In this document: in pieces, positions 1-64,000 of the stretch | Numbering within the stretch: the stretch's first letter is position 1 | Layout: the number at the start of each line of letters is the position of its first letter | NCBI GenBank assembly: GCA_973895155.1 | Contig: OZ316893.1 | Coordinates: 26,710,798-26,774,797, forward strand | Reading direction: 5' to 3' | DNA from: Marsupella aquatica | Lineage: Eukaryota > Plantae > Marchantiophyta | DNA: 64,000 nt | The notes under the pieces: generated by a model | Database searches by the model: none | Seen by the model: the letters and a program-made list of their open reading frames with translations, nothing else | Told to the model about the DNA's origin: nothing | Program-made: the position numbers and the translations under genes

Positions 1-1802
1 GTATCTTCATTTCAACATCTTTTCAAGAGGTTTTGTTTTTTCTTTGTCTTTCATTTGCAATGGAAATGGCTAAGAAATTCTATCCTCAGAAATTACTTGC
101 TTGATTGAAAATGAATTCCAAGCAGAGAGGCACACACAAAACTTCTGTCCATCTGTTCAGGGAATTTGGGCAGTCTTCTAGGGGAACTGCAAGTGAAGCC
201 CCTGAACCCACTCAACCCCCACACAAAATCATCACCCACACTTGGTATGCAACAGTGAACACGCTGCCCTACACTTGGTGGCAATGCAAAACACAGATGC
301 CCACCCATATACCCATATCTCGCTCAAAGCAATGTCTCCTAGGATTGAATCAAGGTCTGGACACATCCAAGCACATGACCTACCACTAAGCCATGTGTAT
401 ATCCAAAATAGCATGCATTATATATTGAACTAAAAAGAAAGAAGCACGACTTTCCGGGAGACAAGAATCCAGAAGACAAAACCCAATAAAGGGGAAAGGA
501 AAAAGGTTAAAGGAAAAACACAAAGAGCCAAAAAGCCCAATAGCTTTGCACATATCTTGATATCTAAATTAAGGTGTATAAGGAGCAGAAAAGGGCCCTG
601 TTGGGACTGCCTGATGATCTTACTCCCCTACCATGAAAGGTCCATTGCCAGGTTTTACTTATTAGTTATTCATTCATCTATTACAACAGAATGGCCAAGA
701 GATTCATTTTCTCTAACCAATTGTATGTTAAGCATATACATTCACAACGACAACTTCATGGACATTCAATGCGCAAGTAGTCGACACACAAAGATACATG
801 GTTCACCTAAGTTGAGTTTATGTCCACGGGAACACACGAGAGCTTTACGACAATCTAGGTCCATCAGCCATACCGAGTATCCACAAAACAAATCTCTCTA
901 TTTCTCAATTGACTCTATAACAATGAACCTAAGTTACCCCTATCAAGCAAACATTATTTCGGATATAGTGTGCAACCCAGTTAACCTAATCTAGTTTGTT
1001 ATTATGGTTAACCCTAACTATGGTTATAATCATAACTCTAGACCTAAGAATAAATACCTAACATTATTTGGATTGAAGACTAATGATGACCTTCTTCCCA
1101 AAAATGAAATGTCCATTGTGAAGATGGATCCAATATCATTGGTGCTTTTCCAGGCCACTAAGGGCCAGGCTGTTGCATTTGAGAGGGGCCAGGGTGGAAG
1201 CAAACATGGGGATAAATGGCATCAGGATTTGGTCTTTTAGACTCAATTCATTTCAAAACATTAACCAGTTGGTGACAACCTCTTATGCAAGCCCTTTCAA
1301 GATGATTGTGATGTGTCAGTAGGAACAATGATAGTTGCTTAAGACTGCACAAATATTTCTTCACGAGGGATATCTTGGGAGATATAATTTGGAAAAGTGT
1401 TCATCTAGCAATTTTATCAGGTCATCGTTTATACAACCGAGCTCACCATGGCTCTGAGAGCCGCATCAGATAGGTATCCTCCGTTTGTGCTCCACTAAAC
1501 TATCACTAGAACTCCTTCACCAAGTTGGAAGATGACTTGATCTATAATACCATAGAAACCAGATCTCAACATTGTGGAACAACCAATAAATCCTAGCTTC
1601 ACTCTACTCACTTGCATGAATCGGAACTGCCCCACTCTCTTGAACTGTCCCTTACTAGCTCAATTACTAGCTCAATAGTAGAGGCCTGTTGCAGCCTTCG
1701 CACAACAAGCGAGTTTGATAATTCCGGTCCTGAGGAGCTCGACTCTAGTGGTCAGGGAGATCGGTCCATCATATGCTCCCAAAATTGATGCCTCCAATTT
1801 CT

Positions 1803-4800
1803 TTACGCATCACTGGCCACTTTGCTCGCAGCTTGAATCTTGCGTATGAGAATAATTGGTGTCTGTTCATCAGCATTCCCTACAAATAAAAGAGACGTAA
1901 GACTTATAAAGCAGTTCCATCACCCTTGATCACTCAGGCTGTCGACAGAAAGCTCTATGAATTCATGAAAAGCAATTGGCATGTTCGTCCACTTGTACCT
2001 GCAGGGTTATCTATCAGCGCAGCTTCCAAGAATCGATGATCCACACCATGGGATGCCTGCACCATCCCAGTGCAGGAGTGCATACTACCATCAGAAAGTA
2101 GTTAGTAGCTTGTTACCAAGGAAAGGACGACCCGGCGTCTTGGAAGGGAGGGACCAAGGGCCCTAATTTTGACGAGAGCTACAAAACGGAAACTAGGACA
2201 AAGAAACCCATATTGCAATGTATTCTGAATTCAAGAGGATGATATTTCTGAGAGCAAACTATGCTAACTGCAGCAGGTGTAAAAAGATATGTAATGAAAA
2301 AGAACAGGTATGAGACAAAGGTGAGCAGGAATTTTGGAATTCTAAGTCAAATGAAACTGATGGCAATTTACCGCCAATATCTGTACTTTCTTCAAGTCGT
2401 TGACATCCACGATAGCCACCTCACAGCCTTACAGCACATCAACTTGACAAGTGAGGTTTAAATCTTCTGCATATTCAAATTGCTGAAACAAAATAAATAA
2501 ATTCAAAGTACCCCAAAGAACACAGGCCTTTAATACTATGAACTCTATGGTAGTCAACAATTGAAAAGATAAATTGGACAGGAACGAATTATTCTCAGCA
2601 TTTGAGCGCAACGGCCAAACTTGGTCGGAAAATTGCAGCAGGCAGGCATTTTACAAATTGTGAAAGCGGCTGTTCTGAGTGGGACAGTCAAAACCTGTCT
2701 TGGCCCTTAGGGCATCCACGGTAGCTTGTACTCGAACCTGTACACGGATCACAGAGTAATACAACAGTTAAGAGAATATGTACTGGACGCTAATATTATT
2801 GAAACCAAGGTCTAAAGCACGTAAATCAATCCTACTACAAACAGAGGGGAAAAGGGTACAAGAGGCTCATAGTGAGCCTGGAGGTTGCTTTTTGTCCTGA
2901 ATTAATTGCTTGTGTTTGCTAAAGTAAGACAATGATTGTACTCCGTAAGAGCGACAGCTGAAATCCTATATGATATTAATCAACCTAGTGAAGATCTACC
3001 ACGAAGGAAGGACGTTTTATCCATACTGGTCCAAGTGTGATGAACTGGTCATAAGGGGGTAGAGTTCCAGTGACGTCATCAATCAATCTTGCCTGCATTG
3101 ACCAACAGGAAGGAGGTAGATCAAGATTCTTGTTTCCAGTGTGAAAGATCCAATTGGCATCCATCATAACATCGTTCAATCCATTCCAAGTTGTCAAAAA
3201 CGCACTTATAATCAATCACCTGCTCTCCTGCAACCTGGTAAAACACCCCCCTTTGGCCAAGTATTCTGCAGGAACCAGAAGGCTTTTTTAGAAAAGAATT
3301 CTTCACGACGGAAATTTTTCATCAGCAGAGATAGTGAGAGATTTCACCTTGAAATGACAGCAATAAATACTGCCACCACCACCCTGAGCCGGCCAGAAAT
3401 GTCAATAAGAGCCTGTAACAGAGTTGTCAAAAAGAGTTAGTGTTTACTATCTGCATGAGACGGTACTTATTATTACTACAGATTTGTTAGAGTGAGACAT
3501 CTGGACTCAATCTGTAGGATCCAAGAAGTTCATAAAAAGTCGTGCGTCAATTACCTGCATACCACACGCAGTTGCAAGAGAAGATGTCGGGTGGAAAAGA
3601 CGACAGGCAAGGCCTGCTACCAGCCCTGGTTGCACAGTTCGAGGGTGCCTAAATCGACCTACCAAAAAGAAGAATACGTGAGTTCTATAAAAAAAGAGAC
3701 ACTCATAAAAGAAAACACATGAAAAACTGTCCTGACACAACAAGACTTACAATTGCTGATTTAAAGTTCAATGCTCAAACCTAGAAAGATACTTTAAAGG
3801 TTGAGCAGACAAAATGCATCGATTATGGGAAGTACTTGCTGAAAAATTAATCGAGTGCAAAAGATTTTGCTGCTAAACAATCTGAAGGTCTCCCTCTGCA
3901 AATTGAGATCTATGCTTTGCTAGGGCGTATCTTGCAATACTGACCTCTAGGAAGCCGAACAAGAATATGGATACCTCGATGCTAAGAAATGGCTTCCCAA
4001 TGCGGATTGTACATTAAAGACACTTCCATGCTCTCTAGTACTATACTGAGATGAACAATCAGTGAGAAATATAAAGTAAAGAAGAAGTAAATAATTGCAG
4101 GGGCGAGTAGACTGGACGTTTCAACTGAGAACTATGGATTATGACCGGGCTCCTAATTTCGGTAAGCCTAGATAATCTATACATCTGTCGTGTTTTTAAC
4201 AGGAAAAGCAACCTGACCTCTAACTTTTGCCTCATTTTCACTAATCACAAAGACGCGAGAAATCACCTTGCATAATGGCAAGTGGTGTTTCACCAATGGC
4301 TATAATGTCTCCAGCTTGAGCATGTGGCAGCACATACCTGCACTAAAATAGCTCACGCGCATGAAAAAGTAAATGAACGAAGGTTACCTCACTTTGCATC
4401 CGTTATACATTGACTGGGGCATTGTGTAAAGTACAACCAATAAGAGAATAATATCAGCGAATAAACTTACCTACGAAGAACCTCGAGAGGATCATCAAGA
4501 TGCGAAAGTAGATGTGTCTGTATCGGCAGCAAAGATGACTCTGGCCTAGCAGTAATACTGCAGCATCAACAGGAGATATCAATATGAGCAAAACAATCAC
4601 GTCGAAGCCAAAAAAGATGACAAGTTGTCGTATGCACCACTAGTACTGCAACACTGTCGTCTGAAACAGTGAAAGACAAGGTTCGAGCAAAAGATTTTTC
4701 ACTACTCTAAAAATATGACAAGTTGTAACATGCAATTGATTTAGAGCACAGCCGTCTCTCTGATCAGCTACCGAGGCATATACGTACTTGCGCCAATGGA

Positions 4801-7509
4801 TATTACTTGAATAAACATCGCGGTAATTAAGGGGTAAAATCACATGCTGAACATGGGTGCTTCGTCCATGTGGACCATATGAAATGTACTCAATTTCAAG
4901 CCTCGCTGCCTGCATGACCACACATACTCTATCAAATTCCTCTCACTGGAATACCACCTGAAGTAAGGATAAATGAATCTAGATTGTGTCTACAATGAAA
5001 CTGCCTAGTTATTCATGAATACCCACAACAAAATCAGGCACTCTGTGGCATTTCTACGAGCCAAGTCATCTCATATTTGGAAAGATGGTGGAGAAGGAAC
5101 TCTCCTGTCAACTGTCAACAGGGGAAGGAAATGAGCAACAAATTTAGCATGACTGCTAAACAGTCGGTTATGCCAAACTTCTTTGAACAAAAAAATGCAC
5201 GCTGTTGAACCAACGGTACCTGAAGCTCCGTGAGAGGTTTCCTGTCTTTGGATGAAATATCCACTGACACCTGAACTCACGGTAGAGGCAAACCACAAAC
5301 CTTATAATTAGTAACGACATAACGAGGATATGGGCACCTTGTTCAAGTGTAGTGTTGGACCTTTAAGATCTAGAATTCTTAAAATCTTTGCCTATAAACA
5401 GGGAGAGTGGTGCTAATTTAAACGAAATGTTGCATTTTTAGCCGTCTCTTCCAAGATCTAAGGCAGTCTGTCGACTACATGCTAGGATCTGGCCCATGCT
5501 AAAGACAAGGAACCCGCACGATGTGCTCGGGTTACGGTTTTGCTCACGAACTTGACTTAAAGCCATGACGAAGCAATAGCGCAGTCCTATTAAAGAGGAA
5601 CGGTTTCAACAATTTCTGATCTTTCTGATACCACCTTCTACCGAATGTTAAGTTGAATCATTCGTATAAACGAATTTTATCCAGCTGAAACAAAGTTAAA
5701 ACCTGCAATGTGATGTCTAGAATGGAAACCAGCATGAGGTATATCGAATTTTTGTTACAGGTGATGGGATACGGATGGCACCTCAATAGATGTACTTCCT
5801 CCGGCAGGGATAATATAAGCAGGCCAGTAACCATCTTTCCGAGGTAGCTGTTGCTCATCCGGATGACGAGGCAAAATCTGGCTAGAGACAAAATCTAGTT
5901 TAGATTTTAGAAAAATTCATGAAAGGAGGTTCTATAATCAGAGATACAGTGAGCCTTGGACAGAGGTAAACAAACCTGAACTGACGTATAGATCGAATTT
6001 AGAGAAATGCCTGCAAGCAATTGGATCTTCCCATGAACTTCTGGTACAAATATTTCAAACTTCCCAGAAATATTGTGAAACCTGCGCGAAGGACAGGTTT
6101 CACAGAGGAGATGCTATAAGCCCCTCCTGATACCGTGCAGATAATTTCGTACATCTAACAGATTGAAGTGGTTTTTCTTTAAACAGGTTATAAAGTCATT
6201 GGGGGAATTACTACTGCCACTTGGAAGCTGTTCACGTACAACATGTAGCTTGTAACAACTTGATGACGTTCAAATATTGTTACATGCAAAGACAATGATC
6301 ACTCTGCACCTAAACCAAGAAAAGGATAGTTCTGTTGACAGAAACTTACTCCATCTTTCCAATCAATTCATAATGATCCTCTTCTTGCAAGTTCCAGCTC
6401 CATTGTCCACGAGTTAATACCAACCCATCACCTGGTCTCTTCTGTACAGGTGCATGAAATGCAAACAACAATTCCAATATATCAGGGCCAAAATTTTCGG
6501 TGGCGGTGAACGTTATTGTGCATTTGTGCAGGGAAACCTAAATACTTTGGCGAGGAAGCAGTTCAACCAAATTTTACAAAATGACTCACGTTTAACGCTT
6601 GATGGAGGCTGCGACTAGCTAGTACGATCTCTGAATTCACGGTGAATAACAGTGGACTTATTATTACACCGTAAATTGGGGAAAGGACATCCACTGGAAG
6701 TGAATAGAAAACGAATACTGCAATGATCGGGTAGATACTGAATTCGTTTCATCAAAACATGTCCCATGCACCGGTTATGGAAATTATGTAAGTTAAGCAC
6801 AGTGTCAGACACCAGTACCGTCACTCGTTCTAAACCCCTAAACCCCTAAACTACCCTCAAGTCCCTTGCGTCCAACAAACAAAACAGAAGATGCTTGTGC
6901 CCAAAAAAATCAAATCTTCGGAATGAGCCGCAAAACAGACAGAAATTTCGATGTGAGTCACACACTTTTCATGGTGAAGATGTGAAACGAATTTGTTCAA
7001 AACCAGATGAAATTGACGAAATGACTCAAACTACAAGGTGAAAATGTGAAGTGCCCCACAAAACAAACAGAATTGACGAAATGACCCCAAACATTACGGC
7101 ACTCTGTCAAACAATCATTTGCGGCCTAGGTGAATCGGCAGACAGGGAGAAAAATTACCTGGACGGATAACAGACGCTCCAGCTCTTGGGACAGCCACAG
7201 AGAATTCTCTTTCCCGTATGTGCAGCCTCCAACAGCTGCTGCTACAAATGCTACACCTGCTCCACCTCCCGTTCCAGCTCCAGCTCCTGCTCCAGCTCCC
7301 GACGTCTGCTTGGCATCACGGGGAAGTGGTACTACTAATGGACGAGCAGAGAATTTTCTGCCAAGGAGCAGGGGCAAAGAAGTGCTGCCCAGGCCGTTTT
7401 GATTGTGCAAAGCCGGGAAGGCTTTGGAGTGCAGCGCAAACACAGTTGCTGCATTGTTAGTGGAGAGCATTGTGACACAGATGTTCGTCAACATGACATG
7501 AGAGAACAT
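1803..7509 (-). CDS. Spliced gene (~16 exons) for a coenzyme F420-0:L-glutamate ligase (CofE)-like protein of the cyanobacterial type, with a probable plastid transit peptide
   Basis: Manually spliced GT-AG exons (approx. 7159-7509, 6590-6630, 6350-6441, 5976-6081, 5782-5877, 4788-4909, 4471-4557, 4267-4337, 3555-3658, 3349-3413, 3220-3266, 3027-3092, 2695-2737, 2372-2427, 1999-2056, 1803-1879) give ...[14 protein letters not shown]...[21 protein letters not shown]...[50 protein letters not shown]...[20 protein letters not shown]...[32 protein letters not shown]...[22 protein letters not shown]...[18 protein letters not shown]...*. I recognise these motifs from cyanobacterial F420-ligase-family proteins. 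The first exon is Ser/Ala/Leu-rich and acid-poor. The start codon (7470/7494/7509) and one or two small exons at 5.3-5.7 kb and 6.6-7.2 kb are uncertain. Confidence 0.85.
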
Positions 7510-7865
7510 ATCCGCTATAACTAACACAGCACATCGATCACAGACAAGGTGATGGAAACATCGATTTGCCCTCACAGTAGTGTCGATCAAAGTGTAGACG
7601 ATCAAGAGTTCTAGAAGTGGATGACAAATTGTTACAGTAGAATCTTGACCCTCCACAATTCTAGAAAGCAATTCAGAGGGTAGACAGAGACTGTAGCTTT
7701 TCTCTGCAGATCAGGTTGGGGTAATGACTATTTTGCAAATCAGGCTGGTGAATGATTTGGGAACCTTGTTTTTTTATAGTTGTGTCTTTATTTTAAAAAT
7801 ACTTCTGTCCATACTCATTTAAAAATTTCATCTTAATGAACCTCATCATCCATTTTTGTCTGTAT

Positions 7866-8000
7866 TGGGAGTTATGGTCTAGAGATGGGACTTATGATCT
7901 AGAGATGGGAGTTATGATCTAGAGACTTCACTCTAGTCTAGAGATGGGACTTATGTCTAGAGATGGGAGTTATGGTCTAGAGACTTAGCTCTAGACCTAA
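7866..8000. repeat. Short tandem repeat, ~20-21 bp unit (gggaSttatgRtctagagat)
   Basis: About 5 imperfect copies. The flanks (tgtccatactcatttaaaa ... ctctagacYtaRRcccttaaaa) recur at ~25725-25805, so this belongs to a dispersed repeat. Confidence 0.75.
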
Positions 8001-8771
8001 GCCCTTAAAAGTAGACTTCAATTAGCACTATCATAGTAAAATTACAGTTTTGGGGGGGTAGAATAGAAGACCAGTTGATTTGCATATCTAAAGGAGCCCA
8101 ATGCTTGTGCTTCGCCCAATTAGCTACAGTAGCGGAAAGCAGCGTGACACATGGATGGTGAGGCTAGGTGGAGGGGGGAGGGCAATGAGGGTAGGATTAC
8201 AAAGAAAGTAAGATGGGATAGGATGTCCATCCAAACCTTTGAATAGAATGAGATCCCAAAAAAATTTCGTATGCAAGTAAAATTACTTTATTGTAAACTA
8301 GCGCCAATGTCCATTTTATGAATGTTAAATGAAATGATAACAAAAACCATCATGCATGTCATTTAACATACATCATTCTTCACATCTTCTTTTGGTGTGC
8401 CTTAATTTGGTGGGCCCTAGAGTCAGAGTCTTTTGAGCTTCACTCTACAAGCCTAGACCCCAACTCTAGTTTCCCCTTGCGCTTTATAAGTAATATTTAT
8501 ATCATCTTAATAAAAATATATATATTTTTAGATCTCATGTTTTCACTCTAGAAGCTATCGTGACATATAGTATCGTAGCCATAGTGTATCAAAAATATAC
8601 AAGTCACCAGCAATGCATATGTGCAAGCTGCTAGCAACCAACATGCATAGAAAAAGTCCAATCACATTCCCAAGTGCCAAGAAAAAGCAAATGAAGTGGT
8701 ATGTACGTAGTGGAGGTGTAAACCTCTGTATCCCCCCCCAGACCACAGCCAAAAGGAGGGCTGAAGAAAAT

Positions 8772-10757
8772 TCAGGTAGCACGTGGAGCACAGGAAGGGC
8801 AAAACCATAACCCTTCTGGCACCTGGGTAAGTTCAGGCCGAAGGCAGAAAAGATGGTACCCTCCATTGCAATTGTCACACAGCAGCATCTGGTCAGCATC
8901 ATCAATTCGCAAACACACCTTGCAAGGGTAGTCCACAGGTGGAATCCAAGTAGAAGTCACAATGGTGGGATCTAGGTTAGGCAGATGACAAGGGGCGCAA
9001 TTCTTAGCATTGTCAGCAATTGTGCGCCCATCTGCCCCTTGTAACTCTAGCACTCCAGACGGTCGAATAGCTTTAACCCTGAGAATTGTACGATTGGTTG
9101 AGGTGTCCAGGGTGTCGTTAGCTTGCTGTTGTAAGTACACGAAATCTCCCACATCAAACTTCCTGACCTTGGGCTGAAAAGTGCCCCCTCGTGTGTGGGC
9201 ATAACGCAGTGTGTCCCTGTGCTGTGCAATGGCCAAATTCTCCATGGCCATGGGCATAACTCTCCTGAATAGGGCAGCCCTCTCAGAGATCACATTAGAC
9301 CAAGTCACAGCTGAATCCAAGTCCACTACCTGAAGCATGTGAGCAGCAATAGCAGAAGGTGGAACTGGGTGACGACCAAACAACAAGAAGTAGGGAGAAA
9401 AGTTAGACAGTGATGCATGTCTGGACATCCTATACCCCATGGCAATGTAGGGTAAGGCCAGGTCCCAATCCTCCTTGTTTTTGGTGAGGCAGATCTTCCG
9501 GAGGCCCTTCTTGCATGTCTGAACCATGCGCTCTGCCAAGCCATCTGCTTGTGGGTGATCTCGTGATGTCCGACGATGATCAATGAGGGCCTGATCAAGC
9601 AGCTCCTGGAACTCTCCTCTAAACTCTGAGCCCTGGTCAGTGAGACATTCTGCACAAGCTCCAAAGCGGCTGAGAACTTGTTGCAGGAATGCCTGGCTGG
9701 TGCTACGGGAGGTCTTATCTGGCAATGCCACAAGTTCTATCCACTTGGAGAAATGCTCTATCATGATCATGATGTAAAGATTACCCCGAGACGTGAGGGG
9801 TAATTCTCCAGCCAAATCACATGACCAGCGATAAAACATGCCCTGAATAGGGAGTGGATGAAGTGTGGGTTGCTGAGATGTGAAGGAAGTCCTCACCCTA
9901 TCACACTGTTCACACCGGGCAATAACATCTCGAACTTGGCCATGCATGCCTCTCCAATGATAATGAGGGACCAAGAGGCTGTAAGTCCTCTTAACACCAA
10001 AATGACCAAGCTCAGAATGTATCTTACGGATAAGGCCAACCCTCTCATGAATAGGTGGAACCACCACTTCCCTGTCTGGCAAGCAGCACACGAGATGATC
10101 TCCCTTCCACAAGTAGCGCTTGGACCTTTGCTGAATTCGGTCTCTCTGGGCAGCAGTAACATGTGTGGGGTACTCCCCATGCTGCAGAAATCTCAGAGTG
10201 TCACTGTCCTCCCATATGTCCACCACAGGTTGGTCAACAACATAGCATGGCAGCAAAGCAAGATAGGTCGATGCATGAAATGTAGGCAGGATGGAAACCT
10301 GGTCAAAATCTTGCCGTGCATCTGAGGAATCATCAGAGGTAATCAAAGGGCTGCGGGACATAGTGTCAGCATTCTGATGTGTCACACCAGGCCTATGAAT
10401 TACCTCAAAATCATACTCCTGGAGTATGAGCGCCCAACGAGTAAGCTTGTCGTTGGTCATCAACCACTTCAAGGGCTGGTGGTCGGTATAGAGAACAAAT
10501 CTGGTCCCATAGAGGTAGGGCCTATAATGTATGACACCCCACACAACAGCAAGGCATTCACCCTCATAAGAAGAATAATGACTCTTTGCCTGATTGTTGC
10601 TCCTGGATGCATAGGCAATGACGTACTCTTTACCTTCCTCATCATGCTGGCCCAGAATGGCACCAATCCCAAGGGCACTCCAATTTGTGTGTAGCACAAA
10701 GACCTTGTTGAAATCAGGTCTTCTCAGCACCGGGTATTCTGAGAGCTTCTCCTTCAA
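8772..10757 (-). CDS. RNase H - integrase (HHCC zinc finger, DDE core) - C-terminal PHD finger; open ORF segment of the polyprotein
   Basis: RNase H: LHT(N)WS, VIAYASR, YEGECLAVVW, LYTDHQPL, NADTMSR. Integrase: HSELGHFG..CEQC, WSCDLAG, LTDQGSEF, GLAERMVQ. PHD C4HC3: CKVC..MLLCDNCNGGYHLFCLRPELTQVPEGLWFCPSC (~8787-8924). Confidence 0.95.
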   Translation of the reverse strand: MKEKLSEYPVLRRPDFNKVFVLHTNWSALGIGAILGQHDEEGKEYVIAYASRSNNQAKSHYSSYEGECLAVVWGVIHYRPYLYGTRFVLYTDHQPLKWLMTNDKLTRWALILQEYDFEVIHRPGVTHQNADTMSRSPLITSDDSSDARQDFDQVSILPTFHASTYLALLPCYVVDQPVVDIWEDSDTLRFLQHGEYPTHVTAAQRDRIQQRSKRYLWKGDHLVCCLPDREVVVPPIHERVGLIRKIHSELGHFGVKRTYSLLVPHYHWRGMHGQVRDVIARCEQCDRVRTSFTSQQPTLHPLPIQGMFYRWSCDLAGELPLTSRGNLYIMIMIEHFSKWIELVALPDKTSRSTSQAFLQQVLSRFGACAECLTDQGSEFRGEFQELLDQALIDHRRTSRDHPQADGLAERMVQTCKKGLRKICLTKNKEDWDLALPYIAMGYRMSRHASLSNFSPYFLLFGRHPVPPSAIAAHMLQVVDLDSAVTWSNVISERAALFRRVMPMAMENLAIAQHRDTLRYAHTRGGTFQPKVRKFDVGDFVYLQQQANDTLDTSTNRTILRVKAIRPSGVLELQGADGRTIADNAKNCAPCHLPNLDPTIVTSTWIPPVDYPCKVCLRIDDADQMLLCDNCNGGYHLFCLRPELTQVPEGLWFCPSCAPRAT

Positions 10758-10785
10758 AGTGGCAAATGTTGCCTCAGCATCTGTA

Positions 10786-11760
10786 CTATGTCCAAGTCAC
10801 ATTCGTTTTCAACAAAGCATACAATGGGTGTGCAATGGTACTGAAATCTTTGATGTAGATCCGGTAGTAATTGCACAACCCAATAAAACTCCTCAAAGTG
10901 TGAACATCGGTAGGAGTGGGCATTTCCAAGATGGATACCACCTTGGCCCAGTGAGCCATGGTTCCATTTGGAAGAATGCGGTGCCCAAGGTATACTACTG
11001 ATCTGACAGCAAATTCACACTTCTTGGGGTGTATCTTTAGGTTCACCTTCTTAAGCCTCATGAATAGCTCCTCAAGGTCAAGTAGATGCTGGTCAAATCC
11101 TTTGCTGTGGACCAACACATCATCAATGTAGCATTTCAGAAACTCAGCACCTTGAAGAACCTGGTCCATGACTCTTTGAAAGAATATGGGCGCATTCTTC
11201 AAGCCAAATGGCATCACCAACCACTCCCATAGTTGGTTACTACGATGAAAAGTTGTTTTCTTGCGGTCCTTTGCAAGCAGCAAAATCTGGTTAAAGCCTT
11301 GCCTTAGATCCACAAGAGTGAAGATGTCTGAGTCTCCAATGCTGTCAAATAGCTCCTCTGGCCGTGGCATAGGGTACCTGTCCTAGGGTGTGACCAGGTT
11401 CAATGGCCTGTAGTCCCCACACATGCGCTTCTCTGTCCACAATCCACCGGAATCCTTCTTTGCTGGCATCACTGTAGCTGCTGCAAAATCTGATGTAGAT
11501 GGCTGAATAAGACCAGCTTCATAGAGCTCTTGGCATCTCTCATCCACCAGCTGCCACTCATGCTTACTCAAACGGTGTCTCCGCCTGAAAATAGGTGTTT
11601 CATCAGCCAACTCAATGGAGAACTGCATAGTCTTGCACTTACCCAAGTCCTTCATAGAGAAAGCAAACACATTCTCATGCTTGAGGAGCAAATTCAACAA
11701 CTGGTCCTTCTGTCTTTTACTCAGGTGGTTGCCCATGATGAATGTGTAGTTGGCAACACT
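10786..11760 (-). pseudogene. Reverse transcriptase (Ty3/Gypsy type)
   Basis: KRMCGDYRPLNLVTP*DRYPMP, FTLVDLRQGFNQI, VMPFGLKNAP, YIDDVLV, KCEF, YLGH and LRSFIGLCNYYR. There is an in-frame TAG at 11383 and a frameshift at ~10790. Confidence 0.95.
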
Positions 11761-12064
11761 AGGAATAGGACCTGATGTACTCGTGCTTGAAGAGCCAGAA
11801 GTGTCAGCCTCTCCACTGTCCAAGCTGCTAGCTTGCTACTGATAAGGTGATGAGGCCTCTCTAAGGCTTTCTGTATCTGTTGCTCTGGTCTGATCCACAC
11901 CATGAAACTGAGAATAATGTCAGCCACATTACAAGGGACCTCCTCCCCCCCAACACTTGGACTAAAGTGGTGAGTGTTGGACAGAGGTAAGTGCACCTGG
12001 TCTGGATGCCATGTAGCAGCACCATGGAGTGGTAGGGCTGGAACTCCTGATGCTGGATGAATGT

Positions 12065-13030
12065 ACATCTGAAAAAGGATGCAAGTGACCAGAAGCCAAG
12101 TGAGAGCATTAAGATCCATTACCCTGCCAAGTAAAGCATTCCTGGCCAGCCTGGTGATTTTGGTGTGACCTGTAGTACCGGGTTGGAAGCCCATAGCCCG
12201 TTCTCTCTCCTTAGGACTAGGTTCATCCCATGTACCGGTAGAATGTCGATAAACCAGGCCAGGACCATCACCCTGAAAAGCATGTGCACCTGGAAAGGAC
12301 ACAAATGTAGGCCAAGCAGCACGAGGTTGTCCAATGGTATTGGCTGGATACCAAGGTGCTGGCTCTTGCCGTGTAACTGGTTGGCAAGAACTGTCAGGAT
12401 CCAAAATCTGGTCCACTGTGAGGTTAGTGTCCCTGGATGTGTGGTGAAGAGCTAACTCCAACAAGGAAGGTGGTGCAAGGTTAGTCCTTGAAAAGTTACG
12501 AAGACGATGTGCATAAGAACCAGAGTGCACTGCATCAATGAGAAGGGGTGGTCCCAAGTAGTGCTGGACCACACTGAAATCCTCTTTGACCTATGGACGC
12601 TGGTCAAACTGAGATGGAGTATTCTCAATGAGATAACCAACAGCAGGATAAAGGGATTGAGCCCAGGTGAGAATCTGAACCAATGCTGTGAAAAGGCCAG
12701 AACGAGAATCATGCAGTCCACCACCATGACCAGCAGCTGAAAACCCTTGGCCCAACCAGCTATGATCAAATCAAGGGAGCCAAGAAGGGTTAAGTGTCGG
12801 TGCTGGACAAGCTGGATATCTGGAGGAAAGAAAGAAAATGCAGATTTCCATGCATTGTGTGGAAACTGTTGGGGAAATCGCTCTGAAAATTCCAGCAGAC
12901 GGGATTCAGCCACTTGCCTTGCACCTGGATCAATATTCACATAGATGTACTGCTTCACCACCATGCCAGACTGTAGGAGAGCTTCCAGGCCTGTAGAAAT
13001 GCCACCAAAAAGCTCAAGCAATGTAAGGCC
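12065..13030 (-). pseudogene. C5 cytosine DNA methyltransferase domain, DNMT3-like, inside the retroelement polyprotein
   Basis: Motif I LLELFGGISTGLEAL. Motif II YVNID. Motif IV DLIIAGW/[x]CQGFSAAG, frameshifted at ~12750. Motif V GLHDSRSGLF. Motif VI YLIENT. Motif VIII AHRLRNF. Motif IX ERERAMGFQPGTT. Motif X ITRLARNALLGRVMD. The order is unpermuted I-X. There is an extra stop at ~12591. Confidence 0.88.
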
Positions 13031-13329
13031 ATCTGAAGGAGGAGTCCATGTAACGGGTGCGCTCAAGATTGGGGCTATTGGTTGGCCATTGTGCTGCCCA
13101 AGATCCTCAAATTTGCGCAATGCAGCCACCAAAGGTCCATGGGCTGCTTGGAGCCATTGTACCACCTCTGGTTGATGATCCACGTTGCTGGAAAGTGCTG
13201 CTATACGTGCAGTAGCATGTGCAGTAGCCACCTCATCATCATCCTCCTCAATCCAATCCTGCAATGGGTGGTTGACATAGGTAGCTATGTGCACTGCTTT
13301 CAACACACAGTGGTGAGCCATAGGTGTAT

Positions 13330-13720
13330 GGGCACCATGCAAATCAAGTGGAATGTAGCCCAAGTGTGAGCCATCCGTATGCCAATCAACTCTGTAATAT
13401 GCATGCTCATGCCAATTGTCAATGGTAAAACCTGGTGGGAACAAAGCCTCCTGGTCAATGAGCACATCATACGTAGTGGCATTGGTAACCAAACATCTGA
13501 CTGGGAAATGCAATTCCTGATCTGTACCTCCATTAAAAGTGAGAGTGAGTAAAGTAGAACTCTCATCCAGCACATCCTCCACAGTGCCACTAGCAGTCCG
13601 AATATGCCACCTGGATTGCTGTAAATGATCAGTCAGCAGTCTCATCTTCTTGGCAAACTGAATGCCCAATATCACTGGTTGAGCGTCTGTGTCCAGCATG
13701 ACCACCTGAGGAGTGTGACC
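13330..13720 (-). pseudogene. Retropepsin-like aspartic protease domain
   Basis: VMLDTDAQPVI (DTG motif mutated to DTD), IRTASG and YDVLIDQ (ILG-like motif). Confidence 0.75.
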
Positions 13721-14889
13721 CTCCAACTTGACCGCTGAATTCCTGTTGTCAACAATGGCAATGGTGGTGGAAACTGAAGTCCTGTCGCTAGGCACCACTT
13801 TTGGCAAATGATGAGGTACCTTGTGAAGGGAGTTAGTATCCACGGTCTTTCCACTCAACAGCATAGTCAGGAAAGATGGAGCAACATGACCAGAATCCAG
13901 TGTAGCTCTGGTCACACAATCTACAGCAATACTGTCATCTCTACCACTGGAAATTGGTACTGGGATAGCCAAACCAGTGGAAGCATGTAATGGAGAAGAA
14001 GAAGATCCAGTATGTACATGAGATTGGATCTCCAAAACCGGTGTCACAGGGGCTGATGAAGAATGGAGTGAGCCCTCTAGCGCTCTGATGATAGCTCTAG
14101 CATCCAGCTGTAAATTATGGCAGCTGAAAAGTGGAGTGGTAAGAATCCTTCGTGTCATACCGAAGGTGAAATGCTCAAGCAGCTCAGGAGAAACAACTCC
14201 TTGTGAAATGTCAGCAGCACTTGGTGGTGGAATGGATGTAGCTGCAGCTCCCTCCCCCCTCGCCAACAAGGTGCACTCTTCAGCAAGGGTAAGTGGCTGA
14301 AAAGATTGGGGCATGACAGCCCGAGCTCCCCTGGCTCTAGTCATAGGACCAGCAGCAAGACCATCAGCCTCTACAATGCGGCGTGTGGGAGCAATACGGG
14401 AGGCAGCACTGGCCTGCTGGTAAGCAAAATAGGAAGGGCAGAATGAATCTGAAAAGTTTGCTGTAAGGCCAGGCTGTGGAGTAGAGGACAGCACACACTC
14501 ACCCATATGAGCATCAAATGGCAAGCCATAGAAAGAGCGGGGTAGAGGTGCTGAACTGTCAGTGGTGCCTGGGCCAAGGATGGGTTGCACGTGACCAGCC
14601 GGTTGAGAAGGACCAGCAGAGGCAGTTGACTTGCCTTTGATGTTGGCAAGTTGGGCACGTAGGGACTCAACCTCATGAGTCAGAGACTGGAGTGGAGTTG
14701 CCTGGGCGTTGTGAGTCTCCTTTGGAGCTGGTTGCTTCTGTTGCTGCTTGGGCGGTTTGTTAGCACTGGGTGCTTTGCCACTAGAAGGAGGAGCAACTGA
14801 TGCAGTAGGAGCCCTCCTAGCTGGTGGGGGAGTGGAAGCAGGAGTAGGATGAGGGGCCTGCTGTTGTAGCTGTTTCCGCTCTGGGAATT

Positions 14890-15934
14890 TGGCAAAATAA
14901 ACGGCCTCCAAGTGACCCACTTTCCCGCAGAAATCACAAGATAGGTCCTCAGCCACAATATCACATGCATTAGCCTTGTGATTGGGGTTACCATAGTAGT
15001 TGCAAGATGGCAGCATGAAAGCAGCATGTGTTGGCTTGGTCTTGGAACCATACTATGGTACACGGAAAGGAGTGGCCAGTGTAGGGGCAGCAACCTGGTA
15101 CATGGATCGCGATGGACGTGCAATACTGGCCTCATAATGTGCATGGGCCAACTCAAGTTTCTCAGTAGTGTCATAGACATTGAGCAGGGTGTAGCTGTCT
15201 CCAAACTCTGAGAATACTTGTTGCAACACTTGCGAATGGAGAGCTGGTGTGCCCTCCAATGCGCGAAGATAGCGATGAGCAGCTTCCAGGTCAGTGATGC
15301 TTTGGGTGTCCTCCTTCAGCTTGAGAAGCCGACGATACATCATCTTCAAGGTTTCATCGCGCTGCCTCACAAAGGTGGCCAATTGCATGATTTTGTCAGC
15401 ACTCTTGATGGGGAATTCCAATTCAAGAACCTGGAAAAACTCAGCCACTGGATCAGCAAAGGCAGGAGAATCAATGGTGGGAGAAATGCCTGATGTAGCC
15501 TGTGCCAAGATAGTGGGAGTAACTGGTGCAGTGGTGGGAACTGGAGTAGGAGGGGAAGTGGCAGGAGCAGCAGCATGGGCTGCAATGGCATTCTGTAATG
15601 CCAATTGTGAGGCAGCCGCAATTGCAGTGGCATAGGCAGGGTTAGGCAATTGTGTGATAGCAAGCAACCGTTGAGAGTGCTGCTCATACACATCCAAAGC
15701 CTCGTGGTGCACATACCTGGCTAGCTGCTTAAATGCAAAAGCATTTGTGAAATTGCTGTCGTACTTCAACTCCAATTCGTAAACGACAGTGTAGAAAGTG
15801 GATTTGAACTCACGCAAAGAAACAGTGCCTGGCCGCCCACTGAAGCGTTCAATGCGGCCAGATGAGTGGCTAGCATCCATGCTGTAAGTCGGTGAAGCTG
15901 GAACAACCACTGATGTAGAAGGGGTAAATGGCAA
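14890..15934 (-). pseudogene. Gag region with two degenerate CCHC zinc knuckles
   Basis: ORF 15053-15934 is in frame with ORF 12452-15016 across a single TAG. The knuckles CNY(Y)GNPNHKANAC and CDFCGKVGHLEAV(Y) each show a C>Y change. The Gag call rests on position and the knuckles. Confidence 0.7.
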
Positions 15935-16599
15935 GGAAGTGATAGCAGGCTTCGGGTTAGTGGTAAAGCGACCGCCAAATTGAGCAGAAGGATTGCTTGG
16001 TGTGGGTGCTGTTGTTTGCGGACGTCATCGAAATTGCCGAGACTCCAATGAAATTGGCACCAATGGTCGTGGATCACTCCGTAAATGGTACCTGGGTGTC
16101 GGTGGTGATGTGCTGCTACCTCCTGGCTCGTCGGCTGACATGTTGCATGCTCACCCGGGGTGCCAATGGGAAAGAAATTGACAAGAAAAAGAATGGCAGC
16201 CCCAAGGCTAAGAAATAAAACCCACAAAGGAAACAAACGGTGCGAGGCAGAAATGTGTCGAATGTGTAAACACACAGAAAAACCGTCGGCAAAGAAAGGA
16301 TCCTTAAAAACTCCGGAAAGGCCTAATGTTGGTAGCAATAAAGAAATCCGGGAAAAGAAAATAGAAGTGGCCCCCCTTTAAGTCTATGCATCGGGCCCTT
16401 GTGGACCCAGAAACTGGCAGCCGGCCGGCCGATTGTGTAAACACACTCTGGGCCCGACGCCCTATGCACAGGCAGCCTGTGGAGGCCCTATGCAGGTCAT
16501 TGTGAGGCGGAAGAAAAGACGACTGCTGAAAAGAAAAGAGAGGCGGATTACGAGGCGGAACGGAGGCGAGGCAAAAGAAACCGGGCCAAACCGGGCCCT

Positions 16600-17110
16600 C
16601 TTAATGGCATGAGCCCTCCCATAGGGCTTTGTGCCCCACCTTAAGAGCTTCCGAAGGGAAGCTACGAGCTCCCCCTCCCCTCCTTAATGAAATTGGGCCT
16701 CGTGCCCTGGTGACAGTATTCCCGAAGGGAAGGGAGTCGAGTGTACTCCCCCTCCTCCCTTTAATTCACCATAGGGCCTCGTGCCCTCCTTGCGCTTCAA
16801 CTCCCCCTCCTCCTTGCTGTCACTTATGCTTGCTTGCCCTCCCCCTACTTTAATGTTGCTTAGGGCCTCGTGCCCTCTCCTGGCACTCTCGCTCCCCCTT
16901 TAATGCTGCTGAAAGTGGGCTCTGTGCCCTGCAGGACGACTCCCGAGAGAGGGAGTGGAATGTACTCCCCCTCCCCCTCTACTTTAAAGTTGCCGATGGC
17001 CTCGTGCCCTCCTTTCACTTCCCCTCCCCTCCGCGTGCTTGGCAAGACTCCCGAGGGGAGTCGATTTGAACTCCCCTCCCTCTTTAATTCTGCATAGGCC
17101 TCTGTGCCTT
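16600..17110 (-). repeat. Array of ~7 degenerate units in the retroelement 5' leader, each with a C-rich tract, TTAAT and an AGGGC-N5-GCCCT stem-loop
   Basis: ttaat...gggcctcgtgccct or close variants at ~16601, 16685, 16761, 16850, 16900, 16984 and 17084. Several units also contain GGGAGT..ACTCCC hairpins. Confidence 0.7.
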
Positions 17111-20100
17111 CTCCTCTTGGCTCCCGGCTTGTGCTCGCTGCCCCTCCAAAGAGTCGTTAAAACATAAGGCGAAGGGAAAGAAAATGAGGGGAAGAAACGG
17201 GCGCGCGGCCCTATGCACTCGGAAGGTATGGCTGAGGCAGCCGGAGGTGATCGTGCGGTAGTCGAGGCAGCGGGGAGGTGGTCGCGCTACGGCCGAGGCA
17301 GGATGGCAGCCGTGGCCGGCAAAAGAAACACCCAAAAAAATGGCCCGAAAAAGGGTCGTGGCAGGCGTTGAAGCAGCAGTTGGCAGCGGCCGGAAACGGA
17401 AAACCCTGAAAGCATAGCGCGAAGGAAAAGAGTGAGGGGGGAGGACCTGTTTGACTTAAGTGTATATACTTAAGTGTATACACAAAAGCCATAACTTCCA
17501 CCCCATTGCTCAACGTTTTTCCATAGAAATTGCACCGGCATCAGCGGAAAAGCGTCAACTGTCTCGAGCAATTGAGAAGCACAGCGTCTTCGATCTTCTT
17601 CCCTTCACCGCTAACCCGGCGACAAAGTTCTTCTTGAATAAAAGGCGTGATAGAAACAAGTGTACTGAAATCGAATTGAAAACCGGCGGGATGCCAAGAT
17701 CGGTCGGGAGCATCTAACGAATCACTGTGTGAATCCCGTGTACGGAACTGACGAGCACTGTCTGAGCTCTGTCGATAGCGATTCAAGAAGAACTGAAAAA
17801 CCGACAAAGAAAGACATGCCCTAAGTAGATCAAGTCAAGGCGTCACACTAACAAACACGTTTTGCTTCAAGAACGGTCCAGACTTACTACAAGAACATGA
17901 CACTAACTCAAGTAGTACACTAGCCCTAACTACATACCTAGCGGGCATGTGAGGACATGTCGATGTGCACAAGCGGCACTGTCCCTCGGCATGACAAAGC
18001 CTAGATCCCAACTCTAGCTTCCCTTTGCCCTTTATAAGTAATATTTATGTCATCTTAGTAAAATGTATATATTTTTAGATCTCATGTAAAGATTAGGGAT
18101 CTTATTTAACCAAAGGTTTGGGATGGAGATCCCATGTGAGCTGATACTCACAATGGTTTAGAGGAAAAAGTAAACAAAACAAGGTTATTTGTGGATGGGA
18201 ATCAAGGGGAGAATAGAAGCCAGTCCAGGAGTGATGCTAAACAACAGATCACCTGGTACTTTTTTTAACAGTCCAGGTTGGTCCATGCCATCAAAACAAA
18301 CTTAGGTACTCAACCCAATAAAACACATTTTTCATGTGAGAGCGGCTTCCCAAGTGGTTTACAGGTATGAGGATTACCTACACTAGGTGGGTTCAGTAGG
18401 GTGTATCAATATTCCCGTAACCAAAGTGTTACGACTTTTATTTTCTGGACATACCACCTTTATGGGGTACTTATTTTGGTAGTCCATAAGGATTATGTCC
18501 TGGTCGTAAGAATATTTTATGTCCCTAGCCGTAACTCAGTTATAGCTGTGCTTTGACATGCCCTAGTGACTCAAAAACCAACTTGGCATTACACGTCAGT
18601 GTAAAACGCCTATCTCTTCATAGGAGGCCACATGAGCAAGTAAGGAGAAAAGATGACTATCCAGTTCCTCTGTACCAAAGCAAAGGCAATTTGACCTCAT
18701 AGACTCCCTCTCAAAGTGGGCCCTGCCAATGTATCCACCAACATAATCATTGAAATTGTAACCACACAAGGAGTTGCAGGCATCTTGTGCATTGTTTGCG
18801 ATGAATCAGCAGCAAACCACTTTTATGGTCGTTGCTTCGCAGCTTGGGGACATAAACCTCTCATGATTTATCAGCGCTCCTAGTAGCAATCAACCAATGT
18901 GGCAGCAACTTTCAATTGTCGCACGTTCTGTGTGGATGGCATCGACTAGTTATGCCTAAAACATCAGTGTCAAGTGGTCATTCCAGAATGCATTGCTGGA
19001 AGCAAGTAATGGCCCTCGAGTAATGGCCCTCGAGTCACGTTGATACAATTATATCGCTTTTCAACTATAGTAGGTGCCCACTACAAACACATCTACCGTA
19101 AATAAAATCAACACTCCCAAGTCTGAAACCATGGCACTAACATGGCTCTTCCTTAAACCCTAAACCCCAAACCCTTTTCCCAACCAAGGCCCAGCACCAG
19201 CATCCACAGCTCTATTTGGAGAATGGACAAGGAGTAGTTATTTGTAACATCATCAGGAGTGTATGGGCATGGAAATCACCTCTCCTTGATTTTGTCTTCA
19301 AAAATATTTTTGTTCACAAACAGAATTCTAAGTACTTTTAGATCCTAGGAATTGAGATCCTAGGAATTGCTACTAGTTGATAGTTGCATTCAAAATCTCC
19401 AAACTTGATGTGGAAAGTACTTGCATTTGATCTTCGTTGTAGACTTTCAAAACTTTTTGTAATTTTTTAATTGCATGTAAGTCATTTGGTGACTTACAAA
19501 AGGATATCACTGAAGTTTTACAGTGAATGCCATTGGATGTCACCCGACATTTACAAAGAATGTTTGTGAGCGGTGTCCAAACTTGTTATATAGGGAACTT
19601 TCAAGAGACCCTCAACCATTTGATAAAAGACACCCTTCAAAAGTGCCCAAGTCTAATGCACATTATATGTTTTTGGTCCAAAGCTTCTATTTATTTGGAA
19701 ATCTTATAAAACACCAGTTGAGCTAGAAATTTGTCAGGATGATCTTTGAAGGATAATCTACTTGTTGGCAAAGTTTTAGACTTGTTGGAGTTGGTTTACT
19801 TGGTTTTTGATCAGGTCTATGTTACTTTATTGTTATATTTGCATTTAATTATATCAAGTTTTAATTAGTTCTACTTTGTTTTACATATTAGTTTTCTTTG
19901 GAGTATGAGGAGGTATGTCTTTTCATCTTTCCAAGGATGTCCTTAATATTTATTTTAGTTAGTTTTTGGTTTTTAAGGAGTGAAAAGTTACACCTTTTCA
20001 TTCCTTATTGGACCATCCTTGTTTGAGGCATTATATAAGGAAGGGTGATACACTCGTCAGGTAAATTAGTTCTTGCATATCTTAGCCAAAGAGGTTTTCC

Positions 20101-21399
20101 CTTTGACACTGATTATGGAGATATTTAAGACATATTTTGAATGTCGCTCCTTAGGTGAAGAAAAGAAGACTAACTTCCTTCTATATTAGATTCCATGTGG
20201 ATTTTGTATATGGAAGTAAAACTACATGAATACCTGTGATTTGTATGTTGGATCATAGATAGCAATGGCTTGAGATCCAATATATGAAACTTTTTCCTTA
20301 TGCAACTCTAGAGTTGTCCAAAATATCTTTGACCATGTATGATTGGTAAGAATTTGTGGAAATCTAGAGGGGAATTCATTTCAAGCTTTTTAGGGTAAAA
20401 GCTTATTCTCATGAGTTTTAGTACCGCCATTGGCAAACAAAACCTAGTAGCATTCATACCAAGTTGTGCATCGCCAGAGTATGCATATTGAATCCTGTTG
20501 CCGACAATTTACTAGTTGGGGCTGCGCACAATGTCCAGGAAGATCTTTGTGGGCTTGGTGAACTAATACTAGAAGGAGAAGAAACGAGAGTATAAATTTG
20601 GGAAGCAGTCAGACAAGGGTTTTGTGTACTTTTTAACATCTTAAAATGGCCATATCCTTTCATAAGCTATGGTGATGGAGGTAACATAGTGCTGAAGCCT
20701 AATTTTAAAAGTCCTAAAGTTATATTCTATGAAGGAGGATTATATTTCCTTGTCTTTTGTGAATTGCGCATTTTGGTTTCAAATGTGTAAGAGGTTGAGT
20801 TTCCTCGTTAAATCACTCATTTGTGTCAAAACACTCCATTCCCATTCTGTTTTGCTCTTTAGGAGAATGAATTCTGAGGTTTTACTTTTATTTTATATGC
20901 ATTTTATGCATTGACTCTATACCACATGAGGCTTTAGCCTACGAGTCATATTTTGTTGCGCTTCCTTGGCAAGCAGAGATTCATACCAGGCCTTCAATTA
21001 TTTTAAAGCTTGTGTTGCTAGAGTTGGACGATACAAAATTGTATTGTAGGCCTTCTTGAGGATGCATTGAAACTCCTCTAGTGCAGGGGAGACTGAAACT
21101 AAATCAGTCTAAGGATGTTCTTCATCCCAGAATTCTTCATCATTGAATTGGAGCATTACATCACCAACCTCTTAAATTGGTGGCAGGTCCCCACTCTACA
21201 CTTTGAAGTGGAGATCCAGGCCCCCAAAAAAGGTACCCATCTTGGTACCAAGTTGTGTGAGAAGATCCAAATCAGTGATGGTTTGGGTCACCAAGAGAAC
21301 CTTAATCTACATTATGTAACGCGATGTAGGTGAGAATCGTCAGCATTTTGAGCACCCTTTATTGTCAAAACTTTTATCAAAGGAGGTGGATGTCATTGG

Positions 21400-24270
21400 A
21401 GTGAATTAGAATACAATTATCTGGTACTTGCAAGCATTCCCCTTCATTGAGTACCCACAAGCACATGAGCATGAGTTGTTGTTCCAATTTCTCTTACATA
21501 CTTTTGATAGAAGCACACCACGCGAGTCGATCCACATTCTAAAAGAGTGACAAAATTGTATGGGTTTTGCTTGGCTCAGTTTAGGCATTTGTGGACATGT
21601 AGCTCCATAGGCTTGTTCCTCAACTTGCCCTGGAATTTATCCGCCAACATGCACCAATAATGATTCTCAATAGCTTTCAGCCTTTCTATTAGCCATGGAA
21701 TAGACCTGCATTGATGCTGCTCTTGTCAGCTTTCAATTCTACCTTGAGAGTGTGACGCAACCGTTGAATTCCGCCATTTGTATTATGGTTAGCATGTCTA
21801 TACACTCGTAACTTCACAGCCCAACATGCCAATTTTTATGTCATTCTCTTTTGTAATAGGCTACAAAAGACGGTTGCATACCCTTCCACCACTCCATGAA
21901 GGCTTTGGATTCTACTGTGAGATCTGCATCTGAAACATGTAAGACATTCATGTATTAACAAATTGAAGTAAAACAGTGATAATATTGTTCATAGGTACGG
22001 TAACAATTATAAAACTCACTTGTTTTATCAAAATACAGTAAGGCCTTGAGCTCTGCGTTGATCTAGGCCTTTGCAAATGGGCTGAAAACCTTCCAAATTA
22101 TATTTTTGGTCCGGGCCTTCTCACATGCCAGCTAGAAAACGTGATAGGCACATTCAGGAAGATGTTCCTATGGCAATGAACATGTACATATCAGAGCAAC
22201 AACTTTTCATAGCATTACGATGTGCACATAAGGTGAGATGCAGGCAATGCTATGAGATTGTGTTACGTAAGCAAGTTGCGCCTGAGCTTACTTGATGGCA
22301 ATTTGATCCTCATCAACAACGTCGATAATCCAACAATTTGGCTTCTAGGGACCACGTTGGTCCACTTCATTCCTCTTGCAATTCACCTCATCTTTCACTG
22401 CTACCAAGACCTTTGTGACATGTACTTCTTTATATGTTTGAAGGATAGCAAAGACTACATGGATGGCATTTTGAAACTTGTTGAAGACAACAACAGTGTA
22501 AAAGGGGATATGCGCACAACATCATTGAATAATGATTCAATTAGATGAAGTCTAAATATATGCATTCAAATAAATTTGTGAATTATGCATACAGGATGTT
22601 GAAGCAAATGACAAAATTATGGCAGTGCAGGTGTTCATCCATATGTACCCCGCAATGGTTAGTCCCAAATGTCAAAGCCCATCGCACCGTTGTGTCCTAG
22701 TATAGCCAATTGCTTCATCTGCCATTTTGTAGACCATGCCAAGATGAATGGTTGCTCCTCATCTTTAACTGGGGCTGGTAGAAGAGGACATCATTTGAGT
22801 TTTGAAGGATGCAATTTTGAACACTAGCGGCATTGTCAGTTGTATAGAATGGTTGCCTCCAGCGCATTGATTTCCTCATTGTCCAAATATCTTTTGGTGT
22901 TAACTGCATGTCTCTACTGAAGATTAGATTTGCATCAGAATCGGGGTGCTCTTTTTGCCATTTTAGAGCAACCTGGTCAAAGTGTACCCATATGATAGCC
23001 TTTGGTGACATGTCCGCTCTCAAGTATCTCTCAATTTTAGCCCTCAATTTTAACAAAATATGTGGAGAAATATGATAGTTTGATGCGTATGAAGAGGCAT
23101 TGTTCAAGCCATGGCAAATATGGTCATTCTTGTCCTCGTGCTCCCTATGTAGCCAACATAGTGGATGGCATCCTGATGCTGAAGAAAATGGGTTGCAGTG
23201 AAGTTACAACGACAACCTCGCTTGATGGAGTGCCCTGATAATGGAATACACAATCATGTGTCGTACCCGACTATTTCATATGCCATTGAATTCCATTTAC
23301 CAAGCAAATAGCAGATACAGGTCAAGTACTACGCAATCATAGACTTTCAGCGGAGTGGGTATGGCCCGTCCAATGCCATTTACTTCAATTCTCCAAGCAA
23401 ATTGCAAAAACATTGTCCTCTTGGGAACTTACTACGCAAATTGCACACTTTCAGTAGAGTGGTATGGCAAAGACACTGATATTTGTGTTTTGATGCCCGT
23501 GCATATGCAAATGTCAGGAATCATCATAACATGAGTTGCATGGGCAATAGTCACAATTGATTGTCTCAGATTTGACCTGTGATTGTTTTCTTCTTCAAGT
23601 AGACGTCACCTTCTTTTGGCTTCAAGTTTTCTCGCACTTTGTTGCCCATGACATGCTTCCAATGCCGCTTGTCTTTGGGGCCAAGGCAACAATTGTACCA
23701 AAATATAGTCTTCTCAAGGGCCCCAGATCTGTTAATCTTATGATCAACTAATTGTCTTACTAAGAATTGCATATGGAATAATACCCTCATGTTTTCTCCC
23801 CACATGAAGTCTTTTGGAATCCAGGCAGAGTCAGACCTACTCCCAAACCATTGCAAGGCACTCGCATCAAATTCACCAAGCTAGAGGAGGATATTGAAGT
23901 TTGTTGCATTAACTATTTTATGGAAGCACTTCTTAATGTCAGGAATCGGGTGATCACAATGATTCCGAGGCTTGTTCAGGTCTTGTTGTACATGCATTTC
24001 CCCACCGCTTCAGTACCAGTCTTTGCATCATCCTCTCGTAGTGGTAATTCCTCCAAAATGCCGTCGCTGTTTGGAACTGAACCCACCTGTGTTCCATTGG
24101 ACAGAGCATGCACACTGTCCTCCATTAAGCATGTGATCGGGTTTGGCCAGTTCGGAAGACCAAGCTTCAATGCAGCGATCCTTTGCCTCAGCTCATCCAA
24201 GTCCATCACTACGGCCAAATCAAATTCAGGTTCAAAATCTTGTTCTGCATCTCCCGTTCAATTGGTTGTC
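21400..24270 (-). pseudogene. Decayed Mutator-like (MULE) transposase with SWIM zinc finger
   Basis: Fragments with stops and frameshifts: YNCCLGPKD, FSRDMQLTPKDI, DVLFYQPQ..PFILAWSTKWQ..LGHNGAMGFD/TFGTN (first catalytic D), WIIDVVDEDQIAI (second D), LKAIENHY (E region) and SWIM-like CSCACGYSMKGNACKYQI. Confidence 0.7.
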
Positions 24271-27200
24271 TAAAGGTAAACAGTGCACACAAATATGGAG
24301 GAATTCAGGGAGAATGTGGATGACAGGCTGAAGACCTCAATATGTTGTGGTTGAATACATGGTGCCATTCTCCCTGAATTTTGAATGTGTATAATCCCAT
24401 TCAAAATAGTCATTGATGCCAATGTTATAGGGTCAGGAGAAGTATACACATTAGAATACAATGACAGGCACAGGACGGGAGATGGTGATGGTGACGGGTG
24501 GGACGGGGTGAGGAGCGATGGTCAATGGGGGTTGTTCACGGGGGTTTGGCCTTGGGGCAATTGCGAGGGACAGGGGATCGTGGCCCAGGCGTTTAGGGTC
24601 ATCCCCCATCTCGGGCATGTTGGGCAGGAGACATGTCCAGCCTGAACTGCCCGAAAAAGCCACAAACTGCCCGAGGGACTTGCCTGCCCTATTAGTATGA
24701 ATTGCAGCATTAAGTGGCCTCAATTTTGCGTCTCGTGCTTAATTGCTTGCTGACCCTTGCTCCACTGATTTCAGTAGCAAATTAACCCATACTCAGCTAA
24801 TCTTACAAAAGGACCATGCTTGACTAAATTTAGTAGTGGACCAATCATGCTCCACAAGTTTGAGCCACAGACTCACAACAATAGACCCCTCAACCACAAA
24901 TACTCTGGTAATTTAGCAAGCACACAGTTGGCTTGTTGGGCCCATCCTATATTAATTTTAGAATAAAGTCCATGCTTGGCTAGCTTAGAGTAGAACCCAT
25001 GCTGGCAAATGTGAGATGCAGTAGGCACAGATGATGATCTTGTAATTCTAAAACTAAACCAGATGCAGAAGTTTACCAAGAAAAATCACTCGTACATTCT
25101 TCTCCAAAGTGAAGCGTCCTTCCCAAAGTAACCTCTCAGTAAATGTTGGGTCTGAAGTGAGGCTGTATGTGTCAGTGTCCATAAGGTTGGGCAAACAAAC
25201 CCTAACCCAGGCTTAATTTTTGTTCCCACAAAGATCCCAAAATATCTTATTAGCTGAAATTTTTCTAAAAACTATTTATTTCTGGGTTACATGGATGGCA
25301 CCACAGCATGGCATGGATGACACTACTATATGAGCATTCCATAGTCAAAACTAGATGCACAAGTCTGCCAAGTGTAAAAAAATTACAATTGATCAGGCTG
25401 GAAAAACTGGGGGGGTGGGGGGGGGGTGTGGATAAAGTAGCATTTATCCAAAAGAAGCTACAGTAGTCAGCTTGAATTTAGTGTATAAATTGAGGCAACA
25501 TGGTATGCATTCCATGTGGACAGGCAAAAGCAACCCCTCAGCCCGGTCCAAATCTTTCAATAATAATTATTAGTCTCATGACCCCTCCCTTGAACATAAA
25601 TAGGATTAGAAATTCTATTATTTGCACAATAAAATTTATATGCTATTTTGGTTAGTCTTTGCAGCATCCTTGTTTTTAGTCCATCTTCATTAAAATTTTG
25701 TCATTATGTAGAGTCAACATCACTTTTGTCCATACTCATTTAAAATTTTGATATTAGGAGTTACACTCTAGAGACTTTACTCTAGACTTAGACCCTTAAA
25801 AATAAGGCTTAGGGTAAGACTTAGGCCCTTAAGAGTAGTCTTAGGTAAGTTGGCGCTTATATATATATATATATATGTATTTGCTAAACAAACCGCTTAG
25901 TTCCATCCAAATTTCTGAGTAATTAATTTTATAATAATCGTTCATTTCCTGGGCTAACTGGTTGGCGCCACGGTATGGCGTGGATAACACTACGGTATGG
26001 CATTCCATACTCAGGCGCTCACCCGGCACAAATCAAAAAGGAAATCTAAATGCTTCACTTGTTGTTTTTTCTCCAAATAATTTTTCTAATTAACAGAAAT
26101 TTAAAAATCCCAAGATACAAACTCCGTTAGCCCGCCAGGAAAGCCGAAGAATTTTTTGAATGTTGAGCCGCAAATCAAGGCAACAATGTGCGCCGCAAAC
26201 ATAATATCAAGTTTGAACTTTGAAACGGAATCCGTACTTTTTGACCAACGAGACTGACAAAACAAGTTACCCACTTGTTTTAGATGAGCTACAGTCCGCG
26301 GTCGATCTGGAGCATCGACGACCGAGATGTATCTGGAAAAAGGGAATTTAGCAACTGATCGCAATATGATTTATCATTTTAGTGCCGTTCTCTCATGACC
26401 GGACCGGACCGGTGTGCCCGCATTATTTTCTGCCCTGCCTCGGGCAGTCGGATCGTTCTCTTTGACAGTGGGACTCCGGACTCTGGAAGGATCTCGTACC
26501 ACGAGCGCCGTCGACGGCCGCTTATGCCGTTCACCAACGGTGCCACTGACCGATCGTCCGCAGCTCATGGTTTGGGATAACACTCACTCGGGCACCCATT
26601 GTGAGTACCGATCAGTCATGCCCGGGATGTTAAAATGCCTCAAATTCACCCTAAACACACTAGCATTCAATGTGTCGTTAGACCAGTCACTCATTTTTCC
26701 CTACTCTCCCTCAGATAATTGTCTATTAGTACCCTGTTGTAGTGCTCCTAACTGCCTTGCAGACCTCCCATGAGGTGCCAGTGCTTTCAGTTTATGAGAC
26801 TCCCTCATAGGGAGTTCCATATATAAAAGAAACTGGCACCTAGGGGGAGGCCTGCTAGGCATTGGGAGCACAACAACAAGGTACAACCTGTCAATTATTT
26901 TGTTGGGAAGTGAAAAATGAGTGGGGTTGTGGCACACTGTATGCTATTGTGTTTCCTGCAAAATTAGGGCCTCCTATGGTCCCGGAAGTGACTAGTTGGG
27001 CCTCACAATCGGTGCCGGACCAGTCATGACTGTTGTCCAAGAAGCAGTCAAAGCAGAATAATGTGAATCTAAAACCTTGAGGTCTGCAAAAACAAAACCT
27101 GGTTTGGGTCTGCGGTCACTAGCGTGCGGATAGGTTTACTCGTGCCTGCCACTTTAGTTCCAGGAAAATGCCCTTGTCAATGACCGGACGCAAAACTGAG

Positions 27201-30200
27201 AGTATTGAGACTCCCTACAAAGAACAAAATTACACAGAGGAAAATGTTAGAGATGGGGAGAATGTAAAGCCTACATGGACCTGCATGTTTGTTGTGAAGC
27301 TCTAATGACTTTTCCAAACCTTGGATGGACTGGTATAGAACATCTAGATATACTTCAATAACACCTTGTATGGTTTAAATTTGATTGAAATCTGACCTAT
27401 AAATGGGATCTGATTGTTTGCAACAGGTTTTTTTTAGTTTCACCCAATGGTAACATCGCTCCTCATGCCCGAACTACTTGGGGTGTCTTTCAGCATCTTC
27501 CCAAATGTGATAATTTGTAGCTAAACCCTAACTACTCAGTGTCCTTCACAAATGTGTAAATGCCATTAGCAGTTAGTTATAAATTGAACATTTTTTAGCT
27601 CATCCAAAACAGAGCAATTGATCTCACTAAAATCTCAAACTTTTTGAGTTATAAATTGCACATGAGTGAATATGCATGGAAAATTTGAGATTACACAATA
27701 AATGCACAAATTTTCCAAAACTAACTACGCCTCAAATAGGTTTTATTTAGTTTCACCTGATGGTAACTACTTGAGGCATCCTTAGCAAAAGTGAAGAGTC
27801 TTTCCAAAAGCAATCAGTCACTTTTTCCTAGTGGAAATTAACTTATGACTTTATATACTCCATGGGGATGGGACGAACAAACCGATCAATCCATACGCGC
27901 TTAATATTCAAATGTAGAGTTTGACTCCTCGGGCAACAGCACTTTCCACATGCTGGCCTAAGCCTGGTGATCTTGTCGGTCTGATGGTGGCTTGCCCATG
28001 GAACCATGTTTAAGGGTAGCCTAGATTTCAGGTATTCCTTCATATTATTTGAGGTTGGAACGAGTGAAGTCAACTTCTGGGTTGGACCAAACATTCTTTG
28101 GATGCTGTCATTAAGGAAAATGATGCGCTGATGTGATAGGAGGTGAGAATCCGAGCGGACTTGACAGCAAGCTCAGGCATTCACTATCCTTCATTAGGCC
28201 AAAGTGGCTGGTTTCCGGCTGGTTTTAGGCAATCTAGTCAACTCCCCCTTTGCGGCCCTCCTATGCACTTTACCACAGAGCACTTCCAGGCCTTTTCAGT
28301 TTGTGGCTCAATAGGGGTTTAGTTCTTTTGCTATTTGGACTGTAGGGCCTTGTGGCTCTTTGGCTCTTTGGTTCTTTGATTTTCCCCATTTTTTCTCTCT
28401 TTCATTGGGTTTTGGCCTTTTGGGACCTTGTCTCCTGGTAAGGCATCTTTTGATCCCTTGCAGTTATATATAGCGAACCATGGGACACCCATGTTTTGTA
28501 TTTGAGAGTAGCTCATGCCTTCCTTCATATTATTTGCCCTCAAACACAATGCCATGGTGGGTATTCAAATAGTGGCCCATGGAGTGCTTTATTCAAATAG
28601 TGCATTGGACATTGTATTCAAATATTTACCATGTATGCTTTTGTTTTTTTTGTGCTTGCAACATTGGGTTAAAAAATTGACATTGTGTTTGGGTATTGGT
28701 GTTATAGCTAGGCATTATGTTCAAGAAATGACCAATGAGCACCATTTTATATGAATTAAGGCTGGTAGCATGACTTAGAGGCATGGACTGATGTGTCTTA
28801 GTAGTTGAGCTCAAGCTTCTCTGCTGGGTTTGTCAGAAGGGCTTGTGATACCTGTGACTAATATGTTGAAGTTCTTCACATTGCTATAAAGTGACATTTG
28901 AATTGAATATGTCTTGGCCCTCTTCCTTCTTCTAACAAAGTTTGCTCCCAATGCTCCAGACGTTGCTATGAGCACTGTTGCGGAAGATGTGGGGTTGTAG
29001 ACAACATTTCTGTTTGATTTGCTCCACCTCCAATTACAGCAAAATCTAGGTTGGAAAACAGTTTCTGATTTGATTGCAATGAAGCAACGCAAATGCGGAC
29101 CCTCATTCGATCAGAGAACCATTCTAGTCCACCCCTTTTTATTTGCTTGCAACAACAAGGCTTAAATTTTGGAGTTATGATATGATTCATGAATGTTGTA
29201 CCTTTTGTGCTCAATGTAGAACCCTAAACAGCTTAGAGTCAAAGCCCAAACAGAAAGTCAAACTTGAACATTGTGACCGGGTGTTATGTTACACAACCTC
29301 GTGCTGAGTTCAATTGTAGTTTTAGGCAAAGACTAGCATTTTTCCATGTTCAAATACAATGCCAGGCCACTGTGGTGGGGGGGGGGGAATACATAATGCT
29401 TTGGTGTTAACTGTTGCTTGGTCTATCTTTGTTCACATGTCCAACATGGTGGTCTGCTTGGGCATCATATCATAGATACATGAGAGATATGTGAATGAAA
29501 TTTGCAAACATACTCATTTTATTAGCTAATGCGTTCTTCCTATCATTGAGGCAATTACAATGATATATTTATCTATGATAACCTACTGGCTACTTTTCAT
29601 TGTTGGAGTATAGTACCTTTTGTTGGTAATAATCATTTTTTCTCCAAGACAATATCTACTTTTTAAGCACAATGACAGTATCACTTATTTTTGGACCTTT
29701 TGTTGGTAGAGGTAACTAATGTTCTCTCCAAAACAGTATCTATGAAAAAAATTGAGCTTCAATGCAAAACAAGAATATGTTTTTTTTAGAATGTTTCAAT
29801 CTAGTAGCCTATGACACTTCACATCTCGATAAAACTATCGATAATAATCTGCTTGCCTCTTACATTATTATCCTGTAAAACTTTTTGGATCACAACCAAA
29901 GAATTATTGAGGCAATCCAGAAAATGAACCTATTAGCCGGGAGCCCAGTTCCCACTTGAAACAGAAGCCTGCCATGAAACTTCGTGGGTGGTCTAAATAC
30001 TAATAAAAAAAGCCCACTAGTGTAGGGTTGCTAGACATCTTATTTGAATGGGCCCCTGAATTTTGCAAAGCCAATTGCAACCATTTCCTTTGATTACACG
30101 ATCCAGATTGAATATCAAAAGGAATAAAAAGAAGTAACAGGCCCTCAAGAAGTAACTCAACCCTTGTCAAGCTTTGACCACACAACTGCCCATAGCAAAG

Positions 30201-33200
30201 GGCCCCTTCCCTGTGCGCCTTTTCATTCTCTGCCCAAGTGAACAAGTCTCCTGGGTGACACTAATGTCCGTGGCTGCAAAGGTCAATAGAATTGGATTCC
30301 ATTGAGACCCAAGGTGATTACAAGAATATTTTTTGGGGTGAAAATGCTGATTCCAGAGAGACGCAACATGATTGACAGAGCAAAGTATGTATAAAAAATA
30401 CTGCAATAAACAGAAGTCACCTTACCGGGCGACAGGATCCAAAGGTGAGAAACCCAGCAAAGTGGAGTCAATAGTGATGGGATGGCAAAATTGGGTCCTA
30501 TATCCTTGGGTATGGTCTTTGGGAATATTCAGGAGTATACAAGGGAAAGTACAGGGGGGAAGCTACAGAATATAGCCATGGGGATTTAGTGCGAACTAAG
30601 AAGTCTTATTCTGACCAAAACACTCTTTGGTCATGGACCTGGTTACAAGACTTTTTTTTGGGGAAGAGATTTTGCTAGAGGCTTTGGCCCATAAAATAAT
30701 TAACTATTTGTGACCACACATTGCTACTTTGTTTTTTCTTGGGCGATGGTGGCATAACCACCAATCTATACTATAAACTAAGTGCAAAACCCGTTACTAT
30801 ATAGCATGGGTGTAACTAGGGCTGTAAGGTTTTGGGGCACAACCACGAGCTCAAATATCAGACCTGAGTGAACCAAAAGATGTCAAGACATAACCTTGCT
30901 CCATGGTGTTGCAATGAGAGTCAATTTTATTGGCAGGTGCTCTCTCTATTGTGGCCATGCACAATATTTCCTTCAAATACCACCTCAATTTATTTATAAT
31001 GTCTCCAAAGCAATTTATATTTTGTTTGTGAATAAAAACTCAAAGTATACACACCTGGCCAACTCTGACTCAATCCCAGGCCAAGACCCTCCCCCAAGGT
31101 CCCAGAGTCTCCTTGGCTGATTGGTCTGCACTGATGCGACATTGTGCTGGTCATTTTTCTTTGAATGTCCCTCAGGTCTGTCTTTTCCATGTTCTGTTGG
31201 TCTTTCCTGCAGCTACCTTTGACCTCACCTTTGACTACATTTGGGAGACCATCAACTTCAAAATGTAAACGACCCAGCAATTCTCAAGTGGGAATATCCC
31301 CAAATAGGAGAAGCATTTGGGTAGTAGTACCCTAGTAAATTAGAGAACTATTGGAGCACATCCAGTCCAGATGTGGTTACTGTACTTGTCATAAACCTAA
31401 ATAAGTCCTACTTCAATTTTGATTCCCCCTACTGTTGTAGATTTCTCTGCTCCCCAGCAGCGTGACGGCAAAAGCAAACCAAGAGCAGACGCAACCCCCT
31501 CGTAACACAATCCAACCTTACTCCTCAGGCAGGAGAATCCTTTGGGCAGTCGAGGAGAACCTAATAAGTACTTCTGGACCATCTCCCCATGAGATAGGCT
31601 GTTCAGGTCGACAATTCTTGGGAAACTCATTATTACAACCTCTTGGGTCCCATTCTCAGATGCTGCCTGCCTGCCCTGTCCATTTAGTTCCTAAGAAAGT
31701 GGTCACCCTCCAACTTTTGTAAGTGACAAATCTTTTGTGTGCAATGAGCTTTGGTGAACCTCACTTTGGGATGGGGTTTGTGCAAAAGTTGAGAAACTTA
31801 TGGTGTTTGAATTCATAACCTCACTTGCTGCAATGAATATTGCTATTGGTGGCACTTGTTGGATGACTAATATCAAGCAAATTCTGCACTTATGTCGATC
31901 CGCCTACTTTAGGTAACATTCATGAATGTGAAGTCATACACGGTCATGTCTGCACCTACTGTGCACACATGAGAACATTGTCCACATAAGACAATATTGA
32001 GGTGAGTAAAACTTTCCTAACCTCAGACGGCTGCAGGCTACCTAAGCCTGTTCCTATTGGAATGTTACATTGACTGGCAGTAGTGGCACACTTGGTCGTT
32101 CAAATTGATGCAACTTGGGTTGGGAGGTGATATATGTTGGAAGACTTAGGTTGGGGGAACCTCAGCCAGGTGCACACAATTTGTTTTTAACACAACCCCC
32201 ACCCAAAGTTGGGCACACTAGAAGCAACTTTGCTCCCAACCTTGGATAAATTCAAGGGACACTGGGGGAGCCGGAGGAGTGAGTAGGGCAGGAAGGCACA
32301 ATGCTCATTATGAGCCTTGTTATTGGCTGTCATCCTGGATACGAAAATGAGGAACATTGAGCAGTGGGACCCAATTGACACAACAATAAATGAATTTTCC
32401 CATGATGGTCCGCTATGATGGGCAGGGAGCAACACTTTATAGTGATGAAAAATCACCAGAGGGAACCACTTTTTAGTGGTGCAAACTCACCACAATCTAC
32501 TGTAGCTCTCTAAAAGGTCTTGGCCACCTTTGGCAAGATTTTGTCAGGTTCTCTGTATTCCATGAGCCAGTTTTCCACCTAGCATAGACCCTTTTAGGAA
32601 GAATCTAGTGGCTATTCTTAAATCTAGGAAGATCTGACAGTCATATATTCATGTAAAAAAAATAGATAACAAAGATTTCTAGCATCTTCTCCTTACCATA
32701 AAGTGACATTCTGTCACATTGGGGTGGGGCCGTGGGGGAGTCTAATTGTATTTACTCCCCATTTCTGTTCAAGACAAAAAAAAGAAAAAGAAAAGAAATC
32801 TTTAAAAATCAGCCGGCAGGTACTGTAGGGGCTACTTCGGTCCAGATGGGGCAGGCGGCAGGAGACAGGTGCATGAGCTTGCGAACGACACAAAATAGGA
32901 TTTAAAAATTATTTTGTCGCCCATTCACCAAAATAAACGACCCCGATCCGCCCGTACGTACATCTAACGGTCACACTACACGCGTACAAGTCAAGTACAC
33001 ATATTTTTGGCTTGCTACAGGAAGCTTCTCTCCAGAGTAGTTTTTAATGATTTCACTTTTTGAGTAGGAGTGGCCAATGTACACTGTGTGTGAACTAGAA
33101 GATGCTCAAAAAATTTCATATTCAATTATTTTTCTGACTTTCAAATCTCCCTAGATTTAAAAATACCCGTTAGATTTTGGCTAATGGGATCTGCAATTAG

Positions 33201-33931
33201 GTAGAACACAGGCTAACGAGACAAAATAATAGCCAATTTTTTTGCCAAAAGTGGCGAAATTGTTTTGGGGAGGTGGAATTTGGCGAATTTTCGCAGCTCA
33301 AAAAACACTCCTCGCACAGCTTTTCTCCCCATAAATGCCACCTGCCCAAACCACAAAGGGGAGCAGTGGCAGAGCAGTACGCAAGAGAAGAGAAGAGAAG
33401 CGAAGGGACGAGAAGACGACTCGGACGGGGAGAAACGAACCCCCTCGGCTTCTCCCGTCTTTCTTCTTCTTTCGTGCAATGCAATAATCAAATCAATCAA
33501 TAATGAAATGAGTGACGAGCTTTTCTCCCCTTTTTCCTTCTGTCGCACCTCCACCACCATCACCACGACCTCGAGAGACTCGCAGCTCCACCACCATCGC
33601 CACAATCTACACGCAGAGCAGAGCAGAAAGCATACACTTAGAGGAAGCACTACTACTACTGCTCACTGCTGCTTCTGCTGCTGATGCTGATGCTACGGGA
33701 CTGCTTTTGCAGCTCTGTGTCTCTGTCTGCGCCTACCCCCATTGCTGCTGGCAAAGCTCGCTTTGGCTGTCGCTCCTCTGTCTCTCGGTTCCCGTGCTTC
33801 TGGCTGTCGTCGCTCTCGTCTTCGTGGTTCGGGCCTTCGGGGAGAGAGCCGAATGAGAAACAGGTTCGACGGAAATGCTGAAGGAAAAGCTTGGAAGTGG
33901 TGGTAACAACGATATCAACCTGGTAGAGGAG

Positions 33932-33962
33932 GAGTGAGTGAGTGAGTGAGTGAGTGAGTGAG
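33932..33962 (+). repeat. (GAGT)n microsatellite in the GC-rich upstream/leader region of the EDR2-like gene
   Basis: gagtgagtgagtgagtgagtgagtgagtgag is directly visible. Confidence 0.9.
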
Positions 33963-35488
33963 GGAGCGAGCGAGAGCTAGAAACGAATCGAATCAAATCG
34001 AATCGCAGCCAGCTTGGTCCAGCGAAGCGCGGACTCGCGTCTCAGCTTGCACTTGCAGGCATTGTGGCGGACTGTAGCGTTTGACGTGAGCGTGCGAGGC
34101 AGGCTGCGTCCAGAAGGAGGTTGATTGATTCCGGGAAGGCCGTGTTGTAAAGTGGATGGTGAGAAGTGAGAAAGGGTCGATAGATTGACCGGGAGAGGAA
34201 GGCAGCGAGAGGAGGAGGAGTTGATTCGGTCCTTCGATCGTTCAACGCTCGAAACGGGAGTTAGTAAGGGGGAATTCGTCGTCGAGACAGGATTTATTAT
34301 TTGTTATCGAGGTCGGCGGCAAACATAGCAGCAATAGGACAGGACACTAAAGGTCAGAAACCAAAAAAGCAGGAGGACGGGACGGGGCAGGGTGGACAGG
34401 AGAAAGAGGTAGAACGGTACACCAATCGATTGCTTGCTCGCCTTCTCGTTTTCTCTCTCTCTCTCGGGTCACTGGATGCGGTGCGGGTGTGTTGTGGAGG
34501 GAGGGCTGCACTCGACTGCACTTACCGTCTGTGGTTGGAGGACGAAAGAGAAAGAGGAGGAGTTTGGATCTATAATCTTGGGCGCGAGTCCACTCTCCTT
34601 GTTTCGTTTCCCTCACAGTCGCCAACTCGAGTTCGTGCATCCGAGCGGCAACCGTGGAATTCGAGATTTTAGAGAGGGAGAGAGATCATTTCCTTAGCTT
34701 GTCGGTAGCTTCTGGAGCCTCGGATGCGCCCAATCGCATTCATTTTGGATTACTTTCTCCTGTAAGATGTGCCTCTGATTCCGTAGTCGAGGTGTATAAT
34801 CTCCTAGATCAGAGACAGCGCGTTCAGTCAACGGTTAGAGGGCTCCCCCGCCGTTACAATCCGCAATTGGTCGGTTCTTTCCGGAGGTTCTAAATGTGTT
34901 GCTGATGAAGAAGGAGCCGGTCCTGTTTCGGTCAATTGAGATCCTGTTGACGAAGAGCTGACATCGAGGCTTCGTGAGTTTTGAATCGACTGTGGCATCT
35001 TTAATCTGTACGGGAGGAAGTGCGAGGGGCGCAGGGGTGGTTCAGGGACATACTCCTAGGGACTTGATGTATGCATTCGGTAATCGGTATTGGTGAATGC
35101 GACCGTGAGGAAAAGGAACACAACAATTTGGGTTCCGAACGGATATAATATCACGGTTTGGCCAAACTGACGGACGCTCTCCGTCTCACTTAGTTCAGTG
35201 ACTGACCTGTTTCTCAATAATTTCAAGATTCCTTGGTGACGAGTGCCTCTCTGCCAGGGTATTTTTGCCGTCCTCAATTTACCGCGAGAGAACAGGAGTT
35301 GCTTCGCTTAGGTCAGGTCAGTCACCATGATCAGTCTCAGCAAGTGTTGCAGCTTCAAGCAATTGGAGGACAACGACAACAACAGCACCAGCAACAGCAA
35401 CATCAGCAACACCAGCGATGTCTGTTCGGAGCATTTTTCGTTACTCTCGTCCCCTCTATGAAGGTTAAAGTCAGAGAGGACCAATACA

Positions 35489-38400
35489 ATGACGAAACCG
35501 AAGATTGAGGGGTTGATGTACAGGTATGGGCGGCGAAGAATTGGCCGCTCTTATTTTCACAAGCGGTACTTCGTATTGGAATCCCAACAGCTCGCTTACT
35601 ACAAGCGTAAGCCGTCTGAGGGCGCTCGACCACAGGTAATTTACTGCCTAGGCTGCTCTTTGGATTTGTTCTGAAGTGTCCCCCTGGTCTACACAGACAT
35701 TTCAAATTTGCGCTGCCAAATCCATATTCGTGCACCTTCTAGCTGGAAATTGGCCACTTGAAATTCAAGCTTCTGCAAAGCAAAGCAGTCCTTTTCGAAT
35801 CTGACCTCTCTCGCGGATGTGAAGCTGATGTTTACATTTTTTAAATGTTTTTTCCCGAAGGAAAATCAAGTGGATGATTAGACCAGCTTATGAAGATTTA
35901 TTCTTCCATCCCTATCTTCAGAGTGACTCGATTGCCGGAAAGTTCCGATCTCATCCCCCGGTTACACAGGAGAATGGGAATAGCCCGAAAAAAAGTTCGG
36001 AAAGACCTGAAATCTCTAAGATCAAAGATCTGTAGCGCCTTGTTTGCAACCTTTACCTCCGTTCAGATCTTCTGTATGGAAGAGCTTATCATTGTGGGAG
36101 TCCTCACAGCAGCTGATGCAAATGGCAACCAGTAGGATAGAAATTTGCTCTTTTTATTCACTAAGCAAGGAGCCTTGTATTTTCAACTCTATATGCAGGT
36201 TGCTCTCAAGACTCTCATCATCGATGGCAACTGCAGAGTTGAAGATCGAGGACTTGAAACTCACCATGGTCATGTAGGTTTGCCGTCTAATCCAGTGCGT
36301 GAATGTGAATATGTGCTTGTAAAAAGGAGAGCAGCACAAATGGGCGAGGAACGGAAATATTGTTGCTCACCAGGTCACCTTGGTCAGCTCGTGGCAAACT
36401 TTAGTTTAACATGCACTCCGAGTGTCGTCTGTCTAGATTAGAACCAAAATGTTTAAAATTCCTCTCATGAGTTGGGAGTAACTAAAACTTGCAGAAGAAA
36501 ATGACTGGGTAAACTTGATTACTGGTAGTTTCTGCCGAGGTGTGTAATTTTGTAAAAGACGTTCAGTAAAGGTAACTGTGAATTAACTTTTTTTGCGCCC
36601 GAACGAGTTTAGTGAACCATCAACGCTAATTGACTTTGACTCGATCTTGTATTCTATGGGGACACTTGGCTTTGCTACTTTCATTGTCTTGTTAGGGGTT
36701 ATAATTTATAGTTAAATGGACTCACGTTGTTTCTTGTTGACAGTTTGTGTATGTCCTTTCCGTGTTCAATAAGAAGAATCGTGAACAACGAGTCACGGTG
36801 AGTAATTCTCTGGTTGTCTTGTGGATGAATCACTTCAGTGCATTGTGTGCTTCTGTTTATACCGAGCTTAGTACCCTTTGGCACAATTTCACAATTGTTA
36901 TTGTCCTTACGAAGCAGATCTCAGTAATGAATTTAATGAACTAAATTTAACTTTACCTTCAAAGCAGATGGCAGCAATGACAAACCAGGATGCCTCGGCA
37001 TGGAAGGAGGCTCTCGAGGCTGTTATCGAAGAGGTAAAAACTGTAGCTAAGTCACGCGGCGCTAATAGCCGTTCTGGCTGTCTCTCAGTTCTGTGGAGTT
37101 GTTAAATAGCGACAGGCCAACAGTAGAATTGGTGGATAGGGTATGGTGTTTACCATTTGAAAATGAAGCGACTCAGGGTTCTGTGACTTCTTCTGTTCTG
37201 TTCTTGCCCCGAATCCGTGGCTGGTATCGTAATGCGGCTTGATTGCGCAGTTCAACAATGATGGTGATCCCAGGATGGATTCTCAACCGAAAGTTACTGT
37301 AGAGATCGAGAGAACAACAACTTTTGAGAGAACAGCTTCATCATCTGATCGTGAAAGCCAGTAAGTTCGAGCTTTAGACCTTGGTGTTGTTTTAGACTGC
37401 TTTTCTTTCTTGTGTGGACATTCATGTGAAAGTACCTAAGAAGAGCCGCAGTTGCTCGCGAATTCTAGTAAGGATTGATTTTCCTCTGCTTGTTTGTGCA
37501 CCAGGGGTACTGCGCATGAAGATGATGACGAAAAGAACGACAAAAGTAAAGCTCTAAATAGGATTGAGACACACGGAAATGGTATGGATTTTCATTGCAA
37601 TGGGCTTTGACGAGGATGCTACACAAGAACAGTTGATTTGTCGTATTGTTTTGTGACCTGTTTTATCCCGTGCTTAAGTTGTGCTTACGGAACACTAAGA
37701 GAATAGCTTCTGAGTAATTAGCGATAGTGAACAGATGTCGCCACAATGCGGGGATGTTTGGGAGGCTCTGTGGCCCTCATTTGCAAAATACCTAGCCAGT
37801 GACACGGAACTTTCGCAGGGCTTCCGGAGAATGTCCGAGATTGGAGCACATCATCTGAGAATATCAAGTCTGAAAGAGCTCATGGAGCAAGGAAGCACTG
37901 GCGGCTGGTTAGATGCCAGAATGGTTAGTGTATGGACCTTGTATACAACCCTTGAATTAATATTGTTTGTACTGTGTATCAGATAGCCAGAAGTCCAGAT
38001 CTATTTCTAGGACAGATACAACAATGTCGTTAGAATTCTGTTCTTTTGCGTTGGCTATGTTCATGAACCAGGTCGTCTTCCTGCTAGAGTGTCTTCAGAT
38101 TTAGCCTAAGTAGACGCGGATCATCTAGCCACCAGTGATACTGTGCTCAGTCTTTTCCCTTTAAGTGTACTTGACTATGCAACTTGCATCCGATCTCTCA
38201 CGTAGATTTGACCTGGATTGACTCACCCTTGACGCGTTCAATACTGGGGATAGGATCTCTTCTCTCGTGACTTGCAAGCTCTTCTAATTGAGTTTGTCAA
38301 TAACTGTCTGTTCCTCTTGTACCCCATTGGCACCGGAAGTGTATTTGAATGTCCCCAGCACCTGAGTATCCAATATACCCTTAGCATATTGATTTCTCGA

Positions 38401-41400
38401 TGTCCACAATCCACTCATTGCCTCCACTTTCAGACAACGAACCTGTCATATTCCAGAAGCCAGGCAACGACTGCTGCAGACATCGCTTTTTCTGTTCGCT
38501 AAGGTTTACTCTTATATCCATAAGAAAGCTGCATGGCACACCACAGAAGCAGGGAAGGAATGCTGTTGGGAAACGGAACTAAGTTGCATATAAAGTACAG
38601 GGCTCAGGACGAGGTTCCATTCAGGTTCTCGAGAAGAGATCGGGGCCGTTTACCTAAAACCGTGGCCAAACGTTTATCTTGTTTTGCTTGGCTCACCTGG
38701 AAAGACGGTAGCCCTAGATTGTGGAAAAGTTCAATTGCGCCTAAGTCAGTCATCTGCCTACAACAGGGTTAGCGTTAGGTTTTATCCTCATGTTTTAGCT
38801 TCAAAGTGAATTGGACGAGGGTAATTTTGCTGCTCCTGGATGTTAAAGAAGCTCGAACTCTGCTTGGGAATGTTTTCGAGTGTATTGAATTACACGTCAT
38901 TTTCTGGCTTTACTGAGCTTAAGGAGACGTGCGTCTGAATATGTGCTGCAACTTGAAGGAGTGTGCTTTGATGTTTGTTCATGAGTGTTTTTGACAAACT
39001 CTATTGATGTGGCTTTTGCTTGCAGGCTTACGTTTTTTTGAAGAAATTCCTGATGGCTTTCCGTCTCAGGTAATCATTTTGTAGGTTTGTATATAATCTT
39101 TAGTTTAAGAGTCTGCAGAGTGCTCAAGTTACCTAATATTAATTACGACCAATGGGTACCTTGTCGTAGCAGGTCACTAGGAGAGTGGTGCGTTACAAAG
39201 AAATGACGGTTTGCCTGACCGATGAAAAGGTTGTTGCCTAATAAGGGATTACTTAGCAAGAATTATCTAACAGGGGTGATGGTTAAGGAATAAGTGTCTG
39301 AAAGATCCCTGACAACAAAGTGAATTACAATGCAAAACAAGATGAGTAGTCGACGGGAGGTTTCTGTGCTAGTATAGCAGTCGGCCGCTAGAGGTTGACT
39401 CTACCACGATGTAGAAAATAAACCAGGTAGAATCAGGTCAACCGCTGGGGAGACAGATTATAACAAATACAGGATGCCAAATGTATGCGAAAGAACATTC
39501 AGAGGGTCTTCCCAATCTGACATATGTTTCTATTCTAGTTGCACCCTATGTCGTGCAAGTGTAGCTTGGAATGAATTGTTACGAAAGGGACAAGATATCA
39601 TTTGCTGGGGCACTCTGTTGCAGAAGTCGCTCTTAATTCTCCACAAGTTATGCTATTTGCATGCTAGGTCAAATCTCTTAGTCGTGCCATTCGTCCGGAA
39701 TGACTTTGTCAAACGTTTTACTTATTGAAAACTGTATCGGTGGGTCACAGAGCCGGTACAAGGCATGGAAAGCAATTGGAGTAGTGGAAGCGTCATGTGC
39801 AGACATCTTCGAACTGGTGATGGGCATGGATGAGACTCGCTATGAGTATGTCTTTTCTCAAATGTTTCGCTCTTGCGATGATTTTGTCTTACGATGCTTG
39901 CAAAAAAATTGAAGGACCACTGAAAGTTTTGTCCAAAATTGGGACGATTTTTTAATTTTCACCTAGTTCTCCAACGCTGAGTCGCTGATATTCTCCCGTT
40001 GACCTGGAGTTGGTTAATTGGTTTTTGAACGGCAGGAAAAATGCCTCCCGTATATTTTGAATGTCACTATTATAGATTTTATCTGTTCATTACCCGAAAA
40101 GTACAGAAGGAGTCAAGCTGTCGTATTTATTCGAAGCGCAGTTCGAGCCCATCTAGGCAGTAATTATTCGAAGGCGCAGTTCGAGCCCAGTATTAACGGC
40201 TCTCCTTAGTGGCATTTGTCAAGCTGGCCTCTCAGACGTATCACTGACACTACGTGGGGAACTAACGACTTTGAAATCTTATGATAACGTTGCAGATGGG
40301 ATGCCAGCTTTCATCATGGGAGTCTGGTTGAGACAGTTGATGGACACACTGCTATCTTGTACCACCGACTGGAATTAGATTGGTTTCCTACGTAAGATTT
40401 ACTTATTCCATTATGCCTGCTTTTAACCTCGAAGGTGCCACCCAAGTTCATGGCCGTTCACATTTCAAGGATGCTCCATGAAATCTTTGTTGAGCTCTAC
40501 TGTCCTCGGGCGACGGAAAAATAATTCGCAAGCCCTCTTTTTGTTTGTGGGAGTTGCAAGACTATCGAAAAGGATGGCACGGTTTACCCTTGGCTTTCTG
40601 ATGCTCGTAGACTTGAGCCAGATCATAGTTCTTCTCATTAGAGAGAATGAATTCATGAATTGTATAGTTCACGATTCCTGGGGAGATGGGACAGAACGTA
40701 CAAGGCAGCAGTATGCCAAAACAAAAGTGGTCGAGTACAGTTCAAGGACTGAAGACTATAGTTCATTTCTGGGCCGAAATGGTGCTCTTGTGTGGTAGTT
40801 GAGGCAAATTTAGTAAAATAATTGTGACTGGTCACTAGGAGAGCAATCCGTACTGAATCTGGATAGGTAATATAGACATCTTTCTGGAATTTTGTGCAAT
40901 GCGTGTGCTGATCTTATAGTAGGTATGTTTTGAAATGTTTTATTCGTTGACTGCTCGTTGAGACATGGTATTGCATCTGATAGGGGTCATTTGCTATCCT
41001 GTGAAGGTTTATATGGCCTCGTGATCTTTGCTACACTCGGTATTGGCGGCGCAATGATGACGGTAGCTATGGTACGCGATAATGTTTAGATGAGTCTGTC
41101 CCTTCATCGTGGAAATTGTCGTTATATGAATGCTGTTAATTGCAGGTTAAGTTCCAGAGTCCTGTCAAAGAATTTCGATTTTGATCATCTCGAGAAATCT
41201 TCGAGTTCCACAAAACCAGATTTTCTTTGATGGGTCGCAAAGATCAGAGTTTGGTTCTCGTCCAAGCGTAGCTTAAGGGACATTTTAAAATAATTTTCCT
41301 GTCTTTTCTGGCTGCAGTAATACTCTTTCGTTCCAAGGAGCATCCAAGTTGTCCTGAGCAGCCTGGTTGTGTTCGGGCTCACTTAGAAAGTATGTTCTGT

Positions 41401-44400
41401 ATTCTTTATTTGAGTTATCATGCAAACCAGAACATAGCACTGCGCAAGTCTGAAAACTTTTCTGGGTCACTGATTAAGCTTCAATTCAGAAGGTTGCAGC
41501 AGACCTTATTTGATGCGGGGATTTTGTCTACCATGTTAGGCCTTCGTATCCAGGTTTTTCCAGGTGAAAAAGCCTGTGCAATGTTTTAGCTTTTCACATT
41601 CCTTCCTCTTGGCTTATGTAGGTGGGGGTTATCAAATTTCCCCTCTTGAACCCCGTGCTGGAGGGGAGCTGCCCAGAGCTCGAGTGCAGCAGACAGTGGA
41701 AATTGATCTGAAGGGCTGGGGTGTTGGTGTTCTTCCTTTCTGCCATCAACACACTGTAATCCAAATGCTGAATAGTGTTGCTGGTAATTGCCCTACCCGA
41801 AGAGTTTTTATGTGCTTCATGCTGCAATGCTCCCATTTCCTAAGTTGGATTTCGGGCATTGTGGAGGGATTCACTGAAGATGTAATGTTGGAAATCTCGA
41901 TATGCAACTGAAACAATTTCAAATTTTTTAGTTTCATTCTGAGGATCTTTGAAATTATCTGCCTAGCTTGTTAATATAGAAAGCTGGAGTTTGTTTCCGC
42001 TTTCATCCCAGAGTATACTTGGGAGTCTCTTATATGTGGTGGAGGAAAAAGAGCTCATCTGAATTGAAAGGGATTTGTAGCAAGACATGGATTTATTTTA
42101 TTTTAGGAAGCAATTGCCATGACTTACAGGTCGAGACTTTGTGTAAGAAATATCGGGTCCACTTTTTGCTACATTTGGAAGGCATTTCTGCATTTATATT
42201 TATCACTCTTGTTCTAAAATGGGAATGTTCATTTTGGGACTAGGGTCTCTCATATTTGTCTTGGTTTAGATGACCAATGAGAGAGAATCATAGGGAGTGA
42301 ATGCTACGGAAATATGGTTCTGAAGCTTTTTGCTCCTTGAACCTGCACAGGACTTCGAGAGTGGTTTGCAGAAGGCCAGCCCATTCCAACCCAAAGAATC
42401 GTCCAAATGAACACTGAATTAGCTGAAGCCAGGAAGGAGAGGAAACTTTCTCTCATTATTGATAAGAGCCCATCTATTGATGCTATACAGTATGAAGACT
42501 CTGAAGATGAGGATGACTATGGGACTCCCCATGTGTCAGAAGACAATGAGAATCATGATGTATGTTTCTTTCCATTGCATGCTTCTGCATCTTTGGTTGC
42601 TCAGGTTTTCCTTTTATGATCATGTTACTTTTGGTGAAGACTGGTGACGTAAACCATAATTTGCTGAAAACAAAGAAGGTTTCATTATTAATTACTTCGA
42701 AATAAATTTATGTTCAGACTAGACCAGAGTTTCACAGGTATTTTTTGTCCCTGGCCTGTTGCAGCTTGTCGTGTGTTCTCCGCCATACAAGGAGAAATTT
42801 GCGCCAGGTGGGTTTGGCATGCTCATTCTGACGAACATCAACGTGTTTTGTCCTATCATTCAATATTGTTTGTGATATATTTGTGGAGAGTAAGAAAAGT
42901 TGATTATCTTGAAAACTTCCAACTAATTACTTTCCTTGCAGTTAGTCCTGCTGACGAGGAGCCTGCAGAACCTTTCGACTTGTCAATATTTTCTGGTACA
43001 TTAAAACGTGGTGATGTCGATATTGGTCGGAATTGCTGGAGCATTCCGAGTGGCCATCTTTTCAGAGTCCGTAGCAAGCGCTTCCTTGTCGACAGATCAA
43101 AGGTAATTTCAATTCAACTTCGCGGGGATCTTCCGTGCAGCTTAGATGTATGAAAGTGTAAATCATATTTCTGCTAGCAGTCTTGACATCTCAAGGTTGG
43201 ACAAGGGCTTGACTTCATCCCGCTTAGCAGAGATCTGGTCAGGACTGTAAAAGTCCTCTCTAATTTGTTCATCATATTTTAAAAATTATCTGAACGAAAA
43301 TGCAGTGTCCAGCTGGAGATCCTCTGCTTGAGCTTGTCACAGTTGATTGGTTTAAAGATACTAAGCGTATGGACCACCTAGCACGTCGGAAAGGCTGTGC
43401 TGTCCAGGTGACTATTCCAAAGCTTTTGTTTATTTTCATGTCAAAGGTGATATGGTTCGTGGCAATGTGCTTAAGATTATGTTCTCATGAGCACGACTTG
43501 CAGAGTTCGCGAGTTTTTTCCCGATAGTTGGTTTTGACTCGTTTACCAAACTCTGGAAAATGTGGTGTTTGGAAATTACAGGTTGCAGCAGAAAAAGGTC
43601 ACTTTACGATTGCTTTCAACATGCAGGTACCTGCATTCTCGACTTGCCTGTAAATCTGACGATGTTATATTGCCGAAGCCTGCTCGCCTTATGCTAATGT
43701 ATAACAATCACCAGCCACTGACAGAGCTATCTTCACTGTATATACCAATAATTTCTTGATATTTGTCAATTGACGCAGGTCCCAGGATCTACACATTACA
43801 GCATGGTTTTCTACTTTGTGGCAAGGAAGCCTATACCTGAAGGATCTCTGTTAAGTAGGTTTATTGACGGAGATGACAGTTACCGCAATTGTCGCCTGAA
43901 GCTTATCCCCTCGGTCCCAAAGGTCTGTATCTATCTTCATTTATTATTTTCTCAGGAATGTCGATTTTATTGTACGAAATTCCTGTTCGTCCACTATATA
44001 TTTATGAATATTGTTATGTCATCTGCAGGGATCATGGATAGTAAGACAGAGTGTGGGCAGCACTCCTTGCATCCTCGGGAAGGCTGTTGATTGCACATAT
44101 TACCGTGGTTCAAATTATCTTGAGGTACATGTTTGATTGTGTGTATGATAGCATAGTATGAATCTAGTATAAGATCCTGATCCAACCCAGGGAAGTGTGT
44201 CAATGCAGCAAGCGAACTCATATTTTTGCATTAATTTTCACCTACATTAAGATTGTCGCCATATGTTCAGTTGTAGTTCTCGGTCGTCTGCACAAATCCT
44301 TAATGAGTATATGGTCTATCATTATTCCAAGCTCATAGTAAGAAACTGAAAAAACGTTGATTTGTGATGAGAATATTTTTGGCTGAGAGGAGAAGACCAT

Positions 44401-44875
44401 TAAGGAGAGGACATTTGGGCGCTGTTTTGAAAGTAGGTCCAATTGAAATGGTTGATATATTTTACAGGTGGACGTTGATATTGGCTCCTCCACAGTTGCC
44501 AATGGAGTGTTGGGACTTGTTTTTGGTGTTGTCACCTCATTAGTGGTTGACATGGCTTTCCTCATTCAGGTTGTTACCTCTACTCCTCTACGTTCCCGGA
44601 CGTAATATGCACCGCTTTAGATTTGCACCAGGGATTCTTGCGGTTCTATCCAGTTCCTAGTTTTCTCGATGTGATCTTTAACCAAGTATGCACATATATT
44701 CCTTACATTCTTCGATTCTTTCATTGAAAGGTGGACGCCTGTCTCCAAGCTAATATGACATTCGTTGTATCAGGGAAATTCCCCAGATGAGTTGCCGGAA
44801 CATTTAATAGGAGCGGTACGAATTTCCCAACTTGAGCTGTCATATGCAGTTTCGCCGGATGATACAGAACCTTGA
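35489..44875 (+). CDS. EDR2: ENHANCED DISEASE RESISTANCE 2-like protein (PH - START - DUF1336/EDR2_C), ~21 exons
   Basis: N-terminus MTKPKIEGLMYRYGRRRIGRSYFHKRYFVLE matches the EDR2 PH start. START exons: WRLVRCQNGLRFFEE, WKAIGVVEASCADIFELVMGMD, WPRDLCYTRYWRRNDDGSYVILFRSKEH, GGYQISPL. C-terminal exons: NCWSIPSGHLFRVRSK, FIDGDDSYRNCRLKLIPSV, GSWIVRQSVGSTPCILGKAV, YLEVDVDIGSSTVANGVLGLV, GNSPDELPEHLIGAVRI..EP* (TGA 44873-44875). Introns are GT-AG. Confidence 0.93.
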
Positions 44876-45344
44876 ATGATGGCGGTCCTGAGCTGCTGCG
44901 CTATTTCTAATTCTTTTGAACTTTGCAGAGTGTTGTAATGCTCCTGCAATGTTGTAAATAATTGGCACACGAAGCCAATTCTGAGGGCTTGTCTAGTTTG
45001 TTGTAGAACGGTGAGTGTTGAACCAGTGGGCAGAAGTGGGACCAATTCCAGTCGACAAGTCTGCAGCTTCATTGATTGACTCGAGCGAAGCAGGAGGATT
45101 GCCATTTTTATCAGCCAGTGGAGTGCGGTGGGAATCCGTTGTCAAGTAGACATACTGGTTTGATGGACAGCTATCACTGTCAGTCGCTGATCGAGTATAT
45201 CTAAAATGATAATGATGTGTATCAAAGATATAAACGTTCTTTTATGTAGATCATTGGTCCTCTTATGTCGTCCAGCTTTCACGCTGCCATGCCCCTTTTT
45301 GCCCCGGTTAAGGACTGGATTTTTAGTTTGAAGACTGGAGATGC

Positions 45345-45590
45345 GGTCCTGAGGGTTGGCATGCCCTGTTGTACTATCCTTTTAGGATAGGACGGAAGTG
45401 GGACCTATCCTCTACTCAGTCTAGAATGCCACTACCTGATCGGATCCATCTTCGAAGTTGGAGTCTGAAAACTCGAGAGTACCTTATTGGGATATCAGAC
45501 CAGTGAGTGGGGATTCAACCCGCGCACATTTTTTACTTGGCATCTTCCAGTCAGCCATTTCACCTTGGAACCTTCCGAGCTGTGATATAT
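45345..45590 (+). repeat. Left arm of a long inverted repeat (partners at 57775-57945 and 58390-58450)
   Basis: 45425-45590 is the diverged reverse complement of 57775-57945. The ORF track shows the matching peptides FQGEMADWKMPSKKC and FQGKMADWKIPSKKC on opposite strands. 45348-45400 matches the reverse complement of 58390-58450. Confidence 0.8.
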
Positions 45591-47025
45591 CTAGCTCTGG
45601 CACATTAGCAATCGTTTCAAATATTAATTCCTCAGTACACGTGTACTGGCCAAAGTGTCCCCAAAGCAAATTAGCTCTCATTTATTGTGGTCGTCCCCGT
45701 ATCGATTGTGCCAAAAGTGAGTTGTTGTGCAGACAGAAATCGTGGCCTATTAGGAATATGTAGATGGGGTTATGAACTAATGACCTCTTGTAAATGCTAT
45801 ACATGAAGTTGAAAAGGGCTCTGTTTCAAGTACTACTAGACTGCCGAGGCCATGTATTGGCGAGTAGTTGAGAAATACTAGACGTGGTTCATCTTGGTTT
45901 TGAACTGGAGTAGTGGCGTGTGGCACTTGAATTGTTCCCACTGGCTTGCATCCATGCTACTAAGTACAATGCATGCTTGTTTAGGTCTTTCACGTTGGGA
46001 GGATCAAGAAACCATGGCTCTGACTAATTGCAACTCATCACAACTAGAAAACTGAGTTGCCGCACTCACCACTATGATTATCGGTACATCATGTCCTTTC
46101 TTGGCTCCTCATGATGCAAAAGCCAGCAGGAGAAGACCAAAGAATTTCACTCGGAAACGCCTTGGGGTTTCTGAATCGCCCCAATAAAGCGTTTCCAAGT
46201 GAAATTTGCCCCAATAAAGGATATGAGTAGGCAGCCTGGTCCAGGTGAGTTCCTAATGTCAGATGAACGATGATCTACGACCGATGAAACCTTGGAAATC
46301 GGTCAACAAAGGTTTCGAAATCTGATGATCGAGGACCAATTTCCAAAAGCTGCCGATCATTGATCAACAAAGGTGCTAAAGAATTGATGGGATCGTACTT
46401 TATTCTTGAAGAAACTATGGGTATGATTTATTTGGAGGGAGCCTGATGTGCTGTGCAAGCAGTCACGAAGCCTCTGGAAGGAACCTCGCATGAACTGGAG
46501 CACTCATGGACCCACCGAAAGGAACCGTGCCGAAACTGGAGCATGGGTCCATCTTGTGGAATGTGCCACTGCCCCTACAGTTAGTGTAACCAGCCACCAT
46601 TGACCCGCTCAAAGAAACTTGGAATTGGAGCACTGGCCAGTCTTGTGCAGTGTTCGTCTCCCCCTACAATTTGTGTAATGTCTTGTTCTACTATTGCTAT
46701 AGCACTCGTTGCTGTTGGGCTTCATTTCTACTATGGTGGCAGTCCCATTGCCTGTAGCACTACTGCCTTTGGTCAACCTGGGCATCTCCCTGTCAGGATG
46801 CCCTGCTTATAGAAATCAATGAAATCTTTCAAGGCAAAAGAGACAGGGATCTTGGAATGCACAAGTTAAACTACTACAGAGATTGATTCTATCACGAACT
46901 CATCAAAAATACTACAGAAGATTGATTGCTTGGAGTGTTCCCACACTCACTAACTAAAAAATCTTGCATTCAAAGATGGTGATATATATCTTCTTACTAG
47001 CCCCATGCCCGTGCGTTGCACGAAA

Positions 47026-47500
47026 GATGTCGAGTGATAAAAATATGTCGAGTGATATAAATATGTCGAGGTGATAAAAGGATGTCGAGTGATATAAATA
47101 TGTCAAGGTGATAAAAGGATGTCGAGTGATATAAATATGTCAAGGTGATAAAAGGATGTCGAGTGATATAAATATGTCAAAGTGATAAAAGGATGTCGAG
47201 TGATATAAATATGTCGAGGTGATAAAAGGATGTCGAGTGATATAAATATGTCAAGGTGATAAAAGGATGTCGAGTGATATAAATATGTCAAAGTGATAAA
47301 AGGATGTCGAGTGATATAAATATGTCGAGGTGATAAAAGGATGTTGAGTGATATAAATATGTCAAAGTGATAAAAGGATGTCGAGTGATATAAATATCTC
47401 GAGGTGATAAAAGGATCTCAAGTGATATAAATATCTCGAGGTGATAAAAGGATCTCGAGGTGATAAAAGGATGTTGAGTGATACAAAGAAGACAGTCGAG
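47026..47500. repeat. 37-bp minisatellite (two related 18/19-bp subunits) at the Helitron 3' subterminus
   Basis: About 12 copies of gatgtcgagtgatataaatatgtcRaRgtgataaaag, degenerating toward 47500. Confidence 0.92.
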
Positions 47501-47703
47501 TGATTAAACATGTTGAGATGAGCAAAAGATATTGAGATGAGCAAAACATGTCCATGAGAGAAAAAATGTTTAAGCGAGGCACAAATGTCAAGGTCATAAA
47601 ATATGTCATGGGATATGGAAAGCATGATGAAAATGAAATACATGCGCAAAATACAAATTATATGAAGACATTGATACCATACTCATGCCAACTTTATTCA
47701 CGT

Positions 47704-50700
47704 TCAATAAAGAACTTCATCATATACAACATTTTTGGTCAACCCTGCATGACCCTCCTCGGAATCTGGAAGCAAAACCTTAATACTTCTAGGCGATGTT
47801 GCTCTTGAGAATGCTACGTACAACTGGGCGTGACTAAAAACAGGTTTTGAAAGCTGCAACCCTACATGTTCTAAAGTTTGACCTTGAGCCTTGTTGATGG
47901 TCATCGCATATGCCACTCGGATGGGAAACTGGACCCTACGTAATATAAAAGGAAGTGATTCATCAGACGTCAATGGAATGCGTGGGATGAACATAATAGT
48001 TCCGGCATATTTTCCTGCAAGGACTCGTGCCTCAATGACACGACGATTCATGGATCTCACAATGAGCCTTGTGCCATTACATAATCCAAGTGAGTGATCT
48101 ATATTCCTTAGCAAGATTATAGGGCATCCAACCTTCAGTACCAGCTTGTGAGGTGGTAAACCACTCGGTGTTAGCGTATTCAAGAACTCCGTAGGATAAA
48201 AATTCTCCCCTTCCAATTGATCTGGGCGATCGACGCTTAAAAACTCCTTTGACTCCCCAGGAAGTCCTTCTAGAATGCAATTGTTGATTTTGAGCGCCTC
48301 ATCATTGGTTGGCGCCAGGATAGTTCTCTCGCTTAAGAACTTATCATCCACGTTCAAAAAAGATGGGTAGATTGCACTAATCAAAGATTCCACACGTCCT
48401 CCCTCCACCACCATAGACTCCGGACATGTAATAAGGTTATTTGAAGATCCTTGCTTTGGGAGTTTGTCATCGCCCAATGCAAGAAGCCACTCTGCAAATG
48501 TAAGATTGCCAAACTCAGGAGACGCCAAAGTTCCTCTTGCCCGCATATTCTCTGATAGTTTATACGTTTGTATACTACTCCAGATGTAAGATTTCTTCAA
48601 ACACGACCCCACAATCTCCGGACGACTGGCCCTTGCCTTCACAGGAAGTACTTGTCGAAAATCTCCTGCAAACACAACCACAACTCCTCCAAAAATTTGG
48701 TCACAATCTCGTATGTCACGTAGCGTTCTATCCAACGCCTCAACTCCATGCCGATGGATCATGGGTGCTTCATCCCATAAAATAAAAGTTGCCCTCCGTA
48801 ACAATCCACCAAGGTCAGATTGTTTTTGAACAGCACACGTTGATGTTGAGATCGGTTTCAACGGAAGCTTGAATCGTGAGTGGGCAGTGCGCCCTCCATC
48901 TAACAAAAGACCTGCAATACCCGAGGAAGCCACAGCCAATGCCACATCCCCATCAGCACGCACTCTCCTCAATAGAATATTCTCCACAAATGTTTTGCCT
49001 GTCCCCCCTGGCCCATCAACAAAAAATGTTCCTCCATCTCGAGCCCTCACTGCTGCAAGTATTGCAGTGTAGGCTGCCCTTTGGCCGTCGTTTAATAACG
49101 GCTCTTGTTCTGCAAGTTGTTGAAGAAGTACATCAATCGGGTAGCATGTCTCCTCCCGTATCAAGCGATTCCTATTTTCTGGTTCTTCAAAAAATTGCAT
49201 ACTTGGAACCGGAAGACCAAACCCCAACAATGTTTTACCAATACTTTTCAAAGCCTCGTCGATCAAATATAGGGCAAAGCTCTGTTGTTGCTCCTCAGTG
49301 GGATCCAAAAAACCCATTGAGCGCAGACGATAACAACAATCATCGCTCAAATTCGATGCATGTTGGGTCCATAGGTCACATGGTCTAGCAACACCTCCAA
49401 ATAACATGATTGTGATGAATAGTTGTCGAAGTTGTGCGCCGGTCTGCATACTGGCCGCTTCTTGAAGACATCTATCCCATTCTTCATCGTTCTCATACAA
49501 ACCCCGAGCAAGAGCCGTTGCCTGAAAAGTTGGGTATACAATGCCCTCAAAAGTCCTAAGGTCAACGAATGATGTTGCACCTTTGACATGAAGTAGAAGT
49601 GCTCGCAAGTAGTATCGTTCCCCCGCAGCAAGTGGCACAAAATACATCCTTCCAATGCTAAACCCCCTTCTTCGAGGAGTCCATGCACGTATTGTCGGAT
49701 TCCATACAAAGTCATGAGGGAAGTTTGTATACAGAATCTGCCTCGCGTGTTCGTGCAAAGCATTTGCTTTGAACCACCCAGTTAGAGTTGGATCCCTTTG
49801 AGATTCTTGTTGGACCACATCAATGATCTCAGAATCTTCATGAAACATAATTGATTGTTCCCCCTCGCAATGCACCTGCAGCCGTTGCACCAAAGTACTA
49901 CTCTCCGACATTTCAAATTGATTAATCCGCCATACTCCTTCTGCAGCAGACACATACCTAGCATCTAAATGCTCTTTTATTTCATCACGCTGCTCTACCT
50001 CCACTGTTGCTTTATCATGCCCTTTGTAGCAGTACTTATATAAGTACTTAATGGCTTTGATAGAGCAACATATCTCCACATTAATATGAGCGTTGTATTT
50101 CATGCTCAAATACGGACTATGAGGAACAACCCACCTATTATCAAACTTAAACCCGCTTCTGTCCTTTGTGAAATTGCGCCCATCATCTCGACGCCGATAC
50201 ATGGGATACCCATCATCCCCAAAAACTGTTTCAATTGAAAATGGTCGAGGGTAGCCCTTGCTACACTGTCCATCGACCATGCAAGGCGAGTTGGGGTACC
50301 CCCGACCACACGGTCCATGCATCATGCATTTTGTTATAGTCTGAAATAATTGTGGATACACCCTCACGTCCGGTATCTCTGCAAAAACTAATTGGTCCAC
50401 CAACTCTGGTGTGCGTAGTTTATGGCGTTCAACCAATATGATCAAAATGTGGGCATGCGGCAAACCTCTCTTTTGAAACTCGATGACATACATAGAGGCA
50501 ACAGGTCTACCTAAGACCCCTGCACGAATGTCCGCCAAAAGTGCCTTCAACTTGAGTTTGAACACTCGAGCAACAATGTCATCCCGATCGGCCGGGGTCT
50601 GATAGGTGTAGCACTCCGCTCTGACTTCTGGCCATTCAGGATTGCACGTAAATGTGGTAAAAAGGTCAGGGGGACCATACGTGCGTACAATAGCCATGGC

Positions 50701-52895
50701 GTCTTGGTATGCCTGCATCATATTTCGGGCACTACCCCCATATGAGGATGGCAAAATGTAGGTCCTACCCACATCACTTGCACGTGCATCTTCGTCTTGA
50801 ACTGCATCTTGAAGCCCTTGATATAGTTCTGTGCGCAACTTTTTTTGATTGTTGCGAATATAGGTCAGTCGCGTTTGATCTATGCATGCATATGCGTCCA
50901 CAATGTATTGCTTTAGCAATCGCCCTCCACGAAGCAACCAATCATCACCTTGCCTTGCGTGTAGCAAGTATGCATAGTATTGTAGTTGTGTAACCTTTTT
51001 GGAGCCATTGCGTCCACCCCTAGCTTGAGGTTCAACTGCCACAATGACCTCATCTTGAAATTCATGGCCCACCAATGGGATGTCATAAGACCACCCGTCT
51101 TGACCAAGCGGAAAGAGTAAGACATAATGAAGAGGAGCATAGGATCTATGCCACTCCGAAATCCTACGTAGGCCCCCGTCTCTTGTCCTCAAGATAATAT
51201 CTCGACCACGTGTTTCAATATCCTCATCCCCAACCATGATCACACCAATCTCATCCGCCGTGGGTTTATTGTAACGTCTTGGGTCGGTGTCACGTTCAGC
51301 TATAATACGTAGCAAAACCTCTGGCACTTCAGCGTCATCAATGCGGCTCCCGGCATTTTTGAACATCCGCACATAAGGGTTGTGCGTATGGAGCATTTCT
51401 TGCAAAGAAGCAAGCACCGCCTCATCCAACTGTGGCATCCGATTCATCCTGCAACCCAACATAAAATCCAATGAGACTCAACTTATTATAAACAAAAATG
51501 TGTCATAAGAGGAAGAAGGTTCAGGTTGTGTAAAATACCTGTTGCCCAACTCATTCCGCGTGTCATGAATATAAAGTTGAGCAAACTTGGGACCCTCTCC
51601 ATCAGGCGGCAAGAGGCTGCCGGCCTGATGATATAAAGCTCCTTGTATGCGAAATGAATATGGACCTTGATTGCCCCCCCTTTCATCAATTTTTCACCTA
51701 TCGATGTAAATGCCAAGGCGTTATTGTACCCTCTAATATTCTTCCGAAAGGTTGTAGCTGCAGCATTACATCCGGTCAACAAACTCCGCAAAGGCTCCGG
51801 TGGAGCACCAATTGATGGCAAATCCACCTTCCCATCAGCACAACACATTGTGAAGCACGGATGGCGTTGCGTTCCAGACTTGCACTCTTCAATCCAATGA
51901 AGAGCTTTACAACATGGACACTCAATGTTCATCCGTCCCAAAACATGTCGGGCCATCGCAGGATCCAAAGGTTGTCGTGCCTTTGGCAAGCTTTGGATCT
52001 GATCCAATCTTTGACGCTCTCTCAAAATATCTTCTGCACTGGGTTGAGCCGGGGTAACCGGAGCAAGGTTACTCTCTCCCAATTCTTGTTGGAGCATATC
52101 CTCAATCTCTTGTTCCCCCTCTTCATCTAACAAATGTAAGGTGCCCTGAACAAACGTGTCAAAGTGACCACCACCATCGTCAACAGTAGGACCCACTTCC
52201 CCATCCAAGGCACCATGAATGAGCCAATCCTCGTCAAAGATGTCAGGGTCAGCTCGTACATTGTTTGGTATTTCTTCACAGGTAGGGATGACACACATCG
52301 AGTCAGCTCCATCCTGTAAAGCACCATGAATGAGCCAATCCTCATCAAAGACATTGGGATCTCTCCTCTCATTGTTGGGTACAGGCTCACATGGAGGGGT
52401 AAGAACATATTTCTCCAAATGGTGGTTGGTCTCAGATGCACTCGTGGCACCCTCTCGATTGGCCGTGATGGCAATGGTTCTGGCCGCTGCCTGGTGCATT
52501 GCTCTTGCTTCACGAAGCAATTGTCTCACACTACTTGCACGGCCAGGCACTGCGGTAGGTCCCAAAGTTGTCTCCTCACTCCCTCCCAATGATGTTGTTG
52601 ATGGCCCTCGAACAGCCCTTGCTTCCCGCCGCAATTGTCTCCCACTAACAGCCCTTGGTTCTTCTACCGCAGTTGGCACACATGGTGTGGGAGTACCTTC
52701 AAGAACCAAGGGCCCCACACTGGGCAAGACACTTTGTTCAGGTGAGGCATGGACCTGGGGCACACCATCCACCACTTGCAATTGTCGTTGGGCGTACTGC
52801 TGGCGACGCCTTGCATTTATGGCATCCTTGTTCTTAGCATATCGTTCGCGATTGGCCTCCGATCTCTCCCCTGGAGTTCTCATGTTGCCCAACAA
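47704..52895 (-). CDS. Helitron Rep/PIF1 helicase (RepHel), with one intron and one apparent frameshift
   Basis: Zinc motif CPCCKALHW..CCADGKV. Rep motifs FTTFTCN, HUH VIEFQKRGLPHAHILI and Y2 YLYKYCYKG. Helicase motifs GPGGTGKT, LWDEAPM, GDFRQVLPV, AMTINKAQGQT and YVAFSR. A GT-AG intron at ~51451-51538 joins ..ELGNR to MNRMPQLDE. A -1 shift at ~51693 interrupts FTSIG[x]KIDERGGNQGPYSFRIQG. Confidence 0.92.
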
Positions 52896-53899
52896 ACTCC
52901 AACCCCCTTAATCATCTGCATCCAACCCACGAAATGGATGAGTATTTTGAAAACCCCAAATCATTCAAGCTTGACAGACCCCTAACTAATTATATTGAAC
53001 GCCGGCTGGGCCACACCGTTGCAAGAGACTTGAGACTTTGATGGTGACCCAATATCCGTGAAGGATACTGCTTACCGGGACCCCTCGTCTCACCCTCCCA
53101 GCCTTCAAGGCGATCATCATGCTTCTGAATGTCTCTTGCCCCTATGGTATTCTTATTGCTTGCGGCGGTTATCACCCACTCTATGGCCGTCACCCATGGT
53201 TTTGCCGACACCCAATGGCCCATGTGTAGCGGTCACCCATCCCATGGTTTGGCTCATCCCCTCTCATGGCCCACGGTTTGGCCGTCACCCATTCGGAAAA
53301 AAAAGTGGTCACCAAAGCCATTAACCATGGTGCTTGCCATGAAGTCCAAATCCCCCCAAAAGATGCCCAAGCCATCACCCATGGTGGTCACCCTAAACAC
53401 GCCATCCCCCCAATAGAATGGTCACCCAAGCCATCCTCCTAAAAACTGGTCACCAAAAGCCCCCACGCAAGCTGTGGTAATTATTTATTCCCCGTGACCT
53501 CCAAGAAGAACACACCCTCCTTATATATGTTTCTGGGGTCCTGCGACCCCCGGACCACTTTAGCCGCTCATATTTTTGGCCTCAAACCCAAAAATACAAA
53601 GGGAATGGGGAGCGCACTGGCAAATGGGAGGGGCCTGGGGTGTCGTGCGTCCGGGTTTGACCGTGCGGGAGGTTTATGCGCTGCACATCAGTCAGATTGT
53701 GCGTGTTGGCTTCGGCCATGACTGAGGGCAGAACGCCTGGACTGAACCGCCGTGAGCAAAATGACGTGGACTGAATAAGGCCATTGTTTGGAGAGGGAGG
53801 GCACTCTCTTGTAATAAAGCGAGCGTCAGACAATGGGCGTGGCAGAGAGCGGCGAGGCCCGATGTGTGTCTTGGGCTCAACGCCCTCTGCCACGCCCAT

Positions 53900-54600
53900 T
53901 GCCGCAGCGGGGTCGACTGACCTCTGCCTCCAACTGACGTCTGCCTCCCGGAGGTGACTCCATCCTGCACTCGCGCGGCCTCGCCTCTCCGCTTGCCTCC
54001 CTCTCGACTCGACTCCCTCCCACCCGAGTCTCTCCCTCCCTCCGACTGACTCCCTCTCCCAAGTCGCTTGCGCCTCCGCCTCGCCTCCCTGTCGCCTCCC
54101 TCTCAAACTCGCGCCCCCCTCCAACCCGGCCCTCTCAACTCGTGCCCCCCTCCAACCCTCTCAACTCGCGCCCGCCACGGCCCTCCAACTCTCGCCTCCC
54201 CGGCCATCCCAACTCGCATCCCGCCACGGCCTCCCACGGTGCCTCGCCCTCCTCGCCTATCCTCGCCCTGCATCGCCCTCCCACGGTGCCTCGGCCACCC
54301 TCGGCCACCCTCGCCTCGTCCATCCTTGCGTCGCCGTCCCACGGCGCCTTGCCCACCCTCGCCCACGGCGCCTCGCCTTGCCCTCCCACAGCGCCTCGCC
54401 CACCCGAGTCGCTCTGCACGCCTCCCAACTTGCACAGGGGGAGCGAGTCCACGCGAGTCCCTCCCAACTCGCCGCGCCTCCCACGGCAGCTCGCCCTCCC
54501 ACGGCGTCTCGCCCGTCTGAGTCCCTCCCACAGCACCCCACCTGAGTCGCTTTGCAGGCCATCCAACTCGCACAGGGGGAGTGAGTCCTGTGCTCGGTGC
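53900..54600. repeat. GC-rich low-complexity block inside the Helitron 5' region
   Basis: Recurring caactcgc, cccacggc and ctcgcc motifs, plus a duplicated aactYgcacagggggagYgagtcc. The many ORFs here look compositional. Confidence 0.6.
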
Positions 54601-55444
54601 TCCCGGGTCGACCTTGGGGTTTTGGGGGCGGCAAGGCCCGGGTTGATGTTGGTGTTTTGGGGCGGCGAGGGAAAATCGAGGTATGATCCAGGCGCGGGAG
54701 GCGTCAGGTTCTGTCATCGACACCCCTCATCAGAATGCCTGGAGCAGGTATGACATGTCAGATTTTGTCGTCCTCGCGTCAGGTTTTTGTGGTGAGGAGG
54801 GAGTCAGGCCTTGTCGTCGACAGAAAGGCCTGGACCATAATTTTCCCAAACTGTGCTCCAGAACACTGATGATACTATCTAACGGTGCAAAAAATAAGCA
54901 TTTTAATCCAACAGACACAATGTGATCCCGCTTCTTTTTGAGAATCGTCTGCTTACGAAATGAGAAAGACGCGGGATTGTATATTATAGTAGTTAGATGT
55001 GTAACACGTACATGGCAATTTGTTTTTAGAATCCACACAATAACGAGAGGTTAAAACACACACAATGTGATAAAGCAAGAGCTTGGAACCATTGAGGTTG
55101 GGCTTCTTCATAGGCATAATTGTTCTCTTTTCTCTACTTTTTTCTTCTTCAAATGCTTCCAGGGCAGAGCACATCACCTCCACAGTGTACCACTCTATAC
55201 AGGGAGTTATAGGGATTTGGTAGATTTGCTGTCTATTTGGTAATACTGTTTTGTCACCAATGCCCACTACGGTGCTCACAGTCATCTTGTCACTAAGTGT
55301 CACTTGAGATACCTCATGAAGTGGACTGTTGTTCACAACTTTCTTACTCAAAAGCAGGTTAGGAAATGACTGAGAAACATTGGCTGGGGACAACACACAA
55401 TGCATACATCTTTTTTCTGGTGTATCATGCGACAGTTTTTGTTG

Positions 55445-55543
55445 CTTTTGAATATTGTTTGCTAGTGAGGTGTATATACCAAATTCTGGTGACTCACATC
55501 CTTTTGATACACTATGGCTACGATAAGTCTATATGTCACAACA
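55445..55543 (+). mobile_element. Relic 3' terminus of an element related to the 8556-17996 retroelement
   Basis: ttgctag..ctggtgact..ttttgatacactatggctacgata..ctatatgtcacaaca aligns with the reverse complement of 8556-8640 (ttgctag..ctggtgact..ttttgatacactatggctacgatactatatgtcacgata). Similarity stops exactly at the TSD-defined end. Confidence 0.8.
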
Positions 55544-57774
55544 CTACTGCAGTCCATAAAATGGGCAATAGGATTACTAAGGGGTATAGCACTAATAAAC
55601 TAAAACATAACATGTGATAAACACCTTCCCCATTGATTGTTAGCTCTCAGTCACATCCTTCCATCTAGAAGATCTAATAACTTGTGACTCGCCTCCTGAC
55701 TGTTGCCTTTCATTGTCCACCCTTTTTGTGCAAGCCAATGCTCAATCATATGGTCAATCTTGTGGATCCTCTAGTTGGAATTTGAGCTCCCCCCCCCCCT
55801 CTTTGAGAGATCTAATAGCGCAGTAAAATAGTCAAGTAGATCAGATGGCCAAAAAGGTCTTCACAAAAATCTATTTTGTATGGCAACCGTGGTCGGTAGG
55901 ATTGTGTATTATAGAACACAGGATTCTAGGGTATGCAACAGTAAATCTCAAATAGCTTCAATACTTACTGTAGATATCTTTGGGTACTTAGTGAAGTATC
56001 TAGATATCACATGCTATCATAACCTACCTAAAATACCTCTATTCAATCATTAAATATATTCTATACAATAATTGTATTTTGAAATTCAGATGAACTGTCT
56101 GAATTCAAAAATATATATTCTTTATTTGTGTTGTCAACAACTTTTTATGCTTTAGTCAAAAGACAATGAAGATACCTATTTTTGGATCACACTGTTTCAG
56201 ATGTCTTTTGTAGTTGAACCCCGAGTGAGGTATCCGAGTTTTAACTAACCCTTTGCACTAAAAGGGCTATGGGACACTTTATCCAATGCTTGGTGATAGA
56301 TTCTCCGATGTTCTAGTTGTCTTATTTGCTGAAAACAAACCCAATTTTCTCGTCCAGCAAAAACAAGCCCAAGTGCTATTCAAAATGGAAAAGGTCTTCA
56401 CAGCGATCCACTTATTTATAATTAAATGGGTAAAGTACTCTTTCAATAAATAAAGCCCACTTCATAGTAAAAATTGACTTAATAAGTGAAATATGGCTTT
56501 GTGTTCCTAAATAGACTTTATGTTTGAAATTCAATAATTACAAGGTCTCCGGTACTCTATTTGAATAGAACACCCTTCAGATGTACTATTTGAGTATAAA
56601 TTAAGCGGCACCTGTTTTTCATAGAGGAGATGATAGTATAGAACCGGAGCTGTTATCAAAACATTGGAATGGGCTCTAATTTTTTGATTGGGTTTTCCAC
56701 CAAAGTTTGCAAATCAGGTAAAAACAAGGTTCAATGAAAGGAAAGAAAAAGTGGTCCAAAGAAAAAAAGGTCCAAAGAGGATTGGCCTGTGGGATTCAGG
56801 TTTGAGCTTTCTGGGATCTATGACTTATCATCCATCTTATCATCCATCTTATCATCGTATGTCTTTGTCTTCTAATTCCATCACCTACTATTATCTATTT
56901 TTCTCTAACTCATGAACTAACAACGAGAATCTTTGGGAATGTGTAGTTTGTTTAATGCTTTCACACTCTCCCAATTAAACTCCATTATCCCATTTCAGAG
57001 AAGAAATGTGAACCCTATGTGATCTATTGCATGTTTGATTGCACTTCCATTGAATAGAAATGTCAACCCTATGTGATCTAGTGCATGCTTGATTGCACTT
57101 CCATTGGACTTAAGATCATCTATTCTTCTGCTAGCAATTCAACAAAAGTGGAAAAAATATTCCCAAAATGGACAAAATTTGTGTTAAATCACTTTAACAA
57201 AAACTAGCATTAGTAACACTAATTTTCTACTAACAAAGCGCAATGGAAGCTACTTTTGAGTGTTACTGTGTAGAGTGAAGCCTCTAGACCATAACTTGCA
57301 ATAAGGACAGAACAAAACAATATAGTGGAAAAAAATAGAGATGGGGCAAAAATGAACCACAAATAACATATAATCATTTATCTTATAGTATTCTTTAGTG
57401 TCTTGGTCTCTATTTATGTTCAAGGACTTAGAGGAAAATAATCCAATTAGAAGTGGGGGTGAAAATGGGGATTGGGTGGAGTAGTGCCGGGAGCAGTGCA
57501 CCGCATTTGAAAAGAATGCAGCCTGTGAAGAGAGTCGGTGGAGTGAGGGCCGCATGCAAAGAGAGTCAATGGATTAGGGAGGCTGCTTCTGAAGAGGTCA
57601 GTTGTGTCATTGAGTGTCAAGGGCAGTGGTGAAACGGCCAGCTCTTCTTCAATTACTTGAAGAAGCTTTGGTCAGCTGCTGTCAAATCAGGGGGCAACTT
57701 TTTAATCGCCATCTCTTTTCACGGTTAAAAAATGGGTAGTCTGTATATAACACTAATTATGGTGAGCACTGTAC

Positions 57775-58450
57775 ATATATCACAGCCAGTATGGTTCCAA
57801 GGTAAAATGGCTGATTGGAAGATACCAAGCAAAAAATGTGTGTGGGTTAAATCCCCACTCACTGGTCAGATATCCCTACAAAGTACTCTTAAGTTTTCAA
57901 AGTTCCAAACTTTGAAAATGGACCCAATCGGATAGTGGCGTTTCAGTAGGGCGTCTCAAATGCGATGAATTTTTGTGCGTGACCTTGTCCAGGAGCGTTG
58001 TGACCCGGGGCAGTAGGAACGACTGGTTGGACACCAAATGTGAGTCCCAACCAGTCACGCCCATGAATCGTGACCGAAACTGAACGTTGACTGCTACGAG
58101 GAGAGGCCCCAACTTCAGTGTGTTCATTAACTCACCTTGCGATTTTCATACACTCTCGTAATCCCTCTCAAATCTAAGAGCTTGGAAATATCATTGTCTG
58201 GCTATACCCAGTTTTGGAGCACCCAAGTACAAGCACCAGTGAGGTACATTTTAGGGTTTAGGGTTTGAGACTCCCTAGTATTGAGTAAAAAATGTTTTTT
58301 TTTCTTTCAATATTTGAGATGCACTAATATTGAGTACATGATTTACACTTGAGTCGCCCTAGTATTGAGTAGATGATTTACAGTAACCATTTGCGTCCAA
58401 TCGTAAAGGGGGCGGTACAAGAGAGCACGCCAAAATGCCAACCCTCAGGG
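57775..58450 (-). repeat. Right arm of the long inverted repeat, interrupted by ~440 bp of other sequence
   Basis: Reverse complement of 45345-45590 in two blocks (57775-57945 and 58390-58450). Confidence 0.75.
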
Positions 58451-59059
58451 AGTCAGGACTCCGGCCGTAGGATGACCGGTAATCCCCTATAACGGTACCG
58501 CGATGATGCTCCGACAGGTACCGTTACCATCCAATGAGAAGTGCAGTACGGCCGGGACACGCGCGGTGTACGTCTTGTCGGTTAGTAGGTGGCCGGGAAT
58601 TCTGCCGGTGGGAAAGGCCGGCCTGAGACTTCTACGCCTCTTGTTTTTTCAACTGTTCGCCATTACCGGCGATTGCGACTGAATGAACTTTTAGAATATG
58701 GAAAAAATTCCCCCTAGAGCCTCCAACTTTTTCTCCGCAGCCTCTGTTTTGGTCTGGTGCAAATCGCCACTGTGGCAAGTGCCCAATTCGCTCTCGAGGT
58801 GGGGGGACCCCATGGAACCAGAGCCGATGAGGGGGTGGTGATCCTAGCTTTCCAGCGCAGTCACACTTTGGTTACTTAGGGTGGTTCATGCCATGTCGGC
58901 GGGGCACTTGTGACTTGTTTTCACCAAAACAAATTGGAGCGTCACTTCTTGTTCTAAAAGTAAACTTTGGATTTTTAAAAAACTTTTGAAGTGATGTTCA
59001 ATAAATGCAAACCCTTTGAGTGAAGGAGGTTTTTAAAACAAGCACTTTACATAGGACCC

Positions 59060-59835
59060 ACTTGTTGTCATGGACAATCAATAGACACAATAGTTGAATG
59101 GGCCCTCAGTTCTTGTAAAGGCAACTATAACAGTTTTTTCCATGGGCCCACTAGTTGCCCTGTAGTATCAATAGACATCATAAGTGAATGGGCCCCCATT
59201 TCTTTTGAGGCCAACTATAACAGTTTCCAATAATACTGTTCAGATTTCATCTGAAAAGAAGAAAAACACACAGTAATGGCCCCCCACACCTTGACTTGAA
59301 TGGGCCTCCATTTCTTGTAAAGCCAAATCCAACCATGCTGCTCATTATACAATCCAGATTTAATGAGAAAGAATAATGACCCCACTTCTTGAAAAAGATT
59401 TAATGAGAAAGAATAATGGCCCCACTTCTTGAAAAACCACCCTTAGGCTTTGAGCTTTATGGCGGGGCAGTAAATGGAATGGATTATTGAGACAGGCATA
59501 AACTTCCAAAACCTTAATAGGACATGAGAATTTTCACAAAGGTCTCGATAATTGAGTCCCCTAATCATCTTGGGATCCTATAAGTACAGTGGCCGAGAAT
59601 AATATACTCATTATACAATCCAGATTTAATGAGGAAGGAATAATGGCCCAACTTCTTGACAAGCCACCCTTAGGTTTGGGCTTCAGGGCGGGGCAGTTAA
59701 TCGAATGGATTAATGAGACACGCATAAACTTCCAAAACCTTAAAAGGACATGAGAATTTTCACAAAGGTCTCGATAATTGAGTCCCCCTAATCATCTTGG
59801 GATCCTGTAAGTAGAGTGGCCGAGAATAATATATG
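59060..59835. repeat. Nested tandem duplications: ~85-bp units at 59075-59330 and a ~230-265-bp duplication at 59341-59606/59607-59835
   Basis: ctcattatacaatccagatttaatgag...gtggccgagaataatat occurs twice. tgaatgggcc..ttcttgtaaagScaa occurs three times. A related copy lies at ~30030-30130. Confidence 0.8.
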
Positions 59836-60819
59836 TAGGGGCGACGTTGCAAGATTTTGGGGATTTGGGGTCGTAGTAAAAGGTGGCTTCGGTGACCTAC
59901 ACAACTATGAAGGAAAGGACAGGATTTTTACATAAAAGTGACGCATCCCAAAAGGATTACTAAGTATAATAAAAGTATAAAGGAAGCCCCCAATCCTTTC
60001 ATGGCAACTAACGTGTGTCCATTCGCTCAGATGGACTTTTGCAACCTCGATTAAATACCAGTAAACATTTAAATGTGTTTCAAGTATACAACTTGCAACT
60101 GGCCTAGAGTAATCTACATATTTGTACATTAAAGTTATTTGCTTGATCAATCTCCAAAATGAAAGTCGTTACTTGATCTACCCCTGAGGTCTATCAAGTG
60201 TCCAGATCTGATCGAAAGGTCCATCAATGGTCCAGATTGGAGAAAAATATCAAGGGAGTTGATTAAGCAAACTTTTTCCAGAAGGGGGTCTACTAAGCAT
60301 ATCTCTCGTACATTATAGCCTCTGTGATTTCATCTGGGTTGCGGTGGACAATCTTGGATCCTAAGGGAGCAATTTTTTTCAAGGCAAAAGTTAAGCTTTC
60401 TAGTAAGGCGGCTAATATTCAGGGGAGACTGAATGCAAAATTCTAAAAAGGTTTATTTATGGCAGGTCATTTGGGACGCATTCTATTTCCAGCTTCAGAT
60501 ACTTTGTACTTCTTTTAAGAAAATTCAAGAAGGGCTTTCCCCCATTCAATCTTTGAGGCTTGATGTGCAGCCTTTATTCTTTAGTGGGGTATCTTGCTCG
60601 TTCCCTCAGACCACCTCCCTCCATCAGGTGTGGACTCTCCTTCTCTCTGTCTTCCTTTCCTGTTTTTTGTCCGTGGACAGTTCAGTTCTACTTCTGGCTT
60701 AATTATTTGCCACCATTTCATTCCAAGGTCCTCTAGTCTGCCTGTCCCTAAAACAAACATTTTCTGAAGTAGAATTTGAATATTTTTATATTTGCTTTTC
60801 CATGTTAGTACTTAACAGT

Positions 60820-61170
60820 AGCACCTGATTAGGTTAAGTAGAGTGTAACTTAACCATGATTGAGGGCTACTGAGGTTAGACTAGTGGAGAGGGGATACAC
60901 CCTTGTGACAGCACCTTATTGTGCTCCTACTTAGATATCAATGTTGGATGTGAGAGGGAGAGAAGAGGACTTGTCTTAGGATGCCTTGCAAGCTTACTTG
61001 CTATGGGGATGTAGACGGATTGTTCATAGTGATTCTTCTTTCAACCGTGAGAGTAGTCCAGATGGGATGAACCATGTATCTATGAGTCATGTCAATTTTG
61101 GGATTGTACAATAGATCCATGTGACATTGTGTTGGTTATGGTGTTTCAATAATTAGTATCAGAGTTTGGA
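60820..61170 (+). mobile_element. Possible decayed LTR followed by a degenerate tRNA-iMet primer-binding site
   Basis: ttagtatcagagt at ~61153-61165 resembles the canonical TGGTATCAGAGC PBS with transitions. I found no partner LTR or intact ORF. Confidence 0.35.
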
Positions 61171-61604
61171 TCATGAGCGGCACACAATTTAGGGAATTTT
61201 TTGTGATTGATTCATTTCCTTTTTGGATACAATGGGTGCTAACACACAATTTAGGGATGTGATTGATTCATTTTCTTTGGGATGCAATGGGTGCTAACAT
61301 TTATATTCGTTGTGTTGATTGGCTTTGCTATTCTGATCATTAGAAAATAGCAAGTTTTATCAACAGATTGTTCACATTAAATTGAGAAATTTCTCATTAA
61401 GCATTGAACAGTGCTTTGATGCTTTTTGCCAACTTGATGTGAAAATGGTTAGTTGATGGGTTAAGTCAACAATTTCTGATATCTTTGTGAAGCCCAAATA
61501 ATGTTGGACATGGTGGTGTATTAGATTACAACATTGGCGGTGGTGGTGGACAGCTGAGGTGAAGACTTTTCCTTCAGGTGGAAGCCATAGCCAAGACCTA
61601 CAGC

Positions 61605-61722
61605 CGGTGGCTCTATGATAGTACATATTAGGTCACTTTTCTAACTTTGCAATTTTTAGCTACAGACGGTGGCTCTATGATAGTACATATTAGGTCACTT
61701 TTCCAACTTTTGCAATTTTTAG
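61605..61722. repeat. Tandem duplication of ~62 bp
   Basis: cggtggctctatgatagtacatattaggtcacttttcYaactttgcaatttttag occurs twice in tandem. Confidence 0.85.
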
Positions 61723-64000
61723 TTGTGGATAAAGTGTTTTACAAAATCTAGTGCGCGATTCAACGATGTGAAGCATAGCTTGAATGGAGATACAAATGCT
61801 CAGTTATAAATTGGTCAAAGTTACTTTGACTTCTAGTAGTTTTATGCACGACTTGTTTGTGGCCACCACAACAGGTGACTGCCTGTTTGTGGCAGGAGAG
61901 ACTGTGCCCTTTGTCCCCTATGGCCCATGTGATAGGAGGAATCACCCCCTATGAAAATATACTCTGTACTTTTGCAACAAGATTCATTTTCCAGAAGGTT
62001 GCTTTTTGGCACCAAATTGACTTTTTGGCATGGCAAAGTTGATTAAGTTTTTGAGAATTCTTGCAGGGGTGCTCTCAGGAGAGTTAGCAAGGGGCTGGGA
62101 TATTGGTTTAAAAACTGCTATGGCTAGAATTTTTTTTAAGCATTATGTTCTCAAGGGGTCCAAAATGACATTTTGACCCCCTCTGAATAACGATTAATAA
62201 ATCATGGCTTTGGAGTTTTGAAAATAGCTTGTGAATAGTGGTAGGTGCCTCGCCGCCACATGAGAGTGGTCTGGGAATTCAACTTAGAGAATTTTCAATT
62301 TTTGTCATTTTTTGGTAAGGTGTAAGAGTGTGGTCTTGGAATTCTTGTACTGTACCATCCAGATTGCAATTAGAAATTGAAGCTCCATAGTTTATGATGA
62401 AAGCGTCAACCAAAATGGCCAAAAATTCACCCTTCGCTTTGATGGAAGTGTTGCTTCACGTACTCCCCTAGCACATCTCAAAACATAAAAATTATGACAA
62501 TCAAATTCAAAATTGGGAAATGTGATTTGTGGGGGTTTCAAAGACTATTGTAGTCCATGGGGCCTTTAATTGAAAGACTCTTGTAGTCCATGGGGCCTTC
62601 AATTCTGTATTAGAAAAGGCGAAACCTTCATTAGGGCATCTCAAAGCACGGCCGTAATGAGTTGGCCATAAGGACCAAGTTAGGGGAACGGCCATAAAAG
62701 TTGCAGGAGGCCAAAACAGGCTTCCGTAACTTAGTATCGCGGTTGCTGACCAAAACTCATAACTTTAACTCTGAGACTTTGAATTTGCATTATCACAACA
62801 TAGAGTTATCGCAACATTGTGTCATCTGACTAGGGACAGACTACATCAGTCACTGTGTATTGTTAAAATGCTCTTGTGACCACTTATCAAGGTAATAAAC
62901 TTGGGCTTGTCGTACAGGGATGGGCCAAAAGTAATTACTCTAAGAGTGAGGACTCTAACTCATCCCTTATGACACTAGTCAATACATATCCCCCCACAAC
63001 CAATGGTCTGTAAAATAAATCTGGTCATAAGATATTTTAACGCTAACTTTTCCTGACTGCACTCGTTTCTTTGAGACGCCCTACTTGTTTTAAAATTCTT
63101 CAAAATCACCCACTATGAGACCTCAGTCTGAGCACTATATACTAACGAGGTCTATGGTACATCTAGATCGTGACGCTTCCGACAAGGTACTGTAGAAGAA
63201 TGATGAGGAACCTAAGCTTTACAAACCCTACCTATTTATTGGTGACCGAAATCCTGGTCTGGCTAATCCTCGCCGTCGTTTCCCCTGACTCCCTCCAAAT
63301 GAAGCTTGCGATCAACGGTGAACACGGCCAGGATGCTGGAAATTAGTACGAGTACCAATCTCTCCGTACTGGTTAACTTTAGAGGGTAAGTTAAGCGAGT
63401 TGGTGAGCCGCTCTATTGTGGCGACTCCCGGAAATAGCGGCGTGCATATAAACTCTGCCCTCCACACATGGCCGCAAAAGGAAAAGGGCTCCCACGGACG
63501 GGGAACAGTCAAACCTCAGCCACACTTCTTCTCTAAGAACGTTCTTCGCGGTGGCGACGGAGAACCAGAAACCGCTATAAGAAGCAGAAACCGCTAAGAG
63601 AACCCCACTAAAACATGAGATAGCGACAATGTTATTCCTGGCAAGCGAAAACGTGTTTTAGAAACTGGCCGGCTATAGTACTTTCGCCACTGGCCGAATG
63701 AGAAATCCAAGGGCCAATTAGATATTTAGGTGCAGCACAAAAATAGAAGGCGGTCTAGTCCTTTCGTGTAAAGGTTCCGCCCAATCCAAGTGTGCTGCCC
63801 GGAGCACACGAATTCTTTTAGCCAATCAAAAGTCTTCTACCCTGATAGGCCAAATCCACCCTATCACTAGCACCAATCTAATGCCCTAATATCATTACTA
63901 AATTATGTTTCACTAATTATTGGATTATCCCAGTTAATTTGGTATCTAAGTTTACTAATTAAACTGTCTTTTGTTTATCCACCGGTGTTCTAACGATACG

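Follow-up and report, generated by a model that had tools for sequence, protein, structure and literature searches.

A dead copy of an abundant, probably bryophyte Ty3/Gypsy family with a DNMT3-like cytosine methyltransferase domain in its polyprotein

A set of cytosine methyltransferase motifs inside a retroelement raises the question of whether the domain belongs to an element family or to one chance copy, and of what it would act on. Our analysis of the window (the whole stretch of 64,000 nucleotides) gives about an even chance to the reading that it holds a dead copy of an abundant, likely bryophyte Ty3/Gypsy family, whose DNMT3-like domain likely methylates the element's own cDNA and which likely integrates from end-joined cDNA. 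The parts of this reading that were observed directly are the domain order, the DNMT3 fold, the catalytic residues, purifying selection, split repeats, target-site duplications (TSDs) and a 12-nt self-complement.

The element runs on the minus strand from 17996 to 8556, exactly the interval proposed by the first-pass annotation, and is bounded by a 4-bp TSD, with AAGC (plus strand) at both 8552..8555 and 17997..18000; relatives also have 4-bp TSDs. Its 5' end reads TGTCATG at 17996 and its 3' end CACGATA at 8556 (CACGACA in relatives), so that the TG...CA ends and 4–6 bp TSD typical of Ty3/Gypsy elements are found in the family, the window itself reading TG...TA. The polyprotein order is Gag–protease–DNMT–RT–RNase H–integrase–PHD, all on the minus strand. 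The Gag-like region (14890..15880), with a degenerate zinc knuckle at 14938-14897, gave no match in a Pfam search; zf-CCHC was found in relatives, and the alignment to relative P0003 is unbroken over this region (58% over 1080 aa). The aspartic protease (13400..13735) matches PF13975 weakly (E 0.012) and has a 68% identical stretch in the Calypogeia protein P0007, which passes the Pfam cut-off for protease. Beyond the methyltransferase domain (12075..13048) follow RT (10790..11750; PF00078; 81% identity to P0001, whose RT has Ty3 RT as its closest solved relative), RNase H (10413..10715; PF17917, E 9e-34) and an integrase with H2C2 zinc finger and DDE core (9400..10055; PF17921, PF00665). The integrase C-terminus is a PHD finger (8772..8924; PF00628, E 1e-11), closest among PDB structures to the PHDs of WSTF, CHD4, ATXR5, Lid and BAZ2B, and ends at a natural stop (TGA, 8772-8774) with no chromodomain after the integrase. 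A Pfam search of the six main ORFs found rve and the H2C2 integrase, and no tyrosine recombinase. The protease–RT–RNase H–integrase order and the Ty3-like RT bear out the initial assignment to Gypsy-type elements.

Between the protease (LDTDAQ at 13696) and RT (YIDDV, containing the YIDD motif, at 11130), the C5-methyltransferase motifs occur in unpermuted order from I to X, as originally read: LLELFGGISTG at 13021, IIAGW at 12766, QGFSAAG at 12749, YLIENT at 12635, AHRLRNF at 12512, ERERAMGF at 12209 and RLARNALLGR at 12152. A profile made from 121 distantly related sequences, all with the other architecture, matches the window solely at this domain, in three pieces (E 7e-55, 6e-28 and 2e-11), which speaks against a chance match. 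The best Foldseek matches are DNMT3B, DNMT3C and DNMT3A (E 5e-13), and a VIA structure comparison with DNMT3 aligned 270 residues (Z 19.8, rmsd 3.4), at an identity to DNMT3A/B of only about 20%. Profile comparison ranks DNMT3A (E 2e-21) before DRM (4e-13) and M.HaeIII (4e-9). The view that the domain is DNMT3-like and not a permuted DRM is therefore upheld by Foldseek, VIA, the profile E-values and motif order, as a ranking by similarity, the trees built here containing no reference DNMTs. The circular permutation of DRM is absent, the motifs running in order from I to X, and DRM2 aligns to residues 1-136 only, about half of the domain. The same fold and motif order characterize animal DNMT3A/B and, in the portion of PMC6453930 consulted, the host DNMT3 of non-flowering plants (PpDNMT3a/b). 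No DUF3444, PWWP or ADD domain was found in the relatives scanned.

The window copy is inactive, as had been claimed, through a frameshift at the catalytic motif and several stops. A stop interrupts Gag (15053-5), a frameshift near 12750 (motif IV) and a stop (12591-3) break the DNMT, and RT has a stop (11383-5) and a frameshift near 10787; a further frameshift lies near 11912 and a further stop at 11836-8. In addition, the protease active-site DTG reads DTD, and the first catalytic Asp of RNase H reads Asn when compared with P0001. The frameshift near 12750 deletes the codons matching the relatives' Glu-Cys, and the catalytic Cys that the first-pass annotation had written into the motif is thus absent from the window sequence. 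Because this frameshift also splits the single part that Pfam recognises, the window's own DNMT pieces do not match PF00145, and the check proposed for that family succeeded only with unbroken relatives, which pass the cut-off.

The failure of these pieces to match PF00145 is what might be expected of a one-off capture, a nested fragment of a host DNMT3 or an assembly chimera. Such an origin is extremely improbable, being refuted by copy number, spacing and tree congruence. Half of one sequence collection yielded 578 matching stretches, and there were 492 clusters at 50% identity (E <= 1e-30), with named relatives in Calypogeia, Sphagnum and Closterium. The protease–DNMT and DNMT–RT spacings are fixed among loci, the RT and DNMT trees of 11 proteins with the window's architecture are congruent, and unique contigs of run X3 match the flanks and span the 5' junction without differences. 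That the DNMT is part of one polyprotein, as had been supposed, is confirmed by uninterrupted proteins spanning the domains (P0001, P0003 and P0255) and by decayed loci in which DNMT shares a frame with RT (36/51) or with the protease (35/58). In a sister clade to which Scenedesmus belongs, the DNMT instead comes after RNase H and before integrase. The expectation of land-plant presence held for the named land-plant relatives; for the host of the window itself, land-plant identity is likely. The nearest named protein is from a liverwort, and the window also contains a plant EDR2-type exon. Exact peptide patterns, by which only close relatives are detectable, found no relative in genome or viral contigs that would indicate a bacterial or viral donor. 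Atlas phage DNMT clusters score 0.96 by features, equal to a Streptophyta cluster, a tie that gives no evidence of transfer.

Across family domains that are just 30–45% identical, the catalytic residues are near-invariant: the catalytic Cys and the motif VI Glu are kept in 154/154, the motif VIII Args in 153/154 and 150/154, and the SAM-binding Gly in 142/142. The Cys is present in all 66 distinct loci, a set biased against copies without a DNMT and against Cys mutants, because every locus was fetched with DNMT peptides, one of which contained the Cys motif. Comparing the window with these 66 loci gave dN/dS values of 0.14 for DNMT, 0.14 for Gag, 0.10 for protease and 0.06 for both RT and integrase, which are rough ratios, dS against the window having reached saturation at about 2. 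Among the decayed loci the values were 0.39 for DNMT, 0.35 for RT and 0.62 for the linker. The DNMT thus falls below a Ka/Ks of 0.2 at 0.14, with dS saturated, and at 0.39 among loci is close to RT; its constraint is weaker than that on RT or integrase. Together with the universal Cys and the copy number, these ratios sustain the view of the domain as a family trait under purifying selection and not a one-off capture. An absent HMM match, copies lacking the domain or a consensus lacking the Cys had been named beforehand as signs against it, and none of these holds at family level.

At family level, then, the domain has the Cys, Glu and Arg residues and the SAM-binding motif of a C5-cytosine methyltransferase, of which the window copy lacks the Cys, and judging from sequence its likely activity is cytosine methylation of new cDNA of the element itself. 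Motif IV reads W-E/P-C-Q in the family, with Glu in place of the usual Pro before the Cys in 92/154 domains, and this exchange may alter the activity. CpG observed/expected ratios are 0.2–0.5 in coding regions and, for repeat A, 1.0 in the window and 0.56 in relatives; we did not take the depletion of CpG as a sign that the element methylates itself, since host methylation accounts for the pattern equally.

Conservation and purifying selection would suit any catalytic role, including one after integration or in trans, in which the DNMT would methylate the target site of insertion, further copies of the element or loci of the host, or else damp the element's own activity. De Mendoza 2018 lists this option (PMC5890265), and the moss DNMT3b works on heterochromatin (PMC6453930), both as given in the parts of these papers covered. 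However, the two positions that the domain occupies in the polyprotein would link its dosage to that of Pol and associate it with the particle, favouring cDNA as substrate, and we regard action elsewhere as unlikely. It is more doubtful still that the DNMT is kept as a nucleic-acid-binding or scaffold module (for cDNA ends or the att site), or as a methylase of RNA or RNA-DNA hybrids, and is no DNA methylase in vivo. The non-canonical Glu-Cys motif IV is compatible with that possibility, as are the negative yeast assay of KnitGypsy-Dnmt3 (the section of PMC5890265 covered) and the occurrence of DNMT and split repeats together in every locus that allowed both to be seen, the loci having been chosen by DNMT. 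The near-invariance of Cys, Glu, both Args and the SAM-binding Gly at such low overall identity argues against it.

The first-pass annotation had overlooked the PHD finger, the signal for self-priming and the nature of the repeats. The window copy has no LTR pair at its ends; relatives have split repeats instead, in the layout A–coding–B–(2 nt)–A|B, and the window copy is A–coding–B. Repeat A (17638..17996, minus strand, 359 bp) begins with the TG integrase end. Repeat B (8556..8731, minus strand, 176 bp) directly follows a polypurine tract of eight Gs (8732..8739, minus strand), the predicted plus-strand primer, and ends in the CA-type integrase end; a G-run precedes B in 14/14 relatives shown. 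At the 5' end, 30/30 loci have A alone. At the 3' end, 17/32 loci show B-A-B, which gives them a DIRS-like A-coding-B-A-B arrangement; another 14 have a single B, and 1 has B-A(-partial B). The integrase ends sit inside the repeat, and the B-nn-A spacer is 2 nt in 18/18 cases. By comparison, the A|B joint is exact in 7 of 14 cases and altered in the other 7, with bases lost or gained, several at 2-nt microhomology, while the B-nn-A spacer length is constant. The A|B joint was recovered in 4/4 sequencing runs holding the family, and B-nn-A in X1 and X2. Thirteen insertions had an exact TSD in 7 cases, one mismatch in 3, none in 1 and an unscorable site in 2 (10/11 scorable). In the window, a host sequence at 8449..8540 (plus strand) recurs at 17997-18087 (91%). 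This 92-bp flanking repeat was rejected as an LTR or long TSD, the TSD being 4 bp; we infer that the element inserted into a host tandem duplicate because both copies share the lead-in TTCACTCTA in addition to the 4-bp TSD.

A predicted 12-nt primer binding site (17626..17637, minus strand) adjoins repeat A and is complementary at 12/12 positions to the predicted transcript start and self-primer (17783..17794, minus strand), a match reached in 0/2000 shuffles. The complement is at least 10/12 in 25/27 relatives and covaries between lineages: the window and L002 differ here by two compensatory changes. Relatives have the same start site 31–32 nt downstream of TATAAA, a box absent upstream of the predicted start in the window's repeat A. 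The arrangement is, as a sequence prediction, that of the self-priming Tf1/Sushi and Tcn1 elements; no tRNA-type site was recognised after A, in a search without a tRNA reference set, and the window has no tRNA gene. The 5' leader (16025..17637, minus strand) contains GC-rich degenerate repeats (16651-17115) and has little in common with other copies.

The 12-nt self-priming, the internal integrase ends 2 nt apart and the often imprecise A|B joint suggest integration from end-joined cDNA. Transcription would begin inside A, about 32 nt past the TATA box, and reach the second A; the first 12 nt of the RNA, annealing to the site just beyond A, would serve as primer for RT as in Tf1. With plus-strand synthesis from the G-run, the repeat regenerated by RT would be B-nn-A, at both cDNA ends. 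These ends, lacking TG/CA, would be joined to form the A|B joint, and integrase would cut at the internal CA-nn-TG, dropping the 2-nt spacer and giving A-coding-B-nn-A|B; the proposed internal att site resembles the circle junctions of IS3-family transposons. Copies of the A-coding-B form, such as that in the window, could arise by B-B recombination or from a one-repeat intermediate and would be replication-incompetent. Protease would release the DNMT within the particle, where it would mark the cDNA, and the integrase PHD may read unmethylated H3 tails and direct insertion away from active promoters. A symmetric two-repeat circle predicts A|B-nn-A-coding-B, seen at 0/30 5' ends, so that a simple circle model would call for a bias as yet unexplained. 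That absence would be accounted for by PAT-like copying without end-joining, in which the transcript reaches the last B, A|B is inherited via RNA, the internal B-nn-A templates both linear cDNA ends and integrase trims them. Half of the A|B joints being exact is in keeping with such copying, as is the closer likeness of B pairs within than between elements in just 3/7 cases (A pairs are more alike within their element than to any other in 7/7). The self-primer after A and the G-run before B, however, define B-nn-A as a conventional repeat from primer binding site to polypurine tract, and half of the joints have lost or gained bases where the spacer is invariant in length; we consider PAT-like copying rather unlikely.

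An element of the same kind is already published, and the window family is a new lineage of it. KnitGypsy-Dnmt3 of Klebsormidium nitens is a Gypsy element with a Dnmt3-related DNMT (de Mendoza 2018, PMC5890265, consulted in part), with DIRS-like repeats in the A-coding-B-A-B layout; its enzyme showed no methylation in yeast, a result that its authors deem inconclusive, and the capture is regarded there as confined to the lineage of K. nitens. Both have Gypsy domains, an unpermuted DNMT in the Pol ORF, DIRS-like repeats, catalytic residues and purifying selection, whereas the window family differs in its land-plant and Closterium hosts and its high copy number. No named K. nitens protein was among our matches, and the comparison is by description. 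In the parts of PMC5890265 covered, the main text gives 0 matches to PHD, and nothing is said of self-priming, a 2-nt spacer, TSDs or how the element integrates. SymbioDIRS-Dnmt3, with a Dnmt3 in Pol that methylates CG in yeast (same paper and parts), and PAT-type elements share the A-coding-B-A-B repeats but have a tyrosine recombinase, unlike the DDE integrase, TG...CA ends and 4-bp TSDs found here. The Tf1/Sushi and plant Tcn1 chromoviruses, the latter found in mosses and clubmosses, are Ty3/Gypsy elements primed by the first 11–12 nt of their own RNA, according to the portions consulted of PMC7175516 and PMC6317226; their LTRs form an ordinary pair and they carry a chromodomain, where the window family has split repeats and a PHD. 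The part of Neumann 2019 covered has no match to 'PHD' or 'methyltransferase'. Chlamydomonas Gypsy-7a_cRei and REM1 have PHD-bearing Gypsy polyproteins (PMC9940879, seen in part), but no DNMT is listed there for Gypsy-7a, whose left and right LTRs differ by 8 bp. In EpiLTRs/DAM-LTRs, too, a Ty3 polyprotein unites a methyltransferase with a chromatin reader. Unlike that of the window, the DNMT of these elements is the sister group of DNMT4 and is accompanied by DAM and a chromodomain; the part of this preprint consulted cites 'streptophytes (Gypsy-DNMT3)' as known (bioRxiv 10.64898/2026.05.21.726589). PMC12344493, also seen in part, restates the 2018 finding for 'streptophytes'. The literature searched, which took in few subscription papers, theses or Repbase and included parts of PMC9477723, PMC11982613, PMC11244446, PMC6673714 and PMC12344493, held no bryophyte report of the element or mechanism, nor of a covarying 12-nt self-primer, 2-nt-spaced internal integrase ends or an imprecise A|B joint.

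With these results, Gypsy elements that carry a methyltransferase, previously described from one alga, are also found in land plants, where their copy number is high, and the chlorophyte sister group argues for one old green-plant capture, against the lineage-specific event first proposed. Tentatively, and at somewhat less than an even chance, we would see in them an old green-plant lineage spanning chlorophytes (a type known from proteins alone), Zygnematophyceae, mosses and liverworts, in which a DNMT captured once moved within Pol, and whose self-primed, end-joined cDNA with an att site inside U3 would follow a route undescribed for integrase retroelements, while its DNMT3 and an H3-reading PHD would serve to place pre-methylated copies in quiet chromatin. 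The split repeats offer a checkable model of DIRS-like ends in an integrase element. Lacking an LTR pair, such elements are likely to escape standard LTR finders, and a count of host DNMT3 genes could wrongly include their DNMT ORFs, which have no introns. Since DNA-methylation mutants and methylomes exist for mosses and liverworts, the function of retrotransposon DNMTs becomes testable.

The retroelement in the window occupies exactly the bounds that the first-pass annotation had proposed, running on the minus strand from 17996 to 8556, with TGTCATG at its start and the same four bases beside both ends; it terminates in CACGATA, compared with CACGACA in relatives. Three-frame translation combined with Pfam identified Gag, protease, reverse transcriptase (RT), RNase H, integrase and a C-terminal PHD finger. 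Between protease and RT lie the cytosine methyltransferase (DNMT) motifs I to X in the unpermuted order previously described, and a profile built solely from 121 distant relatives of other architecture matched nothing in the 64-kb window except this site (E values of 7e-55, 6e-28 and 2e-11). The copy carries three frameshifts and four premature stops, and the catalytic residues of its protease and RNase H are altered. The reported disruption of the catalytic site by a frameshift and stops was correct, but the Cys as written there is absent, since the frameshift near 12750 deletes the codons corresponding to the Glu-Cys of relatives. Because of this break, the window's own DNMT pieces gave no match to PF00145 in Pfam, whereas unbroken relatives exceed its cut-off, so that the suggested HMM check succeeded for the family and not for this copy. 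Other copies have indel differences at all three frameshift positions, indicating that the breaks are specific to the window copy. In each of the four public runs containing the window's own family, coverage of the 5' leader (16172-17627) fell 10-100 times below that of the remaining element, indicating that most copies have a variable leader or none; the leader is also richer in CpG (o/e 0.71).

The methyltransferase is not a one-off capture. By profile search, 492 clusters at 50% identity reached an E value of 1e-30 or lower, the best 150 being examined, and a scan of half of one metagenome collection gave at least 578 matching stretches, the best 80 of which were retained and represent 66 distinct insertions that are Sphagnum-like by protein identity. 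Named relatives found by protein search came from Calypogeia fissa, three Sphagnum species and Closterium, the closest being those of the liverwort C. fissa (identities to the window of 68% and 63%). Coverage of the element was far above that of its flanks in all four host runs. In one run (X3), single contigs inside the element had depths of 1207-1334 and contigs with exact matches to the flanks 19-20, a ratio corresponding to roughly 60-70 similar copies, depth not being a copy number. A bryophyte host is likely, given that the closest protein with a named source comes from a liverwort and that an exon of a plant EDR2-type gene lies in the window.

The EDR2-type exons lie at about 41270-44090 on the plus strand (EDR2_C at 43752-44087, E 3.5e-12; a weak START match at 41272-41586), and the gene probably starts near 33200. 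A Helitron that looks young occupies 47704-52907 on the minus strand, with an uninterrupted 1257-aa frame (Helitron_like_N and PIF1 helicase) that follows a 473-aa frame. The stretch upstream of it (53500-54750) contains GC-rich repeats, and 46960-47533 is a 37-bp tandem array. The plus strand at 55486-55542, opposite in orientation to the element, carries the 3' end of a related family's repeat B (85% over 54 bp, ending CACAACA), possibly part of a solo A|B unit from near 54990. An inverted repeat pair of 128 bp (45466-45593 and 57772-57899, 86%) encloses both the Helitron and this B end. The element itself is inserted in a high-copy host repeat of TCTAGAG-rich units (7866-8555 and 17997-18140), with high depth at 8433-8490 and an apparent inverted similarity, judged by eye, between about 8210-8260 and 18090-18140; this repeat is likely a MITE.

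Structure and sequence comparisons agreed with the resemblance of the domain to DNMT3 rather than DRM noted earlier. An AlphaFold2 model of the domain from the relative protein P0002 (pLDDT 70) had DNMT3B, 3C and 3A as its top Foldseek matches (E 5e-13), and VIA-align also placed DNMT3 first (Z 19.8, rmsd 3.4, 270 aligned), followed by M.MpeI (Z 17.7) and M.HhaI (Z 15.8), with DRM2 aligned over half only. By sequence profile, DNMT3A (2e-21) came out ahead of DRM (4e-13) and of bacterial enzymes (4e-9). All 154 domains compared have the catalytic Cys and the Glu of motif VI, and the motif VIII arginines are conserved in 153 and 150 of them; the residue preceding the Cys is Glu in 92/154 and Pro in 53/154. 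Compared pairwise with the loci, the window gave dN/dS values, at a dS saturated near 2, of 0.14 for DNMT and for Gag, 0.10 for protease, and 0.06 for RT and for integrase; among decayed loci the values were 0.39 (DNMT), 0.35 (RT) and 0.62 (linker), in a sample biased towards intact motifs by its retrieval with DNMT peptides. The family retains the catalytic Cys and shows purifying selection, and the conserved, DNMT3-like domain is a family trait. The proposal that Gag-Pol including DNMT would be made as one polyprotein is supported by a DNMT frame shared with protease in 35/58 loci and with RT in 36/51, at a fixed modal spacing, and by uninterrupted relative proteins spanning the domains.

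The DNMT follows protease or precedes RT, as in the window, in 48 of 229 proteins (type A), and sits between RNase H and integrase in 120 (type B; P0004, P0043, P0241 and 117 more); the other 61 are too short to be assigned. A PHD finger is present in type B as well. All named type A proteins are streptophyte, and type B has a single named protein, that of Scenedesmus sp. PABB004, a chlorophyte. The two types separate in a tree of 155 DNMT domains (supports 0.97 and 0.86), built without short and most unclassified domains. In an RT tree of the 79 proteins having both domains, type A forms a clade (0.999) with the same internal order, nested inside type B under midpoint rooting. These trees fit a single DNMT capture and a later shift of the domain within Pol; as neither has an outgroup, two captures from related donors could also account for them. 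In six proteins (P0005, P0039-P0041, P0044 and P0144) the ORF stops 80-130 aa past the DNMT, and Gag-protease-DNMT and RT may there occupy two successive ORFs.

No terminal direct repeat was found in the window's element, and the 92-bp repeat around it is no LTR but a tandem duplicate of the host, into which the element inserted. Contigs join 17638 to 8731 in four of four host runs, and 8556 to 17996 via two additional bases in run X1, with loose ends also in X2. These joints bound a 359-bp repeat A (17996-17638, minus strand) at the 5' end and a 176-bp repeat B (8731-8556, minus strand) at the 3' end. The 5' end of relatives is A alone in 30/30, while the 3' end, in the 32 loci with room to see it, is B-A-B in 17, B-A plus partial B in one and B alone in 14 (13, one and 10 of 24 after removal of duplicates). 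A G-run immediately precedes B, which terminates in CACGACA, and in 18/18 the gap from there to the TGTCATG of the following A is exactly two bases (nn). Of 14 insertions, seven have an exact A|B joint and seven one altered by loss or gain of bases, three by a 2-nt loss at microhomology; this set includes one ambiguous case and two large deletions that may post-date insertion. Target site duplications are 4 bp in both 3'-end forms (7/13 exact, three with one mismatch, one absent, two unscorable). Two metagenome loci have further arrangements: an inverted repeat A upstream of gag (L022, 4898-5188) and the B-A-B end of a second element in opposite orientation (L035, 9282-9967).

The 12 bases after A are complementary at 12/12 positions to a site inside A, a match seen in 0/2000 shuffles, and 25 of 27 relatives retain this self-complementarity at 10 or more positions. 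Between the window and locus L002, two of the twelve positions have changed on both sides with pairing retained. The internal site lies 31-32 nt downstream of TATAAA in most relatives; the window's own A has no TATAAA at the corresponding place. Tf1 RNA is described as pairing its PBS with its own first 11 nt (PMC7175516), and self-priming has been predicted for moss Tcn1 elements (PMC6317226). The predicted self-priming arrangement of our element would be that of Tf1 and moss Tcn1.

In LTR reverse transcription, the repeat regenerated by RT extends from PPT to PBS. Here that repeat would be B-nn-A, and the cDNA B-nn-A-coding-B-nn-A, with termini other than TG/CA and integrase ends internal to the repeat. 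Joining of the cDNA ends would produce A|B, and opening of the upstream CA-nn-TG site would then yield exactly A-coding-B-nn-A|B. IS3-family transposons form circle junctions, which an end-joined cDNA with an internal integrase site would resemble. Copies of the form A-coding-B, including the window's, would come from B-B recombination or a one-repeat intermediate, and would be unable to replicate. We consider integration via an end-joined intermediate somewhat probable. A symmetric circle is also expected to give A|B-nn-A-coding-B, which occurs at 0/30 5' ends and counts against a circle. Within-element similarity exceeds between-element similarity in 7/7 A pairs and in only 3/7 B pairs, the latter counting against end-joining; RT may instead jump asymmetrically from one end to the other, or the route may be PAT-like. 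The position of the domain in Pol suggests that protease would release the DNMT, which would act on cDNA in the particle. The PHD finger is closest to those of WSTF, CHD4, ATXR5, KDM5 (PHD1) and BAZ2B, which mostly read unmethylated H3 tails. It would direct insertion away from active promoters, and the element would couple DNMT3 with an H3K4me0 reader, by analogy with ADD in animals.

The element is real, and by the features tested, monophyly with the Klebsormidium sequences aside, it belongs to the published KnitGypsy-Dnmt3 kind. That Klebsormidium nitens element is described as a Gypsy by its domains, with Dnmt3 inside the Pol ORF, repeats of DIRS-like form and purifying selection; in yeast it gave no methylation, a result its authors regarded as inconclusive, and they present it as an acquisition of the K. 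nitens lineage (de Mendoza et al. 2018, PMC5890265). Subsequent papers cite the finding as one in 'streptophytes'. Our literature search, incomplete in coverage, found no such element in bryophytes or chlorophytes, and no account of priming or integration features for such elements. To that description the present analysis adds a range extending to land plants, a sister architecture of chlorophyte type, the PHD finger, the predicted self-priming and the internal integrase site. Tentatively, and with doubt somewhat outweighing confidence, we propose an old green-plant Gypsy lineage that would integrate end-joined cDNA through an internal att site and would have carried, since a single capture, its own DNMT3 together with an H3-reading PHD finger.
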